Shown piece by piece: positions 1 through 64,000 of a DNA stretch of 64,000 nucleotides. The DNA lies in contig DAIDJN010000056.1 in assembly GCA_027451365.1 (NCBI GenBank), forward strand, positions 98,924 to 162,923. Reading direction: 5' to 3'. A model generated the notes under the pieces. That model saw only the letters and a list, made by a program, of their open reading frames with translations. It searched no databases and had not been told where the DNA came from. Each line of letters opens with the position of its first letter. The stretch's first letter is position 1. Both the position numbers and the translations under genes were made by a program. Source of the DNA: Phycisphaerales bacterium. GTDB lineage: Bacteria; Planctomycetota; Phycisphaerae; WQYP01.

Positions 1-775
1 GGCAGAAAATGATGGCCAACTTCGGCTTTTCATCCGCGATAAGGGCGCGGAGTGCCCGCAGTTTATCCCATGGCTGCACACCAACCACGAATTGCCGCGC
101 ATCTGGCGCGGTAAGTTTGTCATCCGGTTTGGCGGTAAATATCCGGGCCACATTTTTTTTCATGTGGCGTTCCACCAGGCGTTCAATCTCGTCGTTAATG
201 GTTGCGGACACAAACATGGTCTGATGTTCCGCGGTGCATGATGCCAGAATTTTTCGCACATCATCACGGAAGCCGATATCAAACATGCGGTCCACTTCAT
301 CGCAGACTACAAATTTCATGCGGCTAAGCGTAAGCACGCCGCGCTCCTGAAGATCAATAATGCGGCCGGGGGTACCCACAATGACGTGGGGCTGGCGTTC
401 CATTGCCTTAATATCGTGTGGTACTTTGGTGCCGCCATAAACCACCGCGATGCGCAGCATTTTATGCTTGGCAAAGCGCACCATTTCCGCATGAACCTGC
501 ACCGCGAGTTCGCGGGTAGGCACGACGATAATGGCCTGAAAGCTTTCATCAGGGTTAATCAGTTGAAGAATCGGCAGTCCGAAGGCGGCGGTCTTACCGG
601 TTCCGGTTCGCGCCTGGCCCAGAATGTCCACACCTGTCAGGGCGGGGGGGATGACCAGTCTCTGAATCTCGGACGGTTCAACAAAGTGAATTTCGGCCAG
701 AGCCGTCAAAATAGCTGGTTCAAGTCCGAGCACTTCAAAGGCTTTAGGCAATCCCAAATGTGAATGATCCATCAT
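1..775 (-). CDS. DEAD-box ATP-dependent RNA helicase (N-terminal about 258 aa; C-terminus lies beyond window start)
   Basis: Minus-strand translation from ATG at 775: MMDHSHLGLPKAFEVLGLEPAIL...EIQ (Q-motif), GQARTGTGKT (motif I), PTRELA (Ia), DEVDRM (DEAD-box variant), SAT (motif III). The listed + ORF 386..763 is the antisense of this gene. Confidence 0.9.
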   Translation of the reverse strand, partial: MMDHSHLGLPKAFEVLGLEPAILTALAEIHFVEPSEIQRLVIPPALTGVDILGQARTGTGKTAAFGLPILQLINPDESFQAIIVVPTRELAVQVHAEMVRFAKHKMLRIAVVYGGTKVPHDIKAMERQPHVIVGTPGRIIDLQERGVLTLSRMKFVVCDEVDRMFDIGFRDDVRKILASCTAEHQTMFVSATINDEIERLVERHMKKNVARIFTAKPDDKLTAPDARQFVVGVQPWDKLRALRALIADEKPKLAIIFC

Positions 776-1155
776 ATTTCTTTAAAACAAACTAAAAATG
801 TAACCACAAACTCATTATTTCTACGGAAACTATCATAAGGTATCGGTAGAAAGGGTCAAGGTGGACGCCGACGGCGCGCATCGGCCAGTTTCAAACCGGA
901 AAAGGCGGACTCTTGATGCGCTTGGTTCATGGTCAGCAATACGCGATAGGTCGCGCCAGGCCCCAACTGACGCTATCCTGAATCTCTATTGGTTTTGTGC
1001 GAGTCTTTTCTGGTCTGTCCTGTATTGCGTTGGCGATGGGCGCAGCGTTTTTTGGCGGCTTTATCTGGTGAAATAAAGCCGCCTCTGCTATGATGCCCCT
1101 CTGTTATAATGCCTTTTGCTCTGGCATTATTTATATGATTAAAGGACAGTATTGA

Positions 1156-1923
1156 ATGAAAACACGCATTATTCCGACCGTTGGGGCCGTGGCACTCCTG
1201 ATTTTGCTGGCGGCATGTTCAAAATCGCCTAAAGCGAATTCGGGTTCGTCATCTCCACAAACCGTTGGTTCGACCGCGGCGCCCGCCGCTGCAGCGACCA
1301 CAAGTATGCCAGCGATGCCTGGAACGGCCCCAAGCAGTGACGCGGCAGCCGTGGTCGCCGATCTTGGCAGCGCGTTAAAATCGGGCAATGTGACGCAAAT
1401 TGAAAATGCTTTTGTCACAACCTCGCCTGCCCAGGCTCAGGCGGTGGCCGCGGTGGCAAAACTGGATAGCGTCAAGGCGCAGGTAGTTCAACTGGCGACT
1501 CAAAAGCTTGGTTCACAGGCCTCTGGATTAGGCGCGCTGGTTGAAAAAATTGCCCCCAGCGGCGGTATTTTTCCCACACTGGCTTCTCTGAAAACCAACC
1601 CGCTGGTTATTAGCGGAGAAACAGCCGTGTTGAATCAGGGAAAAAATCTCGCAAAAGTTTATTTTGCGCAGGAAGCGGGTACCTGGAAAGTGGATTTGCA
1701 GAAAACACTGGGCAGCTACTACCCGGACGCCGCAACTGCGGCAAGCAAGCTTTCAGCGATGACGGGCGGTTTTGGCCAAGCTTCAACGTTTCTAAAACAG
1801 GTGGAATCCGGGCTGAATGACGGTTCGGTTAAATCGTTTGGTGATATTCAGACCCTGGCGGCCAAATTTGAGGCGGGCAGCGTTCCAGGTGTGAACAATG
1901 TGAAGAATCTTTTGCATTTTTAA
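1156..1923 (+). CDS. hypothetical lipoprotein (signal peptide with lipobox LLAAC, Ala/Ser/Pro-rich linker, C-terminal globular domain)
   Basis: ATG at 1156 preceded by AAGGACAG RBS; N-terminus MKTRIIPTVGAVALLILLAACSK is a classic lipoprotein signal; no recognisable catalytic motif. Confidence 0.6.
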   Translation: MKTRIIPTVGAVALLILLAACSKSPKANSGSSSPQTVGSTAAPAAAATTSMPAMPGTAPSSDAAAVVADLGSALKSGNVTQIENAFVTTSPAQAQAVAAVAKLDSVKAQVVQLATQKLGSQASGLGALVEKIAPSGGIFPTLASLKTNPLVISGETAVLNQGKNLAKVYFAQEAGTWKVDLQKTLGSYYPDAATAASKLSAMTGGFGQASTFLKQVESGLNDGSVKSFGDIQTLAAKFEAGSVPGVNNVKNLLHF

Positions 1924-2182
1924 GATGGTCTGCGGGGCCAGTGCGTTGCGGCAAACGTGAGCCGCATTTGACGGGCCAAGCCATTTCACGGTTCTGTTTC
2001 ACGGCTCAGTTCACAGTCCGGCTGCCTTGGGGCGGCCAGGCTTCGCGGGCGGAGTTTGACTCTGTTCAGACCGCCCGTATACTTTCCGTCTTTGATTCGC
2101 GGACCGCGCTGTGGTTGGCGGCGCGGGTCTGGCTTTTGTTTCCCGCCACATGTCGTGCGGATTTTCCCGGAGGTAACGTACC

Positions 2183-4849
2183 ATGGCAGATAAACTTGTT
2201 TACTTTTTTGGCAATGGCAAGGCTGAAGGCTCCGCCAAAGACAAAGTATTGCTTGGCGGCAAGGGCGCGAATCTGGCGGAAATGACCAATATTGGTCTGC
2301 CTGTGCCGCCTGGCTTCACGATTTCCACCGAATGTTGTGCGGCCTATTACAAGGCCGGACAAAAATTTCCGGAAGGCCTGACCGCCCAGATTGACGCGAA
2401 TATCGCCCTGTTGGAATCCTCCTTAGGCAAAAAGCTGGGCGATGCGAAAAATCCGCTGCTGGTTTCCTGCCGCAGTGGCGCGGCGGTATCCATGCCGGGT
2501 ATGATGGACACCGTCCTGAACATCGGTCTGACCGAAAAAATGGTCGGCCCGCTGGCCGCATCAAGTGGTAATCCACGATTTGTTTGGGATGCGTGGCGGC
2601 GCCTGATCAACATGTTTGGCGATACCGTGATGGGTGTTGACCACCATTATTTTGAACATGAACTTTCCGCGGTTAAGGCCAAACGCAAGGTCAAGCTGGA
2701 TACCGATCTGGATGTGGAGGGCCTGCAGGAAGTATGCGCCCGTTATCTGAAGGTGTATGAAAAGCAGACCAAGGAAAAATTCCCGTCTGATCCGCGCGAC
2801 CAGATTCTGAAGTCTGTACAGGCGGTTTTCCAGTCCTGGATGAGTCCGCGTGCCATTAAATATCGCCAGATTAACGAAATCAGTGGCCTGGCCGGCACCG
2901 CCGTCAATGTGCAGGCCATGGTGTTCGGCAACATGGGTGATGATTGTGCCACCGGCGTCTGTTTCACCCGCGACCCGTCCACCGGCGAAAACGTTTTCTA
3001 TGGCGAATTCCTGGTCAATGCCCAGGGAGAAGATGTGGTGGCGGGTATTCGCACGCCGCTGGAAATTGTAAAAATGGGTGAGTTTCTGCCCGATGCATAC
3101 GCCGAACTGCTGCGTGTGAAAGACATCCTGGAAAAGCATTTCCGCGACGTCCAGGATATGGAATTCACCGTGGAACACAACACGTTCTATATGCTTCAGA
3201 CGCGCAACGGCAAACGCACCGCGCAGGCCGCGGTGCGTTGTGCGGTTGAAATGGTGCAGGAAAAACTGATTGACCAGAATACCGCCATTCTGCGGGTGGA
3301 TCCGGCCAGTCTGGACCAGCTTCTGCATCCTTCGCTGGACCCCAAGGCCCTCCGCGATCAGGTGGCCAAGGGACTGCCGGCGTCGCCGGGTGCGGCTGTG
3401 GGCACACTGGCGTTTACCGCTGAAGAGGCGGAAGCACGCCATGCCAATGGGGAAAAAGTTATTCTGGTACGCAAAGAAACGTCGCCGGAAGACATTGGCG
3501 GCATGCAGACTGCGGTGGGTATTCTGACCAGCACCGGCGGCATGACCAGCCACGCGGCTGTGGTGGCGCGGGGCATGGGTAAGCCATGCGTGGCCGGGTG
3601 CGGGGCGCTGGATATAGATGCCAAAGCGGGTACGATCACCGTGATTTCCGCCGATGGCAAGAAACGAAAATTTACGCGAAAGGATACACTTTCGCTGGAT
3701 GGCAGCACCGGGGCGGTTTTTGCGGGTGCGGTACCCACCGTTAAACCGGCGGTATCGGGCGATTTTGCCAAGCTTATGGGCTGGGCGGATGCAACCCGCA
3801 AACTGCTGGTACGAACCAACGCCGATACCCCCAACGATGCCCGTGTCGCCCGCGAATTTGGTGCCCAGGGAATCGGTCTATGCCGGACGGAACACATGTT
3901 CTTTGAAGGAGACCGGATTATCGCGGTGCGTGAAATGATTCTGGCTGACAATGAAAAAGATCGCCGCGCGGCGCTCAAAAAACTTTTACCGTATCAGAAG
4001 AAGGATTTTGTCGGCATTTTCAAGGCGATGGATGGCCTGCCGGTGACCATTCGCCTGCTGGATCCTCCATTGCATGAGTTCCTGCCCCACGAGGAAAAGA
4101 ACCAGCGTCAGATGGCCCGACAGATGAAAATACCGTTGGAAAAAGTGAAGCGTCGCGTGGCCGAACTGCATGAAGCCAATCCGATGCTCGGATTCCGCGG
4201 CTGTCGGCTCGCGGTGGTTTTCCCCGAAATTCAGGAAATGCAGGTGCGGGCCATTTTCCAGGCGGCGGTGGAAGTTGCCGGCAAGGGCGTGAAGGTGCTG
4301 CCGGAAATCATGATTCCGATCGTCAACACCGTGAAGGAACTGGAATTTCTTCTGCCCAAAGTGCATGACGTGGCCAAGGAAGTTTTCGCCAAGGCTGGCC
4401 GAAAGGTGGATTACAAAGTCGGCACCATGATCGAAATTCCGCGAGCCGCGATTACCGCCGAAAAAATTGCCAAAGAGGCCGAATTCTTCAGCTTTGGCAC
4501 CAACGATCTGACCCAGTTGACATTTGGTTTTTCGCGCGACGATGTGGCCTCTTTTGTGCCGCGCTACGTGGAACTGGAAATTCTGCCCAAAGACCCGTTC
4601 AATTCGCTTGACCAGGAAGGCGTGGGCGAATTGATTAAGATGGCCGTGGCCAAAGGCCGTGGTGCCCGACCGGACTTGAAGGTGGGTATTTGCGGCGAAC
4701 ATGGCGGCGACCCATCATCGGTGGAATTCTGCCACCGTGTAGGGCTGAATTATGTCAGTTGCTCGCCCTATCGGGTGCCGATTGCCCGTCTTGCCGCAGC
4801 GCAGGCGGCGGTGAAGGAAAACACCGGTGCCAGCTACAGCACGAAATAA
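2183..4849 (+). CDS. ppdK: pyruvate, phosphate dikinase
   Basis: 888 aa. N-terminal ATP-grasp region with GGKGANLAEM; central phospho-His domain GGMTSHAAVVARGMGKPCV; C-terminal PEP-utilising TIM barrel ...CGEHGGDPSSVEFCHRVGLNYVSCSPYRVPIARLAAAQA. GGAGG RBS upstream of ATG. Confidence 0.95.
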   Translation: MADKLVYFFGNGKAEGSAKDKVLLGGKGANLAEMTNIGLPVPPGFTISTECCAAYYKAGQKFPEGLTAQIDANIALLESSLGKKLGDAKNPLLVSCRSGAAVSMPGMMDTVLNIGLTEKMVGPLAASSGNPRFVWDAWRRLINMFGDTVMGVDHHYFEHELSAVKAKRKVKLDTDLDVEGLQEVCARYLKVYEKQTKEKFPSDPRDQILKSVQAVFQSWMSPRAIKYRQINEISGLAGTAVNVQAMVFGNMGDDCATGVCFTRDPSTGENVFYGEFLVNAQGEDVVAGIRTPLEIVKMGEFLPDAYAELLRVKDILEKHFRDVQDMEFTVEHNTFYMLQTRNGKRTAQAAVRCAVEMVQEKLIDQNTAILRVDPASLDQLLHPSLDPKALRDQVAKGLPASPGAAVGTLAFTAEEAEARHANGEKVILVRKETSPEDIGGMQTAVGILTSTGGMTSHAAVVARGMGKPCVAGCGALDIDAKAGTITVISADGKKRKFTRKDTLSLDGSTGAVFAGAVPTVKPAVSGDFAKLMGWADATRKLLVRTNADTPNDARVAREFGAQGIGLCRTEHMFFEGDRIIAVREMILADNEKDRRAALKKLLPYQKKDFVGIFKAMDGLPVTIRLLDPPLHEFLPHEEKNQRQMARQMKIPLEKVKRRVAELHEANPMLGFRGCRLAVVFPEIQEMQVRAIFQAAVEVAGKGVKVLPEIMIPIVNTVKELEFLLPKVHDVAKEVFAKAGRKVDYKVGTMIEIPRAAITAEKIAKEAEFFSFGTNDLTQLTFGFSRDDVASFVPRYVELEILPKDPFNSLDQEGVGELIKMAVAKGRGARPDLKVGICGEHGGDPSSVEFCHRVGLNYVSCSPYRVPIARLAAAQAAVKENTGASYSTK

Positions 4850-4907
4850 AATTCGGCTGAATTTCGGTGGACTGGCAGATTCGCCGTCCGATAAATTAAA
4901 CGTTTCA

Positions 4908-4948
4908 AAAGACCCTGAAGGCCTGTCGCTTTCCGGGTCTTTTTTTTT
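4908..4948 (+). terminator. putative Rho-independent terminator downstream of ppdK
   Basis: GACCC-loop-GGGTC hairpin (4911-4939) followed immediately by a T9 run (4940-4948), about 60 nt after the ppdK stop. Confidence 0.5.
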
Positions 4949-5059
4949 GGCCTATGCGACGCCAAATGGCGGCCCACGCGGCTTTTGGTCAAGATTCCCG
5001 CCCTTCGGGCCGATTCAAACAACAGGCCGCGCGTGCATCCGGTGCCAGGAGTTTACGAT

Positions 5060-6568
5060 ATGCCAGGAACGCCGAACATGTTCAATCGAAAGCACTCATT
5101 CCGAAAATTAATTGCTGTGTTGTTCGCATTTAGCGCAATTTTGACGGCCATGGATCTGGTCTGGGTCAGCCATCGGCGAACGATAACTGTTTCAACCGGC
5201 ACAACGCGCATCATGGGACCACTGTCTGCGAACGGAACAGTGAATTACCGCCAGGCTATTGATCGCCACGCGGCGCTGGGCGTGACGCCGACTAACAACG
5301 CCGCGGTTGATCTTGTTCGAGCGCTTGGGCCGGCCGCGGTCGGCAAGGGAATTGTCGGACTTAATGCGATGAATCGCATCGGCATGAAAATGCTTCCGGC
5401 CAAGGGTGACTATTATGTTACATATAAACAATGTTACAGTTGGGCACATCCGAGCGATGTCCACGGCGATAAAATTGCGCGTCCGCGCGGGACGCTGGGG
5501 AGGCATCCGTTTTCCGCCGCCGACCATCCGGTAACCGCCGCGTGGTTGAAGGCCAATGCGGTTCCCCTGCATTTCGCGCGTCTGGCGGCGGAGCAAAGCC
5601 GGTTTTTTATTCCGCTTCCCCGGCGAAGTCTGGGCTGGTATGCGCTGCCCAACGCCCCGATGCCATATCTGGCGAAAGTGGATGAAATTCAGGAGGCGCT
5701 GCTTCAGCAGGGTATGCTGGCGCTGCATGGCGGTGATGATGCCTTATGCACCCATGACCTGCTGGCGGCGCATCGACTGGCGGGCCTGATTGGACAGGGG
5801 CCGTTGCTTTCGCAGGCGATCGTGGCGCGGAACATGGATCTTCGCGCCAGTCAGGCGGACTGGACATTTTTGCGGTCCAAACAGATAACGGCGGCAACGG
5901 CGGACGCGTATGCGACGGCGATTGCATTGTTGCCGTCTTTGCGGCCACTGTCGAAGGATGTGGATCACTTTTCACGTTGGGCGGAACTGGACTACGTACA
6001 ATGGCAGGCGGAAGACTGGTGGGGACGTTCGGTGGGTGTGCATCAGGCGGGTTTTCCAATACGTGTTTCCGCACTTTTGCCGCCAAACTATACGGTGCGC
6101 ATGATGCGGATAAACCGGTGGTATGACCGGTTTACAAAGGTGTTTCAGGCCAAGGGTGCCGGTGCCCGGCGCAAAGAGCTGGCGATAGTGGAGCTGCAAC
6201 TTAATACACCGCCGGGCGGCACAAGAATGTCCAGGCAGCGGCTTTATCTGAGTCTGATGGGTGAGAATTATAATTCGCTGATCGCCCTTTCGGCACGGGT
6301 AAAAAGTGCGCGGCGCATTACCCGCACACTGCTGGCATTGCGGCGCTTTCGGATGGATCACGGGGCGTATCCGCGAAGCCTTGGGGACCTGGTGCCGAAT
6401 TATCTTCCGCAGTTACCGCTGGATGCGTTTACCGGCAAGCCGATTCTGCTGGTCCGGGGCCGCGGGACCTATTCGCTTGTAATGGCCGCTTCATTTGACA
6501 GTCTGAGTCCCGCCGGACAGGTGCCGCTGGCGGATGGTCAGATGGTGGTGAATTTGTCATTGCATTGA
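5060..6568 (+). CDS. hypothetical membrane-anchored protein; the C-terminal about 60 aa loosely resemble a type II secretion pseudopilin (GspG-like) domain
   Basis: The track ORF begins with TTG at 4985; the first in-frame ATG with a GGAG RBS is at 5060 (MPGTPNMFNRK...). One N-terminal TM helix (LIAVLFAFSAILTAMDLVWV). The C-terminal RMDHGAYPRSLGDLVPNYLPQLPLDAFTGKPILL is reminiscent of pseudopilin C-termini. Function unknown. Confidence 0.45.
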   Translation: MPGTPNMFNRKHSFRKLIAVLFAFSAILTAMDLVWVSHRRTITVSTGTTRIMGPLSANGTVNYRQAIDRHAALGVTPTNNAAVDLVRALGPAAVGKGIVGLNAMNRIGMKMLPAKGDYYVTYKQCYSWAHPSDVHGDKIARPRGTLGRHPFSAADHPVTAAWLKANAVPLHFARLAAEQSRFFIPLPRRSLGWYALPNAPMPYLAKVDEIQEALLQQGMLALHGGDDALCTHDLLAAHRLAGLIGQGPLLSQAIVARNMDLRASQADWTFLRSKQITAATADAYATAIALLPSLRPLSKDVDHFSRWAELDYVQWQAEDWWGRSVGVHQAGFPIRVSALLPPNYTVRMMRINRWYDRFTKVFQAKGAGARRKELAIVELQLNTPPGGTRMSRQRLYLSLMGENYNSLIALSARVKSARRITRTLLALRRFRMDHGAYPRSLGDLVPNYLPQLPLDAFTGKPILLVRGRGTYSLVMAASFDSLSPAGQVPLADGQMVVNLSLH

Positions 6569-6612
6569 GAGACCGGATTTACAGTCATGGGTGGTGGCGG
6601 CGCATTGCACAA

Positions 6613-9075
6613 TCACTGCAACTGCCACTTGCGGCGAAGTATCCATTCAATAGTAATACCAGCCACAAAAAGCAGAAAAAAGAGCGTGTTGTTGTACAGG
6701 GGAAAACTGCTGCGCTCCACGCGGTTGTTCGCTGGCTGGGCCGCCAGAATGCGCCGTCCCAAAGAACTGATGCCGCCAAGTTCGCTGAAGGCCCCACCGG
6801 TCTCGGAAGCAATTTGCTGCAAAATGCGTGGCTCAGCCGCCAGCTTGTCCATTTCGCCAATGGGGGCGATGACGTAAAAATCGCTGCTGTCGGCCCCGAG
6901 TTTTTTTCCGCCCTTGAACGCGGTGAAAACAGCATGGTATTTGCCCGGCAGGGAAGGCACGATGTTGCGCTGGTAACTGCCTGGTGCGCGATGTGACGCG
7001 TGCATGCGCAGGCGGCGGACTTTGCCGTCCGGATAAGCGACGCTGACAAAACCATGCGCGTAGGCGGTGGATTGCCCGTGCATATCAGTAACCGCCATTT
7101 TCAGCCGCACGGGCTGGCCGTTTTCATAGCGTTCACGGCGGATCATGGCGGTAACGGATGGGCCGTGTGCGGTTTTGACCTTGCTTTCACCAGCCAGCCA
7201 GCGGACCAACTGTCCCCAGAATCGATGGTAAGGGGATCTTGCCCCCATGGTGCCCAGCAGCAGATTCCAGCGATATGTGGTGTCGCCGGCAAAGGCGGCG
7301 GTGCGGCCTTTGCCATAATGTTCCGTGGCCAGCACAATCGCGGGCTTGCCATGAACGTTGGCCCGCGGATTTACGAGCAATACACTGGCCCCGGGCTTGG
7401 GGCCCGCGAAGGCGACGCAGCCAGCCAGATTTGGCAGTTCCGCGGCACCGGCCTGACCAGCGGGTGAAATAAACCATTGGGCAATACCTTGAAAAATTGG
7501 ATTCTGCTGGCCAAATGCGGTTAATTCCGGCACAAACGGCGTGTTCAATTGCGCGGGACTTGTCGGTTCCAGCGATACTGGAAATACCGCCGCCAAATCG
7601 GTATTGCCCCAGGACCCGGCGGCAAAATTCTGCTGGCCACCAATCATCATGAACCCAATGCCATGGCTGATGGCCTGGCGCAACTGGGCCTGCTGGACCG
7701 GGGAGAGGAAATTGCTTTTGACGTCTCCGAGGATGACCACTTTGAATTTTTCCCATTGTGCCAGCGTGGTTGGAATAGCGGTAACGCCGTTTTGTGCGCC
7801 ACGCACCATAAAATAGCCGGGCCGCGTTTCAATCAGACTCACCAGACTGATATTTGGGTCCATGGCCAGAGTGGTTTCCAGGGGGCCAACTTCCGGCCGC
7901 ACGCGCCCTTCCAGATACAGCACGGATATTCGCGGATTGGTGATAAGCATAGGGAACTGCTGTTTATTGCCCGCGGTGGATCGTTCCTGCGGGTCGATGG
8001 GAATACTGGCGAGCAGCACCATTCGGCCCACTTTTTTCGGCGTGAATTTGAATTTGACCTGCTGGGGAATCGGGCCGCTTTCCAGAACCAGCCGGTGCGA
8101 GGCGAGTTCTTTTTTGCCGTGCATAAGCGAGACGCGCACGGTGCGGTCGTTAAGCGCGGTGGATCGAATTAACGCCGTCAGTGTGACTTCGCTGCCAACG
8201 GGTGCGGACTGCGGCCCGTTGATTCGCACAATTTCAATTTCCGGAACCGCTTTGGCCAAAGTTGAAGTGCTGCCGACGCGCACAGTGTAAACCGGAACGC
8301 CGAGTTGCGCTAGGCTGCGAATTTTGGTCGGGCCGTTTTGAATGCCATCGCTGAAAAGCACAATCTGTTTGCAGCCCGCGTTATAGGCCAGCTTGATGGC
8401 TGTGGGCAGATCCGTCTCTTTGCCGTCAGGCGCAATGGCGGACAAAGCACCAGCTGTGGTCAGCGGAGCGTTGTGAACGCCGTCATAAGCGAAATAAAGC
8501 AGCTTGAAATGGTGCTTCAACTGGCGTTCAAGTATTTGTGCCCCCAGCACGCTTTGCAGATACCGACTCGGTTCATTGGGCTGGTCGCTGACACTCATGG
8601 ATCCGGACGCGTCCAGAACAATGCCAAGCGTACTGACGTGATGGGGAATGTTGACCCAGGCGATTACCGGCTTAAACAACAGCAGCACCAGAAATACAAT
8701 GCTCACAACCCGCAGCGTAAACAGGGAAACCATTCGTCCGCGGCCCAGAAACTGGTAGACCCGTTGATAAAATAGCCAAATGGCCCCGGCGGCCAGCAGG
8801 CTGGTAAGAACAATGGCCAGCCACGGGTTACGCATGGGCGGAATTAAGCCGGCGCACGTGGCGTAAAATATTGCGGCGCCTCCGAGGATCAGTGGAATCC
8901 ATGGCATTTTCGGACGTGTCGTCGCGGTCGGGGTCAGACTGTTTGCCGCAGCCGGGCGCATTTGCAGAAAGCTGTAGACCAGAAGAGCCGCCCCCAGCAC
9001 GCCCATTACCACCGCCCACCAGGCAAAACCATGCTTGCCCAGGAAATCCATGCTGACGCTGGCCAGTGGATGCAT
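6613..9075 (-). CDS. BatA-like multi-TM N-terminus, vWA domain, GATase1-like domain membrane protein
   Basis: The track start at 9132 is TTG; an in-frame ATG with a GAGG RBS is at 9075. Several N-terminal TM helices; vWA MIDAS motif VLDASGSMS; central class-I glutamine-amidotransferase-like region (...VVILGD...GFMMIGGQQNF...); C-terminal TM FFLLFVAGITIEWIL. This architecture is common in PVC bacteria. Confidence 0.75.
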   Translation of the reverse strand: MHPLASVSMDFLGKHGFAWWAVVMGVLGAALLVYSFLQMRPAAANSLTPTATTRPKMPWIPLILGGAAIFYATCAGLIPPMRNPWLAIVLTSLLAAGAIWLFYQRVYQFLGRGRMVSLFTLRVVSIVFLVLLLFKPVIAWVNIPHHVSTLGIVLDASGSMSVSDQPNEPSRYLQSVLGAQILERQLKHHFKLLYFAYDGVHNAPLTTAGALSAIAPDGKETDLPTAIKLAYNAGCKQIVLFSDGIQNGPTKIRSLAQLGVPVYTVRVGSTSTLAKAVPEIEIVRINGPQSAPVGSEVTLTALIRSTALNDRTVRVSLMHGKKELASHRLVLESGPIPQQVKFKFTPKKVGRMVLLASIPIDPQERSTAGNKQQFPMLITNPRISVLYLEGRVRPEVGPLETTLAMDPNISLVSLIETRPGYFMVRGAQNGVTAIPTTLAQWEKFKVVILGDVKSNFLSPVQQAQLRQAISHGIGFMMIGGQQNFAAGSWGNTDLAAVFPVSLEPTSPAQLNTPFVPELTAFGQQNPIFQGIAQWFISPAGQAGAAELPNLAGCVAFAGPKPGASVLLVNPRANVHGKPAIVLATEHYGKGRTAAFAGDTTYRWNLLLGTMGARSPYHRFWGQLVRWLAGESKVKTAHGPSVTAMIRRERYENGQPVRLKMAVTDMHGQSTAYAHGFVSVAYPDGKVRRLRMHASHRAPGSYQRNIVPSLPGKYHAVFTAFKGGKKLGADSSDFYVIAPIGEMDKLAAEPRILQQIASETGGAFSELGGISSLGRRILAAQPANNRVERSSFPLYNNTLFFLLFVAGITIEWILRRKWQLQ

Positions 9076-9244
9076 GAATCCTCGCCTTCTGAAGCAATTT
9101 TCCGGCCGCTCTGGCGGCGTGAATCTGAACAACCCGGTCGGTCAATTCCCCGTCGGTTTCAGCATGTGCTGGAACAGACGGCTTCCGTTGCTGGAAATAA
9201 TAACGCACGAATCGAATATTTGTTGGGTTTGGCGGACTAATTTC

Positions 9245-9829
9245 TTACCGCTGCGGCCCGCGGGGTGGTGAATCAGGCCAGGGTGGCTGTCGCAACGCGA
9301 TGGGCGGGGCAAGCAATTCAGAAATCAGATAGACCGTGCGGGTATTTTGCGGGCTGGCCAGTACACGTCGGATAACCTGGCGCAACTCACGATCTTTCGC
9401 GGAACGCACAACGCCGGGTTGCGGCGCTTTTTTCGGAACACTTTGCGCAGGCGCGGACGGTGCCCCCTGCGGCGGCGCTCCGGTGCGTGCAGGCGGTGAC
9501 TTCGCGGGGGTTGGGTTGGCTCGAACGGGCACAGCGGGTTTGCGAACCGGCACCGTCGGACGCGCGGAGGATGGTACGGGTTTAAGATTCACCGGGCGGT
9601 TGGGTGGTGTGGCCTTGCGCGTGGGCGGGGGGTATGGTCCGGTTGACGGCCGCGTGGTCGCAGGCGGCCGGGGTTGCGGGTTGCCGGTTTTTTCGGCATT
9701 GGTAACGTTTGCAGAATTAGCCTGGGCGGCTCTGCGCCGCGCCTGCTCGCGCGCCAGGTCCTGAATGGAAACGCGGCCCGCCAGAATTTCCTGGGCAAGC
9801 AGTCGGGGGTCATTGGGCAAGTCAGGCAT
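9245..9829 (-). CDS. hypothetical proline-rich protein
   Basis: The ORF sits between floA and the vWA gene on the same strand. It carries a long low-complexity Pro/Ala/Thr-rich tract (PQPRPPATTRPSTGPYPPPTRKATPPNRP...). The start is ambiguous (GTG at 9859 or ATG at 9829); it could be a low-complexity over-call. Confidence 0.4.
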   Translation of the reverse strand: MPDLPNDPRLLAQEILAGRVSIQDLAREQARRRAAQANSANVTNAEKTGNPQPRPPATTRPSTGPYPPPTRKATPPNRPVNLKPVPSSARPTVPVRKPAVPVRANPTPAKSPPARTGAPPQGAPSAPAQSVPKKAPQPGVVRSAKDRELRQVIRRVLASPQNTRTVYLISELLAPPIALRQPPWPDSPPRGPQR

Positions 9830-9888
9830 CTTAATGTATCCAGGCAATTCAAACACCACGGCGGTGGATCAGGCTTCCATAACGATGA

Positions 9889-10989
9889 TTATTGCGGTTC
9901 AGTGGCGGGCTTATCAGATGAGCCGGTCCCGCCGCCGATCGATTCGCGCATTTGGGTATCGGCCTGAATATTCTTCATTTTATAATAATCCATAATTCCG
10001 AGATTTCCGCTGCGAAAAGCCTCGGCCATCGCCAGGGGAATTTGCGCTTCGGCCTCAATTAGTTTGGCACGGTTGAACTGGGCCAGTGCGCGGTTCTCCT
10101 GATCCAGCGCAACCGCCAGCGCGCGGCGCTTTTCCGCTTCGGCCTGGGCAAGCTGTTTGGCGGCTTCGGCTTGCACGATCTGAAGTTTTGCGCCGACATT
10201 TTCACTGACATCCACATCTGCAATATCAATGGAAAGAATCTGAAAAGACGTGCCGGCGTCCAGCCCGTTGGCCAACACAGCGCGGCTGATCATGTCCGGG
10301 CGCTCCAGCACATGTTTATAGGTTTCGGCGGAGCCGATGGCCGCCACTATGCCCTGACCGACACGGGCGACAATGGTTTCCTCTCCGGCACCGCTGACAA
10401 GCTGGCGCATGTTGGTTCGTACTGTGACGCGCGCCTTAACGCGCAATTGAATGCCATCTTTGGCTACGCCATCATGGGTCTGGGCACCGCTGTTGGCGTT
10501 GGGAACATCAATCACGCGCGGGTTGACGCTGGTTTGCACCGCGTCCAATACGTCGCGTCCCGCCAGATCAATGGCGGCGGCCTGGTCCCAAGGCAGATCG
10601 ATGGCGGCGCGGTGCGCGGCGATCATGGCCCGGACCACATTGGGCACGCGGCCCTGGGACATATAGTGCGATTCAAGCTGCTTGGTTTCAATGCTGATAC
10701 CGGCCTGCGTGAGCGTGATTTTGGCTTTGACAATAACAGCGGCATCCACCGGACGGAATCGCATGCCGATGAGTGTGAAAATGCTGATATCCGCTCCAGC
10801 GGATAGCGCTTGAATCCACAACCCGAAAACCTTGGCGATGGTAATGAAGATCAGAATAAACACGATCACCACAACCGCCAGAACCGCCAGCAGCAGGATG
10901 CTGCCGATACTGTCCGCGGCCAGCGGCATCTGCCACTGTTTCAGTGATGAAGCCATTGCCAAAGCCATGGCGCTGTTCATAAGATTCAT
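9889..10989 (-). CDS. floA: flotillin-like protein FloA (SPFH/band-7, UPF0365 family)
   Basis: It matches B. subtilis FloA/YqfA along its whole length: ...[21 protein letters not shown]..., [56 protein letters not shown]. The start is uncertain (ATG candidates at 11082, 10989 and 10929); 10989 has the best upstream G-rich RBS. Confidence 0.85.
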
Positions 10990-11150
10990 AAATACCAACC
11001 CCCAAAAAGTGACTTCCGGCAGATGCTGATTCCGATGAACTAAACAATAGACCTGTGACTGTGGTCTGTCAAACTGGAACATTCCGGGAGCATGACAAAA
11101 CCTGTGGCCGAATGCATTGAACCACTGCCCGCCCGCGGCTTTGCGGCTTT

Positions 11151-12575
11151 CTACGAATTAATCGTGCGGCCATCCACCGCCAGGGCGGCTTCGCGAATCG
11201 CTTCGGGCAGTGTCGGGTGGGCATGGCACGTGCGGGCAATATCTTCGCTGCTGGCACCAAGTTCCATAGCCATGACAGCTTCGGCAACCAGACTGGAGGC
11301 TTGCGCCCCAAGAATGTGCACGCCCAGCACCATGTCGGTATGCGCGTCGGCAAGAATTTTGACCAGCCCCTGGGTTTCATCCATGCAAAGGGCGCGGGAA
11401 TTGGCGGAAAACCTGAATTTTCCGGTTTTGTACACAATATTGGCCGCCTTGAGTTCCTCTTCTGTTTTGCCCACCCACGCCAGTTCCGGCGCGGTATAGA
11501 CCACAAATGGAATGGTGTCATAATTCACATGACCCGCCAGGCCGTTCATGCGTTCCACAGCGGCTACACCCTCGTCTTCCGCCTTATGGGCCAGCATCGG
11601 GCCGACAATGACATCGCCGATGGCATAAATATGGGGTACCGACGTTTCCCAATGTTTGCCGACGGTAATTCGCCCGCGGTTGTCGGTGGCGATGCCCGCT
11701 TTGGCCAGGTCCAGCCCGGCGGTATAGGCCCGGCGACCCACCGCCACCAGTACAAGGTCCGCGGAAAGGGTCTGGGTGGCTTGGTCGGGCTTGGCGTCTT
11801 TGGCTTTGTAAGAAATGGTGATCTGGCCATTTTCCTCTTTTACGCCGCTGGCAACAGAGGCGAATATAAACTCAATACCCTGCGCCTTGAGTGACCGTTC
11901 CATGAGGCGGCCCATTTCGTCATCAGATCCGGGCAGGGTGGTGTGATGAATTTCCAGCACAGTTACATCCGCACCCAGACGCCGCCAGACAGAGGAAAGT
12001 TCCAGCCCGATCGCACCGGCTCCGATCACCACCAGTTTCCTGGGCACGGCGGAGAGCGCAATAGCCTGGTCGGAGCTGATCACCCGTTTGCCATTAAAGG
12101 GTATGTTGGGCAGTTCGATTGGTTCACTGCCGGTGGCAATTAGAAAGCGGCGCGCAGTGATGGTCTGTTCGCCATCGGCAGAGGCAATTTTAACGGCGGT
12201 GGGGCTGGTAAAGCTGGCCGTGCCGGTGAGGCGGGTAATTTTGTTTTTTTTGAACAATCCGCTGATGCCTGTGGCCAGTGTGTCGACCACTTTATTCTTG
12301 CGGGCCATTAGAATGGGCAGGTCCATGGTCACTTTTTCGCACTGAATGCCGAGGTGGCTGAAATGTTCGCGGGCGAGAAAATATTTTTCGGTTGCTTCCA
12401 GCAGCGTTTTGCTGGGAATACAGCCGACCCGCAGGCAGGTGCCACCAAGTTTCGGTTCCTTTTCGACGCAGGCGACGCGCATCCCAAGCTGTGCGGCCCG
12501 AATTGCGGCCACATAGCCGCCGGGGCCCGCACCAATTACCAGAAGGTCAAAATCCGCATGAGTTCCTGTAGCCAT
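11151..12575 (-). CDS. lpdA: dihydrolipoyl dehydrogenase (E3 component)
   Basis: [31 protein letters not shown]...[13 protein letters not shown] (redox-active disulfide), NAD-binding GAGAIGLE, and a C-terminal dimerisation domain. The start was refined to ATG at 12575. Confidence 0.9.
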
Positions 12576-12896
12576 TGTGTAACCTTTATCCAATTCAGGG
12601 CCTGTTTCCATTGTACGCGCGGCTGCATCTAAAATGCGGGGCGGCGCCAAACGGCAGACTATATCGCGCTGGCGGCCACAATGCCAAAAGCGCTTTGCAA
12701 TGGTGCCAGCGACGGATGTGCACAGACGGTGTCAGGTCCTATATCTGTGAAATAAGGAAAATTGAAAAATAAATTTGACAAGGCTTGTCTGGCGCATTAG
12801 AATCGCCAATGAAACAGTTGCACTATTTGTTGTAGTGCTGAACTGTAAGAGGTTTGTGCCATGCCGGTAGACTGTCTTGGCATGTTTTTTTAGTTT

Positions 12897-13052
12897 GCTA
12901 TTCCGGTATGATGCTATTCAGGTATGCGAATCTGGTGTCATGGCCCGGCAGACTTGCTCTGTCATGCTACTGCGGTGCCTGAACCGTATACCTGAATATC
13001 CGCTTCGCCGGTCTTTTCAGGTCGGCTCTTCTGTTCGGATATGTCTGGAATA
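12897..13052. promoter_or_regulatory. divergent lpdA/LacI promoter region with inverted-repeat candidate operators
   Basis: Perfect 10-bp inverted repeat ATTCAGGTAT (12917-12926) / ATACCTGAAT (12979-12988), plus a second pair TTCCGGTAT (12901-12909) / ATACCGGTAA (13043-13052). They lie in the 420-bp divergent intergenic region just upstream of the LacI-family gene. Confidence 0.3.
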
Positions 13053-13072
13053 CCGGTAACTTTTGGAGTCCC

Positions 13073-14092
13073 ATGGCTTCTGTTCGTGAAATAGCCAAAC
13101 AGCTCGGTGTCTCCGCGGCCACCGTGTCCCGTGCCATGAACAATCATCCGTTGGTGGCCGAAGATGTGCGGCAACGCGTCATTGTGGCCATGAATCGCAG
13201 TCGCTATGTGCCCACGGTCGGTCGGCGCGAAACTATGAACATCGCTTTTGCGTATACTGGTGTTGCCTCCATCGGCAGCCCGTTCGACGCCGCCCTGATG
13301 CAAGGCATGAGCGACCGCATGGAACAGTGCGGATTCGACCTGATGGTTCTTGACCTCCGCCGCGCCATGTTGCCCCGGGAAAACTATACCCAGATGTTTC
13401 TTCGGAAGGGCATTCGTGCAGCGGTTTTGCGTACCACGGCGGACACTATGGATATCTGTCGGCAGATTGCCGCGGAGCGCTTTCCGGCAATGGTGGTGGG
13501 GTATCATTTTGACGAACCGGAAGTGAATTACATTTACAGCAACTCTTATGCCGGCAGTTGCGAAGCGATGAGCCACCTGGTGGACCTTGGCCATACGCGT
13601 ATCGCCATTTCCCTGCACGTGGTAGACGATTCCGACCACACCGATCGTCTGAACGCATGGAAATATGTCATGAAGCAGAATAAGCTCACGATGCCGGATA
13701 AATTCATCATTCGCGCCCCGGCCAGCCTGGAGGGCGGTGCCCAGTTAATTCGCCGCATTGCCGGCATGGTTCCACGGCCCACCGCTGTATATATTGCCGA
13801 CCCGCTGGTGGCGGTGGGGGCAATGGCCGAGGCTCGCCAGATGGGCTGGGAAATTCCGCGCGATCTGTCCATCGTTGGATTTGACGACAGTGAACTGCGT
13901 TATATGGTCTATCCCAAACTGACCGCGGTCTGTCAGGATGCTCGCGCCGTCGGGCAGGAAGCCTTTGAATTAATTAATCGACTGCTGGGCGTCAGCGGAG
14001 ATCAGGCGACCGAAACCGTGTTTCGCCGCACTTTGGCGACCCATTTTGAAGTAAACGGTTCTACGGCTGCACCGGGGAAATCGTCTTTGTAA
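13073..14092 (+). CDS. LacI family transcriptional regulator
   Basis: N-terminal HTH MASVREIAKQLGVSAATVSRAMN followed by a periplasmic-binding-protein-like sugar-binding core; GGAG RBS. Confidence 0.9.
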   Translation: MASVREIAKQLGVSAATVSRAMNNHPLVAEDVRQRVIVAMNRSRYVPTVGRRETMNIAFAYTGVASIGSPFDAALMQGMSDRMEQCGFDLMVLDLRRAMLPRENYTQMFLRKGIRAAVLRTTADTMDICRQIAAERFPAMVVGYHFDEPEVNYIYSNSYAGSCEAMSHLVDLGHTRIAISLHVVDDSDHTDRLNAWKYVMKQNKLTMPDKFIIRAPASLEGGAQLIRRIAGMVPRPTAVYIADPLVAVGAMAEARQMGWEIPRDLSIVGFDDSELRYMVYPKLTAVCQDARAVGQEAFELINRLLGVSGDQATETVFRRTLATHFEVNGSTAAPGKSSL

Positions 14093-14170
14093 ATAAGCGT
14101 ATATGTGCAACGTACCTGTGTCGGGTGCGTGGCAATTCTATAGGTTGGTCTATCGTCGAAGGAGATGCAG

Positions 14171-14899
14171 ATGACTGAGAAATTTGGAAATAACGCAAAA
14201 CAGGCAATTCATGGAGGATTGGGTTTGTCGCTGGCTGTCGCGGCAGTGCTGGCGATCGGTGCCGGTGCGGGCGCGGCGAAGGCGGGCACGATAACTTACG
14301 GCCTGCAGTTCGCACCCAGCGGTGATGGAACATTCGAAAGCTGGTCAACTTACGGTTCCAACATAACCGGCGTGGAGGCCAACAATCCGCCCACGTTCAA
14401 TTCGTCGGATAACGGAGTGACCTTCACACTCGGAACAGCTACCCTTAAATTTACGGGCGGCCAAAATTACAGCACCGGTTCGGCATTGAACCAGTCATTT
14501 TACTATATGACGTCCAGTACTTCAGTACTTGCTGCCGATTTTACAGGCTTGAATGCCGGGGACACAATTGATTTTCAATTTCTTGAGAGCTTGCAGCCTT
14601 TTTCGCCAACTGTCAAGGTAGTCGGCTCCACTTCCGGGTCATTGTCTAAATCCATCGCGTCGAGCCCGCATGGAAGCGCTTTTGTTGATTTAGGCTCCTT
14701 AACAGGCAACAACAGCTATACGATTACATCGTCGCTTAACCCCGGTGGCGGGGAGGGTGACGTTTCTGCTGCCCTTATCACCATTACAAGCGGATCGATT
14801 TCCGCCGTGCCGCAACCCGCTTCCATGGGCCTGCTTGGGCTTGGTGGCTTGGGATGTATCGCCCTGGGCTTGATTGCCCGGCGGCGGATGAGACTTTGA
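14171..14899 (+). CDS. PEP-CTERM sorting domain protein (secreted, exosortase-type anchor)
   Basis: Signal peptide; C-terminus ...SAVPQPASMGLLGLGGLGCIALGLIARRRMRL (PEP-like motif, TM helix, Arg cluster). It shares TYGLQFAP, (T/N)AGDT(I/V)D(F/M)QF(L/I)ES and ALITIT motifs with the next gene. Confidence 0.8.
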   Translation: MTEKFGNNAKQAIHGGLGLSLAVAAVLAIGAGAGAAKAGTITYGLQFAPSGDGTFESWSTYGSNITGVEANNPPTFNSSDNGVTFTLGTATLKFTGGQNYSTGSALNQSFYYMTSSTSVLAADFTGLNAGDTIDFQFLESLQPFSPTVKVVGSTSGSLSKSIASSPHGSAFVDLGSLTGNNSYTITSSLNPGGGEGDVSAALITITSGSISAVPQPASMGLLGLGGLGCIALGLIARRRMRL

Positions 14900-15106
14900 A
14901 CGAATTGCTGAAACGAGCGGCGCCAGTAAGCGGCCGTCTCTTTCCCGGGTGAGGGAGAAGTATGGATGCGTACCCGCCCACATTACCGCGCTTTCCCAAT
15001 CACCATGGGTGAAGCCGGGATAACCTGTTGAAAACGGGTGCGGCGGTGTTCGCCGCACTTTATCCGCCATTTGTTCCGGCGGATCATTGTAAATCAGGAG
15101 ATATAT

Positions 15107-15808
15107 ATGAATTTCCATGCTTCTATTCGTGTGGCAGCCGTTCCGATGATCGGATTGGCGGCGATTTTCGCTCTGGCCGGGACCGCGACGGCCACGCCGG
15201 TGACTTACGGCCTGCAGTTCGCACCGACCAATTACACGGCCTACACAGGTTGGGCGTCCGGTGTGACGGTGGCGCCGTTTACGCCGCCGCCATTCAACGG
15301 CGTGGCGACCACGACCTATGCACTCGGATCGGCTTCCTTTGCCATCACTGGCAACAACTATAACATTCAGAATGGCATAACGGGCGGTACGCCAACCACT
15401 GATATTTCCTGGTTGAACCGCGCCTTCTTTTTTGGCAATGGGGGCACCCCTTTAACCGCCACACTTTCCGGCCTTTCCGCCGGTGATACGGTGGATATGC
15501 AGTTCATTGAAAGCTTTCAGACGGGCAATGAACCGCAGGTGGCCATTTCGCCCGCATCCGGAAACACCCAGCCAACGGCCATTGCGACCGATACCAGCTT
15601 CACGGATGCAGGCACTTATACCGGCGCGACAAGCTACAATCTGACTTTTACCAATGCCGCTGGCGGTGCTGGCGAATTCGATCTTTCCGGCGCGCTGATC
15701 ACCATTACGCCCGCGGCAGCGCCCGAACCGGCTTCGCTGGGATTGTTCGCATTGGCGGCAACGGGCCTGCTGTTGCTGAAACGTCGGCAGACCGGCTCCG
15801 CAAGGTAA
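15107..15808 (+). CDS. PEP-CTERM sorting domain protein (tandem paralog of 14171..14899)
   Basis: AGGAG RBS before ATG at 15107; signal peptide; C-terminus AAPEPASLGLFALAATGLLLLKRRQTGSAR. Confidence 0.8.
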   Translation: MNFHASIRVAAVPMIGLAAIFALAGTATATPVTYGLQFAPTNYTAYTGWASGVTVAPFTPPPFNGVATTTYALGSASFAITGNNYNIQNGITGGTPTTDISWLNRAFFFGNGGTPLTATLSGLSAGDTVDMQFIESFQTGNEPQVAISPASGNTQPTAIATDTSFTDAGTYTGATSYNLTFTNAAGGAGEFDLSGALITITPAAAPEPASLGLFALAATGLLLLKRRQTGSAR

Positions 15809-15889
15809 GGGTGCCGGTGCGCCGTGGCGGAAACCAGACTGAATCGGAAATAAAAGGCGGTCGGGGCGGAACGTCCCAAGGAGTCTGTC

Positions 15890-16654
15890 ATGCGGAAGCA
15901 AGCCTTTACTCTTGTGGAACTGCTTGTGGTGATTTCCATCATTGCGATCCTGATTTCGCTGCTGCTGCCGGCGCTTAGCCGGGCGCGCATGGCGGCGGAC
16001 AGTATCGCCTGTGAATCCAATCTGCGGCAGATACAGGTCGGCGTGATGGAGTACGCCAATGCCTTTTCCGGACATTTGCCGTCAACGTTTTTTGGTCCGC
16101 AGGGCTGGCAAGACGCTGTCTTCGCCTATTTGTATAACAAAGGGACGCTGGTGCCGCGCAACAGTTTGTCGCCCACGCTGGAATCGCAGTTTGAACAGGC
16201 CTTCTGGTGTCCATCAAGAAATGTCAATATGACAAATCCATGGGGACTCAATTATGCGGCCAATCTGGTGGTGTTCCCGGTGCCCGGCACGGTTGGCCCG
16301 GCGCGCGGCCTTCTGCCACTGGTTAATGATCCATCCGAGGTGATCGCGGTCGGAGATGCCAATCAGGCGTTTCCGGATGGCGGCGCCTGGTACACGTTTG
16401 ACTGGGCGGTGTGGAACAATCCGGCAGTTTATGCGCCCACAACCAATGTCCCGATCGGGGGATATTACGGAACCGGTAATACCGATACATTCAACGGCAA
16501 CACGATCGGTTCCACTGGCCTTCGATACCGCCATTTTTCAACCGGCGTAAACAATGGTTTTGCCAATGTGGTCTTTTTTGATGGCCACGTGCAGTCGATT
16601 GCGGCATCGGGGAATTCCACAGGGCTTTTTGTTTATAACATTGTTCCAAACTAG
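15890..16654 (+). CDS. DUF1559 (H-X9-DG) protein with prepilin-type N-terminal cleavage/methylation domain
   Basis: MRKQAFTLVELLVVISIIAILISLLLPAL (class III signal, pseudopilin-like); C-terminal NVVFFDGHVQSI H-X9-DG motif; AAGGAG RBS. Confidence 0.85.
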   Translation: MRKQAFTLVELLVVISIIAILISLLLPALSRARMAADSIACESNLRQIQVGVMEYANAFSGHLPSTFFGPQGWQDAVFAYLYNKGTLVPRNSLSPTLESQFEQAFWCPSRNVNMTNPWGLNYAANLVVFPVPGTVGPARGLLPLVNDPSEVIAVGDANQAFPDGGAWYTFDWAVWNNPAVYAPTTNVPIGGYYGTGNTDTFNGNTIGSTGLRYRHFSTGVNNGFANVVFFDGHVQSIAASGNSTGLFVYNIVPN

Positions 16655-16738
16655 CCGATTTTCATTGTGGCACAGGTACCCTTTTGGCCCGGCTGTGTTC
16701 GCCGGTGATTGACAGGAACTATTTTTCTGAGGTTTTTA

Positions 16739-18535
16739 ATGTTGAATCTGAAATGTGTCCTCCGGACGGTGTCTGGTCTCTTCCTGGCTGGTCTGCTGGC
16801 GGCGCCGGTTGCCGCGGCGCCGGTCAAGGTGCAACTGGTAAAATCGGGCAATGGCTTTGAACTGTTGCGCGGCGGTAAGCCCTATTTTGTGAAGGGTGCC
16901 GGCGGCGGCTTTTCTTTGGCCGCACTTCACGCCGCTGGTGGCAATTCCGGACGCACCTGGGGTGCAGATGGCATTCAGAACCAGCTTGATACGGCCGCGA
17001 AACTCCACATGACCATGCTGGTCGGCTTCTGGCTGGGACATCCGGGAGATGGTTTTAACTATCACAATGCCGTTGCAGTGCGGGCGCAATATGAACAATG
17101 CAAAAAATATGTGCTGGAATACCGCAACGATCCCGCCGTGCTGGCCTGGGGCATTGGCAACGAAATGGAAAATGGTTATGACCATAAAATTCTTTGGAAG
17201 GCTGTGGAACAAATTGCCAAAATGTGTCATCGCCTGGATCCCAACCATCCCACAGTGACGGTGGTGGCGGAAATTGGCGGCCACAAAGTTCAGAAAATAA
17301 ATAAATATTGCCCCGATATTGATATAATCGGAATTAACAGTTATGGCGGGGGGGCTTCGCTTTACCAGCGCTATCTGAAGGCTGGTGGTGTCAAGCCGTA
17401 TCTGATTACCGAATTCGGACCTCCGGGAACGTGGGAAATCGGTCGTGATAATATTGGTCTGCCGGTGGAGGAAACCAGCTCGCAAAAAGCGCTTGCGTAC
17501 GCGGCGACCTATCAGCACAGCGTGCTGAACACCCACGGGATGTGTTTAGGTTCTTATGCATTTACATGGGGCTGGAAGGTGGAAGCAACGCCCACCTGGT
17601 ACGGGTTGATTCTGCCCGATGGCCGACGGCTGGGCGGGGTGGATTACCTCCAGCATTTCTGGACCGGCCACTGGCCTGCCCACCTGTGTCCGGTCATAAA
17701 ATCCATCACAATGGATGGCGGCGACAAACTGGCACCCGGCAGTGTGCTGCACGCCCGCGTGGTGGCTGTCCAGCCCGGAGGCGGCGCACTAAGTTATCAT
17801 TGGATATTGCGACGCGATATTTCCAATCTGAATATTGCCGGCGGCCTTGGGGGGGCCATGCCGACGGCATATAAAAAAGCCATCGCGCAAAACGGAGCGG
17901 ATCATGTCTCCGTTAAGATGCCGCAAAACGGGGGCTATTATCGATTGTTTTGTTATGTATATAACACACACAATGGCGCAGCGGTGGGTAACCTGCCCCT
18001 TCAGGACACCGCCAAACAGCGTCCCATGCGCTCTCCGGTCGCGAAAATCCCCCTGGTTCTGTTGGGCAATGGGGCCAATTCACCCTTCGTCCCGGCCGGC
18101 TGGATGGGCGATTATTCCGCCATCGGATATGACGGCAATTGCCCGACAGATCCGCATTCGGGAAAATCCTGCGTGAAGATTTCATTCAAACAATCCAACG
18201 GCTGGGGCGGCATCGCCTGGCAGGATCCCGCCAACGACTGGGGTAAAACCTATGGCGGCTTGAATTTGAAGAAGGCTAAAGCACTAAGCTTCTGGGCGCG
18301 GGGGAAAGTCGGCGGTGAATCGGTGACATTCGGCGTGGGATTAATCGGCTCTGACCAGCCATACCATGATACCGTCCATGTGTCCCGCAAAGTCACACTT
18401 GGCACGCACTGGAAGAAGTATACTATTGATCTGAAAGGTAAAAACTTGTCCCGCGTCATCACCGGCTTTTACTGGACCGGTGGGGCCAATGGTGCCCCAT
18501 TTGCTTTTTATCTTTCGAATATCAAGTATCAGTAA
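16739..18535 (+). CDS. secreted clan GH-A (GH5/GH2-like TIM barrel) glycoside hydrolase with a C-terminal about 150 aa beta-sandwich (CBM-like) domain
   Basis: The track start at 16709 is TTG; ATG at 16739 has a GAGG RBS. Signal peptide; LAWGIGNEMEN (acid/base Glu context) and YLITEFGPPG (nucleophile Glu context) are typical of clan GH-A. The C-terminal 150 aa are homologous to the downstream stand-alone ORF. Confidence 0.7.
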   Translation: MLNLKCVLRTVSGLFLAGLLAAPVAAAPVKVQLVKSGNGFELLRGGKPYFVKGAGGGFSLAALHAAGGNSGRTWGADGIQNQLDTAAKLHMTMLVGFWLGHPGDGFNYHNAVAVRAQYEQCKKYVLEYRNDPAVLAWGIGNEMENGYDHKILWKAVEQIAKMCHRLDPNHPTVTVVAEIGGHKVQKINKYCPDIDIIGINSYGGGASLYQRYLKAGGVKPYLITEFGPPGTWEIGRDNIGLPVEETSSQKALAYAATYQHSVLNTHGMCLGSYAFTWGWKVEATPTWYGLILPDGRRLGGVDYLQHFWTGHWPAHLCPVIKSITMDGGDKLAPGSVLHARVVAVQPGGGALSYHWILRRDISNLNIAGGLGGAMPTAYKKAIAQNGADHVSVKMPQNGGYYRLFCYVYNTHNGAAVGNLPLQDTAKQRPMRSPVAKIPLVLLGNGANSPFVPAGWMGDYSAIGYDGNCPTDPHSGKSCVKISFKQSNGWGGIAWQDPANDWGKTYGGLNLKKAKALSFWARGKVGGESVTFGVGLIGSDQPYHDTVHVSRKVTLGTHWKKYTIDLKGKNLSRVITGFYWTGGANGAPFAFYLSNIKYQ

Positions 18536-18605
18536 GGCCGCGGATTATGCCGCATCGGTACGTCGAATGTCCGGATCGTGAACTGGCTTGTATAAGGACG
18601 CAATC

Positions 18606-19238
18606 ATGTTGAGAACTATTTCCAATCAAATTTGTGGCGGTCTTTGGCTGCTGATTCTGCTGGTGGCAATCGTTTGTGCGATGGGCAACCATCGGGTTGC
18701 CATCGCGGCCGATGCCACGCCGTCAGGTGCTGCCAAAGCCGCATTGCCACTGGTGATTTACAGCGACGGCAACGGGAATTCGGGCTACATACCCAGCGGC
18801 TGGATGGGCGATACCGGTAACATTCATTACAAGGGGCATTGCACCACCGCCAACCCACCCAAGGGAACCAACTGTATCCGCATTAAATATGCCTCCGGCA
18901 CCGGCTGGGGCGGCATTGTATGGCAAAATCCGGCCAACAACTGGGGCGATGCCCAGGGCGGCTTCGACCTGACCGGTGCCAAAACGCTTTCCTTCTGGGC
19001 AAAAGCCAAACATGCGGGCCTGAAGGTGACTTTCGGTTTTGGTGTTATCGGTGCCGGGAAAACCTACAGCGACTCTTCGAAGGGGTCCAGAAAAATCACC
19101 CTGACAACAAAATGGAAAAAATACACTATCCGGCTTAAGGGAAAAGATCTGACCCGCATCGTTACCGGATTTTTCTTTTCAGCCGGTGCCCCAGGCAAGC
19201 CCTTTACGTTTTATCTGGACAATATTGAATACAAATAA
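18606..19238 (+). CDS. stand-alone secreted paralog of the GH C-terminal domain (putative carbohydrate-binding module protein)
   Basis: ATG at 18606 with an AAGGA RBS (the track start at 18588 is TTG). Signal/TM, then a domain alignable residue-by-residue with 16739..18535 residues about 440-598 (GWMGD, GWGGI.WQ.PAN.WG, LSFWA.(G/A)K, VTFG.G.IG, KKYTI.LKGK.L.R..TGF, FTFYL.NI.Y). Confidence 0.6.
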   Translation: MLRTISNQICGGLWLLILLVAIVCAMGNHRVAIAADATPSGAAKAALPLVIYSDGNGNSGYIPSGWMGDTGNIHYKGHCTTANPPKGTNCIRIKYASGTGWGGIVWQNPANNWGDAQGGFDLTGAKTLSFWAKAKHAGLKVTFGFGVIGAGKTYSDSSKGSRKITLTTKWKKYTIRLKGKDLTRIVTGFFFSAGAPGKPFTFYLDNIEYK

Positions 19239-19357
19239 CCGGCGAATTTCCAGCGCATGGTATGCATCATTTCCCCACGGAAAAGGCCGTCGGGGTGAAC
19301 TTCCCGTTTAAGAGGATGCCGCGGGAAAAAGAGCCTTCCGAAGCGACAGGAGTCCGT

Positions 19358-20965
19358 ATGCGTCAATATCTGCGAAATCTGATGGTGTCGGCGGGGGCGA
19401 TGGCCCTGGGGCTGATTCTGACGGCGGGGAATTCCACCGCGGCGCACATCGCGCATGGTAAACTGCTTTTTAAATTGAATTTCACTGGGCCGATTGGCTC
19501 TCTTCCATCGCAAAAGATATGGAAATATGACACGGGCTGGGACCCCAATTGCGGCACGTATTACATAGACTCGGCTAAAACCATGGGAGTGGTGGCTGAC
19601 TCGCACGCCCAGAGCGGCAAGGCTCTGGCGATTCGCGTGGTGCCTTATCCCGGCAAGCCGGGCGCATTCCTTTCGGCGCGCATTACCACGTTTGCCAATC
19701 CTGCGTATCATGTCAAATATGGATATATAGAGGCACGTATAAAGGTTCCTGGCGGACCTGATGGTGCCGGTTCAGGATCGTGGCCGGCATTCTGGCTTCT
19801 GGGGACGAATTTTCCAAAAGTCGGCTGGCCCCAGTGCGGCGAGATTGACACCATGGAAAGCGCCGGCAATCGGCCCGGCACCGTTACCGGCACCATACAC
19901 GGTCCGGGCACAGGTGCTGGCGGCCCTTATTCCCTGCCCGCGGGAAAGGAATTCTGGCAGCATTACCATACATTCGCCGTTCAGTGGAGTCCGCTGGAAA
20001 TTGAGTTCCTTTGCGATGGTCATGTGTATGCCCTTTTTACCCCGGCGGACCAGAACAAGAATAGCTGGGTGTTTGACCATCCATTTTATATTATTCTCAA
20101 TGTGGCCGAGGGCGGGGCGTATGGCGGCGCTCCCAATGGAAATGCCATTTATCCGCAGACCATGCTCGTGGACTGGATTAAGGCCTATGCGTGGAAACTT
20201 GCTGTTCCCACCGCTGTTCACGCACGCGCGATTGGCAATGGTGGCGTTCATGTGTCGTGGATGGATACGGCCTTTGATGAAAGCGGTTTTGTTCTGCAGC
20301 GATCGACATCGCGCGATTTTAGCGAGGGTGTTCATACTCGGAAGCTTTCCGCATTGGCGGCCGGTTATACCGATTCGGCGCTGCCAGCAGATCAGAAGTG
20401 TTACTATCGAATAGCCGCAGTGGAAGGAAAGACACGGTCCGCATGGTCCGCAGTCGCGGCCGTCAATCCAGTTGCGGGAACTCCGTCAGCGGGCGGTCAG
20501 GTTTCCGATCATCCGGTTCTGGCTATTAATTGCGGCGGCCCGGCGGGAGATGGATTTATAGCGGATCGTTATCACTCAAAATCGGCGCACGACGCGCCCG
20601 ATAACCATCCGATTGCGCTGGCGCATGGCCTGCCAGCCATTCCGCAAAGCGTGTATCAATCCAATCGGTACGGTGGCTTTACGTACAGACTGCCCCACTT
20701 AAAGCCGCACGGCCATTATGTTCTGGAACTGAATTTTTCGGAAGGCTATTGGCGGGCACCACGTAAGCGGCTTTTTGCGGTATTCGCCAATGGCGTCCCG
20801 ATTTTAAATGACTTTGACATTTATGCCGCCGCCGGCGGACGGTTCAAGGCGGTGAATCGCAGGTTTCATCTGCGAGCCAATGCGCAGGGGCAGATTGATT
20901 TGCGGTTTGTATCGCAGCGCGACAATGCCCAAGTCAATGGCATTGAAGTGTATGCGGTTAAATAG
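19358..20965 (+). CDS. GH16 beta-glucanase (laminarinase-type), fibronectin type III domain, malectin-like domain
   Basis: ATG at 19358 with an AGGAG RBS; signal peptide. GH16 catalytic motif GEIDTME (E-x-D-x-x-E) with WPAFWLLG nearby; central FN3-like segment; C-terminal malectin/di-glucose-binding-like domain (...YRLPHLKPHGHYVLELNFSE...NGIEVYAVK). Confidence 0.85.
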   Translation: MRQYLRNLMVSAGAMALGLILTAGNSTAAHIAHGKLLFKLNFTGPIGSLPSQKIWKYDTGWDPNCGTYYIDSAKTMGVVADSHAQSGKALAIRVVPYPGKPGAFLSARITTFANPAYHVKYGYIEARIKVPGGPDGAGSGSWPAFWLLGTNFPKVGWPQCGEIDTMESAGNRPGTVTGTIHGPGTGAGGPYSLPAGKEFWQHYHTFAVQWSPLEIEFLCDGHVYALFTPADQNKNSWVFDHPFYIILNVAEGGAYGGAPNGNAIYPQTMLVDWIKAYAWKLAVPTAVHARAIGNGGVHVSWMDTAFDESGFVLQRSTSRDFSEGVHTRKLSALAAGYTDSALPADQKCYYRIAAVEGKTRSAWSAVAAVNPVAGTPSAGGQVSDHPVLAINCGGPAGDGFIADRYHSKSAHDAPDNHPIALAHGLPAIPQSVYQSNRYGGFTYRLPHLKPHGHYVLELNFSEGYWRAPRKRLFAVFANGVPILNDFDIYAAAGGRFKAVNRRFHLRANAQGQIDLRFVSQRDNAQVNGIEVYAVK

Positions 20966-21220
20966 GGCGGATTGCCAGCTTCCTTCAGGTGCTATCCGAC
21001 CACTCGCCAAAGACCCCCTGAGCGTTGTATGGAATGTCGGCGCGGTCATTGTCGCGGCAAAGCAATCGGCTTTTGGGAAAGCTTGCCCGCCGGAATTCCT
21101 TCCATTTAATCAATTTGTGCGCTATGTTTTTCATTTCCGATCAAAACCGGCGCACCCTTGAATCTTGTGAATTTATTATGCGGTTGACGCCTGATAACGG
21201 GCGCGTTACACCTTTTGTTT

Positions 21221-22441
21221 ATGGAAAATATACATGAAAAGCTGGCGGTCTGGCGAACCGGGCGGCATCTGCCCGGTCGCTGGAGCGGGATTGGCATTGC
21301 GGTCGTTTTGGTTCTTTTAATCGGTTGTCCGCGGCGCGGCGGAGCGGCTGTTCCCCAGAAAATCGCTGTGATACCAGCCGCAAAGACTGTGGCCAATATA
21401 TCCGCCAGACGGGCCGAGTGGTGGAAAATCTGGCACGAAAAGATGATGATCGATTATGAATTGCAGCGGCGCTTGGGGCCGGGGCAGCGGGCGCTGTTGT
21501 CCGCGGCATCCAGGCGGCGGGTGGCCGCCAAGGTCATTCCCATGACCTGGCGAGCTTACAAACTGAATCTTCAATTACTTAAGATCAGTTCTTCCCAACA
21601 GCGTCCGTTTGTACACGTTCTTCTACGGGAAGACCTGCTGATATTGAGCGTGCTTGGTGATGCAAAGGCCAAGGCGATATTGAACATAAATGCCGCATCG
21701 GCCAATCCTGCCAAAGCACAGGACGGGCGCGTGGTGCTTCTAATTTATCAATTGTATCTGGCCTGGCATCATGAAAAGAAGGTCTTCGCGATTTTGCGGG
21801 AATTTGAAAAGCTCGCCCTTGCACATCCAACAAGCGTTGATATCAGCACTACTCTTTCTTCCATTACCAACAGCCCGCCGCGATTGCCCACGCAGGCTGA
21901 AAGGCGATTTGTGCGGCACGTGCTTTTGAATGTGATGCCGAAAACTCTCGCGGCCCGCATGCTGGCGCAAGACAATGCCTCGCGGCAAAAGCTGCTGGCC
22001 ATGGTGGGTAAGCCTTTGAATCTGCAAACCCGATCGTTGACGGGTGACCGGTTGAATACCGCCCGCTGGCGCGGCAGAGTGCTGGTCGTATGCGTCTGGT
22101 TTCGCCTGAACCAGCTTGTCGCGATGCAGCCTTTTTACGATAAATTTCATGCCCGCGGATTGTCCATGGTCGGCATTCCAATGTGGCAGAATTTTGAACA
22201 GATCGGGCAGACCATGATGACCCATCCGCATATAACCTGGCTTCAGACGCGCATTATCCATAAGGTCGCAGGTGACGGACTGCTATTCGGTGCGATTCCA
22301 TTTGTGAATGTCGGTAATCGTTGGCAGGACTATGAAATAATTTGCGACAGGCGAGGCATCGTACGATTTGTGGTTTTCCACGGCAGCGGCGGTATGCCTG
22401 CGGAGGACATAAAGAAACTGCTGGCGGACAGGCCGCATTGA
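21221..22441 (+). CDS. membrane-anchored protein with a C-terminal TlpA-like thioredoxin fold lacking the CXXC motif
   Basis: N-terminal TM IGIAVVLVLLIGC; the C-terminal 120 aa have redoxin topology (GRVLVVCVWF-RLNQ...IPFVNVGNRWQD...) but WCxxC is replaced by VWFRLNQ. The track start at 21215 is TTG; ATG at 21221. Confidence 0.5.
   Translation: MENIHEKLAVWRTGRHLPGRWSGIGIAVVLVLLIGCPRRGGAAVPQKIAVIPAAKTVANISARRAEWWKIWHEKMMIDYELQRRLGPGQRALLSAASRRRVAAKVIPMTWRAYKLNLQLLKISSSQQRPFVHVLLREDLLILSVLGDAKAKAILNINAASANPAKAQDGRVVLLIYQLYLAWHHEKKVFAILREFEKLALAHPTSVDISTTLSSITNSPPRLPTQAERRFVRHVLLNVMPKTLAARMLAQDNASRQKLLAMVGKPLNLQTRSLTGDRLNTARWRGRVLVVCVWFRLNQLVAMQPFYDKFHARGLSMVGIPMWQNFEQIGQTMMTHPHITWLQTRIIHKVAGDGLLFGAIPFVNVGNRWQDYEIICDRRGIVRFVVFHGSGGMPAEDIKKLLADRPH
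22040..22441 (+). repeat. direct repeat copy 1 (3' end of the TlpA-like gene)
   Basis: About 400 bp with roughly 85-90% nucleotide identity (by eye) to 33500..33904, same orientation, 11.4 kb apart. Confidence 0.8.
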
Positions 22442-22877
22442 TACGGCATCCCTGACTTTCGGGACCATCTGGACAGGGTCCGGCATAGCGCAGTCCGATA
22501 TCACTGCCGCCTTTTGCAATTTTTTAAATAGCGTTGTGGGCCTTGGTGGATTCAACTGATTCCATCACATCCACAGTAGATTGACTTGGGGCCGAATGTC
22601 CCGCGCGTCATGCGCCATGCCGCAACTTGCCAACGTTCAGTATTGTTCCATTTTATACCACGACCGATAAATCCGGCTTCTTCCTTGGATTTGCCCAGCG
22701 GTTGACCGGCTCAGGCGGATAAATTCACGTCCGATTTTGGGCCGACCGATAAACAGGACGGGTGGTATCTCGTTATAGAGACTGCCTGATACGTATCGCT
22801 GGTGCGCCGCCCTGGCGGATTCAGTGTCAAAGCCGAATGAAAGGGGATAATTCGGCTGGCCAAACAGGAGCAGTTGC

Positions 22878-23825
22878 ATGCCGACGAAATTAAAATCTGC
22901 GGAATGGCGCACACCCTGGCGCAATACTTGGGGCGTTGCCCCTTCTATGCGTGCCTTGGGCCCGCGGCGTGTTCAGGGTCGTGGTTTTACCCTGGTGGAA
23001 CTTCTTGTGGTGATTTCCATCATTGCTCTTTTAATAGCCATCCTCTTACCTGCGCTGGCCAGAGCCAAAGCATTGGCGTATAGCATTCAATGTTCCGCGA
23101 ATCTTCGTGCCATCGGTCAGATCAATGCCGAGTATGTGAGCACATACAGCGGCAGTCTGCCTTTTGGCATGGATACCTACGGTCCCGGACCGAATGAATA
23201 TGATTCACTGCTTTTCAGTTATTATATTGATGTTCAACCGAACATCTTCTGGAACAACAGGGGGTCCAATAAGGACTGGGAACAAAAATATGTCGCGTTC
23301 TTCTGGTGTCCATCTCGCGTATTGGCCATGCAGAATCCTTGGGGCATGAATTATGCGTGCAACCCAAATTATTTTGTTGCCAACAAAGGCGGAAATACCA
23401 CTTTTCGCGATTCCGATGTGGCTGACCCGGCTGAAGCCGCAGGCGTAGGAGATGCAAATCAGGCCTTCGGAGATGGTGGATCCTGGATGACGTTTGACTG
23501 GCAGCAGACCGGAGCAGCGTCACCATATATTAATGATCAGAGCTATCTTGTTCCGCCGAATGGCCTTTCAGGCGGTGATACGGCCAATGTGGATGCGGGA
23601 CCCAATTTTGTATTTGGCACGGGGCTTCGTTATCGCCACAATCTATTTGCGGCGAACAGTGGGAATGGAAATGTCGTGTTCCTGGACGATCACGTGGAAA
23701 GTCTGAATTTTAATGACAACACCCCAGGCGCGCCCGTAGGAGCCGCAGGTACGATCGGTAATGATTTAACATTAACTATTCAAAACATTTACAATCCATT
23801 GTTGCCTGCCAGCACGCAACAGTGA
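22878..23825 (+). CDS. DUF1559 (H-X9-DG) protein with prepilin-type N-terminal domain (paralog of 15890..16654)
   Basis: AGGAG RBS before ATG at 22878; GFTLVELLVVISIIALLIAILLPAL; C-terminal NVVFLDDHVESL H-X9-DG motif; shared FFWCPSR and NPWG(L/M)NYA motifs. Confidence 0.85.
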   Translation: MPTKLKSAEWRTPWRNTWGVAPSMRALGPRRVQGRGFTLVELLVVISIIALLIAILLPALARAKALAYSIQCSANLRAIGQINAEYVSTYSGSLPFGMDTYGPGPNEYDSLLFSYYIDVQPNIFWNNRGSNKDWEQKYVAFFWCPSRVLAMQNPWGMNYACNPNYFVANKGGNTTFRDSDVADPAEAAGVGDANQAFGDGGSWMTFDWQQTGAASPYINDQSYLVPPNGLSGGDTANVDAGPNFVFGTGLRYRHNLFAANSGNGNVVFLDDHVESLNFNDNTPGAPVGAAGTIGNDLTLTIQNIYNPLLPASTQQ

Positions 23826-23887
23826 TCTGACACCACATCGTTCCGCCCGGTGAAGTGAATGGTTAAATGGCTCATTGGCAACGCCGC

Positions 23888-24550
23888 TTATTTGCGCACA
23901 ATAAACTTGCCGTACATGCCGGCCTTGGCGTGGGCGGGCATTTGACACAGGTAATAATACGTGCCGGCCTTCTTGCAGGTGAATGTAACGGTGGAAACCC
24001 AATAGCTGGATTGTTTTATATTGCTTCCAGTGCGCGGCATCATCAGCGGAATGCTGGTCAGTTGCCCGGGCAGCGGAAGCGTCATGACGCCGCCGTAAGG
24101 TGGGGCCTTTGTACCAATGGCGATTCCGTGAATCATGCCCGGGCCGTAGTCCATATTCACCAGAGTAAGTCGGATCACCGAGCCTGCCGGCACGCTTATC
24201 GTTGGGTCCACCAGCTTGTGGACTTCATACGTGGTATCCGGAAAGCCTGGTTCCACGGCCACAAAAACCAGGTGTATTTTCCGGCCCGTGAACGTGACCA
24301 ATTTTGCGGACTTATTCGCCGTTCCGGTGGTATCGTCATGCTTCACCAGCGGAGCGACCTTGGCCCAAGGTAACAAAACCTGTCCTTCGGTCGGCTTGAC
24401 CTTCATATGCATGCCCGGCATGTTGCCCATTCCGGGCATGTTTCCCATGCCGCCCCGCACCTGCGATGGCGCGGCGAATTGAATGCCGACAGCGAACAAC
24501 AGGGCGGCGAGGCCAGCGGATAAGATTGCGGGTTGAGAAATGCGCTTCAT
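23888..24550 (-). CDS. cupredoxin-like type-1 (blue) copper protein with N-terminal Met-rich motif
   Basis: Start refined to ATG at 24550 (GGAG RBS); signal peptide; MGNMPGMGNMPGMHMK Met-rich repeat; C-terminal copper ligands CQMPAHAKAGMYGKF (Cys-x3-His-x4-Met) with an upstream His. Confidence 0.8.
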   Translation of the reverse strand: MKRISQPAILSAGLAALLFAVGIQFAAPSQVRGGMGNMPGMGNMPGMHMKVKPTEGQVLLPWAKVAPLVKHDDTTGTANKSAKLVTFTGRKIHLVFVAVEPGFPDTTYEVHKLVDPTISVPAGSVIRLTLVNMDYGPGMIHGIAIGTKAPPYGGVMTLPLPGQLTSIPLMMPRTGSNIKQSSYWVSTVTFTCKKAGTYYYLCQMPAHAKAGMYGKFIVRK

Positions 24551-24614
24551 GACATGACTCCAGTACGGGTTCTTACGACAAACCACCACAATGTTGCAGA
24601 AAAATCCCATGCAT

Positions 24615-26075
24615 TTAATACTCCGGTTTCGCGGCCGGGCTTGACGGGCCGGGAATGGGAACCGGCGTCTGGCCGGGATTGATACCGTCGCGCTGCATGT
24701 TGGCGGCGGTGGCGTTTAATGCCAGTTCACCGGGTGGATTCTGATACCAGCCGGGATCATTGTAGGTTGTAATGCCATCCCGAACTTTAAGAATCGTGAA
24801 CATGCCGCCCATATCAATCAGGCCGTGCGGGCCTTTTCCACCCAGCATGGGCGTGCTGTTGGGTATGCTGGGCATACCCATGGTCATGCCCATGCCATTC
24901 TGCCCCATGGTCATGTAATCGGGCAGAAGCTTTCGCATTTTATGGCCCAGGGTTCCCGGTTTTACACCAATCATGTTGGGGAAGTTATGGCCCATCTGCG
25001 TCATGGCATGGTGTGTCATGTGGCAGTGCATGGCCCAGTCCCCCGGATTACTGGCCACAAATTCCACCGTTCGCGTGGTACCTACCGGTACCAGAACGGT
25101 GGTGGCCGGCTGCCAGGCGCTGCGCGGATATTCGCCGCCATCACTGGCCACAATTTGAAACGAATAGTTATGAAGATGAATTGGGTGATGATCCATGGGG
25201 CCAAGATTTCCCAGGCGGATGCGTACCCGCTGGCCAGTGCGAACCACCAGCGGATGCGTCGCCGGAAAGGATTTTGCGTTCATGGTAAATACGTTAAAAT
25301 CCGTCATTTCCAGCGGGTTCGGCCGGTAAGCGCCCGGGTCAATCCGCCATTCATGAAGCATGATTGCGAAATCCCGGTCTACCGCACGGTCCGGGGCCGG
25401 CGTGCGCGGATGAATAATAAACAGCCCCGTCATGCCCAGGCCGATCTGCGTCATTTCATCAAAATGGGAATGAAACATTTTGGTGCCATGGTCCACCAGA
25501 TTAAATTCATACATATATGTTTCACCCGGCGGAATGGCCTTTTGTGTCAGCCCGGCCATGCCGTCCATGCCGCAGGGCACATACACGCCGTGCCAGTGTG
25601 TGGTGGTGGCCTCCGGAAGCCGATTGGTGACATAGATTCGCACCCGTTCACCCTGCACCGCTTCAAGTACCGGATGAATCATGCCATTGTATCCCCAGCA
25701 TAAAGCCTTAAGCCCGGGGCAGAATTCATTCCACACTTCCATGGCCACCAGATGAAACACTTTCACACCATTTACAATTTTCCATGGAATGGTGCCGGAA
25801 TTGGGGGATTCCACTGGTATATAATCCCGGCCCGGCAGGCCGGGCGCAAGAGGCCTGGCGTAGAGAGCTTTACGCAAATCTGCTGTGTCCGGCAGGCCGG
25901 TGGAATGATCCGGCGAGTCGGCGTGTGCCGCTTCAACTGCCGCGCCAGCGGTCTGGCCACCGGTGCCCGAACCCAGCATGGCTGCGGCGGCACCAGCCGC
26001 CACTCCGGATGCCAGCAGATTGCGACGGGATAATCCAGAACGTATGGAAGTTGTGTGGGACATATCTTGTGGCAT
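24615..26075 (-). CDS. multicopper oxidase (CopA/PcoA-like), Tat-exported
   Basis: Tat signal SRRNLLASGVAAGAAAAM; copper-centre motifs HWHGVYV, HPIHLHNYSF, HCHMTHHAMTQMGH; Met-rich segments MGMTMGMPSIPNSTPMLG; AAGGAAA RBS. Confidence 0.9.
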   Translation of the reverse strand: MPQDMSHTTSIRSGLSRRNLLASGVAAGAAAAMLGSGTGGQTAGAAVEAAHADSPDHSTGLPDTADLRKALYARPLAPGLPGRDYIPVESPNSGTIPWKIVNGVKVFHLVAMEVWNEFCPGLKALCWGYNGMIHPVLEAVQGERVRIYVTNRLPEATTTHWHGVYVPCGMDGMAGLTQKAIPPGETYMYEFNLVDHGTKMFHSHFDEMTQIGLGMTGLFIIHPRTPAPDRAVDRDFAIMLHEWRIDPGAYRPNPLEMTDFNVFTMNAKSFPATHPLVVRTGQRVRIRLGNLGPMDHHPIHLHNYSFQIVASDGGEYPRSAWQPATTVLVPVGTTRTVEFVASNPGDWAMHCHMTHHAMTQMGHNFPNMIGVKPGTLGHKMRKLLPDYMTMGQNGMGMTMGMPSIPNSTPMLGGKGPHGLIDMGGMFTILKVRDGITTYNDPGWYQNPPGELALNATAANMQRDGINPGQTPVPIPGPSSPAAKPEY

Positions 26076-26086
26076 ATACGGTTTCC

Positions 26087-27583
26087 TTATTCACGAGATT
26101 TGGTTGTCTTGGTTCCGATCGGTTTGTGTGTCTGGGGCAATTTAAGGATTTGCGCGGCTGCCGGAAGCCGCCCGCCAATGGCGCTTTCCAATGCTGCTCT
26201 GGCCATCCAATACTGGCCGGCCGCCTGCACGGCCTTGTGCTCTGCCCGAATTTCATTTTGCCGGGCCAGCAGCAATGGATATGGCCCGGCGTACATGCCG
26301 TTGTAGGACAGTTGGGTTTCTTGCAATATTCTCTGGCGCAGCGGCACCAGAATATTGCGGAAAAAAATGGCGGTATGACGGGCCGCGACCAATTTCACCC
26401 AACGGCGGCGCACGGTTGCCCGCACGTTGACAGCTATTGCGTCAATTTTTCTGCAATCAGCCAGAAATCTGGCCCGCGCGCGGGCAATGGCCGGCTGGCC
26501 CTGATTAAATATGGGCAGCGGAATGGAAATGGCCGGCCCTAGGGTGCCTGCCACATCGGGATCGCGCACATAATTTAAGCCTACTGTTGCGCCAGACATG
26601 ACGCCGGCGGCACCCGCCATTTTCAGCGTGCTCGCCGCCGCAAGCAGTCGGAAACGGGCTGCGCGAATCGCCAGACTTTGCCGAATAGCCAATGATTCCA
26701 GTCCGGCCAACTTCGGATCAACCATGGGCACCGGTGGCAGTTGCGGCTTTATCCGCCAGGAGTCCCGCGGTCCCCACAGGCCCATCAGTGCCGTTAGCGT
26801 CTGGCGATCTTCCAGCATTCTGGCGCCGGCATTGGCGTATGCGAGCCGGGCCTCCTGGTATACATCCAGCTTCTGGTCGTAGGGAAGTTGTGCAATATTC
26901 CCGGCCTCCCGCAGATGGCGGGCAAATATCGCGCTGTCGTGCGCAGCGGCCCTGACCTGCTTATCCAATTGCCACAGTTGCTCGTCCATCTGTACCTGAT
27001 AAAAGGCGGCTTTTACTTTGGCCGCCAGTTGCATGACATCCGCGGCCACGTCAGCTTTTTGTGCGGCAAATGCCGCTTTGGCAATGCGCTTCCGCGCGCT
27101 TAGGAACAGCAGGTCAAGAAATGTCTGGTCTACACTTGCGTCCCACCCGTGGTAAGGTCGCGCCGGAAACCGAAGGTCGAAAGAAAACACCGGATTTTTC
27201 AACAGGCCTGCCTGTACCAGATTTGCTTCGGAAACGCCCAGCTTCTGGTAATCCGCCTGCAATGCCGGACTGTTGAGCAGGGCGATTTGCACCGCCGCCC
27301 CCGCCGAGAGGTTGTGGGACAACAGCCCGGTGACCGCGGCACGAATCTTCTTATCCGCCCGGGCACTGTCATTCCAGATAACCTGCCGACCCGTGCGATG
27401 GCGTATCGCGCTGGCCAGTGAATGAAATCCCGGTCGCGGTGGCACCGTTGCGCAGCCCGCCAGCAGCAGCCCGCTGATAGCCATGGCTGCCTGCGTGATG
27501 CGCCGCCCGTGCCGGCGAGGCCATTGCCTGGCGGCTTTGCATATCGTGGTCAGTAAAAATGACGAATTGGATTGTGTTATCAC
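26087..27583 (-). CDS. outer membrane efflux protein (TolC/CusC-like OMF lipoprotein)
   Basis: GTG start overlapping the upstream stop (GTGA). Lipobox MAISGLLLAGC; two-repeat OEP architecture with long coiled-coil-like segments. Confidence 0.7.
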   Translation of the reverse strand: MITQSNSSFLLTTICKAARQWPRRHGRRITQAAMAISGLLLAGCATVPPRPGFHSLASAIRHRTGRQVIWNDSARADKKIRAAVTGLLSHNLSAGAAVQIALLNSPALQADYQKLGVSEANLVQAGLLKNPVFSFDLRFPARPYHGWDASVDQTFLDLLFLSARKRIAKAAFAAQKADVAADVMQLAAKVKAAFYQVQMDEQLWQLDKQVRAAAHDSAIFARHLREAGNIAQLPYDQKLDVYQEARLAYANAGARMLEDRQTLTALMGLWGPRDSWRIKPQLPPVPMVDPKLAGLESLAIRQSLAIRAARFRLLAAASTLKMAGAAGVMSGATVGLNYVRDPDVAGTLGPAISIPLPIFNQGQPAIARARARFLADCRKIDAIAVNVRATVRRRWVKLVAARHTAIFFRNILVPLRQRILQETQLSYNGMYAGPYPLLLARQNEIRAEHKAVQAAGQYWMARAALESAIGGRLPAAAQILKLPQTHKPIGTKTTKSRE

Positions 27584-27939
27584 TGAGGGCCTCCCTTCAT
27601 GTTCATGCCCGGCATGGAACCGATATTCATTTGGGGCGTGGATGTGATGTTTCCGGGCTGTCCGGCTTTTGTCGGTACGCCAGAAGTCTTGCCGGCCGCG
27701 GACGGAGGTTTTTGTAAAATAGCCACCGGTGGCTCAGCAATTTGCTTATTGGGATGTGCCACATTCAGGAAACCCGTCGCCGGAATTGCCGGACCGGGCG
27801 TGGCCTGCGGATCAGCCGGACCTGCCAAAGCCGCTCTTTCCGTATTGCTTAAGTGGTTGTCGCCTCCCGATTGACTACAGCCTGTCACCGGCAGACATGC
27901 GGCGCACAAAAGTGCTGGAATAATATACCGTGATTGCAT
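27580..27939 (-). CDS. small Met-rich periplasmic lipoprotein (putative Cu(I)-binding)
   Basis: ATG at 27939 with a GAGG RBS (the track start at 28008 is TTG); lipobox LLCAACLPVTGC; C-terminal MNIGSMPGMNMKG Met-rich motif; its stop overlaps the OMF start. Confidence 0.55.
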   Translation of the reverse strand: MQSRYIIPALLCAACLPVTGCSQSGGDNHLSNTERAALAGPADPQATPGPAIPATGFLNVAHPNKQIAEPPVAILQKPPSAAGKTSGVPTKAGQPGNITSTPQMNIGSMPGMNMKGGPQ

Positions 27940-28445
27940 ACAGCCTCGCGGAAAAACTGCGGAAAAAAATGCGTTACAGTCGCCGGCGCGAACCGGCGGA
28001 AAAAACAAAGTGTGCGCCCCGAATGTATCAGATAATCAGTGCGCAGTGCTGCGACAACAGCGATTGCCGCTGGCGAGCGGTCAATGGAAGCGCGGGAGTC
28101 GCCCCACGCGCTTGTGAAATGGCAGAAATGTTTTTCAAGCGGTCATGGGTCAGCCACGTCAAAAGACTCGGCGCGGTCGGAGGGGCAATTTCAATTTTGC
28201 GGATGGACAGTGTGCGCGCAACCAGTTGATGGCAATCACAGTCTGGAACGCCGCTGCGCCATGCCGGGATTGACCCGACAGTTGAATTGCCAGCGATTAT
28301 TTCATGGTTGGAACGGGCGACCGAAGCGTGGCAGCGGCAGCGATTGAACCCAAGTCCAAACGACAGGCACAATGCCGTGATCAGAATGTATTTAAGCGCA
28401 GCGCACATGAAGAAAGTGTAGAAACGGCGCTGTGGATTGTCAAAT

Positions 28446-29456
28446 TTATCGCGGCGCATATTCATTGCGAAGACAGCGAACCTTACCCTGTTTATTTATC
28501 ACCAGATGCGCTATCTGGATATAAGACCGGCGGCCGAATTGGGTGAAATAAAACAGCACGCATTGTCCCTTTTGCGTGATGACCGCCGGATGGTGTCCTG
28601 GTGCGTTATCCAGCGTTCGCCTTCCGGTGGCGCCAGCCAGCACGGTGGCGTTGTATACCCAGTGTCCGGTGCCGGATTTTGATCGGTAAACTCGCAGGCC
28701 ACGACCCGCGTCGGTAATCAGCCAGTAGGCATGATGCCATCGCCATACAAAGGGCGCTTCCTGACTGGGCCACGCCACAACCTGCCGGTCATCATGCCAG
28801 TGATTCAGATGATCTGATTCCGCCATCCAGATGTGTGATCCATGATGTTCGTCCTTGTACCACATGTACCATTTTCCATGAATTTTCCACAATGTGGGGT
28901 CAATACAACGGGCCGAAGACAGCGGCACTGTGGAAATAAATTTCCAGTCGATGCCGTTTTTGCTGGCAAAATGTTCAATCGTGGCACGGCCCGTCCAGCT
29001 GGTAAAAATGCCGTGCACTTTCACCACAAACATTTGCAGTACTCCCTTTTGCCAGGCAAAACAGGGGGCCCACCACGTCACGTGCGCTTTCATCGGATCG
29101 CCGAGTCCATGCGGACCCTGACATATGCCCCGATACTTCCAGTGAATACCGTCCGGCGATGTCGCAATTCCAATGGCCGTGCCGTGGCACCACAATACGC
29201 CTGGCGGATGGCGCATGGCCGCCCGCCGCTGTGTGTAATACATCCACCATTGCCCTTTGTGATTTGTCCCTTTGTTTGGCATCCATACCACAAATGGGTC
29301 CGCCGCCCCATGCCAGACCGGATCGTCAAACAGCGGTGCCGGCGCTTTGGAAACCTGTATCCAGGCGGGAGGCGCCGCCGGTGCTTCCGCCGGGATCAGA
29401 CCTGTCAGCAGAACCATTAACAGTGCGGCGGCCGCATAACTCACGGTGGTCTGCAT
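28446..29456 (-). CDS. secreted five-bladed beta-propeller glycoside hydrolase (GH43/GH32-like)
   Basis: AAGGAG RBS; signal peptide; DPFVVW near the N-terminus (candidate catalytic Asp) and W-rich blade repeats typical of the GH43 fold. The family assignment is tentative. Confidence 0.5.
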   Translation of the reverse strand: MQTTVSYAAAALLMVLLTGLIPAEAPAAPPAWIQVSKAPAPLFDDPVWHGAADPFVVWMPNKGTNHKGQWWMYYTQRRAAMRHPPGVLWCHGTAIGIATSPDGIHWKYRGICQGPHGLGDPMKAHVTWWAPCFAWQKGVLQMFVVKVHGIFTSWTGRATIEHFASKNGIDWKFISTVPLSSARCIDPTLWKIHGKWYMWYKDEHHGSHIWMAESDHLNHWHDDRQVVAWPSQEAPFVWRWHHAYWLITDAGRGLRVYRSKSGTGHWVYNATVLAGATGRRTLDNAPGHHPAVITQKGQCVLFYFTQFGRRSYIQIAHLVINKQGKVRCLRNEYAPR

Positions 29457-29487
29457 GATGAATCTCCTTATAAAGCTGTCATGTCAT

Positions 29488-30330
29488 TTACCGCGCCGCC
29501 CGCACCGGTTCGCCATCCACGGCCACGATAGTGCCCGACTGTATCGGTATCAGGCCGCCAGCAGTTTGCAGCAGCAATGCGCCCGCGGCGGAAAGGCCGG
29601 CCCCGCGACCGGTTATGGTTTGCCCAGCCGCGGATAATGTTACCAGACGGTCTCGCAAATAATCATCGCGCAATATCTGCTGAATGGCATTGTCCACTGT
29701 CGCGGACCGCGGTTCGGTGGCCAAGTCCCGCCATATCGTCTGAATTTGGTCCAGCAATATCCGGGCCACTTCAGCAGTGTCATATATTTGCCGTGTGCAG
29801 GCGGCAAGACTGGTGGCAAAAGTGGCAATCTGCGATGGAAAATCCGCTGTTTTCGTATTTAAGTTCAGACCAATTCCGATAACCACCGCCTGTCGCCCGC
29901 CCGCGGATATGCCTTCACTTAATATCCCCGCCAGCTTTTTTCCGCCCAGTAAAATGTCGTTCGGCCAGCGAATTGTTACATCGCCGTGCGCCGCTCGGGC
30001 GTCCGGTAATCGCCGTATCGTGCGAATCACCGCAACGCCCGCAAGCAGGGGGGTTGCAGGCGTTTCCATTTCCGGTGCGCCGGCTATTACTGCGCTTAAA
30101 TACAGGCCGCCTTCCGGACTTTCCCATGCCCGCGCGTGCTGCCCGCGGCCATGCGTTTGCCGATGTGCGATATGCGCGGAAAAATGACCGCAAGCTGGTA
30201 TGTCGGGGCCTGCAGACACAATATCCCGTGCTTCGCACAGGGCTAAATTTTGTGTGGAATCCACAGTATCGTATTGGTGAATCCGCCACGGAATATCCGG
30301 GATATGCACAGGTGTTTCCATCCATTTCAC
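29488..30330 (-). CDS. birA: biotin--[acetyl-CoA-carboxylase] ligase
   Basis: BPL signature GRGQHARAWESPEGGLYLSAV and a C-terminal BirA domain. The start is either GTG at 30330 or ATG at 30321. Confidence 0.85.
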   Translation of the reverse strand: MKWMETPVHIPDIPWRIHQYDTVDSTQNLALCEARDIVSAGPDIPACGHFSAHIAHRQTHGRGQHARAWESPEGGLYLSAVIAGAPEMETPATPLLAGVAVIRTIRRLPDARAAHGDVTIRWPNDILLGGKKLAGILSEGISAGGRQAVVIGIGLNLNTKTADFPSQIATFATSLAACTRQIYDTAEVARILLDQIQTIWRDLATEPRSATVDNAIQQILRDDYLRDRLVTLSAAGQTITGRGAGLSAAGALLLQTAGGLIPIQSGTIVAVDGEPVRAAR

Positions 30331-31208
30331 CGCTTGCGCTGGGCCGGTTGCCGGCCAACTGCCAGTAATTTTCGCAGAACGTCGACATCATGCTGGGCGG
30401 TTTGTCGGCGGTGATTGGTAAGCCGGGAGTCCAGCAGAATAAGTCCCTGGAAGTCAGAATCGTGTAATGCCCGCAAAACTGCCGCCGGTTCCATTTGTCC
30501 TTCACCCAGCGGGCAGGCCGCGACAGTGCGACCGATACGCTGCGCATCCGAGCAGACCCAGATAGCGATCTTGCCCGCAATGGCTCCAACGGCCTGGGAT
30601 ACGTCGTGGCCTGAAGCGATCAGCCGAAGCGAATCAATTCCGCCGCGCACACCGGGCGTGTTGGCGTGCGCCACCAGCCGGTTAATGGCCGCGGGGTTGC
30701 CGCCGCACAGGGCCAGAATCGTCCCTGTGCGATCCGCCAGTTCCGTCAGCACGGCCAGGGCTTGCAGGGTATCCGGATGCCAGCCTTCGGCCGGCACCGC
30801 TAAGGGGTCGGCAGCTTGCGAAGCGGGCCGGGGCGGCGGCTCGCCGATGTAAATGCTCACCAGCCGACAGCGAAAATCGTGAGCCAGCGCAATGGCGGAT
30901 TCGCCCCGCTGTACCAGCCGATCCAGTGATTGAACTGAAAAAAGACCATCCGCTCCAGCGCCGGTTCGCAGGCAGTCCAACGACAATTGCCTTGATTTCA
31001 GCGTATGCAGAAAATGCCGCCGCGCGGTGTGACCCATGTCCGGGCCCGAAAGTATCGGGTGGTCCGCTCGGATCGAAATGCCGGTTACTGCCAACGATGC
31101 GGCAAAATCAATTCCGGTGCGGATATCCGCATCCACAGCATCAATGGCTAAGCTTGCTGGCACCGGCTGCGTATCAGAAGATTGCGTCTGTTGAGTCAGG
31201 GTCGCCAT
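30327..31208 (-). CDS. putative sugar phosphate isomerase/epimerase (xylose-isomerase-like TIM barrel)
   Basis: Weak pattern resemblance only; 3' end overlaps birA by 4 nt. Confidence 0.35.
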   Translation of the reverse strand: MATLTQQTQSSDTQPVPASLAIDAVDADIRTGIDFAASLAVTGISIRADHPILSGPDMGHTARRHFLHTLKSRQLSLDCLRTGAGADGLFSVQSLDRLVQRGESAIALAHDFRCRLVSIYIGEPPPRPASQAADPLAVPAEGWHPDTLQALAVLTELADRTGTILALCGGNPAAINRLVAHANTPGVRGGIDSLRLIASGHDVSQAVGAIAGKIAIWVCSDAQRIGRTVAACPLGEGQMEPAAVLRALHDSDFQGLILLDSRLTNHRRQTAQHDVDVLRKLLAVGRQPAQRKR

Positions 31209-31437
31209 GAACTATTCTCCAGGCCGCTGCACCTGCCTATTGGCACGGTGTATTGCACGGCCTGTTGACTATTATGCGCGCTAACCAGTGCTTTGCCAGT
31301 ATATCCGCCCAGTTGAGCGTTCGCCGGCGCTGCGGTAGGCTCTAGCGCCAAAAGGCCGACGGTTCGGCCTCCGCGGAAAATAAAAATGCGTCATTCGGGG
31401 CGGCCCGTCCCGCCGACGCCGGGAACCGGTTTGAGCT

Positions 31438-32034
31438 ATGAAAAAGAATCGGCTGGAAGCGTTCTCTGATGGTGTCATCGCCATCATCATTACGATAATG
31501 GTCTTGGATTTGCGCATTCCGCACGGAACCGACGCCGCCGCTCTGGCACCCGTGGCACCCGTTTTGTTTAATTATGCCCTTAGCTTCGTCTTTGTTGGCA
31601 TTTATTGGAACAACCATCATCACCTTTTTCATGCCGTGCATGAAGTAAGCGGGGCAATCATGTGGGCCAATCTGCATCTGCTGTTCTGGCTTTCACTTAT
31701 TCCGTTTGTCACCGGCTGGATGGGGGAGAATAATTTTGCGACTTTGCCAACCGCGGTCTATGGGGTCGTGATGATGCTTTCCGCGATAGCCTACACAATT
31801 CTGCAACTGGCAATTATACGCTCACAAGGCACCCAATCGCTGCTGGCCGGTGCCATCGGACGTGATCGTAAAGGCAAATTTTCCATGGTGGCGTACGTAG
31901 CGGCAATCGGCCTGGCGTTTGTCAGTTCCTGGGTTTCAATTGCGATTTACGTTCTGGTCGCCCTTATCTGGTTAATTCCCGATACACGCATTGAATCCGC
32001 ACTGCAAAAAAGTCCGCAAAGGGAATCAGAATAA
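31438..32034 (+). CDS. TMEM175/DUF1211 family potassium channel-like membrane protein
   Basis: Hallmark N-terminal RLEAFSDGVIAIIITIMVLDL motif and the duplicated 6-TM pattern of the family. Confidence 0.85.
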   Translation: MKKNRLEAFSDGVIAIIITIMVLDLRIPHGTDAAALAPVAPVLFNYALSFVFVGIYWNNHHHLFHAVHEVSGAIMWANLHLLFWLSLIPFVTGWMGENNFATLPTAVYGVVMMLSAIAYTILQLAIIRSQGTQSLLAGAIGRDRKGKFSMVAYVAAIGLAFVSSWVSIAIYVLVALIWLIPDTRIESALQKSPQRESE

Positions 32035-32195
32035 TCCCGACGCGTCGGTTGGGCGGGACTGCCGCCGGCTTATAAACTTGATAAACTCTCCGATGTGTGC
32101 ATGATGTTTTCCATGAATCATCGCATTGCGGAAAGCCCGTTGGATGGTTGGGCGGGACTGCCGCCGACGGACGATGCCGCACAAGGAGATTTTGC

Positions 32196-33116
32196 ATGTT
32201 ATCCAGTTTTTCGCCGCCTGTATTGTCATTGGCGGTTCTGCCCCAGCCGGCTTTGCATTTAACGCTGCTTCAGGCCATCCTTCTGGGCCTTTTGCAGGGT
32301 TTTTCCGAACTCTTCCCGATCAGTTCCCTGGGGCATATCATTCTGATCAAGGCATTGCTGCACTGGCATTTTAATTCCCAGAATAAAAATTTCCTCTCGT
32401 TTGTGGTGGCGCTGCATCTGGCGACGGCCGCCGCTCTGCTGCTTTATTTCTGGAAGGAATGGAAAAAAGTAATTCTGGCATATCTGGGCAGTGCCAAACG
32501 CATGACGTTTGTTTACGACCAGGACAGCAAATTCGCGTGGTTGCTGGTTGCAGGCACGCTTGTGGTAGGACTGGTGGGGCTGGTGTTTCAGAAAAAGTTT
32601 CGGCTGTTTTTTGACAACCCCCATTACCTCTGGCTGGTTGCCGTGTTTCTGATTTTAAATGGCGGTGTCATGCTGGCGGGCGATATTCTCAAGCGGAAGG
32701 CGGAACGTCAGGCCAGGGAAACGCAGCAGAAAAAGGCCGAAGAGCTTTCCTTCAAGGCCGCCACACTGGTGGGGGCAAGTCAGACCTTGGCGCTGTTTCC
32801 AGGCATTTCCCGTTCCGGCGTGGCAATTGTGGGCGGCATTCTGGCTGGCCTAAGCTATGAAGAAGCCTGTCGTTTTGCTTTTATGCTGGCCACCCCGGTT
32901 ATTGCCGCTGCCGGATTGCTGAAACTTCCGGCGCTGTTCAAACCCGAAGCAAGGGATATTCTGCACCTGACTATTCCCGCAGCCATTGCCGCCGGTATTA
33001 CGGCGTATGTCAGTACGCGGTTCCTGATGAAATATTTTGAGACCCGGCGTTTGCTTCCATTCGCCATCTATTGCGTGGCGGCCGGGACTGTATCGCTGGT
33101 GATCCTGTATCATTGA
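32196..33116 (+). CDS. uppP: undecaprenyl-diphosphatase
   Basis: ATG at 32196 with an AAGGAG RBS (the track ORF starts upstream at 32097); LQAILLGLLQGFSELFPISSLGHIIL signature; PGISRSG motif. Confidence 0.9.
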   Translation: MLSSFSPPVLSLAVLPQPALHLTLLQAILLGLLQGFSELFPISSLGHIILIKALLHWHFNSQNKNFLSFVVALHLATAAALLLYFWKEWKKVILAYLGSAKRMTFVYDQDSKFAWLLVAGTLVVGLVGLVFQKKFRLFFDNPHYLWLVAVFLILNGGVMLAGDILKRKAERQARETQQKKAEELSFKAATLVGASQTLALFPGISRSGVAIVGGILAGLSYEEACRFAFMLATPVIAAAGLLKLPALFKPEARDILHLTIPAAIAAGITAYVSTRFLMKYFETRRLLPFAIYCVAAGTVSLVILYH

Positions 33117-33499
33117 TCGCCGGATGGGCAATCCTGCGGATTGTCCAGAACGCATTTCGACGCGTTCGGATATTTGGCTCAATCTGCGCCTGGTCAGAAT
33201 TGTTTCAGCGTTCTGATGATGACCAAATGCGCGTGTTTGCCGCCTTTTGGTGAATAGAAGACGCAACGTGATAATCTGTTGCAGGGCTGAGCGGGTAACG
33301 GGTTAATAAAGCAACGCAGGCAGTGCATTTTACAGCAAAGCCGTTGGTGGCCGCCAATCCGGACAATCTGACGGGGGCTCTGGCCGCGCGGATACCGGCA
33401 AACCGAATGGATTTGCCGGCAGCCCTTGGGGGGCTGGAATAACCAGAAGACTGCGGCGTTATTTCAATTGCCCTGAATTGGAAAAAGGCTTGAATACAG

Positions 33500-33904
33500 G
33501 GTCAGCGCAAGCGCGACGGCCACCACCCGCGGGCGGCCAGGGTGGTGGTTGTGTGGGTCTGGTTTTGCCTGAACCAGCTTGTTGCGATGCAGCCTTTTTA
33601 CAGCCAATTTCACACACGCGGTTTGGCCATGATCGGCGTTCCCATGTGGCAGAATTTTGAACAGATCGGGCAGGCCATGATGACCCGCCCGCATATAACC
33701 TGGCTTCAGACGCACATTATTCACAAGGTACCAGGTAATCGACTGTTGTTCGGTGCGATTCCATTTGTGAATGTCGGTAATCGTTGGCAGGACTATGAAA
33801 TAATTTGCGACAGGAAGCGCGTGGTGAGGGATGTGGTTATTCATGGCAGCGCCGGCATGCCGAAGGTGGAAATAACAAACCTGCTGGCGAATAAACGGCA
33901 TTGA
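33500..33904 (+). pseudogene. truncated copy (C-terminal about 120 codons only) of the TlpA-like gene 21221..22441; direct repeat copy 2
   Basis: 33542..33904 translates to a near-identical MVVVWVWFCLNQLVAMQPFY...IPFVNVGNRWQDYEIICDR... but lacks the N-terminal 280 codons, the TM segment and any plausible RBS. Confidence 0.7.
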
Positions 33905-34061
33905 GGCTGCGGTCTGAATTTCGTGGAACCTGGCCATGGTCCGGAATGGCACAGCCAGTCAGGATTCGCGTCATTCTATGATCTGCAGGCGGCTATTGGT
34001 CTAAGGTGTTGTGAAACAATTTGCTCGGATTTGTGTGGCGCAGACCTGCAAGTCTGGATAT

Positions 34062-34511
34062 CTACACTGCAATCTTTAACCAAATAGACGCGCCATAAAT
34101 AGCCGTGTAAAGCAGAATTGCAACTATAATCGTTCCAATGATCGTCATTAGAATGAACCAAATGGTTAGAATCGCGGCAACGCGATGCGTATCCGCGCGG
34201 ATTGCGGAAAGATTTTGCTGGATGGCGGCCAGGCGAATATTCTGCGAATCCGGCTGGCCGGTGGGCGTGTCCATGTTCACGATGCATTCGGAACAGAGGA
34301 TGGTTCCATTTTTCACGCGCACCGAAGACAGGGGCTTGATGGTTTGCTCGCACTGGGTGCAAATTGGCGACTGTTCTTTTTCAACGGCTTCCTGTTTCTT
34401 AAGGACCGCGACGCAGGAGTCGCAAAATGGCTGGCCATGCCAGTCTCCAGCTGCTTCAATTATTGGTGATTGACACGCGATGCATAGTTCTTCAACTGGT
34501 ACGTCGGGCAA
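34062..34511 (-). CDS. tail-anchored double zinc-ribbon protein
   Basis: TTG start with a GGGAG RBS; four CxxC pairs (CIAC...CDSC, CTQC...CSEC); C-terminal TM IWFILMTIIGTIIVAILLY. Confidence 0.45.
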   Translation of the reverse strand: MPDVPVEELCIACQSPIIEAAGDWHGQPFCDSCVAVLKKQEAVEKEQSPICTQCEQTIKPLSSVRVKNGTILCSECIVNMDTPTGQPDSQNIRLAAIQQNLSAIRADTHRVAAILTIWFILMTIIGTIIVAILLYTAIYGASIWLKIAV

Positions 34512-34895
34512 TTGCGAACTCCCAATTCAGTCGTTCAATCAATACCCGGAGCTACGGACCCCGGGGCAGGCAGGCGGGGATGGCCGCACAAATCCGTTGC
34601 GCTCCGGCCGGCTATCAGGCCCCGCATGATGGTCGCGTGGATGATAACGCAGCGGCTGAAATGCCACACTGTTCTTGCCACAAAAAAATGAGATTGCAAT
34701 GGCTTTCAATTCGCGCGTGACGCCGCAGCGCAGCTAACACCAGCGCGGCACCAGCCCGATATAATGCGCATCGCTATTCTATATATGGTGCTGACCGCCA
34801 CTCCATCGTCGCCGCAGCCAGAACCATCGGGCCAAAAACACAACATTTTAGTGCGGTTTTGTTAACGTGGCGAAAACCGGTCGGGTGAGGTTACA

Positions 34896-35669
34896 ATGCC
34901 ACACATGAATGGTTTTGGCAAAAATATCACCGGTTCAGTATCGTTGCTTGCGACACTTTTTCTGACGCTTGTTTCAACCGGGTGTCATACCAGCATTACG
35001 CCTCTTCAGCCCGCCCTTATCGGGCCACCTTGGGCTTTGCCGATGCCCAATCGCTCCCTGGCCGGCGAAAAGCAGCCATCGGCTAGTGCCTCGACTCTCC
35101 CCGCTGCGGCTGGCACGACCCGGAAAACAGCACAAGACATTGGGCCACGATCAGTCACTGACACCCGCTGGTTCGCCAATTTCCGCAATGGCAGCACCCG
35201 AACCGTTCGTATCGCCCGTTATCAGCATATCTGGCGACAAAGCGTGCACCTGATTCGCAATCTCGGTTACAACATAAACTGGCAGGACCACCGCCTGGGA
35301 ATTATCTCCACCGATCCGCGCCTGGCTCCGGAAGTCTTGCAGTGGTGGCGACCGGACACAACCAACGGTTCGTCGCTGATGGAAAGCACGTTGAACACCT
35401 ATCGGCGAATCATTCGTCTGGTCATTACGCAGGCAAAAACGCCTGAAAGCTACCATATTACGGTGGAGGTTCTTGTCCAGCGGCGGGAAAATCCGCAAGG
35501 GGATGTCGGCAATGTAGCCTTTGTCGGGCCATCCGCATTTGGATCTAATATTTTGCCGCTTAAGGCCAGTCATGCGGGCGTGCATACAGGCGGCCAATTC
35601 TGGATGACGATCGGCCGCGATACCCTCTTGGAAAAGAAAATTCTTAAGTTGCTTTTCAAGAAAATATAA
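34896..35669 (+). CDS. hypothetical lipoprotein
   Basis: GGTGAGG RBS; lipobox LVSTGC; no recognisable domain. Confidence 0.5.
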   Translation: MPHMNGFGKNITGSVSLLATLFLTLVSTGCHTSITPLQPALIGPPWALPMPNRSLAGEKQPSASASTLPAAAGTTRKTAQDIGPRSVTDTRWFANFRNGSTRTVRIARYQHIWRQSVHLIRNLGYNINWQDHRLGIISTDPRLAPEVLQWWRPDTTNGSSLMESTLNTYRRIIRLVITQAKTPESYHITVEVLVQRRENPQGDVGNVAFVGPSAFGSNILPLKASHAGVHTGGQFWMTIGRDTLLEKKILKLLFKKI

Positions 35670-35782
35670 TCCGCGGCGCGAAGATTCTATTCAACTAATA
35701 ATCCGGACTTTTCTTGACGACTGCGGACCGCTTGCCTTTTGTTTCATTGGCCGCCGAATGCAACGATTTTGTCCGGGTCATT

Positions 35783-36547
35783 TCAGTTGTGCACGTTTTC
35801 CGGAGGCCCGATCCGCACGTCCTGAACTCCGGTTGAATAATAGGCTGCGCAATGCGCGGGCAGACAAACACCGGGCAGCAGGTGTTCACATGTCATATCG
35901 GCTTGAACCGCCACCAGCGACCAAGGTGCATGGGTGATACGAAATCGCCGCAGCCGCCCTTTGTGCAAGGTAAATGCGGTGTAACGTTCCATCAGAAAAT
36001 CTTCTTCGCTCCCGGTTCGACTGGTACGGAAACTGTCTGTGGGTGTCCACCGGGCGCGGCAGTCCCACCGTGCGGCCCGGGTGTGCATGTGTCGCGAAGT
36101 CACGCCCTGCGCGGCATGGGTTCGATAATTCAGTGCCCCGAAGCAATAGGGTAAACCATAAAGCATCGGCCCCAGCAGAACCGCGATTCGGTTGGGAATC
36201 CATTCCCTCAGGAAATAAATGCCCCGGTCATTTCCGCAGCGGACGTAGGTTCGCACATTCAGGAAACCGTGGCGGGCCAGCGGAGCGCTGAAGAATTCAG
36301 TAAGGCGGCCACCGAATACCGGACGCAAACGGGCTTGGGTAAACGCCGCCAGTGTCACATAGGCGCAGCCGCCATACAGGTCCAATTCCAGCGGCACCGT
36401 CGGACGCAGCGCCTGGTGGGCCACGCGAAAATGGATAAACAACATGTTCAGCCAGTCCGCCAGAAAAGCCGGACGCAGTTGCGTATCAGGCCCGTCGTAT
36501 TGTGCTTCAGGTTTAGCCTTGTGTGGATGGTAAATGGTTGCGGTCAT
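35783..36547 (-). CDS. DUF2071 (YqjF-like) family protein
   Basis: FLNVRTYV and LYGLPY motifs recalled for DUF2071; co-oriented with the DCC and GbsR genes. Confidence 0.5.
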   Translation of the reverse strand: MTATIYHPHKAKPEAQYDGPDTQLRPAFLADWLNMLFIHFRVAHQALRPTVPLELDLYGGCAYVTLAAFTQARLRPVFGGRLTEFFSAPLARHGFLNVRTYVRCGNDRGIYFLREWIPNRIAVLLGPMLYGLPYCFGALNYRTHAAQGVTSRHMHTRAARWDCRARWTPTDSFRTSRTGSEEDFLMERYTAFTLHKGRLRRFRITHAPWSLVAVQADMTCEHLLPGVCLPAHCAAYYSTGVQDVRIGPPENVHN

Positions 36548-36581
36548 GGCACTGTCTCCTGTTATTCAGGCATTCAGATAT

Positions 36582-36968
36582 TTATTTCCTGTGCGATGCC
36601 GTCCGATCGCACGCTTTTTCCAGCCCGAGGATCGTGCTGATGCGATATCGATTTGCGGCCAGTATGTGATACGCGGCATTGGCCATGGAATAGATCGGCT
36701 TTCTGCGCATCAGCCACGCCAGGGGGCGAAGCCATCCAAAGCTGTCGGCCATGAACAGGTATACATCCAGGCCGATCAGCAGCCGCCCCGTTTCGGTGCA
36801 AAGAATAATTTGGGGTTCACTGGGTATGGTCCATCCGCTGGTGGAGCGAGCAAATTCCTTGCTGTCCCGGCCCGCGACGGTAAATCCCCGCACGAAAAGC
36901 CCAGGCGTTATTGCCGCGGCCCATCGGCTGCACAGTCCGCACTGGTCGTCATAAAATATCCTATGCAT
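36582..36968 (-). CDS. thiol-disulfide oxidoreductase DCC family protein (DUF393)
   Basis: N-terminal FYDDQCGLCSRW motif characteristic of DCC proteins. Confidence 0.8.
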   Translation of the reverse strand: MHRIFYDDQCGLCSRWAAAITPGLFVRGFTVAGRDSKEFARSTSGWTIPSEPQIILCTETGRLLIGLDVYLFMADSFGWLRPLAWLMRRKPIYSMANAAYHILAANRYRISTILGLEKACDRTASHRK

Positions 36969-37031
36969 ATCCGGTATCCTAAGAAATCTGTAAATTCTGT
37001 AAACACAGAAATACGTTTCAAAAAAAAAGGC

Positions 37032-37565
37032 TTATGCCGCCCCGCCAACCCACCGCCGCAGCTTGCCCCCAAGACCCACAAATTTAATGACCGATTTGGT
37101 GGGCAATCGCCGGATGTTTTCATACCAGGTGCTCATGGTTTCAAAAAACTCCAGCATGCGGCCAATGCGCTCGCTGGTAACGCCCTCAGAAGAGTTGCCG
37201 CGCTGCAGTTCGGCCATGCAATCGCGCAACAACGCGACGGTCGGGTCAATTTCACGTTTCTTGCGTTCATCCAGCACCGTGCGGAACATTTCCCAGACAT
37301 CCTGAATCGACTCGAAATAATCCCGTCGATCCGCCAATTGGGGAACCACGCGCACCACTCCCCAGCCCTGAAGCTCTTTCAGGCTGGAACTCACATTGGA
37401 CCGGGCAATGGACAGCGTTTCGGCGATCTGTTCGGCATTCAGCGCATTGGGACTGATATACAGAAGCGCGTGGATTTGCGCCACGGTGCGGTTTATGCCC
37501 CATCGCGATCCCATTTGCCCCCAATGCAGAACGAACTTCCGCGCAACTGGAGAAATATTGTGCAT
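37032..37565 (-). CDS. GbsR/MarR-type winged-helix transcriptional regulator
   Basis: RTVAQIHALLYISPNALNAEQIAETLSIARSNVSSSLKELQGWGVV HTH region typical of the GbsR/MarR family. Confidence 0.7.
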   Translation of the reverse strand: MHNISPVARKFVLHWGQMGSRWGINRTVAQIHALLYISPNALNAEQIAETLSIARSNVSSSLKELQGWGVVRVVPQLADRRDYFESIQDVWEMFRTVLDERKKREIDPTVALLRDCMAELQRGNSSEGVTSERIGRMLEFFETMSTWYENIRRLPTKSVIKFVGLGGKLRRWVGGAA

Positions 37566-37735
37566 GGCATGTACCTCATTTCTTACATTTCTGTTAATTC
37601 AGAATATAGTGTATTATGATCGGAAATGCAAGCTGCCCGCAAGAACTATTGCAGTTCCATCCCGCGCGGCGCGGTCTGACTGATCATCCGCAAACACTTT
37701 GCGACTGACCAGAGGTCGGCTGCGGCCGCAGGCCG

Positions 37736-40700
37736 CTATAACTTGCACCGGAAGGAATATGTCCCGGACGGGACTTCAAAACGAATATGGCCATCCCGCG
37801 CTGGCAGTAAATGGAATTGCCGCTGAAAAATATCCGATTCCGCGGAATCGCTTAATCGAATATCCGCGGCGCGCCGCGCCGGCAGAATGATGATGGCCGT
37901 AGTTCCAATCGGTATCTGTACATCCAAAACGAGCCGGCCAGAGGCCGCCTGCCAATGAATCGAAATAGGGCCACATGGAGATTGAAAAGTTCCGCGGCAC
38001 CAGCGAACTTCCGGCGTGGGGCGGGGATGAACGACAAATTTCCGCCAGCCCGGCACGGCTTCATCCGGTGTTAAACCGGCCACATAATTCCAAATCCATT
38101 CACCAATGGAACTCCATGGCCAATGGTTTAAGGAAAGGGTCACCACCTGTCCCTTTTCGTAGGCGTTAAAAGATTCCCAAAATGTTGTACCGATGGAATC
38201 CACCATATATCCCCATGATGGCCGCGTGATCTGATTGACCATGCGGCTGGCCACATCATGACGACCGAGGCGCGACAGGCATTGCACCAGGGCGCGGGTA
38301 CTTAAAAATCCGGTTGTCAGGTGCCCGTGATTATTGGCGATCGCCGCAATCAGATGGTTCATTGCGCCGGTGCGCTGCGGTCCATCCAGCAGATCAAACT
38401 CAAGCGCCAGAGCGTAGCTTCCCTGAGCATTTCCGGGAATAAAGCCATCCGGTTGGACATACCTCGCCACAAAGGCTTTGCGAATGGCGGCAAACAGCGA
38501 ACCATAGCGCGTGGCCTGGGCATTGTCGCCCAATACCCGCGCCGATCGAGCCAGCAGGTCTGTGCTATGGGCAAAATAGGCGGTGGCGGCCAAATCGTTG
38601 GGTGTTACCGGGGTGCCCGCGCTCAGCCAGTCGCCCCAGTCCTGACCACGATTGTTCAACCACAAATGATTCGGGTTATGCCGGGCGACAAAATCCACCC
38701 AACGCTTCATGGCGGAATAATGCTTTTCCAGAATCGTGATATCACCGGTGGCGCGGAAGACATCCCAACCCATACACAGCGCGCCATCCGCCCAGCCCGG
38801 CGACCCGGCGGCGATCGTCGTGCCGCGCAACTGTGCATGCGGGCAGATGTCCGTGAATTGACCCGCGGGAAGCTGGGAATCCCGGGTGTCCTGCAGATAT
38901 TTGGTAAAAAATGCGGCCCCATCCATATTCAGCATGGCGGTGTTCACGCAGTCGCGTATGTCACCCAGCCACGCCAGGCGTTCCGCGCGTGCCGCACAGC
39001 CGGCGGGAACATCAAACAGCATATTCCACTGTGTCCACCGCGCGGCCATCATTAATTTATTGAACAATGGATTGGAACAGGAAAATGCGCTCACGGTGGA
39101 CAGATTATTCCGCACTGGCTGGCCAATCAGTGTGTCGGCTTGGGGCCGCTCCGGCAAACCAGTAATTTCAACATATCTGAATCCATGCCATGTAAAATGC
39201 GGTTCAAACACTTCCCGGCCCGTTCCCGCAAGATACACATCGTCACGTTGAAGCGCGTCCCATAAATTGGCTTTGTCGATCGCTCCATCCGGGGTCAGGC
39301 ATTCGGCATGACGCAGCGTGATATGCGTGCCCGCCGCGCCGGAAGCGGTAAGCCGGCAATGGCCGGAAAATTCCTGGCCAAAATCAAACAGGTAAACCCC
39401 GGGCGAGGTCTCCTTCCGCGCGACCGGGCGCAGCGGCTGCTGGCGGACGGCAGGTGGCGTGCGATGCCAGGCCAGGATCGCCTGATCCAGTGGAATGGCA
39501 TATGCCGCCGCCCACTGGTGGTCATTAAAGGTAGCGGATTGCCAGCCCGGAATCTTCATGCCCAAATCGTGGCATTCGCCGGCCAGCGGATCGCCATAGC
39601 GGATATGCCCATTCAGCGTGGATTTCCAATGCTTGTCTGTGGTCATGACAACCCGCTGGCCGTTGGTCAGTTCAATTTCCAGTTGTACCAGAAGTTTTGG
39701 AACGTAGCCGAATATGTAGCACATATCAAAAAGATTCATGTGTCCGGCGTACCAGCCGTAACCGAGTAGCGCGGAAATGGCATTGTCGCCGGGTTCAAGA
39801 AGATGCGTCACATCGTGAACGTCATACAGGACCCGTTTATCAAATTCGGTGAAACCCGGTGCCAGTCGGCCATTGGAAACAGATTTGCCATTAATGCCAA
39901 GTTCATAAAATCCGCGGGCGGTGGAATAGAGCACAGCGGCGCGTATGGATGTGGGCAGCGAAAATGTCCGCCGCATGCACGCCACCCGTGAGGTGGTCTG
40001 TCCCCACGGCACGCCATCCACCTTTACCACCAGTTCCGCTGGTGTGGCGATATTCCAATGCAGCGGGGAAACAAAATTGTCCAACGGTCGCCACGGGTCG
40101 CCGGGCGCGGCGGGCTGATATCCGACGGAGAACGTTCCGGTTGTCAGATACCGGCTGGATATGTCCTTGGTTTCCACTGAATCCAGACAGGTTACAGCCG
40201 CGCCCTGGGCAATATTGCGTCCCGCGCTGAAAACCTGAAATCCACCCAGCGCAAAAGCCCAGAAGCGACAATCCCAATAGGGCAGACGGGTGACCGTAAG
40301 CCGCACATATCGCGCGGTAACGGGGGGAAAATGGAAGCGAGGTGCCGGAATGACGGGCGGCCGCGGGCTGGGCACATCCGCGCGGGTCTGGTCTACCACG
40401 GTGCGGGCGTCGGAAAAGTTTTTGTGTGTGGCCGCTTCAATGCGGAAGCGGAGCGGATAAAGGAAAGAGGCGTAATCCGATTGCAAAAAGGCGGGGCGCG
40501 CAGGATCCAGCTGCACGCCGTCAATCGACTTGGCCTGACCGAGGTCCAGCACTATCCATTTGGCGGCGTCCGCGCGATCGGCGATTTGGCTGCGGTAACA
40601 ATGAATCGGCACCCGTGGCATATTTTCCACTTTGGCCAGTGTCGAATCGGTCAGCCATTGCGCCTGCCAGTCGGATTGCTGCAACAAACCCATCGTCCAG

Positions 40701-41221
40701 CGGGCGGGCTGACTCCAGTTGGACATCCGCCCGGACTGATCCTTTACGCGAACCCGCCACAGGCAGACCTGCCGTGATAAAAGTGGCTTTCCGCCATAAA
40801 CAATCTGCATATCCGCGTGCGCGGGCAGCAGTCCAGAATCCCATAAATCCGGATTGCCGGATTCGAAAAACTGCGGGTCGGACACCACCTGCACCTGACA
40901 CGCGGTTTGGGAAAGCCCCCGCGCAAGTTTATCCGCGCATTCCAACCGCCAGGTCAGCACTGGCGATTGATCATCAACCCCAGCGGGATCCACAAGATGC
41001 GCACAGCGCAATTCCGTCGGTTTGATCGGCGAAAACAGGTGCCTGACGCGCGCGCGTGGGGATTTGCCGTGCGGACCTGTCGCAAGTCCGGCCCCGGTTG
41101 CAGCGCTTGCCTGCAGTAGTCGGCGACGGGAAATGGTTATTCCACCGGATGGAGAACTGTTTGTTTTCTTCCGCCGCTCATTCACGTGAATACTCCAAAA
41201 TCCGTAAAAATAACTGATCAC
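37736..41221 (-). CDS. Tat-exported alpha-L-rhamnosidase (GH78) with discoidin/F5-8 type C domain
   Basis: 1161 aa. Tat motif ISRRRLLQASAATGAGLA; a discoidin-like segment (...VTARYVRLTVTRL...); then the rhamnosidase N-terminal, (alpha/alpha)6-barrel and C-terminal regions (GQDWGDWLSAG..., FWESFN..., WPWSSIGEWIW). The start is GTG at 41221 or a nearby in-frame GTG. Confidence 0.75.
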   Translation of the reverse strand: MISYFYGFWSIHVNERRKKTNSSPSGGITISRRRLLQASAATGAGLATGPHGKSPRARVRHLFSPIKPTELRCAHLVDPAGVDDQSPVLTWRLECADKLARGLSQTACQVQVVSDPQFFESGNPDLWDSGLLPAHADMQIVYGGKPLLSRQVCLWRVRVKDQSGRMSNWSQPARWTMGLLQQSDWQAQWLTDSTLAKVENMPRVPIHCYRSQIADRADAAKWIVLDLGQAKSIDGVQLDPARPAFLQSDYASFLYPLRFRIEAATHKNFSDARTVVDQTRADVPSPRPPVIPAPRFHFPPVTARYVRLTVTRLPYWDCRFWAFALGGFQVFSAGRNIAQGAAVTCLDSVETKDISSRYLTTGTFSVGYQPAAPGDPWRPLDNFVSPLHWNIATPAELVVKVDGVPWGQTTSRVACMRRTFSLPTSIRAAVLYSTARGFYELGINGKSVSNGRLAPGFTEFDKRVLYDVHDVTHLLEPGDNAISALLGYGWYAGHMNLFDMCYIFGYVPKLLVQLEIELTNGQRVVMTTDKHWKSTLNGHIRYGDPLAGECHDLGMKIPGWQSATFNDHQWAAAYAIPLDQAILAWHRTPPAVRQQPLRPVARKETSPGVYLFDFGQEFSGHCRLTASGAAGTHITLRHAECLTPDGAIDKANLWDALQRDDVYLAGTGREVFEPHFTWHGFRYVEITGLPERPQADTLIGQPVRNNLSTVSAFSCSNPLFNKLMMAARWTQWNMLFDVPAGCAARAERLAWLGDIRDCVNTAMLNMDGAAFFTKYLQDTRDSQLPAGQFTDICPHAQLRGTTIAAGSPGWADGALCMGWDVFRATGDITILEKHYSAMKRWVDFVARHNPNHLWLNNRGQDWGDWLSAGTPVTPNDLAATAYFAHSTDLLARSARVLGDNAQATRYGSLFAAIRKAFVARYVQPDGFIPGNAQGSYALALEFDLLDGPQRTGAMNHLIAAIANNHGHLTTGFLSTRALVQCLSRLGRHDVASRMVNQITRPSWGYMVDSIGTTFWESFNAYEKGQVVTLSLNHWPWSSIGEWIWNYVAGLTPDEAVPGWRKFVVHPRPTPEVRWCRGTFQSPCGPISIHWQAASGRLVLDVQIPIGTTAIIILPARRAADIRLSDSAESDIFQRQFHLLPARDGHIRFEVPSGTYSFRCKL

Positions 41222-41451
41222 CGCCCGGAAGCGGATTCAACTCTTGGATATTTCACCGTAGAAGTTAGCATAATGCAGTTTTGAATTATAAAACAGGTCC
41301 GTACCTGGTATTCTGACGACGAAAGCGATTTTTCCGGCTTTTAGATGCCCGCCCATCCAGTCCGGCAAACAATATAGAACCTTCTACCGCACGGACGAAA
41401 AGTCGGTTAATCTATTGACTGGTATGACACGGCATTTGAAAGGGGTATCAC

Positions 41452-41721
41452 ATGCATCGCATTACGCTGCTGGTAAAACCGAATTGTGACGCCTGTAAAG
41501 CGGTTCGGCGCGTCATTGAACTGGTGGTCACACCGCATGTTCCGGCGGTTATTGAGGAAATTGACATTACCCGCGATCCAGCCCTGCTGGAAAAATACCA
41601 GAACCGCACCCCGGTGGTGCTGGTGGATGGCGTCGAGAAATTTGCCGGTTCCGTGGATCCGGACAAACTGGCCCAGTTATTTTACGATGAACTTGGCGAA
41701 AAATTACTGGGTTTTAACTGA
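41452..41721 (+). CDS. glutaredoxin-like thioredoxin-fold protein
   Basis: AAAGGGG RBS; LLVKPNCDACKAV CxxC motif in a Grx-like context. Confidence 0.65.
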   Translation: MHRITLLVKPNCDACKAVRRVIELVVTPHVPAVIEEIDITRDPALLEKYQNRTPVVLVDGVEKFAGSVDPDKLAQLFYDELGEKLLGFN

Positions 41722-41816
41722 ATCGCTGGTTCGCTTTTCGGGCCGGTCCGCCGCGCTGGCAATCCGTTGTCGGGGCCAGAGAGTTCCGGCTGCCCACCCT
41801 TGGAGATATCCCCGCC

Positions 41817-42257
41817 ATGACAGAGCCAATTGATCATGCCCTGAGCCAATATCCCTCCGAAAGCCGCCTGGCCATCCGCGTGCGTTATGTGGAATGCGAT
41901 CCAATGGGCTATCTGCATCATTCAAATTATCTGCCGTTTTTTGAAATGGGGCGAACTGAATTGCTCCGTTTGCGCGGCATCAGCTACCGCACTCTGGAAC
42001 AAGAGGGCTTCTTCTTTGTCGTGGCGAAAATAAGCGTATCGTTCAAACGCGCCGCCCGTTACGACGACCAGCTTGACCTTTTAACAAGGATTGTGCGTCA
42101 GACCCATGTCCGCATTGACCACGCCTATGAGATTTACAACACGGCTGATAATCGGCTTTTGTGTACTGCCGAAACCACCATCGCATGCGTGAATCGCCAG
42201 GGGCAGGTCATTGCGATTCCCGCTGGTCTGTCCGGCTCGGCTGGAGCCGCCCCATGA
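41817..42257 (+). CDS. acyl-CoA thioesterase (YbgC/4HBT hotdog fold)
   Basis: VRYVECDPMGYLHHSNYLPFFEMGRTELLR is a typical 4HBT active-site region. Confidence 0.85.
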   Translation: MTEPIDHALSQYPSESRLAIRVRYVECDPMGYLHHSNYLPFFEMGRTELLRLRGISYRTLEQEGFFFVVAKISVSFKRAARYDDQLDLLTRIVRQTHVRIDHAYEIYNTADNRLLCTAETTIACVNRQGQVIAIPAGLSGSAGAAP

Positions 42258-42306
42258 ACCGCGCCAACCGCCCGACTTGTCCAGCCTTGTCCCGCCAAAA
42301 TGAATC

Positions 42307-43650
42307 ATGATGGACCATCAATCCAACTTAGCCGCCAAATCAAATGATGGCACGAACCATGCCGATCTGCTGATTCTTGGTGCCGGTGCGGCAGGAATGA
42401 TGGCCGCCGTGGCCTGCGCGGAATACCGCCAGAAGTGCAATCTGCCGCCGCGCCGCATTGTGGTCCTCGAGAAAAATCCACGGGCTGGCATTAAGGTGCT
42501 CGTGTGCGGCGGCGGACGCTGCAACCTTACCAACGCGGGCGACCGACAATTTCTGATTACGCAATTCGGCCGCAATGGTCGATTTCTTGCCCCGGCGCTG
42601 CACCATCTGGATAACGACGGGTTGCGTGCCTGGTTTACCGCCCAGGGTGTGCCCACGCATGAAGAACATGACGGAAAAATTTATCCCGATTCCAATCAGG
42701 CCAGCAGCGTGGTCAATGCCTTGCTTGCCGCCATGCTCCGGCTGGATGTGCAGGTTCAGGCGGGCGCGGCCCATGCCGCCGCCGTCGTGCAGCGCGATGC
42801 GGCCACCGATGAATTTCTGATTGACACTGTCGGTGGAATTCATTGGCGGGCGACCGCGCTGCTGATTGCCGTCGGCGGTCAAAGCTATACCCGCATGGGT
42901 ACCACCGGCGATGGCTATCGTTTCGCAGAGGCCCTTGGACATGTGGTGGTTACGCCTCGGCCCGCAATTGTGCCGCTGTTGTGCAAACAGGCGTGGGTGT
43001 GTGAGCTTCAGGGATTGGCCGTGCCGGATGTGGAAGTACGGATCGAGGCTCCCGGTCCGTTGCCTCGCCTGGCCACCGGTAAGCCGACGCCCAGTGTCAA
43101 TGATCTTTTGTTTACACATTTTGGCCTTTCCGGCCCGGCGGTGCTGAACGTATCGGAAATTATCGCCGAACTGTTGGAAAAATTTTCCGATATGACACTG
43201 CGGATCGATTTCGTCCGGCACCAGACGCGTGAGCAACTCGCCGATCGCATGCGGCACTGGCGCGATGCCCATGGGCGCAAACTGGTCCGGACCATGCTCG
43301 GCGAATGGGTTCCCCAGCGCCTGGCGGATATGTTCTGCCGACTCGCCGGGGTGGAAGAATCGCAAATATGCTCTCAGGTTGCCGCCCAGCATATTCACGC
43401 CCTTCTGGAACTGATCAAAACTTGTCGCGTCACGGTGTATGCCACCCGCGGTTTTAAGGAAGCCATGGTCACAGCGGGCGGCGTCCGGCTGGACCAGGTG
43501 AATCCCCAAACCATGGAATCCCGCAATTGCCGCCGTCTGTTTCTGGCTGGTGAGGTGTTGGATTTAACCGGTCCCAGCGGCGGATATAATCTGCAACTGG
43601 CGTTTTCCACGGGCCACCTGGCCGGCCAAAGCGCCGCACAAATATTATGA
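42307..43650 (+). CDS. HI0933-like (BaiN/aminoacetone oxidase family) NAD(P)/FAD flavoprotein
   Basis: N-terminal dinucleotide fold LLILGAGAAGMMAA; VLVCGGGRCNLTN motif. Confidence 0.85.
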   Translation: MMDHQSNLAAKSNDGTNHADLLILGAGAAGMMAAVACAEYRQKCNLPPRRIVVLEKNPRAGIKVLVCGGGRCNLTNAGDRQFLITQFGRNGRFLAPALHHLDNDGLRAWFTAQGVPTHEEHDGKIYPDSNQASSVVNALLAAMLRLDVQVQAGAAHAAAVVQRDAATDEFLIDTVGGIHWRATALLIAVGGQSYTRMGTTGDGYRFAEALGHVVVTPRPAIVPLLCKQAWVCELQGLAVPDVEVRIEAPGPLPRLATGKPTPSVNDLLFTHFGLSGPAVLNVSEIIAELLEKFSDMTLRIDFVRHQTREQLADRMRHWRDAHGRKLVRTMLGEWVPQRLADMFCRLAGVEESQICSQVAAQHIHALLELIKTCRVTVYATRGFKEAMVTAGGVRLDQVNPQTMESRNCRRLFLAGEVLDLTGPSGGYNLQLAFSTGHLAGQSAAQIL

Positions 43651-43737
43651 ATCCGCCGCGAAGGGCGGATTCCGGCCAAAGTTGCCCATTTCATGCGGGC
43701 GTTTGAATGAATAGCATCTCGGATTTACACTTCTTTC

Positions 43738-44718
43738 ATGAATCAGGAATCACACACCACGCTCCAGAATGCCGCAATCGCGGAAACGATTGCCATTGTC
43801 GGAGTCGGGTTGCTTGGGGCGTCCCTCGGTCTGGCTGTCAAAAAGGCGGGTCTGTGCGGACGCGTGATCGGCATAGGGCGAGCCGATTCTCCATCGTTGG
43901 AACAGGCCAAACAGATCGGCGCGATTGATGAAGGCTTTGTGGATCCGGCCGCCGGTGCCGCCACTGCCCAGATTGTCGTGCTGGCCGCAAATGTCGGTCA
44001 GTTTCCAGCGCTCATGGACCAGTTGCGGCCCGCGCTGGCACCAGGCGCTCTGGTAACGGACGTGGGGTCTACCAAAGTGCGGGTCATGCGCTGGGCGGCC
44101 CGTCATTTGCCCGATACGTGTGATTTTATCGGGTCGCATCCGATGGCCGGCTCCGAAAAACGCGGCCCGCTGGCCGCCCGTGCCGACCTTTACCAGAATG
44201 CGCTTTGCCTGCTTTGTGCGCCGGTCGTGCGGGGGCGGGGCAACGCAACGCCTTCGCGCATCAGTGCGGCCATTGCAAAGGCCGACGCTCTCTGGCGAGG
44301 AATCGGAATGCGCACGCTCCAACTCGACGCCCGCCAGCACGATTCCTGGGTCGCGGCAATCAGCCACCTGCCCCATGCCGTCGCCGTCGCCACTGTGTTG
44401 GCCGCCGCCCGCACGCCCCAGGCGTTTCCCGCCATCGCTGGTGGCTTTATGGATACCACGCGCGTCGCCGGCGGAGACCCGGCCATGTGGGCCGACATTT
44501 TTCTGACCAATCGCGGACCAGCCCGCCGCGAAATAACTGAAATGATCCGGAACCTTAAAAAGTTGCAGTCGGCGATATCCAGCAATGACCGAGCCAGAGT
44601 CCTGGATATTCTCCAACAGGCTCGGACACTGCGCGCGGATATTGCCGCAAGTCGAGCCGCCCTGAACACAAGACCCCCGTCCCCCGTGGAAACTGCCGGC
44701 GGGAGCGGGCATTTATAA
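43738..44718 (+). CDS. tyrA: prephenate/arogenate dehydrogenase
   Basis: Rossmann IAIVGVGLLGASLGLAVKKAG; GSHPMAGSEKRG catalytic motif. Confidence 0.85.
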   Translation: MNQESHTTLQNAAIAETIAIVGVGLLGASLGLAVKKAGLCGRVIGIGRADSPSLEQAKQIGAIDEGFVDPAAGAATAQIVVLAANVGQFPALMDQLRPALAPGALVTDVGSTKVRVMRWAARHLPDTCDFIGSHPMAGSEKRGPLAARADLYQNALCLLCAPVVRGRGNATPSRISAAIAKADALWRGIGMRTLQLDARQHDSWVAAISHLPHAVAVATVLAAARTPQAFPAIAGGFMDTTRVAGGDPAMWADIFLTNRGPARREITEMIRNLKKLQSAISSNDRARVLDILQQARTLRADIAASRAALNTRPPSPVETAGGSGHL

Positions 44719-44885
44719 CTGGACGATAATCGCGCATAATACCGCCTTGGACCGACGTACGACGGCAGGCTGTCTGTCGCCGAAGCGCGCGATGTGAAGG
44801 GTCGCGCGTTCGAACGGAAGCGGGCGTCAAAGGATAGATGCGACCGGCCGAAAAAATGCCGGGCCAGCGTTCGGAGCTTTATTGC

Positions 44886-47861
44886 ATGGCAGTTTTTCGT
44901 GTTGAAATTCACCCCCGGAACCCCGCCGACGATCCGGCGGGTGCCGCCCTGATGAGCGAAATTCGCCAATTGGGCATTGCCGATGTCCAGCAGGTGCGTA
45001 CGGCGCGGCTCTTTTTGTTGCAGGCCTCCGGACTGCCTGGCGAAAATAACGGGACGCTTTGCGAATCGCGGGTGCAGCTCATTGCCGATGAACTGCTCGC
45101 GGACCCGGTGACCGAGCGGTTTGTGATCGGTGCGGCCCCGGTGACCGATGGCCGCCTTGTGGAAGTGCATTTAAAACCCGGAGTGATGGACCCGGTGGCG
45201 GCCAGCACGGAACTGGCCATTGCCGACCTTCTGGGTGTGCCACGGGGTGAAAAAACATTGCCCGCCGAAGTGCGCACCGGCCGACAATATATACTCTCTG
45301 GAACGCTATCTTCGCAGGTCGCAGCCGACCTCGCCCATCGCCTGATGGCCAATGACAGCATTGAAGAAATTCATTTTTCCCCCTTTTTGCCTGCGGAATT
45401 TCCCCGCGGCCGTGAATATGCGTTCAAGCGCGTGGAGGTCGCTATTCGGAATCTTTCAACCGATGAACTCGCGCAGCTTTCGCGGCGCGGACATCTGTTT
45501 CTGGATACAGCCGAAATGCATGCGATTCAGGATTATTTCCGCCAGCAGGGCCGCGACCCGACCGATGTGGAACTTGAAACTCTCGCCCAGACCTGGAGTG
45601 AGCATTGTGTGCACAAAACACTTAAGGCCAGAGTGCATTTCACCCATCATCCGGCACAAACCGATAACTCCGGCCATGAACACCATGCTCCTGGCGACCA
45701 TGCCGAAACCATTGATAATCTGGTCAAGTCCACCATTTTCCGCGCCACAAGTGAATTGGGGCTGGATTGGACCCTGAGCGTATTCAAGGACAACGCCGGC
45801 GTTATCGCCCTGGACGACACCCACGCCGTCTGCATGAAAGTGGAAACCCACAACCGCCCTTCGGCCATTGAGCCTTACGGCGGGGCGGCCACGGGAATTG
45901 GTGGCTGCATTCGCGATGTGATAGGTACCGGCGGGGGGGCCAAACCGTTCGCGTCAACCGATGTATTCTGCTTTGCCGACCCGCGAACCCCCCAGGAAAA
46001 AGTGCCCGCCGGCGTCATTCACCCGCGGCGCACCGCCCAGCGCGTGGTGGCCGGTGTGCGCGATTACGGAAACCGCATGGGTATTCCAACGGTAAATGGC
46101 GCGGTTTATTTTGACCCGCGCTATATCGGTAATCCGCTGGTATTTTGCGGTGCTGTCGGATTACTGCCGCGATCCATGGCGCAAAAAGGGGAAGCCCGAC
46201 CCGGTGATCGTATTGTTCTAATTGGCGGACGGACCGGCCGCGATGGCATTCACGGGGCCACATTTTCCAGCGACGTCCTGACCGACAAACATGGCGACGA
46301 ATTCAGCCACGCCGTCCAGATCGGCAACGCCATTACGGAAAAGAAAATGCTGGATGTTATTCTGCAGGCGCGCGATTATCCAGACGGTCCACTGTTTGTC
46401 GCCATGACCGACTGCGGTGCCGGCGGTCTTTCCAGCGCTATTGGGGAAATGGCCGGCCAAACCGGTGCGACCGTGGAACTGGACCGGGCACCTTTGAAAT
46501 ACCAGGGCCTCAACTATGCGGAAATCTGGATCAGCGAAGCCCAGGAACGCATGGTGTTGGCGGTTCCACCGGAAAAAGTTCAGACGCTGCTCAACCTGGC
46601 TGCCGGCGAAGATGTCGAAGCTGTGGATATCGGCCTGTTTGACGGCACTGGTCGCCTGACCCTGCACTATCAGGGACATAGCGTCGCCTCCATGGATATG
46701 GCCTTTATTCATGACGGTCTGCCCCGCCCGACGCGTACCGCCGTCTGGCAGGAGCCGGTGCTGGCGGATCCGGTGCTTTCGCCGCCCGATAATTATGCCC
46801 AGGTTCTCGAATCGCTGTTTTCGATGCCAACTCTGGCCAGCAAGCACTGGATCATCCGCCAGTACGATCATGAAGTGCAGGGGGGTACAGTCGTGAAGCC
46901 TCTGGTTGGCCCGCAGGGCGATGGTCCCGGCGATGGCGCCGTGCTTTGTCCCGTGCCCGGAAACGTGCGCGGTGTAGCGCTGGCGGTGGGTTGTCAGCCC
47001 CGTTTTGGCGATATAGACCCATATCAGATGGCCCTTAATGGCATGGATGAAGCGATTCGCAATGTCGTGTGTGTCGGCGGAGATCCCAGTCACACCGCCG
47101 TGCTGGATAATTTCTGCTGGCCCAAATGCTCCGATCCCATGCATCTTGGCGCGCTGGTGCGCGCCTGCCAGGCCTGTTATGACGGGGCAATGGCATTCCG
47201 AACGCCATTTATTTCCGGAAAAGATTCCCTTTCCAACGAATTTATAACCGATACGGGTCGCCGGATATGTATTCCATATACGCTCCTTATCAGTGCGATC
47301 AGCATTGTGCCTGACATCCGCCGCTGTATCACCATGGACGCCAAAACTCCGGGCAATCATCTGATTATTGTCGGGAATACCGCACGCGAGCTTGGCGCGT
47401 CGCATTACTGGTCTTTGCGGGGTCACACCGGTCGGTCGGTACCCGTGGTGAATCTGCGGAACGCGCCGCGCGTTCATGCGGCGGTCGCTGGTTTAATATC
47501 CGGCGGGCTGATTGCCTCCGCCCATGACCTTTCAGAGGGTGGTCTGGCTGTCGCTGTGGCGGAAATGCTTTTCGCCGGGCGGCTGGGCGCAACAATTGAC
47601 CTCGCCGCCGTGCCCTGCACCGAGGGGGCGGACAGCGATGAAGTGCTGCTGTTTGCCGAATCCGCTACCCGGTACATTCTGGAAGTGACACCCGAAAACT
47701 TTGATGCCGTGGTCAAGGCATTACGCGGTTTGCGTTTTGGCCTGCTTGGCCAGGTCACGCAAAAGCCGAATCTGGTCATTCGTTCCGCCCGTGCCGGATT
47801 TCTGATCGATGAACCCGTCGAACGCTTCCGTCAGGCGTGGATCAAACCATTGGACTGGTAA
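44886..47861 (+). CDS. purL: phosphoribosylformylglycinamidine synthase subunit PurL fused to two N-terminal PurS-like domains
   Basis: ATG at 44886; PurM-like HNRPSAIEPYGGAATGIGGCIRDVIGTGG and the second AIRS repeat. The N-terminal about 190 aa contain two PurS-like modules (DPAGAAL...VRTARLFLL...LLADPVTERF; DPVAAS...LMANDSIEEIHF). Confidence 0.9.
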   Translation: MAVFRVEIHPRNPADDPAGAALMSEIRQLGIADVQQVRTARLFLLQASGLPGENNGTLCESRVQLIADELLADPVTERFVIGAAPVTDGRLVEVHLKPGVMDPVAASTELAIADLLGVPRGEKTLPAEVRTGRQYILSGTLSSQVAADLAHRLMANDSIEEIHFSPFLPAEFPRGREYAFKRVEVAIRNLSTDELAQLSRRGHLFLDTAEMHAIQDYFRQQGRDPTDVELETLAQTWSEHCVHKTLKARVHFTHHPAQTDNSGHEHHAPGDHAETIDNLVKSTIFRATSELGLDWTLSVFKDNAGVIALDDTHAVCMKVETHNRPSAIEPYGGAATGIGGCIRDVIGTGGGAKPFASTDVFCFADPRTPQEKVPAGVIHPRRTAQRVVAGVRDYGNRMGIPTVNGAVYFDPRYIGNPLVFCGAVGLLPRSMAQKGEARPGDRIVLIGGRTGRDGIHGATFSSDVLTDKHGDEFSHAVQIGNAITEKKMLDVILQARDYPDGPLFVAMTDCGAGGLSSAIGEMAGQTGATVELDRAPLKYQGLNYAEIWISEAQERMVLAVPPEKVQTLLNLAAGEDVEAVDIGLFDGTGRLTLHYQGHSVASMDMAFIHDGLPRPTRTAVWQEPVLADPVLSPPDNYAQVLESLFSMPTLASKHWIIRQYDHEVQGGTVVKPLVGPQGDGPGDGAVLCPVPGNVRGVALAVGCQPRFGDIDPYQMALNGMDEAIRNVVCVGGDPSHTAVLDNFCWPKCSDPMHLGALVRACQACYDGAMAFRTPFISGKDSLSNEFITDTGRRICIPYTLLISAISIVPDIRRCITMDAKTPGNHLIIVGNTARELGASHYWSLRGHTGRSVPVVNLRNAPRVHAAVAGLISGGLIASAHDLSEGGLAVAVAEMLFAGRLGATIDLAAVPCTEGADSDEVLLFAESATRYILEVTPENFDAVVKALRGLRFGLLGQVTQKPNLVIRSARAGFLIDEPVERFRQAWIKPLDW

Positions 47862-47985
47862 ACCGGATTGGCTCAACGGCTGGGTAAACTGAACCGGCAA
47901 ACCCGCGCGGCACCCGCCGCTCGATATCCTTCGGTTGGCCGCCAGCCAGCGCCGCTTTGCGACATCACCACCGTTCCGCCGCTGT

Positions 47986-48885
47986 TCAATGCCCTGTTTC
48001 CTGTCGGGCCATAATTTCAGAAATCGCCGCGCTGCGCGTCGCCACGCCCAGTATGTGAAGAATATTTTCAACATGTTTTTCAATCGTGCGGCGGCTTAAA
48101 GAAAGTGTTGCCGCAATTTCCCGGTTGCTTGACCCTCGCAAAATCAGGGCCAGCACTTCGGCCTGCCGCTGTGAAAGACCGTAATTCATCAGACTCGCGA
48201 TTCCCAGATGAATCTTGCTTCGCTGCAGCCGTAGAACGAATCGATCCGCCGCCAATGCACGCATTTCCGCCATTATTTTAAGCCCGTTCACATCCAGGGC
48301 CGCCCGGATCGGCGCCCGATTAACGTCCGCTGCCACCATGGCGACCGCTGCCCAGGATTTCAGCGCGGGTGGAAGCCCGGAATCGGTCATCGGCGCAGTG
48401 GACAGACCCAGCAGTTGCCGTGCCGGCTTATTGATATACCGGATCGCTCCGGCCGATCCCACCACTATCACGCCCATATCCAGAGTGTCCAGAATATCTT
48501 TAAATTCCGACAGATCGCCGGTTAGTTCCTGGCTGAAATGCGACCCCGCCCATGCGCGGCTTATGTGTGGTTCCAATGCGCGCAAAATTTTACGGCTGTA
48601 CGCGATGGCGTTTTTATCCGTGATCCCCCCCAGTAAATCCGCCTGGGCTTGTTCCCATTCCGCGGGCGGCGTCGAATTTTCATCCGCCAGTTTCGGACGT
48701 GGGCGGCGGCCCGCAATCTTTGAATTGTCCGGATCGTTGACGGATTGATGCCCGTTCCCAACCTTTGGCTGGCGTCCGCCGGGCTTTTTGCGCAGACCGG
48801 TTTGTGCGGCTGTCAATGCGGATACATGCACCTTTACCATGGTTTCCAGCAGCAAAAACAAATCTCTTGGATTCAGCGGCAGCAT
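47986..48885 (-). CDS. PAS-domain LuxR-family transcriptional regulator
   Basis: C-terminal LuxR HTH LSQRQAEVLALILRGSSNREIAATLSLSRRTIEKHVENIL; central PAS-like region. Confidence 0.8.
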   Translation of the reverse strand: MLPLNPRDLFLLLETMVKVHVSALTAAQTGLRKKPGGRQPKVGNGHQSVNDPDNSKIAGRRPRPKLADENSTPPAEWEQAQADLLGGITDKNAIAYSRKILRALEPHISRAWAGSHFSQELTGDLSEFKDILDTLDMGVIVVGSAGAIRYINKPARQLLGLSTAPMTDSGLPPALKSWAAVAMVAADVNRAPIRAALDVNGLKIMAEMRALAADRFVLRLQRSKIHLGIASLMNYGLSQRQAEVLALILRGSSNREIAATLSLSRRTIEKHVENILHILGVATRSAAISEIMARQETGH

Positions 48886-49034
48886 GATACAACCAAATCT
48901 CTATCACTTCAGCCACGAAGAGTGCAGTTCTTCAGCCGGTTCGTATTCTACCCCATATACGGGCGTTCGCACAAAAGCCTGATTTCCCGGCGCCCGCTGG
49001 CATGTGGACCGCCGCGTCGCTGCCACCAAAGGCC

Positions 49035-50381
49035 TCATGGCTGTTTCTTCAATGTCGGCAGCGTGGGAAGTTTCAATTGGGGCGGAATTCGCGCCCGCAG
49101 CGCCCTGAACAAGGGCCGGTTAATCGCCAATGGCATTGTGCCCATGGATGCAAAATATTTCCGAAGTTGGGCATAACTGCTTGTTTTCACTGAAACCGGC
49201 GCAATGTTGTTTCGATTGGTCACCATATACCAGGCATTGTCCGTCGCGCCTCCCTGCGGTTTAATAAGTTTGTAACTCCACATGGTTGACGCCCAGCCAT
49301 AGTGGGCAAACGTGTCGTAATCCCGGCGCATCATGGCCGGGCCGCCGCTTTGCGTGTTGACCACATTAAACTCGCCAACAAATAACGATGTGCGCGCCTT
49401 TTTCAGAAAGTTTTCCACGGCCGGCAGTTGGCGGTGAATAAACAGGGATTGCATAAGCAGGCCGGGCGGCGAACCGAACAGCCCCGGATAATAATGCGCG
49501 GTATACCCGGTCTGCCGCCAGCCGTGCGATGTCGGCGCTCCCCAGAATGTGACATCTCCGGTAATCAGGCACGGCATGAAAATGACATGGTCGCGATCCA
49601 CAGCGCGCACGGCCTTGTATACCCGCGGCAGAAAGGCCTGCAGAAGCGGCACCATATTTTCATGGAAATTTCCCCACGGCTCATTCAGAAGATCATAGCC
49701 TGCCACCGTGGTGTTGCCCGCAAAATGCCGGGCGATAAGCCGCCATATGGCGATGGTACGCTGCTGATCAACCCGGCTGGACCAGAGTTTATCCCGATTG
49801 GACCGCCCCGTTGGGCCGTCCACACTTTGCCGGCCTGGCGCGGCATGCATGTCCAGCACAACATATATATGATTTTTTGCGGCAAGCCGCACGGCCCGGT
49901 CCAGCCAGCGCAGCGGGTGTTTCCGCAGGGCGTAAGGCGGCTTGGTATGTTCAATCAACTGGTAATTAAATGGAACCCGCACCAGATTGAACCCGAATGA
50001 CCGGATAATCTTAAAGTCCCGATTGCGGATAAAGTTCCTGCGGTAGGTGTGCATCAGCCCGCGCTCCGCCGGCCGGCCAAAACGCTGAACCAGAATCTGA
50101 TCCACGGAATATTGATCCGGATATGGCCACGCGTGCATCCAGGGTTCAAAAAGAAGCCAGCAGCCCAGATTGCACCCGCGCAGGATAATTGCTTTGCCGC
50201 CGGCACCGAATCGCGTCCCCTGAATCTGAATCAGGGGCATCGGTGAGCCGGTTGCAATCCGCGGGGTTTTCGGATGCGGCGGTCTGGCCCGGATGGCCGC
50301 GGACCAAATAAACGCCGCCAGGCATCCGGACAGAATATGCATAAGCCAAAGGCGTGTCGGTCGGGATACCTGCTCCTGCAT
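49035..50381 (-). CDS. GH5 glycoside hydrolase (cellulase family)
   Basis: ATG at 50381 (the track start at 50396 is TTG); signal/TM; GH5 acid/base motif YDLLNEPW and nucleophile context LFVGEFNV. Confidence 0.8.
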   Translation of the reverse strand: MQEQVSRPTRLWLMHILSGCLAAFIWSAAIRARPPHPKTPRIATGSPMPLIQIQGTRFGAGGKAIILRGCNLGCWLLFEPWMHAWPYPDQYSVDQILVQRFGRPAERGLMHTYRRNFIRNRDFKIIRSFGFNLVRVPFNYQLIEHTKPPYALRKHPLRWLDRAVRLAAKNHIYVVLDMHAAPGRQSVDGPTGRSNRDKLWSSRVDQQRTIAIWRLIARHFAGNTTVAGYDLLNEPWGNFHENMVPLLQAFLPRVYKAVRAVDRDHVIFMPCLITGDVTFWGAPTSHGWRQTGYTAHYYPGLFGSPPGLLMQSLFIHRQLPAVENFLKKARTSLFVGEFNVVNTQSGGPAMMRRDYDTFAHYGWASTMWSYKLIKPQGGATDNAWYMVTNRNNIAPVSVKTSSYAQLRKYFASMGTMPLAINRPLFRALRARIPPQLKLPTLPTLKKQP

Positions 50382-50414
50382 TGTGTCACTCCGCAAAATG
50401 AACCCGCATGCGAT

Positions 50415-51467
50415 TCAGTAACTGACTCTGACAAACAGCCCCAGAATGGTCGCATCGCTGTGCGAGCCGGTCGGCTGGGATAGCCGCGTGGCGGCAAACA
50501 CACTGTTGGCGACGCCCCCGATTTCATAATGTCCGGAACTTGGTGGTATGTGCAGCAGGCCGTTCAGCGGATAGGTGATGGTGGTGCCCACAAAAGTGCC
50601 CAGATAACCATCCCGATAACTGTGCTGGTTCACATCCAACCGTTTTTCATTATGTGTGAATGATACACTGACCGGCGAATAAATTGTCAGGCCGCCGGTA
50701 TGCGGCACCACAACTACCGGGTTAAACCCGACCTCAAAATACTGGCCCGCGCCGGAAGTATAATAGCTTCCGTCGTAATCGAACCCGACCATCACAAACG
50801 GATGAAAGGCAAAGTCGTGCAGGAATCGGTCGTCGTTGAGACTTAGACGCAGCGAAATTTCCTGGCTGTCGGTCTGCCCGCGGCCAGTATCAACATTGCT
50901 GAGCGGATTGCCGCCGGGCACAAATATCTGATTCACCGGCGTGATAAAGTTGGTGTACGCCGTATCAAAGCGGACCAGATCCATAATGTCATACTGGTAA
51001 CCGGCCGTCACATCCAGTTCAGTAAACGCGCTGGCTGGCACAAACCCCGTCTGGCCGCCGACGACGGCGGTGCCCGCGGCTCCCTGCGCCAGCCCATTGA
51101 TATAGGGCGTCCGCACGTCATTGGAATAATCCGCAAATGTTCGCAGATACAGGCTTCCAAGATGTTTCACATTCCAGGAAAGCTCCGTAATATTCTGAAT
51201 ATTGAGGCGGTTGGGTGCCACATCATGATAGCGGAACCAGTAGTCGTTGAAATAGCCCAGCTGGCTCGTCAGCCGCAAGGGGGTCAGAAATCGGTGGTAT
51301 GCGGCCAGAGTGTTCTTTGGCACAGCCACACTGCTGGTGCTGTTGGGGCCGAAGTAAAGCGTGGGCAGAGGCATCATGCCGTTATCCACGCCGGTGGCGG
51401 ACAAAGACGTTGCGGAAAACAGCAAAGCTGCGCAGGATATGCCTTGAATCAGAGCAGATTGCCGCAT
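50415..51467 (-). CDS. putative outer-membrane beta-barrel protein
   Basis: ATG at 51467 with a GGAG RBS; signal peptide; alternating hydrophobic beta-strand pattern; C-terminal aromatic ...FVRVSY. It lies 18 bp upstream of, and is co-oriented with, the GH5 gene. Confidence 0.45.
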   Translation of the reverse strand: MRQSALIQGISCAALLFSATSLSATGVDNGMMPLPTLYFGPNSTSSVAVPKNTLAAYHRFLTPLRLTSQLGYFNDYWFRYHDVAPNRLNIQNITELSWNVKHLGSLYLRTFADYSNDVRTPYINGLAQGAAGTAVVGGQTGFVPASAFTELDVTAGYQYDIMDLVRFDTAYTNFITPVNQIFVPGGNPLSNVDTGRGQTDSQEISLRLSLNDDRFLHDFAFHPFVMVGFDYDGSYYTSGAGQYFEVGFNPVVVVPHTGGLTIYSPVSVSFTHNEKRLDVNQHSYRDGYLGTFVGTTITYPLNGLLHIPPSSGHYEIGGVANSVFAATRLSQPTGSHSDATILGLFVRVSY

Positions 51468-51730
51468 CAGAGTCTCCATTGGGTCATGCCAGTTCCGCAC
51501 CGCCTTTTGACCGGCCCACAGAATAGCGGCGCGATTCCTGCGTGGCAACGCCGGCACGTCTGGCAGGAATTAGCAGCCATTAATTCCACCAACGAACACA
51601 CCAATCCCGCTGTAACAAGGCGGCGGAAAGATGATGATCGCCGGTTGAGTCGAGAGGCTCATTTCCGGTTCTGCCAGAGCGTGGTGGTGCAAGTTCCCTG
51701 CCCCACTGACCCCTTGTAGGCTAATCGCGA

Positions 51731-52405
51731 TCAGGTGGCAGATTGCACAGCGTAATCAAGGATAGCCCGGACATTTGCCAGCGAATCCGGATGCCTTACC
51801 ACTGCAGACCGATGGCCGGGCAAAAAGCCGATGACGCGGCCGCCCCAGGGTGTCACATTTTCATGGCATTGCGGAAATGTGCCGTTGGCCAGCGTGGTGG
51901 TCAACAGAACCGTTGCGGGGCAGGTTTGTTCAAGTTGAATATAAATTTCATCTTCAGGCAGTTCCATCGAGTGTAAATGGGGAATAAGTGGATGGTCGCA
52001 TTTGCAGACATCTACTCTGTAAGGGGCAACCGGGTGCACGGACGGGGGCACCTGGTAGGGGTCGTTGGCACGAACCCAACGATAGCCGACAATGGCTCTC
52101 CACCAGGGCCAATGCCAGAAGGCGGCACTCCCGCCGTGAAGCAAAATCAAGGGCTTGCCCCGTTCCAGATAGCGCCGGACATTCCTTTCAGCCGCGCCGG
52201 CGACAAGTGCCGTTGTGCCGGTACCGGCGATGAAATTCAAGATTAAAAGCGAACAATTGTCCGCAAATGTAGAAGATTCGAGGCAAGGAAATGCATTTTC
52301 TTCAAAATGAAATGTGTAGTCGGCTTGGAGCGCCTCACGAAGCGCGGCACCGGGTCGGGCACCGAAATGATCATCGGCAAGAAAATAGATCATGAACTGC
52401 TCCAT
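51731..52405 (-). CDS. ThuA-like (GATase1-like) protein
   Basis: The fold pattern resembles the trehalose-utilisation ThuA domain (...LILLHGG...); weak. Confidence 0.5.
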   Translation of the reverse strand: MEQFMIYFLADDHFGARPGAALREALQADYTFHFEENAFPCLESSTFADNCSLLILNFIAGTGTTALVAGAAERNVRRYLERGKPLILLHGGSAAFWHWPWWRAIVGYRWVRANDPYQVPPSVHPVAPYRVDVCKCDHPLIPHLHSMELPEDEIYIQLEQTCPATVLLTTTLANGTFPQCHENVTPWGGRVIGFLPGHRSAVVRHPDSLANVRAILDYAVQSAT

Positions 52406-52959
52406 AAGCCGCCATGGGCCGAATGGGCCGACAGCGATTTTTGTTTAATACTATCCAGAGCAGCGCTTGCAGGCCAGACCATTACTTGGGCGGCAGCCAA
52501 TGGGTGCCTGCGGTTGTGAATTTTGGTGTCCGAATCCGACAGTTTCAAGGTCCGCGAGGGTACTGGGGCTGGCGAGATTAATTTTTCGTATCTACGAATA
52601 GTGAAAATCTAAAATCTTTTTTGACTTCCGATAAAACATGTAGTAATCTTCACGTCGACAGGTCACCGTGCAACGACGGTTGCTCTGAGTCGGCGTTTGG
52701 CATTCAGGCATTGAATCCTGCGGACTGCGCAGCCTGGAGTGCGGAAAGCCGGGCCGAATCAAACCGCTGAATCGTTCAGTTTCACCTGTTGTTGTAAAAA
52801 ATAGAATAAATTGCAATCGTCGCGAAGGGAATGGATTTCCACGCATATTTGCGATTAAATGGATTGACACATTTAGGTGTTTGAATGTATTGGCGATGTT
52901 TGTGTGTCGCGCGGTAGCGCGGCGCGATTTATACTTTTTTTCTGGAAGGAGACTTCACC

Positions 52960-54048
52960 ATGCACGTTAAGAATAAACCGGTCCGAGTGATGGCTTTGCT
53001 GGCGGTCTGCGCCGGCGTAACGGGTCTGACCGGCGCGCATTGCGCCCGGGCAATTGCCCCGAGCGATCAGATCATTTACACCGTTGATCCTAACGCTGGT
53101 GGAACCTCGTTCCCGATTGGAAATCCGATTTATGCGGCCGTGGAGGTTGTGGCTTCCGACGGCAGCTCCGGTACGGGGAGTGTGGTGGGCAAGTACACTT
53201 CCAACGGCAATCTTTATTTTGAAGTTCTTACCGCCGCCCATGTGGTCGACAACGGCGCGCTGGTCAACGGCAATATCGGGTATGGTTCCCCGCAGCCGCC
53301 CAATGCGCTGGCCGCCCCAATGGATCCGTATCAAGTTGTCGCCACGGGAGGGAGCACCGGCAAGGAGGATATGGCCCTTCTTGCGGTAAACGTCGGCCCC
53401 ACAACGAATATCATTGATTTGGGGTTCTATGGCTTAATGACGCCCCTGACAGTTACGCCTTACGCAGTGCCAAATCCCTATACGTCCCAATCGCTTGGAT
53501 TCACGGAAATTGGTTATGGCCGCACAGGCACTGCCCAAAATTTCGCGGGCGTACCGGGCTACACGCAGACAATTCCGAGCGGAGGCACCAAAATGTTCCA
53601 GAACAACAAGGTGAATGCCATCACAACACCGACCAGCTGGGGGAGTTATACCTATCAGGGGGTGGAGTGGCTAAGCGTTGCACCAGCGAACAATAACGGA
53701 ACTGGAACATCATTCGCCGGCGATTCCGGCGGCCCATATCTGATGTCCACCAACGCGGCGGACCAGGCCACGGTCAATGTTTACGGCCGGCCTGGTGGAA
53801 CAGTGGCAATACCGATTACCACCAACGGCCTGTTCGCGATTCATACTGCGGGCTATTACAACGCGCCCAACATAAAAATGAATGCGTCGCTGAATCGCGG
53901 TGAACTGATTACCAACGCGGATCTGGGCTGGATTAACACCAATATCGGCAACACCACCCCGGTGCCTGAACCCGCTGCGCTTGCGCTGCTGACTGTTGGC
54001 GGGGTGATGCTGCTGTTGCGAAAGCGGCAGTTCAGCCAGCGATCCTAA
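52960..54048 (+). CDS. trypsin-like (S1 family) serine protease with PEP-CTERM anchor
   Basis: GGAAGGAG RBS; signal peptide; catalytic triad contexts LTAAHVV (His), EDMALLAV (Asp), FAGDSGGPYL (Ser); C-terminus PVPEPAALALLTVGGVMLLLRKRQFSQRS. Confidence 0.8.
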   Translation: MHVKNKPVRVMALLAVCAGVTGLTGAHCARAIAPSDQIIYTVDPNAGGTSFPIGNPIYAAVEVVASDGSSGTGSVVGKYTSNGNLYFEVLTAAHVVDNGALVNGNIGYGSPQPPNALAAPMDPYQVVATGGSTGKEDMALLAVNVGPTTNIIDLGFYGLMTPLTVTPYAVPNPYTSQSLGFTEIGYGRTGTAQNFAGVPGYTQTIPSGGTKMFQNNKVNAITTPTSWGSYTYQGVEWLSVAPANNNGTGTSFAGDSGGPYLMSTNAADQATVNVYGRPGGTVAIPITTNGLFAIHTAGYYNAPNIKMNASLNRGELITNADLGWINTNIGNTTPVPEPAALALLTVGGVMLLLRKRQFSQRS

Positions 54049-54114
54049 GCCTGTCGGTCTTGCGTATTGCATGTATACGTCAACATGTGTTATGTGAAAC
54101 TTCCGGAGTTTGAT

Positions 54115-55083
54115 ATGCAATGCCCAGCGACAATTTTCAAGTCCGTCGGATATTGGGCGCTTGGAAGCCTGCGCGTGGGGCCTGGATTCATGGTCGCCAT
54201 ACTTCTTCTGAGCTTCCTTTCCCTTCAGGGCTCTCTTTTGGCAGCCACCACTGCGGGGCCGACGAAAGGTGGCGACGATTTTAACACCACCAGCCTGGTC
54301 CCCACGACACCCATCAGCATCGGTCAGGGAACGACGGTGACACAATGCCCATGGATAAATACGGGTATGAATGCCTTTGTGGCGGCCAATCCAACCTGGG
54401 CCTACAGCTGGAGCACAACAGCATTGCCGGGGACTTTGGCTTACAGCAGCTATATCCCGTGGGCGGCCAATCAGCCCCCTATCACCCTTCCGGATGGCAC
54501 GGTGAATCCGAGCAAATACAGCAATGCTGAACGGGGTGGCGCGAGTTTCATTACCACGTTTAATCCGCAGGGGGGCACCGCAGTAAATGGAATTGGCTTC
54601 ATTCAAGCCTATCAGGAAACTTTTACGAATTTTGATCCCACCGCCAACGGCGGCAATGGTGCGCCCGTTAACAGCAGCGTAAGCTATGTAAAACTGGATA
54701 ACGCCGCCGTTGCAAGCAATCCCTTTTATAACACTGGTTCCGGCGGCGGTTATATAGGCGCGGCCAACCAGGGTGCGACCAATCAGACTTGGATGGAAGA
54801 CCGTCCCAACGACCCGGAACCAGCAGCCGCGGATGCGGCGGGAATTCCGGCGGCCACGGCGGCCGCCGCGGAAAATTTTATTGCCAACGTTCAGTTTCAG
54901 GTGGTTGTGGCCGTGGATACCGGTCCCAAGGCGGGGGGAGCTCAACATAACATAGTTTTGTACAACGGGTACTGGTGGGGCTATCAGTACAGCAGCACGG
55001 ATACACCGGAACCAGCGGCACTCACGCTGCTGGGGCTTGGCGGGGCGATGCTGCTGATGCAGCGCCGCCGGCGATCCGTCTGA
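54115..55083 (+). CDS. PEP-CTERM sorting domain protein
   Basis: ATG at 54115 with a GGAG RBS (the track start at 54067 is TTG); C-terminus TPEPAALTLLGLGGAMLLMQRRRRSV. Confidence 0.7.
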   Translation: MQCPATIFKSVGYWALGSLRVGPGFMVAILLLSFLSLQGSLLAATTAGPTKGGDDFNTTSLVPTTPISIGQGTTVTQCPWINTGMNAFVAANPTWAYSWSTTALPGTLAYSSYIPWAANQPPITLPDGTVNPSKYSNAERGGASFITTFNPQGGTAVNGIGFIQAYQETFTNFDPTANGGNGAPVNSSVSYVKLDNAAVASNPFYNTGSGGGYIGAANQGATNQTWMEDRPNDPEPAAADAAGIPAATAAAAENFIANVQFQVVVAVDTGPKAGGAQHNIVLYNGYWWGYQYSSTDTPEPAALTLLGLGGAMLLMQRRRRSV

Positions 55084-55379
55084 TTCGGACTCTTCTTAGG
55101 CGCTTGCTGGTAAAATTCATCCCCCGGGCGAGAGAGCGCAAGCGCCGCGTTGCCTCCCGGCAGCGCGGTGAATTTTTTTTGGATTGCCGGAAATTTCACT
55201 GCTTGTGCCGGCTGGCTGTCGACGGATCGCTTTGACCGCTTCATCGCCGGGGATGCGCCTACATAAACATTTACGCCGTCCTGCGGAAGGAACCTTATGC
55301 CGTTTGCCTGATTCGATCGGCCTAATCGTGCCGCCATAATTGGTATTGGCGAGGTGATCGTTTGCAATCGGAGGATGTA

Positions 55380-56549
55380 ATGGACATATTGAAAAACGCC
55401 TGTTCATGTCCTTGCAGCACGATGTTGCCGTTGGCGGCAATCGTCGGCATCGGTGTCTCTATATCGAATCTCGGGCAGCTAAGGGGGGATTCGGCGGACG
55501 TGATATTGCAGGCCGGCGAGCGCGGATTTGGACACTTTGATCAGAACGCGACCAATACCACGACGCGACCATCCAGTCGGGTCAGCTTTTTGGTCACACC
55601 TGCCATACAAGAGGTGTCCGCAATGGGGCCAGCGGCATGCGCCCCCACTTCAGTCGTTAATTCATTTAATTTTCTGCAAGCACAATACTATCTTTCCAGC
55701 CTGTACAGCGTCGGCGACCCATATTCGACCATCAGTCGTTTGGCTTCGGGAACATATATGGGAACTACTCCAGGCGTTGCGAATCCCAACTCGCAGACCG
55801 GTTATATTGGCGGCGGAACATTTCCAGAGAATTTCGTGCTGGGAAAGGAGAAATACCTGCAAAACATACCCGGTGGAATCACCGGACCAACCGGCCAGCA
55901 TTATGCCATTCAAACAGTTGGGCAGGTTGCGGGTCAGTACAGCAGTCTGCAGGCGTACAACGGCACCGGCCAGCCATTCACTCAGGCTGTGAATGGCCCC
56001 TGGATGGGTGGCGTATCCAATCAAATTCCAAGTGCGCAGTTTATTTTCCAACAACTCAAGGCGAACGAGGATGTTGAGATGTTCTTTGCCTGGACCGATG
56101 CAAACGGCAGCAATCCGCGGCCAGGTCATGTGGTTACGCTGACCCAAATCAACTACAACCAGACACAAAATTCAGGAACCCTGAGTTTTGTGGCTCCAAC
56201 GAACAGTATCAATGTTGGCACAAATGCGAACCCAATATATTCGTACGCGCATGGCACTGGTGACGCACCGGATATCACCAGTCTTACCCTCACCCAAATG
56301 CCCAATGGTTATCTCCGGTTCAGCTATGCGGGCGGCGCGGCGAACGTTTCCGCGGACGATAACAGTGGTGGTTCGGCCTACGGCATCGTCGTAGCCGCCA
56401 TTGCCGAAAGTCCCATCCCAATTCCGGAACCGGCAAGCCTGTCGCTTCGCGCAATTGCCATGATTGGCTTCGCATTGCCGCGACGGAATATTTCACCGCG
56501 CTGTTCCTGTGAAAATTTCCTCCGACATGGGAACGCGCCCGGCATCTGA
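55380..56549 (+). CDS. PEP-CTERM sorting domain protein with extended tail
   Basis: ATG at 55380 with a GGAGG RBS; PIPEPASLSLRAIAMIGFALPRRN followed by 19 extra residues before the stop. Confidence 0.6.
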   Translation: MDILKNACSCPCSTMLPLAAIVGIGVSISNLGQLRGDSADVILQAGERGFGHFDQNATNTTTRPSSRVSFLVTPAIQEVSAMGPAACAPTSVVNSFNFLQAQYYLSSLYSVGDPYSTISRLASGTYMGTTPGVANPNSQTGYIGGGTFPENFVLGKEKYLQNIPGGITGPTGQHYAIQTVGQVAGQYSSLQAYNGTGQPFTQAVNGPWMGGVSNQIPSAQFIFQQLKANEDVEMFFAWTDANGSNPRPGHVVTLTQINYNQTQNSGTLSFVAPTNSINVGTNANPIYSYAHGTGDAPDITSLTLTQMPNGYLRFSYAGGAANVSADDNSGGSAYGIVVAAIAESPIPIPEPASLSLRAIAMIGFALPRRNISPRCSCENFLRHGNAPGI

Positions 56550-56808
56550 CAGACAGTTGTCAGTGGCATACGACATTTCGAAGTTCTGCGCTGGTCACAG
56601 TCATTCGCCACCCGCGTCCATGCGGGAGAATGGAGTGTGATACATGAAATAATAACATCAATTGTGCGCGAGCCTGCGTGGATGCTTATCGCTAAACCGC
56701 CTGCGCTCGCGCAAGGGAGAACGGGGTTTTGTCACACACGCCAATGCGCGGGGACGTTCCCCGTGCAATTCGGCGCTGTGGATCGCCTTTCTTTTTAAGG
56801 ATTGTTTT

Positions 56809-57462
56809 ATGAAAACCACACTCATTACTTTATCCGTCGCCGCTGTCGCTTTACCGGCCGGCATCAGCATTGCCGCGCCAATCGGCGTGGGCGACCCGCC
56901 GGCCGGGACGCCACCCATCAGCATTGTCGTCACAGAGGCCAAAGCCAACAGCAGCATTATTATTACGGAAGGAACCGGAACATCATTCAACGCTGTGGTG
57001 GCCGTAGCCAGCGGGCCGGATGGCGTGCCGGAATATTCCACGGGTGGCATCTTCCTGCAGGCCGGGGATATTTACTGGCTTAATCCGACCGGCATTTTGC
57101 CCACTATTTCGGACATGATGCGCATATATCCTAGCGCGGGCAACACCGGCGACACTTTTTCCGTATTTTCCGCCAGCTATCCGGAAGACGGGCAGGAAGA
57201 CCCCGCTTCCAAACCGCTCCCGGACAGTCCTTACGATGTCAATGCTCTGCCGGGCGGTCTGTTTCCGGTCAGTTCCGCGGGTACGGCCAATTATGCCAGC
57301 GTCCAGGAAAACGGTACCTACGTTTCGCCCGGGGGCAACGGAAGTGCCGGCAGTTTTACCTTCAACAGCGACCATGATGTCGTGCCCGAACCCGCCAGCA
57401 TCGGGCTGATCGCCGCAGCGGGCGGAATGCTTCTGCTGTCCCGGCGTCGTCGGACGGTCTGA
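56809..57462 (+). CDS. PEP-CTERM sorting domain protein
   Basis: ATG at 56809 with an AAGGA RBS (the track ORF starts at TTG 56662); signal peptide MKTTLITLSVAAVALPAG; C-terminus VVPEPASIGLIAAAGGMLLLSRRRRTV. Confidence 0.75.
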   Translation: MKTTLITLSVAAVALPAGISIAAPIGVGDPPAGTPPISIVVTEAKANSSIIITEGTGTSFNAVVAVASGPDGVPEYSTGGIFLQAGDIYWLNPTGILPTISDMMRIYPSAGNTGDTFSVFSASYPEDGQEDPASKPLPDSPYDVNALPGGLFPVSSAGTANYASVQENGTYVSPGGNGSAGSFTFNSDHDVVPEPASIGLIAAAGGMLLLSRRRRTV

Positions 57463-57869
57463 AAATAATCTTGGGAAACCACGCCTTTCCAGAGGGAGAG
57501 GAGAGTGTCACATCTTGTACCCGTGCGCCAGTCATCGGCCGCGATGAATTCCATGAATGCTGTATACCTGACATGAATGCTTATGCGACCACCGCAAAAT
57601 CCGGCTGGTGTCTGAACATTTTATAAAATGGATTCTAAAACATGGCGCTGATGCATCATCCTGCCGCGCTATCCGAGATGCGTAAGATGTTATCGGCCAT
57701 CTGAAAAATTCTACGGATCGGTCGCGGCCTTATTGCACATCGCCAAAATAGAGTAATATGCAATCGGCCTGCTGCCGGCCGATAGACGCAACTTCGCCCG
57801 CAGCCGCCTAAAATGTAACGTGCGGGCATGTGCCGGTTTTGGGACTCCGGAGGCAGCCGCAAAAGGACC

Positions 57870-58961
57870 ATGGAAAAGGCGCGGCATGACAGATTGTGGA
57901 CAAAGCTTTCATTCGACAGGCGTCAGCCGCCAAGGCGGCTTGAACCGGCATGGGTGGCAAATCCAATGAATGACCGAACGGCCTACGCACTCCACGCAAT
58001 TTTGAACGACCATTACGAAATGGGTCGAATTTTACGATTCCGCCAGATTCGCAAGGGTACACAGGCGGAATGTTTCGAACTGCTGACCGCGGAACAGAAT
58101 GAATTCCTGTTGTTTTTGTATCCGTCTGATTTTTCGCGGCGAGCCTTGTGCGACGCGGCACCGGTGATGGACCGTCTGGCTTCCGGCGGTTTTCCGGTTT
58201 CCCGACCCGTGGCCAGTCGGGATGGGGATACCGCAGGACGAAATGTGTATGCCATTGAAGGTCCGCAAGGTTCCCATTTTTTTGTGACCACTCTTGCTCC
58301 AGGACAAATGGTCACCGCCGCGGACTGGTCAAGTCATGACCTTAGCAATCTGGGGTTGCGGCTGGGCTGGTTGCACCGGACCATGCGCGACGCCTTCAAT
58401 GCCGATACCGCCGCGGCGGGTGAAAATTTGTCCCCGGCTCGTCGGCAGGCACCGGTTCTGCGGCTGGCGGCGGCCCTGGAAAACGCCTCACCGCGTGGTC
58501 AACAGCTTCGTCAGATGCTTTCCGCCGCCGCGGTGGATCGTCTTTTGACCGATCTTGAAAAGTTGGAAAAGCTGCCAAATTCCGCTTTCGGCTATGTGCA
58601 CGGCGCGATTTCACCCGAGGCGGTCCTTCTGGATCACGACCGGCATATTGCCAGCGTTGTGGACTGGGGAAATTTTTCCATTGGTCTGCCAGCGCAGGAT
58701 GTGATCGACGCATTTGTGCACTGGTGCGTGCATAAAGATGGTGAAGTACGGGCCGAAGCGGCGCAAGCCCTGTTGCAGGCGTACATTTCTCTGGAAAAAT
58801 TCCGCGGCGATCAATGGCATTCCGTGGTTATCGCGTGGTGTGCCCATCGGCTTTCGTCCGCCCTTTCTGGGCGCACCCATCTGCCCCGCGGTTTTGGGTC
58901 AATTCTCGAAAATCCACATTCTCTTTCCGCCACCCTGACTATTTGCCAGAGCAAGCTATAA
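57870..58961 (+). CDS. phosphotransferase (APH/ChoK-like kinase fold) family protein, possibly catalytically impaired
   Basis: AAAGGA RBS at 57870. Kinase-like fold pattern, but the Brenner loop reads YVHGAISPEAVLLD (HGA instead of HGD) while the DW(G/E) metal-binding motif VVDWGNF is retained. Confidence 0.45.
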   Translation: MEKARHDRLWTKLSFDRRQPPRRLEPAWVANPMNDRTAYALHAILNDHYEMGRILRFRQIRKGTQAECFELLTAEQNEFLLFLYPSDFSRRALCDAAPVMDRLASGGFPVSRPVASRDGDTAGRNVYAIEGPQGSHFFVTTLAPGQMVTAADWSSHDLSNLGLRLGWLHRTMRDAFNADTAAAGENLSPARRQAPVLRLAAALENASPRGQQLRQMLSAAAVDRLLTDLEKLEKLPNSAFGYVHGAISPEAVLLDHDRHIASVVDWGNFSIGLPAQDVIDAFVHWCVHKDGEVRAEAAQALLQAYISLEKFRGDQWHSVVIAWCAHRLSSALSGRTHLPRGFGSILENPHSLSATLTICQSKL

Positions 58962-59113
58962 TCCATGGTCACATTGCGGCGTTGCGCAGGTCCGGTCGAT
59001 TGGCAATGTCAGCCGTTGGCCGCCGTTGTGCCGCTGCCGCTTGAACCGCTGATGCGCCGGAATATCGCCCTGGAGTTCTGGGAGTCAGGAAATTCTTAGA
59101 AAAGCTGAGACTC

Positions 59114-59734
59114 ATGGCAGAAAATATGTCCAGCACGCCCGTCGGCAGCAATCCAGAAACATGGGTTGATCGTTATGGCGATATTCTATATCGCTTTGCC
59201 TGCCAACGGCTAAATGATACGGCCACTGCCGAAGAACTGGTGCAGGAAACCTTCCTTGCGGCATTCCGAACCCGCGCCGGCTTCCGCGGCCAGTCGGCCG
59301 AATCGACCTGGCTTATGGGCATCCTGAAGCACAAAATTGTGGACCATCTGCGGAAATCGGGGCGCGAAAAATGCTTTTCTGATACGCCGGACGGAATCGT
59401 TGATTCCCTATTCAAATCCATTGGCCATCGGAAACGGCGGCCGCCAGCCTGGAACGGTGACCCCGCCCAGCTTATGGAAAACGAACAGTTTTTACAGGCC
59501 CTGCAAAATTGCATGGACGGTCTGCCCGCGGTCCAGCGCCAATCATTTGTGCTGCGGACTGTGGACGAACAAGCCGCCGACGATGTCTGTAAGGAGCTGG
59601 GCGTTACGCCGACCAACCTATGGGTACTGCTGCACCGCGCCCGTTTGCGGTTGCGCGAATGCCTGGAAGGCAAAGGATTTGATCGGCCAAAGGTTCGCCG
59701 GAATGTTTCGGAACCGGCCGGAGGCCAATCGTGA
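59114..59734 (+). CDS. ECF-subfamily RNA polymerase sigma-70 factor
   Basis: Region 2 ELVQETFLAAFR; region 4 HTH near the C-terminus. Confidence 0.9.
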   Translation: MAENMSSTPVGSNPETWVDRYGDILYRFACQRLNDTATAEELVQETFLAAFRTRAGFRGQSAESTWLMGILKHKIVDHLRKSGREKCFSDTPDGIVDSLFKSIGHRKRRPPAWNGDPAQLMENEQFLQALQNCMDGLPAVQRQSFVLRTVDEQAADDVCKELGVTPTNLWVLLHRARLRLRECLEGKGFDRPKVRRNVSEPAGGQS

Positions 59735-60006
59735 CTCATATTCTGTCATGCAAACATTCGCTGGAGCTATCCGCCAAACAGACCGTCGCGGAACTCACGC
59801 GGGGCGAAAGGATATGGTTGCGCGTGCATCTGCTTGCCTGCGTTGCCTGCCGCCGCATTCGCAAACAAGTGGCCATTATTGAGCGCACACTGGTGCTGGC
59901 CCAGGATCGGGGCTTATGGCCGCCAAAAGCTGGTTCGATCTCACTTTCGGACACTTCCCGGCAGCGGATGAAGCTCGCCTTGGAACAGGCCGGAAAATCT
60001 GGTTGA
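59731..60006 (+). CDS. small zinc-binding (ZAS/zf-HC2-type) anti-sigma factor, no TM segment
   Basis: GTG start overlapping the sigma-factor stop (GTGA); HLLACVACRR = H-x3-C-x2-C ZAS motif. Confidence 0.65.
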   Translation: MTHILSCKHSLELSAKQTVAELTRGERIWLRVHLLACVACRRIRKQVAIIERTLVLAQDRGLWPPKAGSISLSDTSRQRMKLALEQAGKSG

Positions 60007-60235
60007 CGCATACTGGTGATCTGTCATGCCCCACGGGCTTTACAGGTTTTCCAGATTTGTCCGATTGGACCGACGGGAAGCCCGTCGATTCCCGATAGCC
60101 ACGCGGTCTCGGAAAATAATTTCGTAAATCTGAAATTTGATCACTTCGCATCCCGGCGGCGTTGCGGTAAACTACAGGGCTTGCAAATTCGCGGATGGTT
60201 CGCGTTTGCATGGCTCTATCGTTCAGGAGTTGGTC

Positions 60236-61492
60236 ATGATTTCCCGGCGCAAGACCCGGCAGGTAAAAGTTGGCAATGTTCTTATCGGTGGCGACGCCCC
60301 GGTTGCTGTTCAATCGATGACCAGCGGCTACACGCACGATATTGATGGCTGCGTGCGCGAGATCAACAAGCTTGCCGCTGCCGGCGCTGACATTGTCCGC
60401 GTCGCCGTTCCGGAGCGCAAGGACACCGAAGCGCTGAAGGAAATTTTAAAACAGGTGAAAGTTCCTGTGGTGGCCGACGTTCATTTTCATTTCCAGCGGG
60501 CCATGGAAGCCATAGAAGCCGGCGTGAGTAAAATTCGACTGAATCCCGGCAATATCAACGACCGTAAACAGGTGGAAGCGGTGATCGACGCCTGCAAAGA
60601 GCGCCAATTGCCCATTCGCATCGGTGTGAATGAAGGTTCCATTGTGGAACGCAAAGACAAACAGCGGCGGCTGAAAGAGCTTGGCGCGGTCTTCAGCGAC
60701 AATCGGCATGGCCAAATGCTGGCGATTATGATTTCTAAACTCGAAGAATACCTTGATATTTTCTACGAGCGCAATTTTTACGATATTGTCATTTCGGCCA
60801 AATCGATTGATCCACTGCTGGTCATGGACGCCTATACGGAAATTTCCCGCCGGTTTGATCATCCCCTGCATCTGGGCGTCACCCATGCGGGGCCCAAGGA
60901 AACCGGAACCATCCGCAGCGTCGTGCCTCTGGGCACTCTGCTGGCCAACGGCATAGGCGATACCATCCGCATCAGCTATGCCAACGACCCGATTTACGAA
61001 GTCCAGGATGGCCTGGAACTGCTTTATGTATTGGGTTTGCGCACCCGCAAAGGCGCGGAACTTATCGCCTGCCCGACCTGTGGCCGCATTCAGGTGGATC
61101 TGTTCACGCTGGTGCAGGATGTGAATCGCAAGCTTAAGGAACAAATCACACTGCCGATCAAGGTTGCCGTGATGGGTTGCGTGGTGAACGGGCCGGGCGA
61201 ATGCGAAGGCGCGGATGTGGCCATTTTTGCCGGCGACAAGCGCGGCATCATTTATGTGCAGGGCGAAAAGGTGGCCAATGTCCCGGAAGAAAAAATTCTC
61301 GACGCTCTGCTTGAACAATGCTCCAAGTTTCAGGACAAAGTTCTGCGCGGTGAGGCCCGCCTTGGCGAAAAAGTGGTCGATATTCTTCCGCCGGACCCCA
61401 TTGGCGAAATAGGATCCGGCTACGCAAAAATCGCCGCAGAAAAGTCGCCCCAGAAAAATGCCGGTGTGGCGCTTCCGCTGGCGCCGCGCTGA
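60236..61492 (+). CDS. ispG: 4-hydroxy-3-methylbut-2-en-1-yl diphosphate synthase (flavodoxin)
   Basis: ATG at 60236 with an AGGAG RBS; VGNVLIGGDAPVAVQSMT...GADIVRVAV; C-terminal [4Fe-4S] cysteines CPTCGR...GC. Confidence 0.9.
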   Translation: MISRRKTRQVKVGNVLIGGDAPVAVQSMTSGYTHDIDGCVREINKLAAAGADIVRVAVPERKDTEALKEILKQVKVPVVADVHFHFQRAMEAIEAGVSKIRLNPGNINDRKQVEAVIDACKERQLPIRIGVNEGSIVERKDKQRRLKELGAVFSDNRHGQMLAIMISKLEEYLDIFYERNFYDIVISAKSIDPLLVMDAYTEISRRFDHPLHLGVTHAGPKETGTIRSVVPLGTLLANGIGDTIRISYANDPIYEVQDGLELLYVLGLRTRKGAELIACPTCGRIQVDLFTLVQDVNRKLKEQITLPIKVAVMGCVVNGPGECEGADVAIFAGDKRGIIYVQGEKVANVPEEKILDALLEQCSKFQDKVLRGEARLGEKVVDILPPDPIGEIGSGYAKIAAEKSPQKNAGVALPLAPR

Positions 61493-61588
61493 CGCGGCAC
61501 GTGCTTCCTGGCGAGGCAAGCCTTGTTTATGGCGGCCGAAGTGCTCTGATAAAATCCAGATCCTCAGGTCATGGGATGAAACCAATAC

Positions 61589-63037
61589 ATGTTTGACAGC
61601 CTTTCCGATAAATTTTCGACACTGTTCCGCAATCTTTCCGGTCGAGGCAAGATAACGGAAGCCAATGTCCGCCAGGCCATGGAAGAAGTGCGCACCGCTC
61701 TTCTGGAAGCCGATGTACATGTGGAGGTGGTGGAAAATTTCTGCCGCCGAGTGACTGAACAGGCCGTCGGAACAGAGGTTCTTTCATCTGTTGAGCCTGG
61801 CCAGCAGATGATAAAAATCGTGTTCGATCAGCTCGTGGAACTGATGGGACCGGTTGATTCGAGCATCTTTTACGTTGACCCGCCACCCACCATCATCATG
61901 ATGTGCGGACTTCAGGGGTCCGGCAAAACCACAACCTGCGGCAAACTGGCGATGTACCTGAAAAGCAAAGGAAAAAATCCGCTTCTGGTGGCGGCGGATA
62001 CCCAGCGTCCGGCCGCGATCGATCAGCTTGCCACACTCGCCGGTCAGGTCGGTGTGCCGATTTACCGCGAGGAACCCGGTAATTCGCCGGTGCAGATTTG
62101 CCGCCGATCCATCGACTTTGCCCGCGGCAATGGCCGGGATGTGGTCATTCTGGATACCGCTGGCCGATTGCATATTGATGACGCGCTGATGGGCGAGCTT
62201 CGCCAGATCAATCTTTCGGTCAAGCCGCACCAGATTTTTCTGGTGGTGGATGCAATGGTCGGCCAGGATGCGGTCATTTCCGCGCGGGCTTTTAACAGCC
62301 AGCTTGAACTTGACGGCGTGATCCTGACCAAGTTCGATTCCGACACTCGCGGCGGCGCGGCCCTGAGCGTGAAGACTATCACCGGCAAGCCGATTAAATT
62401 TCTGGGTGTGGGCGAAAAGCTGACCATGTTGGAGGAATTCCATCCAGACCGCATCGCACAGCGCATGCTGGGAATGGGCGATGTGCTGACGCTGGTGGAA
62501 AAAGCCCAGCAGCAGTTTGACGCCCAGGAAGCCGCCAAAATGCAGGACAAAATCTCCAAGGCGACATTCACCTTGGATGATTTTCTGGGGCAGATGCGGT
62601 CTTTCCGGAAAATGGGACCAATGAAGCAATTGCTCGGTCTGCTGCCCGGTGTCGGATCGGCGCTTAAGGATGTGGATCTGCCTGAAGAGGAACTTGACCG
62701 CACCGAAGCCATTATTCAAAGCATGACCCGCCGCGAGCGGGAATTGCCTGATAATATTGATGGTTCACGCCGCCGGCGCATTGCCGCCGGTTCTGGAACC
62801 GACCCGCAGGATGTATCCCGGCTGATCAAGGGGTTCATGACCGCGCGGTCTGTGGCGCGAAAATTAAGCACCATGTCCACTGGTCAGCGAATGGCCATGA
62901 TGCGCGGCATGGGTGATGGGGGCATTCCCGGCATGACCGGCATGGGATCCATGGGCGACGCGAGTCCGGGCAAAGTGCACCGCCTGTCTCCTGAACAAAA
63001 GCGAAAACTTCGCGACAAACGCCGCCGTGGGAAATAG
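61589..63037 (+). CDS. ffh: signal recognition particle protein
   Basis: N domain MFDSLSDKFSTLFRNL; G domain GLQGSGKTTTCGKLA and DTAGR; Met-rich M domain. Confidence 0.95.
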   Translation: MFDSLSDKFSTLFRNLSGRGKITEANVRQAMEEVRTALLEADVHVEVVENFCRRVTEQAVGTEVLSSVEPGQQMIKIVFDQLVELMGPVDSSIFYVDPPPTIIMMCGLQGSGKTTTCGKLAMYLKSKGKNPLLVAADTQRPAAIDQLATLAGQVGVPIYREEPGNSPVQICRRSIDFARGNGRDVVILDTAGRLHIDDALMGELRQINLSVKPHQIFLVVDAMVGQDAVISARAFNSQLELDGVILTKFDSDTRGGAALSVKTITGKPIKFLGVGEKLTMLEEFHPDRIAQRMLGMGDVLTLVEKAQQQFDAQEAAKMQDKISKATFTLDDFLGQMRSFRKMGPMKQLLGLLPGVGSALKDVDLPEEELDRTEAIIQSMTRRERELPDNIDGSRRRRIAAGSGTDPQDVSRLIKGFMTARSVARKLSTMSTGQRMAMMRGMGDGGIPGMTGMGSMGDASPGKVHRLSPEQKRKLRDKRRRGK

Positions 63038-63044
63038 ACACGAG

Positions 63045-63878
63045 TTATGTCGCGCCGCCTTCGCGCGTAAAGCGTTGTTCCAACGGTTTGCGGACTTCAG
63101 CGTCTGGTGCCCCCGAACTGGAATATTCCAGAGCTTTGGAATTTTTATAAACGCGCGACTCAATGCGTTCCAACCATTGTCTTGCTCTGATATGCCGGGG
63201 CTGAAAATGCAGACACGTTTCCAGTGCCTGCACGGCACGCTCAAATTTATTCAAACGAATCAAGGCCAGCCCCAGATCGAAGTGGGCCGCAGGGAAGCAG
63301 TGCATCAAACCCACCGCACGCAATGCGGATTCGGCCGCCGCGTGCCAGCGCCGCATCGCCAGACAGCAGCGAGCCATACCCTCGTGTGCAATCGGGCTGT
63401 CACCATCAATATCCAGAGCCTTGGAAAAAGCCCGCCTCGCCGAACGCCACATCCGGCGTTTCGCGTAGGCAGCCCCCAGGGCGCAGTGCAGGCCCGGCAG
63501 ACGGGGATTTGATTTTTCAGCAATTCGAAGATGGTCCAGCGCCCTGGCGGGCCGCCCTTCCGCGAACAAAAGGGAACCGAGCAACATGTGGGCCGCCGGG
63601 CTGGAGGCGTGGCCCTCAATCAGAGCCTCGACAATTGGCCGGGCGGCAGCATTTCGCCCCAGACGCTGGAGGCATTGCGCCAGCAGCAGTCGAATCCGCG
63701 GGCGATCTGGAATTTCCGCCGCAAGCTTTTCCAGCAAAGGCATCGCAGCCGCCGGATTTCCGGCCGCCATATGTGTGATGGCCAGATTATACTGAATTTC
63801 CTGCGCGGCAATTTTTACGGCTTTGGCCTGGTCGTCGTCAAGCGGGGCCAGATAACCCAACGCCACCAACTGATCCAC
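63045..63878 (-). CDS. TPR-repeat protein
   Basis: Repeated Ala/Leu-rich 34-residue helical-hairpin units (AAAMPLLEKLAAE..., ALIEGHASSPAAHMLLGSLLF...); convergent with ffh. Confidence 0.55.
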   Translation of the reverse strand: MDQLVALGYLAPLDDDQAKAVKIAAQEIQYNLAITHMAAGNPAAAMPLLEKLAAEIPDRPRIRLLLAQCLQRLGRNAAARPIVEALIEGHASSPAAHMLLGSLLFAEGRPARALDHLRIAEKSNPRLPGLHCALGAAYAKRRMWRSARRAFSKALDIDGDSPIAHEGMARCCLAMRRWHAAAESALRAVGLMHCFPAAHFDLGLALIRLNKFERAVQALETCLHFQPRHIRARQWLERIESRVYKNSKALEYSSSGAPDAEVRKPLEQRFTREGGAT

Positions 63879-64000
63879 AGCCTCCTGCGCCTCCAGCGGA
63901 TCGCGCCTCCGGTCGGCCGGGTGCAGGCCCGCGTCACCAGGAACAGATTCCCATGATTCAATACGATCTATGGTCGGCAGGGAATCAAAGGCCTGGCCCA

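Follow-up and report, generated by a model that had tools for sequence, protein, structure and literature searches.

A free-standing paralogue of the C-terminal module of a GH158 enzyme as a candidate beta-glucan-binding helper in a planctomycete beta-1,3-glucan locus

Enzymes of family GH158 are of a beta-1,3-specific type (PMC13195107, PMC7157763). Two members with solved structures, BuGH158 (6pal) and GH158(Pro) (9oro), comprise a catalytic barrel and an Ig-like domain, after which the solved chains stop (407-424 aa), and a term search of PMC13195107 turned up neither a CBM nor a C-terminal domain. Non-catalytic partners of beta-1,3-glucanases have been described in two other settings. In the GH158-containing beta-1,3-glucan loci of Bacteroides, non-catalytic SGBPs are encoded beside GH158 and GH16 under one regulator; they are lipoproteins that work with SusC/SusD and are thought to capture substrate for the neighbouring enzymes (PMC7157763). 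In Vibrio vulnificus, the clan GH-A beta-1,3-glucanase of family GH17 carries at its C-terminus Uk-C, a predicted beta-sandwich of ~150 aa with a Trp-lined groove. Uk-C binds laminarin and barley beta-glucan, its removal cuts kcat/Km ~3-fold, and a free-standing paralogue of it is not reported (PMC9026390).

Here we describe a locus that recalls both systems. The window, a 64,000-nucleotide stretch of a Phycisphaerales bacterium contig, encodes a predicted GH158 enzyme that extends beyond the Ig-like domain into a further domain, termed X, and the next gene encodes a protein with one copy of X. The genes of the locus are as follows:

13073-14092, + strand: transcription regulator of the LacI family, with which the locus begins (Pfam LacI E = 1e-11, Peripla_BP_3 E = 1.6e-27)
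14165-14899, + strand: PEP-CTERM-type surface protein 1 (weak NCBIfam PEP_NF038129 match; shares 39% identity with the ORF that follows, E = 3e-30)
15107-15808, + strand: PEP-CTERM protein 2 (TIGR02595 PEP_CTERM at 23.2 bits, where the cutoff is 16, and Pfam PEP-CTERM E = 0.0018; ORF-finder start 15038)
15890-16654, + strand: pseudopilin-like protein of the prepilin-type N-terminal methylation / DUF1559-like kind (N_methyl in Pfam at E = 1.5e-6, with a weak match to SBP_bac_10)
16739-18535, + strand: GH158-X gene, 598 aa from ATG 16739, with signal peptide, GH158 TIM barrel, Ig-like domain and C-terminal X
18606-19238, + strand: gene for X alone, 210 aa (100% identity to P0001, likewise of 210 aa; ORF-finder start TTG 18588)
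19358-20965, + strand: GH16 (laminarinase-type)-FN3-malectin protein (ORF from 19262, orthologue of 535 aa; Pfam GH16 E = 1.4e-21, Malectin E = 5.7e-17)
22878-23825, + strand: another prepilin-type/DUF1559-like protein, closing the locus distally (Pfam N_methyl E = 1.1e-6; purpose-built pilin-like HMM E = 2e-91)

Within the enzyme and the protein that follows it, we placed these features:

16793-18004, + strand: GH158 catalytic barrel and Ig-like domain (aa 29-432 in 608-aa numbering), from the alignment to 9oro
17162-17164, + strand: catalytic Glu152, from the same alignment
17411-17413, + strand: catalytic Glu235, from the same alignment
18047-18532, + strand: X domain as fused to the enzyme (aa 447-608), a beta-sandwich of CBM-like type with 49% identity to the free copy
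18606-18707, + strand: Sec signal peptide predicted for free X, read from the sequence, with cleavage near AIA/AD
18744-19235, + strand: X domain of the free protein (aa 53-216)

A first-pass annotation of this DNA had assigned the enzyme to clan GH-A, and that assignment can be narrowed to GH158. In PDB sequence searches, aa 29-432 matched GH158(Pro) at E = 3.2e-98 and BuGH158 at E = 5.8e-52, with the catalytic barrel and Ig-like domain aligning over 400 residues. The retaining catalytic pair is kept (acid/base Glu in an NE motif, nucleophile Glu in TEFGP), and Glu143, Glu229 and Lys283 of GH158(Pro) (PMC13195107) correspond to conserved E152, E235 and K290. An AF2 model of GH158-X (pLDDT 87.8, pTM 0.74) contains a barrel, an Ig-like domain and a beta-sandwich; strands and helices alternate over residues 30-310, as in a (beta/alpha)8 barrel, and residues 319-423 are all-beta. 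The hydrolase is thus best annotated as a predicted GH158 beta-1,3-glucanase. GH158(Pro) has a tunnel salt bridge, Arg104-Asp382, where the window enzyme has Gly/Gly, and because these residues are not conserved its processivity should not be assumed. GH158-X orthologues form more than 100 clusters of ~600 aa with coverage above 95%, and one of them (P0123) also uses the ATG equivalent to 16739, in keeping with the gene coordinates given earlier.

The C-terminus of GH158-X and the next ORF had been said to align residue by residue, and BLASTP returned a single strong alignment between residues 424-608 of the 608-aa ORF (16709-18535) and residues 30-216 of the 216-aa ORF (18588-19238). The two share 92 of 187 residues (49%), with 67% positives and 2 gaps (E = 1e-60), which places their paralogy far above chance. 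Every motif quoted in support is present (GWMGD, GWGGI.WQ.PAN.WG, LSFWA, VTFG, KKYTI.LKGK, TGF and FTFYL.NI.Y), and the shared region, put at ~150 aa, is real but slightly longer, at ~165 aa (aa 447-608 of the fused copy). The free domain has seven invariant residues (W107, W112, Q113, P115, W119, D162 and W176), and an aromatic motif, G-W-G-G-[IV]-x-W-Q-N-P-A-N-N-W-G, is invariant in free and fused copies alike.

The free X gene most likely starts at ATG 18606: AAGGA lies 8 nt upstream and the resulting length agrees with that of P0001 (210 aa). The product is a catalytic-domain-free protein with one copy of X behind a hydrophobic, signal-like N-terminus (MLRTISNQICGGLWLLILLVAIVCAMGNHRVAIA/AD), matching the description of a free-standing copy with its own, here predicted, signal peptide. 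Its first 40 residues were modelled by AF2 at pLDDT below 60. Free X homologues number 501, mostly of 190-215 aa. Among 85 stand-alone family members, 77 have a hydrophobic N-terminal segment without a lipobox, and a crude regular expression found a lipobox-like motif in just 5; the window's free X protein has none. It therefore differs from the SGBPs, which are lipoproteins, and also in fold family and in being a paralogue of the enzyme's own module.

Structure prediction returned X as an all-beta jelly roll (residues 439-597 of the fused copy in 598-aa numbering), with CBM8, CBM30, CBM11 and CBM4 as top structural matches. All of the strong fold matches are substrate-binding CBMs, although identity to solved CBMs is only 15-23%. 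Its nearest described counterparts are the type B beta-jelly-roll modules CBM11, CBM30 and CBM4 (Pfam clan CBM_11, CBM30, CBM_4_9), from which X also differs in other ways: the GWGG-x-WQNPANNWG motif is particular to the X family, and X is partnered with beta-1,3-glucanases rather than with cellulases, lichenases and xylanases. X is also a discrete, independently folding module within carbohydrate-active enzymes, being a confidently predicted separate beta-sandwich, fused to GH158 or GH17 and present in 1-8 copies per protein.

Assignment to a named family was less direct, as both window copies scored below threshold for every Pfam and NCBIfam model scanned. Free X reached 14.4 bits (E = 0.051) against CBM4_9 (PF02018), whose gathering threshold is 25.9 bits, and neither window copy has a match to CBM_11 (PF03425; threshold 27 bits). 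Among 43 X relatives, however, 14 have weak CBM_11 matches (best E = 3.5e-5), some GH158-X-X proteins have X copies that exceed the threshold (39 bits against 27), and the family profile matches CBM4-2 of the R. marinus xylanase over its C-terminal half (PDB; E = 1.4e-4). We regard the window copies as apparently CBM11-like but do not file them as CBM11. Pfam scans of unassigned regions in 20 further X proteins found mostly nothing, and in the literature searched on GH158, GH17 and DUF1559 neither the domain nor the gene pair is described. Fused X resembles Uk-C in its proposed behaviour, but the relationship between the two domains is at most remote (hhalign against Uk-C residues 451-615: probability 29%, E = 5.8e-4, 78 columns).

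We next consider how X is distributed. Homologues were gathered with the full-length GH158-X query and a profile search, and the family is a large one, with 3309 cluster representatives at E ≤ 1e-3. The best 150 of the 3309 include 26 GH158 proteins, 17 GH17 proteins, 40 with a single X only and 17 with tandem X only; GH17 is carried by 7 of 10 sampled multi-domain X proteins. In Planctomycetota, Verrucomicrobiota, Armatimonadota and Lentisphaerota, X appears to serve GH158 and many GH17 beta-1,3-glucanases as their usual targeting module.

Not all X proteins are enzymes. A further 11 of the best 150 representatives are zinc-ribbon-TM-X proteins, in which X is the C-terminal extracytoplasmic domain, and P0310 is an ECF-sigma-TM-X protein with X at its extracytoplasmic C-terminus. 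By analogy with these fusions, free X could be a signalling or sensing component that binds glucan or oligosaccharide and reports it; ECF sigma genes close to the cassette in two related loci (L012 and L013) would fit such a role. We give this reading little weight, as free X of the window lacks both a transmembrane anchor and an output domain, no receptor was identified as its partner, and the locus regulator is of the cytoplasmic LacI type, which senses imported sugar.

A role on the substrate beside the enzyme is instead indicated by the single chains that carry X twice. Across 79 species genomes, GH158-X is accompanied by a separate X ORF in 17, occurs as a single GH158-X-X(-X) ORF in 4 and lacks a second X in 35; the pair of GH158-X and free X is also found on 5 further metagenome contigs. 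A second X encoded as a separate gene is interchangeable with a second X in the same polypeptide. Free X is also dispensable in many lineages, given the 35 genomes with GH158-X alone. The nearest relatives have a LacI-X-GH16 arrangement without GH158.

The recurrence of the pair bears on its age. The first-pass annotation had proposed a duplication within the locus. The copies are indeed true paralogues: those of this lineage form one clade with 100% bootstrap, so one window copy was derived from the other. The event, however, is not peculiar to this locus, and the occurrence of the pair in 17 of 79 species genomes shows the duplication to be ancient and conserved. A recent local duplication or gene conversion was rejected, since window fused X is closer to the free X of another organism (56% identity, L010) than to its own neighbour (49%), and free and fused copies fall in separate sub-clades. 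Nor did conversion from the adjacent free X account for a 200-nt tract that is hypervariable between two strains (16/11/17 informative sites). At greater depth, free and fused copies cluster by lineage (bootstrap 100% and 99%), and all-free and all-fused groupings each received 0% bootstrap, contrary to a single ancient duplication common to all phyla. The sequence trees thereby suggest independent duplications in Planctomycetota and Armatimonadota, although concerted evolution within lineages may be an alternative.

The many genomes without a second X might also mean that the free gene is a decaying, functionless leftover of gene fission or partial duplication. We consider this highly implausible. 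Both copies are under purifying selection, with dN/dS of 0.04-0.16 (free X) and 0.09-0.16 (fused X), and the aromatic motif does not vary. The free gene has an intact ORF, a predicted signal peptide of its own and a ribosome-binding-site-like sequence, and it is kept both in the 17 genomes with the pair and in relatives without GH158-X, whether that gene was lost there or never present.

The surrounding genes give the pair a context. A LacI regulator upstream and a GH16-malectin protein downstream had been noted before, and both are encoded: the GH16 protein matches PDB beta-1,3-glucanases (9vmv at E = 5e-50, also 3atg, 2hyk and 3azx), and its fn3 domain was seen only as a faint match in orthologues. 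With this regulator and this laminarinase-type GH16-malectin protein, interpretation of the locus as a beta-1,3-glucan unit is well supported. A beta-1,6 (pustulan-type) component had also been proposed, for which no enzyme was found in the locus. The label "PUL-like" holds only loosely: no ORF from 2183 to 31208 has a SusC-like TonB-dependent transporter or SusD-like Pfam domain, and the locus contains no other transporter, in contrast to the SusC/SusD-dependent Bacteroides systems. X, GH158-X and GH16 are probably co-transcribed, as assumed from same-strand gaps of 70 and 119 nt. Promoter and terminator scans gave the same counts as shuffled controls, and no 8+8 palindrome with at most 1 mismatch, as a LacI operator, was found in any intergenic region of this locus or a related one (L016). 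Among 47 related loci, 15 have a LacI gene no more than 5 kb upstream of GH158-X.

Taken together, we think it rather likely that the 210-aa free X protein is secreted and, without catalysing anything itself, helps by binding beta-glucan, being a single CBM-type jelly roll paralogous to the C-terminal module of GH158. In this scheme X would bind beta-1,3-glucan chains like those of laminarin, curdlan or fungal walls, with the invariant Trp/Gln/Asn motif probably lining the binding cleft, and fused X would direct the GH158 catalytic domain to its substrate. Free X, whose expression is probably shared with GH158-X and the GH16 laminarinase and controlled by LacI, would add binding capacity. It would either keep the polymer, or oligosaccharides released from it, close to the cell or loosen glucan that is insoluble or triple-helical, much as a second tandem CBM might in the GH158-X-X enzymes of other lineages. 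The choice of beta-1,3-glucan as ligand follows from the CBM-like fold and guilt by association. With binding predicted, free X beside GH158-X would be an ordinary kind of accessory for sugar-degrading enzymes.

The structural relatives themselves counsel some caution, because CBM8, CBM30, CBM11 and CBM4-2 bind beta-1,4-glucans, mixed-linkage glucans or xylan and not pure beta-1,3-glucan. X could accordingly be a glycan-binding module for another ligand (mixed-linkage beta-1,3-1,4, beta-1,4, beta-1,6-branched or a heteroglycan), with free X catching another part of a composite fungal or algal wall. The sequence matches to CBM_11 and CBM4-2 and the dual specificity of Uk-C for laminarin and barley beta-glucan (PMC9026390) are consistent with this. 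We nonetheless consider it unlikely, as X is joined overwhelmingly to GH158 and GH17, free X is linked to GH16_3-like laminarinases, all of these being beta-1,3-glucan enzymes, and the locus has no beta-1,4- or mixed-linkage-specific enzyme that we could find.

A different role is suggested by the neighbouring surface proteins. In 13 of 47 related loci GH158-X directly follows a prepilin/DUF1559-like gene, the window locus encodes PEP-CTERM surface proteins, X has a match to the choice-of-anchor J model (NCBIfam NF038128) below the curated cutoff (22 bits against 30; E = 1.5e-4), and planctomycete fibres bind dextran (PMC5394234). X might then be an anchoring or protein-protein module that ties enzymes to the cell's own envelope polymer or a pilus-like fibre, the free copy occupying or regulating docking sites. 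This seems improbable to us given the uniformly substrate-binding fold matches, and many loci have GH158-X without a pilin-like gene. Moreover, X proteins carry up to 8 tandem copies and several different sorting signals (a T9SS tail in P0305, dockerin/cohesin in P0263), which argues that X is not itself the anchor.

If binding by X as a glucan-targeting module is confirmed, X would probably found a CBM family of its own or branch deeply within CBM11, improving CAZyme annotation of phyla increasingly implicated in laminarin and fungal-glucan turnover and supplying a new beta-glucan probe. Current concepts would be unchanged, since CBM-only free proteins and SGBPs are already known kinds. A second X has arisen repeatedly, whether secreted as a protein of its own or placed in tandem within the enzyme, and this offers a natural experiment on selection for CBM multivalency and dosage.

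A cassette of LacI, prepilin-like DUF1559, GH158-X and free X genes occurs in Planctomycetota and Armatimonadota, here with the two PEP-CTERM surface proteins in addition. Speculatively, and with a low probability in our estimation, the cassette could be a SusC/D-independent glycan-capture system, in which free X, as a soluble or fibre-associated glycan catcher, passes beta-1,3-glucan to a pilus-like fibre of substrate-specific pseudopilin. If so, the polysaccharide-binding fibres on planctomycete cells (PMC5394234) would gain a molecular identity. The two PEP-CTERM proteins are paralogues of each other. Elsewhere in the family, some free X genes lie far from any glucanase, for example in Capsulimonas (L004).

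The two genes analysed here, a GH158 hydrolase ending in a domain of about 165 aa (termed X) and a neighbor consisting of X alone, belong to a run of genes on the + strand from 13073 to 23825:

13073-14092, +, LacI regulator
14165-14899 and 15107-15808, +, two paralogous PEP-CTERM proteins (39% identical, E=3e-30)
15890-16654, +, prepilin-type/DUF1559-like protein
16709-18535, +, GH158-X ORF of 608 aa, real start probably ATG 16739
18588-19238, +, free X ORF, real start probably ATG 18606
directly after free X, GH16 - malectin protein, its GH16 part matching bacterial laminarinases (9vmv, E=5e-50; 3atg; 2hyk; 3azx)
21215-22441, +, unassigned 408-aa ORF that follows the GH16 gene and precedes the second pilin-like one
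22878-23825, +, second pilin-like gene

Pairwise BLASTP of the 608-aa ORF against the next ORF gave a single significant alignment, joining residues 424-608 to residues 30-216 with 49% identity, 67% positives and 2 gaps (E=1e-60). The residue-level match proposed in the first-pass annotation was therefore borne out at its reported position, and all of the motifs it quoted are there. As read from the sequence, the free protein is X preceded by a lipobox-free N-terminus that is hydrophobic and signal-like.

Residues 29-432 of the large protein matched solved GH158 beta-1,3-glucanases (9oro ‘GH158(Pro)’, E=3e-98; 6pal BuGH158, E=6e-52), and Pfam returned only a weak GH2 TIM-barrel match. The catalytic residues Glu143 and Glu229 of GH158(Pro), together with Lys283 (PMC13195107), have conserved counterparts in the alignment at E152, E235 and K290. 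In contrast, Gly/Gly occupies the positions (aa 113 and 382 in 608-aa numbering; 17045-17047 and 17852-17854 region) where Arg104 and Asp382 of GH158(Pro) form the salt bridge closing its processive tunnel (PMC13195107), and this branch of GH158 may not share that gating mechanism. The 9oro and 6pal enzymes stop after an Ig-like domain, whereas the window protein extends about 165 aa further, which is X. In an AF2 model of the full-length hydrolase (pLDDT 87.8, pTM 0.74), the barrel and the Ig-like domain are accompanied by a distinct all-beta domain at 439-597.

Neither Pfam nor NCBIfam assigned the window’s X copies to a family, with choice-of-anchor J remaining sub-threshold (22 bits vs a cutoff of 30) and CBM_4_9 matching at E=0.05. 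A profile of the X family reached CBM4-2 of the Rhodothermus xylanase (E=1.4e-4), 14 of 43 members had weak CBM_11 matches, and the copies in some proteins with tandem X domains (GH158-X-X) exceeded the CBM_11 threshold (39 bits vs 27). X is related, though divergently, to the jelly-roll modules CBM11, CBM30 and CBM4; the window’s copies are filed in none of these families because they score below each family’s own threshold. Invariant residues are mostly aromatics and amides (W107, W112, Q113, P115, W119, D162 and W176 of the free protein), centered on the motif G-W-G-G-[IV]-x-W-Q-N-P-A-N-N-W-G, and are kept in free and fused copies.

That the GH158-X / X pair is not a local accident is evident from related loci, a scan across genomes, trees and selection taken together. 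Two conspecific contigs (L006, L007) show the identical arrangement, and five metagenome contigs (L010, L012-L015) carry GH158-X of 603-621 aa followed directly by an X gene of 191-212 aa. In the closest other relatives (L001-L003, 70% identity), LacI - X - GH16/malectin occupies the corresponding chromosomal site beside the lipoamide dehydrogenase gene, and the GH158-X, pilin-like and PEP-CTERM genes are missing. Hence, a block of about 4.4 kb was gained in the window’s lineage or lost in the relative. Comparison of window 14165-18535 with L001-L003 and L016 also revealed a GH3-CBM6 gene near the relatives’ LacI - X - GH16/malectin genes.

Scanning one genome per species yielded 79 loci, which we classified by tblastn and ORF tracing; the counts are not frequencies because the scan was biased, using one peptide pattern and its best 80 matches. 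GH158-X was followed directly by a separate X ORF in 17 loci, carried further X copies in the same ORF (GH158-X-X(-X)) in 4, occurred without a second X in 35, and lay less than 900 nt from a downstream contig end in 5. GH158 and X fell in different ORFs with apparent frameshifts in 4 loci, and 14 had X with no GH158, including 4 with three consecutive X genes. These three-gene arrays were found in Verrucomicrobiota and Lentisphaerota (L039, 5331-7456; L080, 3635-6208; L093, 3801-6423; L094, 1773-3746). The gene upstream of them shares just 28-32% identity with the catalytic region of GH158 and probably represents another clan GH-A family.

Neighbour-joining trees of 54 X domains (100 bootstraps) united free and fused X into one clade in the window’s Planctomycetota lineage (100% of replicates) and into another in Armatimonadota (99%), while an all-free or all-fused clade appeared in 0% of bootstraps. 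Inside both lineages, the free and the fused copies formed mirror-image sub-clades that were only moderately supported (57-59%), except for fused X of Armatimonadota (99%). The trees are most simply explained by separate origins of the extra copy in two or more phyla, each followed by vertical inheritance, the alternative being concerted evolution after one older duplication. Both forms are under purifying selection: dN/dS was 0.04-0.16 in free X and 0.09-0.16 in fused X, and the pairs compared include some whose dS is unsaturated. Selection contradicts the idea that free X is a non-functional remnant, which we regard as extremely unlikely.

A word-indexed search with the free protein found 501 homologues, most of them ‘hypothetical proteins’ of 190-215 aa, in Planctomycetota/Phycisphaerae, Armatimonadota (Capsulimonas), Verrucomicrobiota, Lentisphaerota and Omnitrophota, the last including forms of about 375 aa. 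The X profile matched 3309 of 1.84 billion representatives at E<=1e-3, of which 868 reached E<=1e-30, and each protein had between 1 and 8 copies. The GH158-X architecture of about 600 aa accounted for more than 100 clusters at >95% coverage, alongside forms of about 780-990 aa. Among the best 150 of the 3309 matches, X occurred singly (40) or in tandem (17) without other domains, with GH158 (26), with GH17 (17), in zinc-ribbon / transmembrane / X membrane proteins (11), in one ECF sigma factor / TM / X fusion, and with unassigned other regions (38). Pfam confirmed GH17 in 7/10 sampled multi-domain proteins as well as the sigma-factor fusion. Such varied partners imply that X is a mobile module.

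The main argument for beta-1,3-glucan as the ligand is that the identifiable enzyme partners represent two distinct beta-1,3-glucanase families; that X binds a different glucan is unlikely. The sigma-factor and zinc-ribbon membrane fusions suggest that X additionally serves as a glycan sensor in those proteins; the sensing role for free X to which they point is a reading we consider quite improbable. In the sigma-factor fusion (P0310), X is the C-terminal, presumably extracytoplasmic part. The zinc-ribbon proteins (P0307, P0308, P0311, P0316 and P0319 among them) combine an N-terminal CxxC...CxxC ribbon, 2-3 TM helices, a Pro/Ala-rich linker and a C-terminal X that is presumably extracytoplasmic as well.

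The first-pass annotation had portrayed the locus as a PUL-like beta-1,3/1,6-glucan unit. Its upstream LacI and downstream GH16 and malectin domains were matched, with malectin following the catalytic domain (Pfam E=5.7e-17) and FN3 faintly supported in orthologues only. The locus is well described as a LacI-linked beta-1,3-glucan degradation unit rather than a PUL in the Bacteroidota sense, as transporters of any kind, including a SusC/SusD pair or a TonB-dependent receptor, were absent from the ORFs scanned (2183-31208). The beta-1,6-glucan component is unsupported, since no beta-1,6-glucanase was found among the same ORFs, where the sole other glycoside-hydrolase signal was a sub-threshold GH43 on ORF 28449-29456, outside the locus. 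In L006 and L007, a 406-aa counterpart occupies the position of the 408-aa ORF, which had no Pfam or NCBIfam match. The genes on either side of the locus have housekeeping or unrelated roles (lipoamide dehydrogenase, flotillin, multicopper oxidase, outer-membrane efflux protein).

We consider it reasonably probable that the free, putatively secreted X is a beta-1,3-glucan binder aiding GH158 and GH16; export signals can be read from the sequences of all three proteins. X would bind beta-1,3-glucan chains in a predicted cleft built from the invariant Trp, Gln and Asn residues of the motif, and on GH158 it would target the enzyme. Free X would add binding capacity near the enzymes, retaining polymer or oligosaccharides or opening insoluble or triple-helical glucan. 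The second X occurs either in cis or in trans, and free X may be functionally equivalent to the second CBM of GH158-X-X enzymes. An analogous role is played by the SGBPs of Bacteroides beta-glucan loci, which also have GH158 and GH16 (PMC7157763). The best experimental precedent is Uk-C, the C-terminal beta-sandwich of a Vibrio vulnificus GH17, which binds laminarin and barley beta-glucan via three Trp and raises kcat/Km about 3-fold (PMC9026390); its kinship with X is remote at best (hhalign probability 29%). CBM proteins that stand alone and glycan-binding proteins linked to enzymes are already known kinds. The X family itself, its use by GH158 and GH17 enzymes of PVC bacteria and Armatimonadota as their standard module, and the recurrent gene pair appear undescribed in the literature searched.

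The LacI / pilin-like / GH158-X / X cassette is common to Planctomycetota and Armatimonadota. Planctomycetes have polysaccharide-binding fibres (PMC5394234), and the cassette might conceivably be a SusC/D-independent glycan-capture device, perhaps linked to such fibres, although we hold this to be a long shot. It is similarly doubtful that X anchors or docks proteins to fibres or the envelope. In 13/47 loci with enough upstream DNA, GH158-X was immediately preceded on its own strand by a prepilin-type N-methylation/DUF1559-like gene, which usually had LacI before it (loci listed: L012-L014, L025, L027, L036, L049-L051, L055, L059, L069, L070, L085, L086, L092), and the Armatimonadota version has an MFS transporter too.

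The PEP-CTERM pair between LacI and the pilin-like gene has bodies of about 200 aa without a Pfam family. Its first gene (14165-14899) varies between strains, as the window and L006 are unalignable over ~14295-14802, while being >98% identical across the locus. Within GH158-X, 46/62 nucleotide differences between these two fall inside one 200-nt tract (window ~18040-18240, 80% identity) in the N-terminal third of fused X. Gene conversion from the neighboring free X does not explain the pattern (informative sites 16/11/17), and the tract could represent part of an imported allele or a loop undergoing diversification.

Follow-up and report, generated by a model that had tools for sequence, protein, structure and literature searches.

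The second of two direct repeats in the 64-kb stretch of DNA analysed here (hereafter, the window) is probably a gene remnant, that is, a truncated paralogous or allelic 3' copy of a full-length parent gene, which lies in a hypervariable spot after uppP and would still exchange short patches with its parent. The repeat itself appears largely ordinary, and the main value of the analysis may be the correction of an island or amplicon annotation: since the interval between the copies, with its copper module, birA and uppP, is read as ancestral, it would be a mistake to annotate the repeats as ends of such an element.

Results

A blastn comparison of window positions 22058-22493 (copy A) with 33522-33954 (copy B) gave 81.2% identity over 437 columns, with 77 mismatches, four gap openings and E values of 1e-113 to 1e-115. 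Both copies lie on the forward strand; the direct repeats proposed in an earlier, sequence-only reading of this DNA do exist, and their identity is above the floor of about 70% that was set there. Copy A comprises codons 280-406 of a 406-codon gene (21221-22441, forward strand) plus 52 nt after its stop, and copy B was rightly described as a 3' fragment of that gene; no relative was found to carry a full-length paralog at the second position. An ungapped core (22075-22374 and 33538-33837) is 86% identical. Because the coding part of 120 codons shares 83% identity in DNA and 76% in protein, it was an overstatement to call the translations near-identical. Boundary tests placed sharp ends of homology on both sides of the repeat and detected no homology to the parent gene upstream of copy B. 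On the 3' side, the homology continues 52 nt beyond the common stop codon, a stretch that had a local score of 41 against 13 ± 2.5 for shuffled sequences (reached in 0 of 500). As for the coordinates first proposed, 22040-22441 and 33500-33904, the region was correct but the limits began about 20 nt too far left and ended 52 nt too early. According to self-comparison, this is the sole long repeat within the whole window, and no second part of the interval recurs elsewhere in it.

An assembly artefact is excluded as the source of the repeat. The sequence resembles a metagenome-assembled genome and many related contigs are broken in the region, as might be expected if a collapsed or chimeric contig had placed one gene end twice. 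However, the copies differ at 77 positions, and both are present in the same arrangement on one contig (DAICFM010000194.1, loci L001 and L006) of the independent MAG GCA_027426355.1. Moreover, short-read contigs 100% identical to the window stop 30 nt inside either end of a 66-nt tract that is exactly the same in both copies: within copy B, L029 begins at 33749 and L027, L028 and L030 at 33785, and the ends of L024 and L007 fall at 33778. Breaks exactly at the edges of this tract are what a true repeat predicts, and short-read assemblies of the species break here because of it, so that the probability left to a misassembly is negligible.

The protein encoded by the parent gene has a hydrophobic N-terminal anchor or signal with a Cys residue (LLIGC), then a helical middle region and, at its C terminus, a Redoxin/TlpA-like domain without a CXXC motif. 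The Cys of the hydrophobic stretch is conserved, and inspection of the sequences showed that the lipobox is kept in neither P0002 nor P0003. Direct searches of Pfam, NCBIfam and PDB with the full-length protein gave no match; close homologues formed only three clusters among 5.8 billion, and only three full-length alleles were found in public data. A profile search of the family recovered 292 remote homologues; nine of the ten scanned pass the Pfam cut-offs for Redoxin, AhpC-TSA or Thioredoxin_8, and P0245, a Redoxin-domain protein, was matched by positions 266-403 alone (E 9e-8). The thioredoxin-fold Redoxin domain is thus recognised via remote homology only, with Redoxin-only proteins matched by the C-domain alone, and the TlpA-like label originally given to the gene holds by profile searches but not by direct Pfam, NCBIfam or PDB matches. 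The AF2 model of the protein (pLDDT 41) was too poor to judge the fold. Alignment with the remote homologues revealed no CXXC active site at the start of helix 1, where a 5-residue gap replaces WCxPC (copy A, VWFRLNQL; copy B, VWFCLNQL). Because both copies and all three alleles have lost WCxPC, the C-domain is predicted to be incapable of acting as a thiol oxidoreductase. In our view, the parent gene is lineage-specific and its product, probably exported or anchored in the membrane, combines a helical N-domain with a Redoxin/TlpA-like C-domain that is redox-dead and CXXC-less.

Between the two copies there is a gene (22878-23825, forward strand) whose product has a prepilin-type N-terminal methylation motif and matches DUF1559 weakly in Pfam, followed by a conserved block (23888-33116) that, by Pfam, contains a cupredoxin-like gene, a multicopper oxidase, an outer-membrane efflux protein, small ORFs, a GH43-like gene, birA, a xylose-isomerase-like TIM barrel, TMEM175 and uppP (BacA). 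This block is collinear in the sister species (L014-L023), with neither copy at these positions, and also in L004/L025. In the sister species, its left flank is an H+-PPase gene and its right flank, 150 nt after uppP, is the ortholog of window positions 34896-35669; the gene at 22878-23825 is absent from the same place in L014 of that species and present in L004. A relative of about 86% nucleotide identity (L025, L026) that has no copy B keeps the gene order all the way from the full-length gene to uppP, and this interval recurs in same-species strains also devoid of that copy.

On the basis of this synteny, we read the cupredoxin-to-uppP block as ancestral, and the sequence-only reading was right that the interval, with birA and uppP inside, is not a simple island. 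Its proposal that the repeats are the footprint of an 11-kb duplication or insertion failed on the same collinearity in relatives without one or both copies, which argues against duplication, insertion or mobilisation of the segment by them. Same-species contigs with an identical UppP carry other content after uppP. In addition, the near-identity expected from a recent duplication, att sites or a target-site duplication was not observed, the copies being 81% identical and old (dS 0.46, a between-species level), and Pfam detected no integrase, transposase or recombinase in 19262-37619 (20 ORFs: the long ORFs taken as genes plus three around copy B). The idea that the repeats could allow recombinational excision or amplification was correct insofar as recombination has occurred, but this took the form of a 66-nt conversion patch, and contig comparison disclosed no excision or amplification product of the interval.

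Copy B is part of a strain- and species-variable insert of 1.8 kb (33117-34895) between the uppP stop and a conserved 257-codon gene; in the sister species, only about 150 nt separate these two genes. All haplotypes part 1 nt after the uppP stop. Copy B is present in L006, L007, L010 and L024, and absent after uppP in L008, L009, L011, L013, L025, L026 and L014-L023. In four contigs of the same species whose UppP protein is 100% identical, Rhs core fragments take the place of copy B; at this site, other strains of the species have two pieces bearing the RHS repeat-associated core domain (TIGR03696, 62 and 60 bits), separated by a small hydrophobic ORF. In the relative of about 86% identity, uppP is followed by a GH31 gene or a SWIM-like ORF. 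Judging from these contigs, the 3' end of uppP is a recombination hotspot in the lineage, with at least four alternative contents, orphan Rhs cassettes included, among very close relatives. The remaining content of the insert is a 149-codon ORF (34062-34511, reverse strand) convergent with copy B, which has two paired CxxC motifs, a C-terminal hydrophobic segment and a weak LIM-like Pfam match below cut-off, and which was called as a gene in three Logan contigs.

The dS between A and B was 0.46, compared with 0.31-0.57 among the three full-length alleles, and that of B to the other-species alleles was 0.40-0.53; B is thus no closer to A, and for window A the distance to L004A is smaller than that to B. 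The unrooted quartet of window A, window B, L004A and L005A, on which the origin proposed below draws, took the form ((winA,L004A),(winB,L005A)) with 14 sites, versus 7 and 2 for the alternatives. Along its length, B is a mosaic: L005A matches nt 1-120 at 92-95% and window A matches nt 207-273 at 100%, but over nt 273-320 identity falls to 66-72% whichever allele is compared. The two copies are connected by exact tracts of 25, 30 and 66 nt, the longest being placed at 22286-22351 in A and 33749-33814 in B (both forward strand), with 100% identity against 66-90% in the other segments. Seven sites have a state common to window A and window B but to neither L004 nor L005, and five of them lie in a 22-nt stretch (22318-22339) inside this tract. 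Because these five states, common only to A and B, cluster in the 66-nt exact tract, the site pattern shows gene conversion between the copies. By the same comparison, a single conversion event is detectable, which may have run in either direction. The A alleles within the species are 99% identical.

Copy B harbors an intact 120-codon frame (33542-33904, forward strand) with a GTG start and a stop position common with A. Upstream, the frame is closed by stops at about 33440 and 33491, and immediately 5' of the GTG one nt is missing relative to A. There are no indels between A and B in the 363 coding nt, versus four gap openings in about 70 nt of flanking homologous sequence. The dN/dS between the copies was 0.28, and the B branch, with 10 synonymous and 13 nonsynonymous changes, showed an omega of about 0.36 (P = 0.016 vs neutrality); nonsynonymous singletons numbered 13 in B and 6 in L005A. 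Two strains differed at 1 of the 363 nt of B and at 6 positions in the 405 nt upstream. The changes specific to B are concentrated at nt 273-320, and one of them replaces Phe by Asp in a predicted strand. According to the alignment, the frame begins at the first core strand of the thioredoxin fold and wholly lacks the N-terminal hydrophobic region of the parent. A promoter scan of copy B gave sites no more often than chance, and searches yielded no homologue of its length and no NCBIfam or Pfam match. In three assemblies, gene callers picked an antisense ORF instead of this frame.

Discussion

We propose that copy B corresponds to the final 125 codons of the lineage-specific gene of 406 codons, together with 52 nt of the 3' flank, and that its source was most likely a diverged, functional allele: an old duplicate, or else DNA that came from a relative. 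Illegitimate recombination would have truncated it at 33522, and the site pattern suggests that at least one 66-nt patch was exchanged with copy A by gene conversion after the truncation. Since crossing-over would delete birA and uppP, its deletion products were probably counter-selected, and conversion alone is seen. The 11 kb between the copies would then be an ancestral block lying by chance between the parent gene and the variable spot. Copy B resembles bacterial gene remnants, or partial duplicates homogenised by conversion, in being truncated with sharp illegitimate boundaries and no upstream gene part, in its location in a non-essential variable intergenic region, and in its patchy identity with an exact conversion tract; it differs from them in that its frame is intact, with purifying-selection statistics, and in being as old as the species group, not a product of recent decay. 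As such, it may represent a clean natural case in which a truncated copy and its parent, 81% identical and 11.5 kb apart, have swapped a short patch by conversion.

The intact frame, the omega and the low strain variation of B appear equally compatible with a small functional ORF and with one truncated recently. Copy B might accordingly be read as a stand-alone gene for a small cytoplasmic thioredoxin-fold protein under selection, that is, an ordinary diverged paralog resembling a fragment, and the stop in common with A, the dN/dS, the confinement of indels to sequence outside the frame, the fewer strain differences than in the upstream spacer and the start at the first core strand of the fold all point in this direction. 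Nevertheless, we consider it unlikely, for the frame has no ATG start, no promoter above chance level and no signal or anchor as in the parent protein, gene callers preferred the antisense ORF and no homologue of such length was found. Moreover, L008, L009, L011 and L013, of the same species, have Rhs fragments and no copy B directly after uppP, the L004 species also lacks it there, the B-specific changes (Phe-to-Asp included) cluster at nt 273-320, and nonsynonymous singletons are more numerous in B than in L005A. Copy B probably yields no useful protein. Tandem duplication of 22058-33521 would also have created the joint 33521/33522 and, if the second unit had been mostly deleted, the first 436 nt left would be copy B, with repeats still able to excise or amplify the copper/birA/uppP interval. 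B does start exactly where a second unit would, in direct orientation, conversion between the copies took place, and exact tracts of 25, 30 and 66 nt satisfy the substrate requirements of E. coli RecA for rare homologous recombination. We hold this origin to be quite unlikely, however, because B is as far from A as from the other-species alleles and, since window A is nearer to L004A than it is to B, the duplication would have to be older than the separation from the L004 species, in which B is missing. A promoter-less fragment of that age should be decayed, yet B keeps its omega of about 0.36 without coding indels; the rest of the interval is not repeated in the window, and a deletion would take out birA and uppP. 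The likeness to direct-repeat-flanked amplifiable or deletable units (rrn- or IS-flanked amplicons) is one of repeat geometry, with two direct repeats around a cargo that includes a metal-resistance-like module; in contrast to such units, the copies are only 81% identical, with an exact tract of at most 66 nt, and the cargo is ancestral and holds birA and uppP.

Two further readings give copy B a role in variation. As a silent cassette, it would be a promoter-less donor reshaping the C-terminal domain of the parent by conversion, like pilS/pilE or the orphan modules of polymorphic toxins. It is indeed a promoter-less partial copy with homology past the stop, exchange between partial copy and full-length gene is apparent in the 66-nt exact tract with its five clustered states, and the locus holds orphan Rhs C-terminal cassettes in other strains. 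Against this, several diverse cassettes and ongoing variation would be expected, but there is only one cassette in 64 kb, the expression locus is 11.5 kb and about ten genes away, one conversion event alone is detectable and may have run in either direction, the 99% identity of same-species A alleles gives no sign of rapid variation, and neither a recombinase nor flanking inverted repeats were found, so that we judge it most improbable. It is also very unlikely that the site 3' of uppP is a general storage locus for promoter-less C-terminal cassettes (Rhs tips or TlpA-like C-domains) recombining with full-length genes elsewhere in the genome, with B as a working donor; if so, B would diversify the C-domain of an exported, redox-dead thioredoxin-fold protein. 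Like the orphan C-terminal cassettes of Rhs/CDI polymorphic toxins, B is a promoter-less 3' fragment in a strain-variable locus, and the very same site holds Rhs core fragments in other strains. Unlike them, it has no Rhs/YD motif, its homology to the parent spans its full length and is not confined to a recombination handle at the 5' end, no immunity-like ORF accompanies it in the same orientation (the next ORF is convergent) and its parent is 11.5 kb off. The typical architecture of an Rhs/YD or CdiA core 5', a divergent tip and a co-oriented immunity gene was found in haplotype L009, not in B.

Whatever the history of the remnant, its parent gene is a member of a small TlpA-like family that lost the catalytic CXXC. 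The repeat encodes a C-domain remotely homologous to bona fide Redoxin-domain proteins, as in TlpA/ResA-type periplasmic thiol:disulfide oxidoreductases (Redoxin PF08534 / AhpC-TSA PF00578), from which the gene differs in its want of direct Pfam, NCBIfam or PDB matches and in the loss of WCxPC.

Results

Comparison by blastn bore out the direct repeats that the sequence-only reading had placed at two stretches: 22058-22493 (copy A) and 33522-33954 (copy B) align over 437 columns with 81.2% identity, 77 mismatches and 4 gap openings (E ~1e-113), and their ungapped 300-nt core is 86% identical. The coordinates first proposed were about 20 nt too far to the left and had their right end at the stop codon, beyond which the homology takes in another 52 nt of 3' flank (a local score of 41, shuffles giving 13 +/- 2.5) before a sharp end; a conserved hairpin in this shared flank is weak (-7.4 kcal/mol, without a covariation term). 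To the left of 22058 and 33522 no significant similarity between the copies was found, and the apparent weak similarity upstream of copy B in a MAFFT alignment was discarded as not significant, since 414 of 500 shuffles scored as high. A self-comparison of the whole 64-kb window yielded no second long repeat.

An assembly artefact as the source of the repeat was ruled out by two observations. Both copies are present in the same arrangement on one contig of the independent MAG GCA_027426355.1, and breaks occur in short-read contigs that match the window at 100% identity, some terminating at 33778 and others beginning at 33749 or 33785. These breaks are 30 nt inward of one or the other end of a 66-nt tract over which A and B are identical (22286-22351 and 33749-33814, respectively), which is the behaviour expected of a de Bruijn assembler of the presumed k-mer size at a true repeat.

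We compared the neighbourhoods of homologues of UppP (BacA) and of the 406-aa protein, which is encoded by the full-length gene (21221-22441) whose last 125 codons lie in copy A. In a sister species (L014-L023) with a UppP 84% identical, the gene order is that of the window (cupredoxin-like, multicopper oxidase, OEP, GH43-like, birA, TIM-barrel, TMEM175 and uppP), with an H+-PPase gene to the left of the block; uppP is followed, after only 150 nt, by the ortholog of window 34896-35669, and both copies are missing at these positions. A closer relative (L004/L025 and L026), with flanks of 83-88% DNA identity, carries the full-length gene and the same interval as far as uppP, which is followed by a GH31 gene or a SWIM-like ORF and not by copy B. 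Because the block order is kept in these relatives, 23888-33116 is, as judged by gene order, ancestral. Thus, the proposal of a duplicated or inserted segment bracketed by the repeats does not hold, the interval being collinear in relatives that lack copy B or both copies. The accompanying statements, that this is not a simple island and that the second copy is a 3' fragment of the TlpA-like gene, stand. No integrase or transposase domain was detected with Pfam in 19262-37619. Within the interval, the outer-membrane efflux gene (26189-28349) has 68% DNA identity to the close relative L004, whose flanks have 83-88%, yet 73% to the more distant L014, and the small ORFs at 27296-28349 could be aligned with neither of the two; this pattern suggests that part of the copper module (26189-28349) was swapped by recombination in one lineage.

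Same-species contigs encoding a 100% identical UppP protein were of several types, all splitting 1 nt after the uppP stop codon. The window type (L006, L007, L010 and L024) has a strain-variable insert of 1.8 kb (33117-34895) with an unremarkable GC of 50-55%, which holds copy B and, convergent with it, a 149-codon ORF on the minus strand (34062-34511). This ORF, restricted to the insert's window-type haplotype, encodes two paired CxxC...CxxC motifs, with a hydrophobic membrane segment at the C-terminus, and its sole family match was a sub-threshold one to LIM. In a second type (L008, L009, L011 and L013), the place of copy B is taken by two RHS repeat-associated core fragments (TIGR03696, 62 and 60 bits versus a cut-off of 32.5) with a 52-aa hydrophobic ORF between them. 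At the site matching window 33117 (L009:3432-5627), these promoter-less fragments come directly after uppP, each with a different C-terminal tip, and the Rhs-type contigs represent an orphan Rhs-CT/immunity-like array that is not preceded by a full-length rhs gene. Two MAG contigs (L006:11811-11946 and L010:5125-5246) are 99.2% identical to the window until 34005 and then diverge to their ends; past that point they open an ORF, MAKRKKAVEPLPTIWRVNDELWAII, which may resemble the N-termini of IS-family transposases, and for which Pfam returned no match. A 2.3-kb contig from another sample (L012:2007-2320) follows window 33117-33280 and then the reverse complement of 34297-34142, joined at 6 nt of microhomology (TCTGTT). 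No second junction was found for it, and it may represent an inversion or other rearrangement including copy B, or a chimeric read. A site-specific invertase switch at this junction was rejected, as there are no flanking inverted repeats and the microhomology is of 6 nt only.

Neither the 406-aa protein nor the 120-aa one encoded by copy B had a direct family in Pfam (E up to 10), NCBIfam or PDB, whether searched as single sequence or profile, and only 3 clusters of close homologues of the former were found among 5.8 billion. Scans of genome and metagenome contigs gave no relatives and, therefore, no extra alleles for comparison. However remote, homologues were retrieved by a family profile search (292, of about 370 aa each), and nine of the ten scanned passed Pfam cut-offs (AhpC-TSA, Redoxin, Thioredoxin_8) in their C-terminal third, two of these nine being short, Redoxin-only sequences that the C-domain matched by itself (e.g. 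P0245, E 9e-8). The closest of the ten, P0131, had only a sub-threshold AhpC-TSA match, and its gene context was not informative. By this remote homology, the gene had been rightly labelled TlpA-like. A 5-residue gap in the alignment falls exactly at the WCxPC of the relatives (VWFRLNQL in copy A, VWFCLNQL in copy B) and, with the motif so replaced, the C-domain is redox-dead on sequence grounds. The parent gene is Redoxin-like by descent but, lacking CXXC, not a functional member of the TlpA/ResA oxidoreductases. A hydrophobic N-terminal segment with a conserved Cys at its end suggests export or anchoring. An AlphaFold2 model built from a 5-sequence alignment was of insufficient quality for use, with a mean pLDDT of 41 and values <50 across the C-domain.

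A third full-length allele, L005A (77% protein identity), is carried by a 1.8-kb contig whose homology to the window extends from 48 nt before the start codon to about 50 nt past the stop. Its flanks (L005:1-353 and 1690-1823) match nothing in the window, so that in that organism the gene is in another genomic context. Hypervariability of the parent gene between strains was considered and dropped, since its identity to L004 (81%) is little below that of the flanks (83-88%).

Over the 120 shared codons, copies A and B showed a dS of 0.46 and a dN/dS of 0.28, the pairwise values among the three full-length alleles (window, L004 and L005) being 0.31-0.57 and 0.19-0.23, respectively. This divergence lies within the range between alleles, which makes copy B as old as the species group. 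By the parsimony-informative sites, copy A groups with the L004 allele and copy B with L005A (14 sites versus 7 and 2) and, the quartet being unrooted, copy B may have arisen by an early duplication or from part of a foreign, L005-like allele. Copy B is also a mosaic: nt 1-120 are 92-95% identical to L005A, nt 207-273 are 100% identical to copy A, and nt 273-320 have 66-72% identity to every allele, compared with 83-96% among the alleles themselves. Agreement of A and B alone occurs at seven sites, five of them clustered within 22 nt inside the exact tract, where A and B read CGT TGG CAG and L004 and L005 read CAG TGG CAT. Such clustered states are most simply explained by a single origin in one copy followed by copying to the other, and we read them as a patch of gene conversion, no more than 66 nt long, common to A and B.

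Discussion

These comparisons show that copy B is a truncated copy of a gene's 3' end, that it lies in a hypervariable spot, that an ancestral interval separates it from its parent gene, and that the two have one apparent conversion patch in common. Copy B keeps an intact frame of 120 codons (33542-33904) with a GTG start and the stop position of A, preceded by in-frame stops and, just 5' of the GTG, by a 1-nt deletion relative to A. We think it probable that copy B is a fragment that evolved mostly as part of a full-length, functional gene, its truncation being fairly recent, and we prefer this to its being a functional small ORF, which seems unlikely. All 4 gap openings of the A/B alignment are outside the frame and two strains differ at 1 site in it versus 6 in the 405-nt spacer upstream, as a functional ORF would have it, but the frame has neither an ATG nor a signal or anchor, and a scan for promoters and terminators around copy B found no more sites than in shuffles. 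Likewise, although the changes on the copy B branch (10 synonymous and 13 nonsynonymous, omega ~0.36) favour function at P = 0.016 against neutrality, radical ones, one of them from Phe to Asp within a predicted strand, are clustered in copy B, and its nonsynonymous singletons are 13 versus 6 in L005A. Moreover, gene callers chose an antisense ORF over the frame, and several same-species contigs have no copy B directly after uppP. A word-indexed homologue search with the 120-aa ORF gave no match.

Copy B behaves as an ordinary gene remnant whose sequence is still in part homogenised with that of its parent. Its occurrence in a variable locus, as a 3' piece without a promoter, also recalls the orphan C-terminal cassettes of Rhs/CDI loci, and an Rhs orphan array is the alternative haplotype at its very site. 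Unlike those cassettes, copy B has no Rhs core and no immunity-like partner, and is homologous along its entire length to a parent that is 11.5 kb away. The sequence exchange of silent-cassette systems is seen between A and B, but here there is a single cassette and the same-species A alleles are 99% identical. We consider it very unlikely that C-terminal cassettes are stored at the site 3' of uppP and recombine from there with full-length genes far away.

Under the preferred hypothesis of a recently truncated fragment, copy B would have been cut down by illegitimate recombination at 33522 and 33954. Going by the minimal homology lengths for RecA-type exchange in E. coli, the exact tracts of 25, 30 and 66 nt would be sufficient to permit rare exchange of this type between the copies. 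A crossover between A and B would remove birA and uppP and would probably be counter-selected, so that only conversion would survive. Amplification by unequal exchange is conceivable.

Two other direct repeats were noted in the window. The pair 18196-18297 and 18899-19000 (72-79% identity, 703 nt apart), in the end of a 608-codon ORF and the following 216-codon ORF, probably represents tandem paralogous domains. The second (15905-15945 and 22986-23026, 41 nt, 93% identity) spans the region of the N-terminal prepilin-type methylation motif in two genes of the DUF1559/N_methyl kind and, therefore, points to conserved paralogs and not to a mobile repeat.

Follow-up and report, generated by a model that had tools for sequence, protein, structure and literature searches.

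Outer membrane factors (OMFs) have, to our knowledge, no energy source of their own, and canonical OMFs open only when they are engaged by a membrane-fusion protein (MFP). In a stretch of 64,000 nucleotides from a Phycisphaerales bacterium, referred to here as the window, a gene for such a channel lies directly upstream of a gene for a multicopper oxidase (MCO), which raises the question of what an OMF does beside an oxidase rather than beside a pump. The original prediction for this locus had proposed a distinct periplasmic module that shuttles and oxidizes Cu(I), the partner of the OMF being encoded elsewhere or not needed. Comparison with related loci backs such a module, since the OMF-MCO pair is nearly universal among them, RND genes are rare nearby, and CusF or HMBD domains stand at the lipoprotein position elsewhere; the layout itself, however, has already been published for Sinorhizobium meliloti and Myxococcus xanthus. 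We consider it probable that the locus in the window is a periplasmic and outer membrane copper detoxification operon of the small lipoprotein-OMF-two-domain MCO-copper-binding protein type.

Organization of the operon

The four co-directional genes originally described, for a Met-rich lipoprotein, an OMF with the TolC fold, a Tat-exported MCO and a Met-rich type-1 cupredoxin, are all present with the ends given for them, tightly packed between positions 23888 and 28008, but a fifth conserved gene of the same operon, upstream of the lipoprotein gene (28028-28408, or to 28465 as an ORF), had been overlooked (Table 1). All of the genes are on the minus strand, which the original prediction did not mention. 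The TTGACA-17-TACACT site found just upstream of the first gene is a candidate promoter only, the scan as a whole having returned 5 sites where 3.7 were expected, which is not above chance. No regulator is visible in the operon, which stands among housekeeping genes on an apparently chromosomal Planctomycetota contig. The Met-rich Cu(I)-type motifs noted in three of the proteins hold more Met (4/13, 6/18 and 7/27 residues; P = 2e-4, 2e-6 and 2e-6, respectively) than the 2.3% that is the background of the window, and they are kept in orthologues. Profile searches with each ORF, which had been suggested as a check, matched OEP, gave scores below the cut-offs for the CopA/PcoA, CueO, rusticyanin and CopI profiles, and found no CusF on the lipoprotein.

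Table 1. Coordinates of the operon genes and their motifs in the window
Feature	Position	Strand	Remarks
Secreted rusticyanin-type cupredoxin, 220 aa	23888..24550	-	ATG used by homologues; ORF reaches 24610
Cupredoxin type-1 site	24125-24136 (H141); 23915-23947 (C202-x4-H207-x4-M212)	-	
Cupredoxin N-terminal Met/Gly-rich segment	24401-24454	-	GGMGNMPGMGNMPGMHMK
Tat-exported two-domain MCO, 486 aa	24615..26075	-	RR motif 26013-26030 (SRRNLL)
MCO copper ligands	25587-25598 (HWHG); 25464-25472 (HSH); 25170-25187 (HPIHLH); 24993-25028 (HCHMTHHAMTQM)	-	
MCO conserved Met-rich C-terminal extension	24840-24920 and beyond	-	
OMF, 498 aa, TolC/CusC fold	26087..27583	-	Lipobox LLAGC 27452-27466; GTG start overlapping lipoprotein stop as GTGA
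Small lipoprotein, 119 aa	27580..27939	-	Lipobox VTGC 27877-27888; Pro/Ala motif 27760-27822; tail MNIGSMPGMNMKG 27592-27630
Small Cys/His-rich protein, N-terminal membrane helix	28028..28408	-	ORF reaches 28465; probable start M20 at 28408
Promoter-like site TTGACA-17-TACACT	28415..28443	-	10/12 positions matched; just upstream of first gene; candidate only

The small proteins at the head of the operon

The lipoprotein ORF extends from 27580 to 28008 and opens at a TTG codon; judged from the sequence, translation probably begins at the ATG codon at 27939 instead, as this is preceded by GAGG and is where the homologues start. A jackhmmer search with this protein recovered 50 ORFs outside the source contigs, and 47 of them, at 46 loci, are the ORF immediately upstream of an OMF gene. 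The conserved N-proximal Pro/Ala motif that follows the lipid-bearing Cys is common to the family, and the C-terminal module differs among loci, where it is Met-rich as in the window, an HMBD (PF19335, 5e-15 and 4e-17), a CusF_Ec domain (PF11604, 9e-14, at locus L124) or lacking altogether. The window protein has no match in Pfam, including the PF11604 domain of CusF-type chaperones. Because the S. meliloti homologue is without any metal-binding tail, the core role of the family is probably not the binding of copper. Binding of a small lipoprotein by an OMF is not without precedent, as the YbjP-TolC structures 9tg4 and 9v52, which were among the Foldseek matches, show.

The product of the fifth gene has conserved Cys motifs (FCPC-like and CxC) and the C-terminus LL[RH]QHCAL[IV][IV]. 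It has no match in Pfam or NCBIfam and only 3 matches among 1.8 billion representatives. Its gene is located directly upstream of the lipoprotein gene in 8/8 Planctomycetota loci and also at L134, L099 and L086. S. meliloti, Burkholderia and Phaeobacter likewise encode small Cys-cluster proteins at this place, which may or may not be homologous to the fifth-gene protein of the window. The latter may serve as a copper sensor or as a copper-binding protein of the membrane.

The outer membrane factor

The predicted overlap of the lipoprotein stop with the OMF start was confirmed at 4 nucleotides, and it recurs in 6/8 Planctomycetota homologue loci and in many others. The GTG start was preferred to that of the shorter, 465-aa version given by gene callers because the latter leaves the signal peptide without a charged n-region; in the longer protein such a region precedes the lipobox (residues 40-44), whose C44 is nearly invariant among 30 homologues. 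The identity of the protein as an OMF is secure, with two OEP repeats in Pfam (PF02321, 2e-25, 90 bits), profile matches to OprJ, OprM, CusC and SilC at 1e-8 to 1e-6, and an AF2 model (pLDDT 85, pTM 0.78) that has the four beta-strands and long paired helices of an OMF protomer and for which Foldseek returned TolC, TOprJ1 (TMt 0.76), CusC, OprM and SilC with probability 1.0 and TM 0.6-0.76.

The multicopper oxidase

As predicted, the MCO carries a Tat export signal and the full set of copper ligands, its four motifs (HxH, HxH, HxxHxH and HCHxxxHxxxxM) being invariant across 40 homologues. In Pfam it matches Cu-oxidase_3 and Cu-oxidase_2 only, one unbroken alignment to the two-domain laccase 2zwn covers residues 107-359, and the core of the AF2 model consists of two beta-sandwich domains whose best Foldseek matches are two-domain MCOs (2zwn, 3gdc, 7rab, 9cck and 3g5w). 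These results, together with scores far below the cut-offs for copper_res_A (TIGR01480, 140 bits vs 479) and CueO (NF008205, 86.5 vs 525), indicate that the protein is not an oxidase of the three-domain CopA/PcoA/CueO type. Type-B two-domain MCOs consist of two cupredoxin domains and have T1 ligands only in the C-terminal one (PMC13151041), and in the window protein Cys351, His356 and Met361 lie in domain 2 and Cys168 of domain 1 is not conserved. As a type-B enzyme, the MCO is expected to form a homotrimer in which the trinuclear cluster lies where the subunits meet. The family is highly conserved, including the C-terminal extension, which AF2 models with low confidence, and in some homologues an HMBD is fused at the C-terminus.

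The occurrence of HMBD modules on lipoproteins in some loci and as MCO fusions in others is in keeping with the possibility that the lipoprotein and OMF serve the MCO, through its metallation, its assembly or its anchoring at the outer membrane, and do not export copper. Small upstream genes needed for MCO maturation are known, as in Rhodobacter, where CutF is required for the maturation of CutO (PMC8456105). Both partners in the window are expected to be trimers, and the conserved extension of the MCO is unstructured in the monomer model. Against this role, a 50-kDa channel-forming OMF would be a costly anchor, and in S. meliloti the lipoprotein lacks a metal site. Tat substrates are folded prior to export, so that the MCO is presumably folded, and probably metallated, before it reaches the periplasm. 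We give this role in the service of the MCO little credence.

The cupredoxin

The type-1 cupredoxin assignment also stands, as the H/C/H/M ligands are all present; among 25 homologues, H141, C202 and M212 do not vary at all and H207 hardly does. The family profile aligns over its whole length to rusticyanin 1CUR (E 2.6e-28, chain residues 15-155). Two more specific families were considered and rejected: the rusticyanin equivalog TIGR03095 scores 97.6 bits, under its cut-off of 146.7, and CopI (NF051440) scores 17.2 bits vs a cut-off of 280, with only the C-terminal loop aligned. The cupredoxin of S. meliloti is not an ortholog, since only the T1 loop aligns (E 5e-5). In every Planctomycetota locus the gene for the rusticyanin-type cupredoxin follows that for the MCO, and in other phyla members of the family adjoin P1B ATPases.

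The closest characterized relative of the cupredoxin, rusticyanin, comes from iron oxidation, and the module could be imagined to act not on copper but on, for instance, Fe(II), Mn(II) or phenolics, with the cupredoxin as a rusticyanin-like electron carrier and the OMF as a channel for substrate or product. Some MCO homologues are labelled 'manganese oxidase' by JGI, in vitro laccase activity is on record for a type-B two-domain MCO (PMC13151041), and many of the MAGs that bear the cupredoxin have names that read like mine-site sample codes, although this is our interpretation of the names. However, the iron-oxidation context of cyc2, cyc1 and cox is not seen around the cupredoxin, whose neighbours are the MCO and the OMF, and the operon is without cytochrome or cyc2/cox-like genes. 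The Met-rich, CusF and HMBD modules are binders of Cu(I)/Ag(I), induction by copper is documented in two organisms, and the neighbours at related loci include CopCD, P1B ATPases and heavy-metal regulators. A non-copper substrate thus has hardly any claim on the operon.

Linkage of the OMF and the MCO

More than 7,600 MCO homologues were scored. A co-directional OMF gene lies directly beside the MCO gene in 63 of 67 assessable cases (57 upstream and 6 downstream), and the four exceptions look like ORF-calling artefacts. In annotated plasmid neighbourhoods a 'TolC family protein' stood beside a 'copper oxidase' in 5/5 inspected; on plasmids of Sinorhizobium, Burkholderia, Phaeobacter and Simkania this pair is often followed by a cupredoxin or CusF. 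In some loci the gene downstream of the MCO encodes CusF or a cupredoxin::CusF fusion, in others P1B ATPases adjoin the MCO or the cupredoxin, and in Burkholderia the OMF-MCO core has CopC-CopD and a heavy-metal two-component system at its flanks. The operon type is found on 380 plasmid records, including those of Burkholderia pseudomallei, B. cenocepacia, Ralstonia solanacearum, rhizobia and the Roseobacter group, and in at least the phyla Planctomycetota, Myxococcota, Pseudomonadota and Chlamydiota. Across phyla, the linkage of OMF, MCO and lipoprotein is near-obligate and often translationally coupled.

The absence of an RND pump and MFP from the window, on which the original prediction had laid weight, was borne out by Pfam, which found no RND, MFP or P-type ATPase domain in 24 of the larger window ORFs; neither a HlyD/MFP, ACR_tran or ABC partner for a tripartite pump nor CusA and CusB adjoining the OMF was seen in the operon or in these ORFs. 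It is conceivable that a CusBA/Czc-type RND pump, or an ABC/MFP system, is encoded elsewhere in the genome and uses the OMF as its ordinary exit, and that the OMF lies beside the MCO merely for co-regulation by copper. Many OMF genes stand at a distance from those of their pumps, as tolC does in E. coli, and the window OMF has a fully canonical fold and homologues that are automatically named czcC or heavy-metal OMF by JGI. RND genes do occur within about 10 kb at 8/74 related loci, but the three complete RND operons seen near MCO loci each have their own OEP gene, and that at L150 also has a CusB-type MFP. These RND-linked OEPs are far from the window OMF (25 bits for L147, and under the search threshold for L150 and L117), whereas MCO-linked OMFs score 117-377 bits. 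A small plasmid of Simkania carries the OMF-MCO pair with no pump in the inspected 6 kb on each side. With the near-obligate linkage described above, this makes a pump encoded elsewhere a rather unlikely partner, though one to be taken seriously.

Relationship to known copper systems

The operon layout is widespread and has already been partly studied in Sinorhizobium and Myxococcus, and the window copy is a further member: its MCO belongs to the same family and has the Met-rich C-terminal extension, and the adjoining co-directional OMF is of the same subfamily and follows a small lipoprotein. Particular to the window are its two-domain, trimer-type MCO, its rusticyanin-type cupredoxin and its Planctomycetota host.

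On S. meliloti pSymA the order is the same, with a Cys-cluster protein, a small lipoprotein gene overlapping the OMF start, a TolC-family OMF (28% identity to the window OMF over 446 aa, E 8e-34), a copper oxidase of about 450 aa (47% identity over the full length including the Met-rich C-extension, E 2e-139) and a cupredoxin. The latter is of the plastocyanin/azurin type, with a separate small copper-binding protein encoded after it, whereas the rusticyanin-type cupredoxin of the window has a Met-rich segment of its own; the window lipoprotein has a Met-rich tail that its S. meliloti counterpart lacks, and S. meliloti belongs to another phylum and has the operon on a megaplasmid rather than on an apparently chromosomal contig. 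In strain CCNWSX0020 the MCO operon (Omp, CueO, azurin-like protein and chaperone), which we equate with the pSymA locus of a different strain by gene order and annotation, is highly induced by copper, and oxidation of Cu(I) followed by export of Cu(II) over the outer membrane has been proposed for it (PMC6266702). In M. xanthus, copper induces cuoB from a CorE promoter that precedes the OMF gene MXAN_3424 (PMC3107203; PMC3707914). In this MXAN_3424-cuoB-corE cluster the OMF gene again comes immediately before that of an MCO belonging to the same family (54% identity to the M. xanthus-type CuoB neighbouring CorE, 54-60% to the Myxococcus paralogues), and a neighbouring Myxococcus triad has a small HMBD lipoprotein ahead of the OMF and MCO. 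Myxococcus differs in the adjacent ECF sigma factor CorE, in having no downstream cupredoxin, and in a lipoprotein module that is an HMBD and not Met-rich.

With Pco/Cop (PcoABCD/CopABCD) the operon shares a periplasmic Tat-exported MCO with Met-rich segments, an outer membrane protein and small periplasmic copper binders, and on Burkholderia plasmids CusF, CopC and CopD come straight after the OMF-MCO core. The window MCO has two domains rather than three, however, a TolC-fold OMF takes the place of the PcoB/CopB beta-barrel, and CopC and CopD are lacking from the operon. CusCFBA likewise has a lipidated OMF of the heavy-metal class and a small protein resembling a Cu(I) chaperone, with true CusF domains found at that position elsewhere, but in the operon and scanned ORFs of the window there is an oxidase instead of CusA (RND) or CusB (MFP). 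CopI of Rubrivivax gelatinosus is also a periplasmic cupredoxin with a disordered Met- or His/Met-rich capture segment in a copper-resistance context (PMC7558416; PMC13308877); the window protein falls outside that family, in a subfamily with a rusticyanin-like fold.

Proposed function and significance

In a copper detoxification operon of this kind, the lipoprotein and the cupredoxin would use their Met-rich tails to capture Cu(I) that reaches the periplasm and would pass it to the Tat-exported type-B MCO, itself with a conserved Met-rich extension, which would oxidize it to Cu(II) with O2. The cupredoxin could act as a copper buffer or as an electron relay, on the model proposed for CopI, and the OMF with its cognate lipoprotein would form the exit for copper over the outer membrane in place of PcoB/CopB. 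Copper specificity is supported by the CusF_Ec and HMBD domains at the lipoprotein position, by the HMBD on MCOs, and by the CusF, CopC-CopD and P1B ATPase neighbours. A bolder version is that the trimeric MCO, with T1 sites facing a central tunnel, docks coaxially on the trimeric OMF and is placed or fed by the lipoprotein, so that O2-driven oxidation would release Cu(II) into the OMF duct without an RND pump, an adaptor or proton-motive force. We regard such docking as speculative and on balance doubtful, but if true it would provide the type-B (superfamily N) two-domain MCOs with a physiological role, a matter called poorly understood in a 2026 paper.

A large review of copper homeostasis in bacteria from 2020 (PMC7558416) makes no mention of the OMF-MCO operon type. 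The oxidase of this operon type is of the two-domain, trimer type and not of the CueO/PcoA type, its OMF differs from those that belong to neighbouring RND operons, and its lipoproteins form a modular, OMF-coupled family in which a common N-terminal motif is joined to interchangeable Met-rich, HMBD or CusF modules or to none. The analysis thereby provides a confident functional annotation for five genes of an uncultured Planctomycetota genome, and it makes the question of how a TolC-like channel could take part in copper resistance without a pump testable in tractable organisms.

Gene organization of the copper operon

The four co-directional, tightly packed ORFs that the original prediction placed within positions 23888-28008 of the window are present on the minus strand. 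Although the longest ORF for the lipoprotein opens at a TTG, the start was assigned to the ATG at 27939, because this codon is preceded by GAGG, yields an N-terminus (MQSRYIIPALLCAACLPVTGC) with a proper lipobox, and matches the starts of homologues. The C-terminal residues of the protein are MNIGSMPGMNMKGGPQ. The GTG start of the TolC-like outer-membrane factor (OMF) gene overlaps the lipoprotein stop as GTGA, and is favoured since it is the sole start that leaves a charged n-region ahead of the lipobox LLAGC; a four-nucleotide overlap of this type recurs in six of eight homologous loci from Planctomycetota and in many other loci. The gene for the multicopper oxidase (MCO), which carries a twin-arginine signal, opens 11 nt past the OMF gene. 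Promoter and terminator scans of the operon gave nothing above chance. Met-rich segments had been noted in three of the proteins, and their enrichment is significant against the 2.3% Met background of the window (P = 2e-4, 2e-6 and 2e-6); the segments are also kept in orthologues.

Directly upstream of the lipoprotein lies a further gene, missed in the original prediction, whose 145-aa Cys/His-rich product has a single membrane helix at the N-terminus and conserved Cys motifs, and ends in LL[RH]QHCAL[IV][IV]. The gene holds this place in each of the eight Planctomycetota loci, and in three metagenome loci as well, and is always first in the Planctomycetota operons. The protein has no Pfam or NCBIfam match, even at E = 1, and a single-sequence search found only three matches in a representative library of 1.8 billion proteins; a link to DUF2946 or to proteins of the HYC_CC_PP type was unsupported. 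Small signal-anchored Cys-cluster proteins hold the equivalent position in Sinorhizobium meliloti, Burkholderia and Phaeobacter, and are alike by position rather than established homologues.

The closest homologous loci are labelled Planctomycetota/Phycisphaerae. The neighbours of the operon are unrelated to it: upstream lies a GH43-like gene and downstream, on the other strand, a DUF1559-type N_methyl gene. Pfam recognised housekeeping and glycoside-hydrolase genes among a further 20 of the larger ORFs in the window. As predicted for pump and adaptor, no RND, membrane-fusion protein (MFP) or P-type ATPase gene was found by Pfam among 24 of the larger ORFs of the window. As to signs of a mobile element, the surroundings of the operon have no tRNA genes and just one pair of 300-nt direct repeats. 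The repeat corresponds to the 3' part of a 408-aa ORF and to a 120-aa ORF, which have a near-identical C-terminal domain; it may stem from partial duplication of a gene, or be a scar left by recombination. Elsewhere in the window, two adjacent secreted proteins of 608 and 216 aa have in common a C-terminal domain of about 160 residues (...GWMGD...GWGGI[AV]WQ[DN]PAN[DN]WG...FYL[SD]NI[KE]Y), which, beside a GH16/malectin gene, is probably a carbohydrate-binding module.

Positions of the features discussed, in the window unless a locus (L-number) is named
Feature	Position	Strand	Remarks
Cys/His-rich protein gene	28028-28465	minus	probable start 28408
Lipoprotein gene	27580-27939	minus	longest ORF opens at TTG, 28008
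OMF gene	26087-27583	minus	
MCO gene	24615-26075	minus	
Cupredoxin gene	23888-24550	minus	start 24550
Direct repeat, 300 nt	22075-22374 and 33538-33837		86% identity, 11.46 kb apart; brackets copper-operon segment
ORF with repeat, 408 aa	21215-22441		
ORF with repeat, 120 aa	33542-33904		
Secreted protein, 608 aa	16709-18535	plus	
Secreted protein, 216 aa	18588-19238	plus	
Small protein upstream of OMF, S. meliloti	L163:3221-3448		
Small protein upstream of OMF, Phaeobacter	L161:4221-4445		
Small protein upstream of OMF, B. pseudomallei	L160:4123-4422		
Cupredoxin::CusF fusion, Phaeobacter inhibens plasmid	L161:7319-8017		3' of MCO
Pump genes, MCO and second OMF	L150:3663-12963	one strand	

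The outer-membrane factor and its linkage to the oxidase

The predicted identities of the OMF, the Tat-exported MCO and the type-1 cupredoxin were all upheld. The OMF matches both repeats of Pfam OEP (2e-25). A single-sequence search against the PDB gave no match, and its PDB relatives emerged only with a profile and a structure model: a 30-sequence profile reaches OprJ, OprM, CusC, SilC, MtrE and CmeC, and the AlphaFold2 model (pLDDT 85, pTM 0.78) has four strands and paired long helices in the canonical manner, with TolC, TOprJ1 (TM 0.76), CusC and OprM retrieved by Foldseek at probability 1.0. A copper-related tolC mutant of Bradyrhizobium was set aside as evidence, as its multi-metal sensitivity looks like a general TolC defect.

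Linkage was assessed in 80 MCO-seeded metagenome loci and two loci looked up directly, which together hold 85 MCO genes of the family. A co-directional OMF gene lies immediately upstream of 57 of these and immediately downstream of six; 18 are too near a contig end to judge, and the four apparent exceptions look like ORF-calling artefacts. Across phyla, the linkage of lipoprotein, OMF and MCO is near-obligate. It is conceivable that lipoprotein and OMF together serve the maturation or anchoring of the MCO, but we regard this as quite improbable.

The rival explanation, in which the OMF works for a pump whose genes lie elsewhere in the genome, retains substantial weight. Of 74 OMF-MCO loci, eight have RND genes in the sampled flanks. 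In the three loci where a whole RND operon is visible, each such operon has its own OEP gene, and one also has a CusB-type adaptor. The OMFs of these RND operons score 25 bits or find no match against the window OMF, whereas those linked to MCO genes score 117-377 bits. The metagenome locus L150 has the order OEP, CusB-type MFP, RND, MCO, His-rich small protein, second OMF, so that the MCO-linked OMF is there encoded next to a complete Cus-like pump.

The same arrangement is found in systems already described. The Myxococcus locus reproduces the published M. xanthus order MXAN_3424 (OMF), cuoB, corE, HMA protein, in which copper rapidly induces cuoB from a CorE-dependent promoter that lies upstream of the OMF gene (PMC3107203; PMC3707914). 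By tblastn, the MCO is found on 380 annotated plasmid records, and in all five plasmid neighbourhoods opened a TolC family protein is encoded directly upstream of the copper oxidase. In B. pseudomallei and B. multivorans the order is hypothetical protein, TolC, oxidase, CusF, CopC, CopD, adjoined by a heavy-metal two-component system, and in Simkania TolC and oxidase are adjoined by mer genes and Tn3. Phaeobacter has two small genes, TolC, oxidase and a cupredoxin::CusF fusion; in P. inhibens this is a single protein, a plastocyanin/azurin-type cupredoxin fused to CusF, which parallels the Met-rich segment and cupredoxin of the window. S. meliloti pSymA has a Cys-cluster protein, a 75-aa lipoprotein, TolC, oxidase, a plastocyanin/azurin protein and a copper-binding protein. 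The window MCO is 47% identical to the pSymA oxidase over its full length and the OMFs are 28% identical over 446 residues, while the alignment of the cupredoxins is confined to the T1 loop. From gene order and annotation, we infer that the published S. meliloti operon is the pSymA locus of another strain. According to a review (PMC6266702), that operon is highly expressed upon copper exposure, and the proposal is that Cu(I) is oxidised and Cu(II) is then exported across the outer membrane.

The oxidase and the cupredoxin

The MCO has all four MCO copper motifs, yet only two cupredoxin domains (Pfam Cu-oxidase_3 and Cu-oxidase_2). The two-domain laccase 2zwn aligns in one stretch to residues 107-359, the confident core of the structure model consists of two beta-sandwiches, and the best structural matches are the two-domain MCOs 2zwn, 3gdc, 7rab, 9cck and 3g5w. 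A three-domain CopA/PcoA/CueO identity was rejected on these matches and on curated models, which score far under their cut-offs. The MCO is of type B, because its T1 ligands sit in the C-terminal domain; two-domain MCOs of this type are homotrimers whose T1 sites face a central tunnel, and what they do physiologically has been described as poorly understood (PMC13151041). A C-terminal extension of about 115 residues, containing YMTMGQxGM...MGM...NSxPM...GGMFTxLKVR...DPGWY, is strongly kept across phyla. More than 7,600 proteins fall in the family at E <= 1e-10, and identity is still about 60% to Myxococcus.

The cupredoxin belongs to a far smaller family. The family profile matches rusticyanin (1CUR) over the whole chain (E 2.6e-28), which by sequence makes the protein a genuine rusticyanin homologue, with a score under the rusticyanin equivalog cut-off. 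The metal ligands implied by the original prediction are there, as His/Cys/His/Met conserved among homologues. An identity as CopI was rejected, as the score of 17 bits is far from the cut-off of 280. A rusticyanin-like cupredoxin 3' of the MCO was found nowhere but in Planctomycetota (12 loci, of which some are partial); elsewhere the family occurs in other contexts, often beside P1B copper ATPases, which rules out that the cupredoxin always belongs to the triad. Many of the cupredoxin-bearing MAGs have sample-style isolate names (DBS, SKS, YS, WY, ZJ and others; records L005-L077), and other carriers are Acidihalobacter, Halothiobacillus and Acidiferrobacteraceae; on a reading of the names alone, this suggests metal-rich or mine-type habitats.

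The lipoprotein family

When the window lipoprotein was used as a jackhmmer query, 50 ORFs were recovered beyond the source contigs, and 47 of them lie immediately upstream of an OMF gene. A motif of roughly xPPLxx[DNH]PA[NS]PxAPxxxxPxxxxL is found about 10 residues past the lipid-cysteine, and the C-terminal module varies between a Met-rich tail, HMBD (PF19335), CusF_Ec (PF11604) and none. In S. meliloti and Phaeobacter, the lipoprotein encoded upstream of the OMF has no metal-binding tail; the B. pseudomallei protein at this place carries a plain signal peptide and no more than a short motif, SMGGMKHGG. What the family conserves is hence the N-terminal Pro/Ala motif and not the copper module. 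Given that the S. meliloti lipoprotein is without any metal site, this motif more likely serves the OMF, in docking, assembly or gating. Binding of a small lipoprotein to an OMF has a precedent in the YbjP-TolC structures 9tg4 and 9v52. A C-terminal HMBD is also present on the MCO homologues P0011, P0049, P0052, P0076, P0087, P0094 and P0116. HMBD on the MCO in some loci and on the upstream lipoprotein in others is, at the sequence level, a Rosetta-stone link of the copper module to the oxidase.

Possible mechanism of copper handling

Met-rich tails would capture Cu(I), which the trimeric two-domain MCO would then oxidise, while the cupredoxin may buffer copper or relay electrons, much as proposed for CopI. 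The OMF would be the way out in place of PcoB/CopB, a protein whose export of Cu(II) is itself a presumption (PMC7558416). That an OMF can stand in for CopB is supported by Burkholderia, since the OMF-MCO core there precedes CusF-CopC-CopD. The main weakness of this export model is that OMFs are without an energy source and normally require an adaptor for opening. A coaxial complex of MCO and OMF trimers, in which oxidation would drive a pump-less exit of copper, is a rather doubtful solution. Iron, manganese or phenolics as the substrate of the operon are unlikely, because the copper-specific modules at flanking positions, the neighbouring genes and the copper induction seen in two model organisms speak against them.

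The operon is real, and its original reading as a distinct copper module was sound, but it belongs to a type that is widespread and already partly characterised. What is peculiar to the operon described here is a cupredoxin of the rusticyanin type that carries a Met-rich segment of its own, a Met-rich version of the lipoprotein, and an orphan Cys-rich first gene.

Follow-up and report, generated by a model that had tools for sequence, protein, structure and literature searches.

Four adjacent genes on the plus strand of the 64-kb stretch of DNA analysed here (hereafter, the window) encode proteins with PEP-CTERM sorting tails, and a run of four such tails is far beyond chance. The array looks like an ordinary case of the known PEP-CTERM sorting system, and two of its cargoes look like peptidases, one of the serine type and the other of the cysteine type. 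The site behaves as a variable island of cargoes rather than as a fixed operon, because strains that are ~99% identical gain and lose PEP-CTERM-type genes here. Environmental Gram-negative bacteria are rich in PEP-CTERM proteins, of which, to our knowledge, almost none has a known function; at this locus, two adjoining cargoes can be given enzyme folds that current annotation misses, and both peptidase families went unrecognised by the curated models that were tried.

The genes are designated here g1 (positions 52960-54048), g2 (54115-55083), g3 (55380-56549) and g4 (56809-57462), and all four starts are backed by ribosome-binding sites and by independent gene calls. A sequence-only reading of this region had proposed four consecutive PEP-CTERM genes with mutually unrelated products, and in these respects it was borne out: the open reading frames are present, their products end in a PEP motif followed by a membrane helix and basic residues, and no two of the proteins are significantly similar outside the tails. 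The host is an uncultured Phycisphaerae (Planctomycetota) bacterium, and the genes neighbouring the array are rich in glycoside hydrolases.

The putative serine peptidase g1

The product of g1, a predicted secreted protein of 362 aa, is, judging from its structural model, a divergent protein of the chymotrypsin fold (PA clan, S1-like) and a putative serine peptidase with an intact catalytic triad. When the AF2 model (pLDDT 75, pTM 0.75) was compared with the PDB using Foldseek, 192 matches were obtained at E<=1e-3, and the top 50 listed are nearly all S1/PA-clan proteases; the matches include granzyme A, Esp (TM-score 0.71), thrombin and DegP, with a sequence identity of only 10-16%. In profile-to-PDB comparisons, for which the E-values are weak (the best being 2.9e-4), the family motifs VLTAdH, eDlAvl and GDSGGP line up with His57, Asp102 and Ser195 in factor Xa, trypsin and granzyme B. 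The triad of g1 itself, which had originally been read from the motifs TAAHV, DMALL and GDSGGP, withstood this comparison, with His94 (53239-53241), Asp137 (53368-53370) and Ser256 (53725-53727, all on the plus strand) aligning with the three catalytic residues of factor Xa and trypsin. The PEP motif comprises residues 336-338 (53965-53973, plus strand).

The accompanying designation of g1 as trypsin-like is justified for the fold but not for the specificity or for membership in the respective Pfam families. The residue that aligns at specificity position 189 is Thr250 and not Asp (..GTSFAGDSGGP vs ..KDSCQGDSGGP), so the specificity is probably not trypsin-like, and the scores are below the Pfam gathering thresholds both for Trypsin_2 (PF13365; 21.4 vs 27.6) and for Trypsin (PF00089; 19.5 vs 20.6). 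Compared with S1 proteases of the PA clan, such as Staphylococcus epidermidis Esp, granzyme A, factor Xa and DegP, g1 shares the predicted double beta-barrel, the order of His, Asp and Ser, and the TAAH, D[ML]A and GDSGG motifs at positions 57, 102 and 195, but differs in that the mature protein is cysteine-free and possesses a C-terminal helix, a PEP-CTERM tail and family-specific motifs, namely, RFQNN, FTEIGYG, AVHT.G and the N-terminal AxA/I[AG]PxxQ.

Among 18 close relatives of g1, with identities of 29-67%, the PEP motif is invariant (18/18), as is GDSGGPY in the family alignment, and His94 and Asp137 are conserved at a level of at least 90%. Matches to PF00089 were detected in 12 of the 18, all of them sub-threshold; the precomputed Pfam field is blank for 17, and the sole relative with an NCBI name is labelled only "PEP-CTERM sorting domain-containing protein". 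An exhaustive profile search extended the family to at least 238 representative clusters (50% identity) at E<=1e-10, from Planctomycetota and Verrucomicrobiota, with members that are mostly 320-410 aa long and align end to end. In the best 150 of these 238 clusters, G[DN]SG[GSA] is present in 137, xTAxH in 130 and the PEP-CTERM tail in 104, and many of the clusters without the PEP tail have PAP, PTP or PSP variants. Going by the sequences compared, this is an uncurated family in which nearly all members appear to carry an exosortase-type tail.

Chymotrypsin-fold enzymes need an Ile N-terminus to form the salt bridge with Asp194, and the predicted signal peptide of g1 ends with ARA, followed by IAPSDQ. 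Conceivably, although we regard this as rather improbable, g1 represents a self-contained scheme for the control of surface proteases across Planctomycetota and Verrucomicrobiota. Cleavage by signal peptidase after the conserved AxA would expose the Ile of I[AG]PxxQ, the signal peptide doubling as a pro-peptide, and the PEP-CTERM, PAP or PTP tail would tether the enzyme and hold it inactive until processing by exosortase, which would couple sorting to activation; the partner of the protease would be a papain-like PEP-CTERM peptidase, both of them in a fast-shuffling island of cargo cassettes.

The best functional counterpart of g1, by analogy, is VesB, a trypsin-family protease of Vibrio cholerae. 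Surface display of VesB requires a GlyGly-CTERM tail and rhombosortase, and the tail and its cleavage are required for both display and activity (PMC6219818); g1 similarly combines the predicted chymotrypsin fold with a three-part C-terminal sorting tail. The two proteins come from different phyla and differ in the motif (GlyGly vs PEP) and in the type of the sorting enzyme (rhomboid-type vs exosortase, which are unrelated). Furthermore, the canonical PF00089 trypsin homologue VesB contrasts with g1, which is below the Pfam thresholds and lacks Asp189 and all disulfide cysteines. For work on exosortases, the g1 family would supply a cargo whose activity is easy to read out, as VesB did for rhombosortase.

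The papain-like g3, its neighbours and the tails

The three genes downstream of g1 had been described as coding for low-complexity proteins, which does not hold for g3: its product, of 389 aa, contains a globular domain with a papain-like cysteine-peptidase fold. In the AF2 model (pLDDT 79), Cys87 (55638-55640, plus strand) caps the N-terminus of the central helix (residues 87-103) and His250 (56127-56129) is located on the facing beta-sheet, and this model makes g3 a putative cysteine peptidase of the papain-like type (clan CA), in which Cys87 would pair with His250. Within the family, His250 shows no variation and the Cys is also conserved. The Asp that the family has in the SFIDP motif is, because of its spacing, a candidate for the third catalytic residue; g3 and P0025 have Ala272 (SFVAP; 56193-56195 in g3) in this position. 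There is no match between g3 and any Pfam or NCBIfam family, and its 19 relatives yield weak Pfam matches (E ~0.03) to Peptidase_C70 in three cases and to C39_2 in two; 14 of the 19 possess the PEP motif. In comparison with the clan CA peptidases streptopain, interpain (C10), staphopain (C47), IdeS (C66) and the C39-like peptidases, g3 lacks a significant Pfam model, has Ala in place of Asp, and carries a PEP-CTERM tail in place of a pro-domain or transporter fusion. In the host lineage, g3 appears to be weakened, with the replacement of Asp272 by Ala and an Arg in the anchor helix.

The other two genes encode predicted secreted PEP-CTERM proteins, of 322 aa (g2) and 217 aa (g4) by gene call. 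Searches found no PDB relative for g2, no meaningful one for g4, and no informative homologues for either.

Of the four tails, three are clean and one, that of g3, is degenerate. The tripartite organisation, Pro-Glu-Pro followed by a hydrophobic helix and a basic cluster, can be read directly in g1 (PEPAALALLTVGGVMLLLRKRQ..), g2 (PEPAALTLLGLGGAMLLMQRRRR..) and g4 (PEPASIGLIAAAGGMLLLSRRRR..). The NCBIfam model TIGR02595, with a curated cut-off of 16 bits, recognises all three (23.1, 16.7 and 25.3 bits, respectively), which upholds the sorting tail that had been assigned to g1, and all three are under the stricter Pfam PF07589 threshold of 20.7. The tail of g3 (PIPEPASLSLRAIAMIGFALPRRN) includes the PEP motif, has an Arg within the helix and continues for ~20 additional residues; it matches neither TIGR02595 nor the Pfam PEP-CTERM model and scores 16 bits (E 5e-4) with a home-made tail HMM that gives 39 bits for g1, g2 and g4. 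At the N-termini, putative signal peptides with charged, hydrophobic and AxA-type regions were discerned by eye in g1 (..AHCARA/IAP), g2 and g4, with a weak one in g3. The window contains six PEP-type open reading frames, namely, g1-g4, one at 15038-15808 and a PQP variant at 14165-14899.

The upstream region and strain variation

The array is preceded by a 554-bp divergent intergenic region (52406-52959) between a ThuA-like gene on the minus strand and g1. The GC content of this leader is 48.2%, against 56.0% in the window, and the lowest 500-nt bin (0.466) is located inside it, so the claim that the leader is the most AT-rich part of the window stands at this bin size; at 300-nt resolution, it ties with a region at ~41.2 kb, and the bias is modest. 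Up to position 52892, the leader is 99.8% identical to that of sister strain L013. Directly 5' of this point of divergence, a weak sigma-70-like pair, TTGACA and TATTGG separated by 17 nt (52865-52893, plus strand), can be read as a putative promoter; a consensus promoter scanner did not report the pair because the -10 hexamer is poor. No sigma-54 -24/-12 site was found in the leader. Between the putative promoter and g1, ~35 nt 5' of the start codon, a GC-rich hairpin of 10 bp leads into a U-rich tract (52903-52926, plus strand; -21.6 kcal/mol for the fold containing it). The same hairpin in L013 closes an extra gene coding for a 288-aa PEP-CTERM-like protein, the stop codon of which lies in the loop. 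A terminator-like hairpin in this position is hard to reconcile with simple constitutive expression.

The gap between g1 and g2 is 66 nt, whereas 296 nt precede g3 and 259 nt precede g4, and g2 is followed by another terminator-like hairpin, of 12 pairs with a run of 8 T (55143-55178, plus strand), which in strain L016 is kept at the end of the variable segment. Probably, g1 and g2 are co-transcribed from the 3' end of the intergenic region, and g3 and g4 each have an upstream region of their own for transcription. The presence of more than 200 nt of non-coding DNA upstream is a general trait of PEP-CTERM genes (PMC1569441).

The compared strains, with backbones that are ~99% identical, differ by entire PEP-CTERM genes at three sharp junctions, and the sister strains hold further genes of the PEP-CTERM type. 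Such gain and loss of cargoes at the level of strains amounts to rapid turnover of the part of the predicted surface proteome that is encoded here.

Proposed sorting of the cargoes and alternative explanations

The resemblance to the PEP-CTERM/exosortase (EpsH/Xrt) system, in which proteins with signal peptides occur in many copies per genome, encompasses the tripartite tail, the putative N-terminal signal peptides, homology that is confined to the tail, the long upstream non-coding regions and cargo genes that are scattered at a distance from the gene for the sorting enzyme (Haft et al. 2006, PMC1569441). What sets the present locus apart is a window without an exosortase, an EPS locus or a PrsK/PrsR/PrsT regulator, a leader without a sigma-54 site, the extended and degenerate tail of g3, and the PAP, PTP or PSP motifs that replace PEP in many members of the g1 family. 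In addition, the founding description of PEP-CTERM proteins noted little homology to known proteins (PMC1569441), whereas two of the cargoes described here have recognisable hydrolase folds. These findings leave the current understanding of the PEP-CTERM system unchanged.

The best explanation for the array, and one that we consider likely, is Sec export of the cargoes followed by exosortase-dependent sorting to the surface. After export by means of their putative N-terminal signal peptides, the products of g1-g4 would stay anchored in the inner membrane through the C-terminal helix, their basic cluster facing the cytoplasm, until an exosortase encoded elsewhere in the genome cuts at or near Pro-Glu-Pro; the cleaved proteins would then either be released or become attached to the outer membrane or the cell surface. 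The g1 and g3 peptidases probably would act outside the cell, in protein and peptide foraging or in surface remodelling. The earlier remark that the window contains no exosortase is correct: none of the ~45 open reading frames scanned matches a Pfam exosortase, and BacA is the sole product of 200 aa or more in the window that has at least five hydrophobic helices.

An unlikely, but not negligible, alternative is that g1-g4 make up a dedicated module in which the peptidases and their partners act together, for instance by forming a proteolytic complex at the surface or by one protease processing the other proteins to their mature forms, under joint regulation from the leader. The four genes are indeed adjacent and on the same strand; in another organism (L019/L020), a gene resembling g1 (64% identical) comes immediately after a g3-like one, and in L021 and L023 the g3-like gene has another PEP-CTERM gene behind it, the product of which in L021 is 28% identical to g2. 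However, the g1 homologues of ten GTDB genomes and of two additional contigs are not accompanied by a g3-like gene within 10 kb and mostly lack a PEP-CTERM neighbour as well, and in the majority of distant relatives the protease gene stands without an adjoining one; the order of the genes varies from organism to organism, sister strains show insertions and replacements of genes in the array, and the 296- and 259-nt gaps, together with the hairpin after g2, separate g2 from g3 and g3 from g4. The gaps, the hairpin, the strain differences and the distant relatives all contradict the view of g1-g4 as one conserved unit. Joint control would take another form if the leader encoded a structured regulatory RNA (for example, a riboswitch or an attenuator) or a small gene that escaped annotation, which we deem very improbable. 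The length of the leader, its AT bias and its conservation among strains are consistent with such a role, as are its fold z-score, of only -2.0, and a stable hairpin with a U tract just 5' of the g1 ribosome-binding site. Nevertheless, it has no Rfam match even at E<=5, the strains compared, at ~99% identity, are too alike for covariation, long upstream regions are generic for PEP-CTERM genes (PMC1569441), and the hairpin is explained as the end of the gene that is present in L013 and absent here.

It is also quite improbable, less so than a regulatory RNA, that the tails are plain membrane anchors or relics that are not processed by an exosortase, in which case g1 would be a periplasmic protease tethered to the inner membrane and g3 a decaying gene. 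Such a possibility is compatible with the failure to find an exosortase in the window, in the flanks of ~12 relatives or in the sister-strain contigs, with the Arg in the helix, the 20-residue extension and the Asp272Ala replacement in g3, and with the precedent of Chlorobium tepidum, the genome of which encodes two PEP-CTERM proteins and no EpsH (Haft et al., PMC1569441). Against it, six PEP-type open reading frames in 64 kb imply many per genome, a pattern that is always seen together with an exosortase (PMC1569441, PMC3237569). Moreover, the PEP motif is invariant in the 18 close relatives of g1 despite their divergence, and the tail is retained across hundreds of clusters of the g1 family, which points to selection by a recognition enzyme.

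The PEP-CTERM array and its tails

In the array at 52406-57462, an intergenic region of 554 bp precedes four ORFs on the + strand, each with a ribosome-binding site and independent gene calls taken from identical metagenome contigs, namely, g1 (52960-54048, 362 aa), g2 (54115-55083, 322 aa), g3 (55380-56549, 389 aa) and g4 (56809-57462, 217 aa). The respective ribosome-binding sites, GGAAGGAG, GGAG, GGAGG and AAGGA, lie 6-9 nt 5' of the ATG, and all four products end with Pro-Glu-Pro, a hydrophobic helix and basic residues, which bears out the four-gene PEP-CTERM array recognized in the sequence-only reading. The weak point is the tail of g3. The NCBIfam model TIGR02595 (cut-off 16) scored g1, g2 and g4 at 23.1, 16.7 and 25.3 bits, respectively, and all three fall slightly under the stricter cut-off of PF07589 (Pfam). 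The g3 tail (PEPASLSLRAIAMIGFALPRRN and 20 further residues) matched no curated model, and a home-made tail HMM gave it 16 bits versus 39 for g1, g2 and g4. The relatedness of the four proteins is confined to their tails, and no informative relatives of g2 and g4 were found in Pfam, NCBIfam or the PDB sequence search. The first observation thus was correct, and the array is a fairly ordinary PEP-CTERM cargo cluster of a Phycisphaerae bacterium.

Two peptidase folds among the cargo

The g1 protein matched the Pfam models Trypsin_2 and Trypsin only under their gathering thresholds, and the sole match in a single-sequence PDB search was spurious, so a profile search was required. Of the 18 relatives retrieved by a word-indexed search, 17 had no Pfam domain in the precomputed annotation, and one was named just 'PEP-CTERM sorting domain-containing protein [Thermoguttaceae]'. 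When these sequences were aligned, conservation was at least 90% at His94 and Asp137, and GDSGGPY and PEP showed no variation. An AlphaFold model built from this alignment (pLDDT 75) had 192 PDB matches at E<=1e-3, and S1/PA-clan proteases make up almost all of the best 50 (granzyme A, Esp, thrombin, DegP). The complete S1 triad that had been assigned to g1, with misalignment of its residues named as the way in which the assignment could fail, stands, because VLTAdH, eDlAvl and GDSGGP of the g1-family profile line up with the catalytic His57, Asp102 and Ser195 of factor Xa, trypsin and granzyme B. The accompanying description of the protein as trypsin-like appears to hold for the fold and not for the specificity, given that position 189 is occupied by Thr250 in the profile-to-PDB alignment; the mature protein lacks cysteine. 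Directly after the AxA site of the predicted signal peptide, at residues 31-36 (53050-53067), the family alignment reveals a conserved I[AG]PxxQ, a pattern of this type being present in 70 of the 135 full-length representatives, with Ile as the first residue in 39 of the 70; this arrangement recalls the Ile16 N-terminus by which chymotrypsin-fold enzymes are activated. Altogether, g1 is predicted to be a divergent chymotrypsin-fold peptidase.

An exhaustive search of 1.84 billion representatives with the g1 profile retrieved 522 proteins at E<=1e-3; of these, 238 passed E<=1e-10 and 129 passed E<=1e-30. Most are 320-410 aa long and align over their full length. Among the best 150 matches, G[DN]SG[GSA] is retained in 137, xTAxH in 130 and the PEP-CTERM tail in 104, so a protease domain followed by an exosortase-type tail is the standard architecture of the family. 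Many of the remaining tails carry IPAPG, VPTPG or IPSPG ahead of the helix and the RRRR cluster (proteins P0164-P0228), which points to a variant of the sorting signal and perhaps to another subtype of exosortase. The Pfam IPTL-CTERM model was matched by one family member. Genome matches came from Planctomycetota (Pirellulales, Tepidisphaerales and Phycisphaerae) and from metagenome-assembled genomes (MAGs) of Verrucomicrobiae; those among GTDB representative genomes did not include the window's own species. The search thus adds to the initial observation a family of considerable size, whose chymotrypsin-fold peptidases bear exosortase-type tails and are missed by the Pfam and NCBIfam models used.

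A second cargo gene, g3, also encodes a peptidase by fold. The product, previously taken to be of low complexity, matches interpain A, streptopain, IdeS, staphopain C and a C39-like peptidase (comparison values 12.8, 12.5, 12.1, 11.7 and 11.6, respectively), so that its fold is that of a papain-like cysteine peptidase and the earlier description has to be abandoned. In the window's g3 and in a 97%-identical relative, Ala replaces Asp272 of the family (in SFIDP; 56193-56195), and an Arg is located within the anchor helix; the tail (56433-56549) extends for 20 residues past the basic cluster. An 87%-identical relative has the extension without the Ala and the Arg, and Asp272 is retained in, for example, the g3 relative P0027. 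On the strength of these replacements, the window's copy may be weakened or decaying.

Leader, transcription units and strain variation

The leader (52406-52959) has a GC content of 48.2% versus 56.0% for the whole window. Its designation as the most AT-rich stretch holds for 500-nt bins, the lowest of which falls within it, and fails at 300-nt resolution, where it ties with another stretch. A long AT-rich segment at 41.2-42.3 kb that had seemed intergenic actually contains small genes, one of 146 aa and one of 89 aa, the latter with a CxxC motif. Rfam detected nothing in the whole window at gathering thresholds or in the leader at E<=5, and neither tRNA nor tmRNA was found in the window. A -24/-12 sigma-54 site is known upstream of proteobacterial PEP-CTERM genes; a search for such sites found none in the leader and a total for the window under chance expectation. 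The fold z-score of the leader, -2.0, is modest. A weak TTGACA-17 nt-TATTGG pair is present at 52865-52893, and a hairpin at 52903-52926 (-21.6 kcal/mol) is followed by a U-rich tract. The only upstream motif shared by g1 and g3, the 10-mer GTATTGGCGA (52887-52896 and 55343-55352), is not convincing, the chance expectation for such matches being about 0.16, and is no more than suggestive of a promoter element common to both genes.

The array is an operon only in part. The spacing between g1 and g2 is 66 nt, g2 is followed by a hairpin of 12 pairs and eight consecutive T, and g3 and g4 are preceded by 296 and 259 nt, respectively. These long upstream regions agree with the published pattern, in which PEP-CTERM genes mostly stand as single units and are preceded by over 200 nt of non-coding DNA (PMC1569441).

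Comparison of strain junctions between the window and the sister loci L013, L015 and L016-L018 showed that whole genes are gained, lost or exchanged among contigs sharing approximately 99% identity with the window, so that the locus acts as a variable cargo island, a variability between strains that the initial observation did not include. The locus is also present in assembly GCA_021811755.1. In L013 (GCA_027426355.1), an extra gene for a 288-aa PEP-CTERM-like protein is inserted between 52892 and 52904, directly 3' of the weak promoter-like pair. The hairpin at 52903-52926 is the end of this gene, with the stop codon in the loop, and in the window it has the appearance of a deletion scar directly 5' of the g1 ribosome-binding site. 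In L016 (GCA_021804905.1), 54022-54104 is replaced by 1.2 kb that includes a 257-aa PEP-CTERM gene, the junction lying within the tail-coding region of g1 such that the basic cluster changes from RKRQFSQRS to RRGRRTA, and 55108-55123 is replaced by 1.65 kb carrying two other genes (308 and 157 aa). The three junctions are sharp and share no repeats; inspection revealed no common repeat or attC-like element, and the idea of integron-like cassette boundaries was therefore dropped.

The cargo genes are also dispersed among more distant relatives. In ten GTDB genomes and two further contigs, the homologue of g1 stands without a g3-like neighbour and, in most cases, without an adjoining PEP-CTERM gene. 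In two JGI metagenome contigs, a g3-like gene immediately precedes a g1-like gene with 64% identity, and in the relatives' loci L021 and L023, a g3-like gene is followed by another PEP-CTERM gene, the one in L021 being 28% identical to g2. The L023 cluster is located upstream of GcpE-Ffh, as in the window. When positions 10001-18479 of L023 and L024 (GCA_021790475.1 and GCA_027426555.1) were set against 55380-63037 of the window, the g3-like gene was found to be followed by PEP-CTERM genes of 306, 210 and 292 aa; the position of the island is conserved in this related organism and its content is not.

Proposed sorting and the surrounding genes

The absence of an exosortase gene from the window, reported in the sequence-only reading, is confirmed by a Pfam scan of about 45 ORFs, which gave no exosortase match, and by a hydrophobic-helix count over every ORF of the window and of loci L001-L024, in which BacA was the only window protein with at least five helices. 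Two multi-helix candidates in relatives turned out to be an EamA-type transporter and a protein of unknown kind, neither of them an exosortase, and no exosortase family appeared in the gene tables for contigs from two additional relatives.

Sorting by the PEP-CTERM/exosortase system is established (PMC1569441, PMC3237569), and exosortases are reported to cleave PEP-CTERM (bioRxiv 10.1101/2023.06.07.544157). Considering this behaviour and the analogous VesB, a Vibrio cholerae S1 protease sorted by rhombosortase (PMC6219818), we propose that the products would be exported via Sec, transiently anchored in the inner membrane and cleaved at PEP by a putative exosortase, after which the active peptidases would be displayed on the surface or released.

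Many glycoside hydrolases are also encoded in the window, along with prepilin-type N-methyl proteins, an ECF sigma factor and housekeeping proteins. Ffh (61589-63037) shares 72-74% identity with the nearest homologues that have a name, all of which come from MAGs of Phycisphaerae. Two further PEP-type ORFs, 14165-14899 and 15038-15808, are tandem paralogs for secreted proteins that are 38% identical, the first with a PQP-variant tail (VPQPAS) and the second with a canonical PEP-CTERM; the pair lies behind a LacI-family regulator and is followed by a prepilin-type N-methyl protein and glycoside hydrolases. The ECF sigma factor (59114-59734) is located 1.6 kb downstream of g4, with an APH-family kinase gene (57828-58961) in between, and is followed by an overlapping 91-aa ORF (59731-60006), a possible anti-sigma factor. 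On the minus strand, 50415-51557, adjoining a ThuA-like gene divergent from the array, encodes a secreted protein of about 350 aa that ends in VRVSY, shows a faint Gcw_chp match and may be an outer-membrane beta-barrel.
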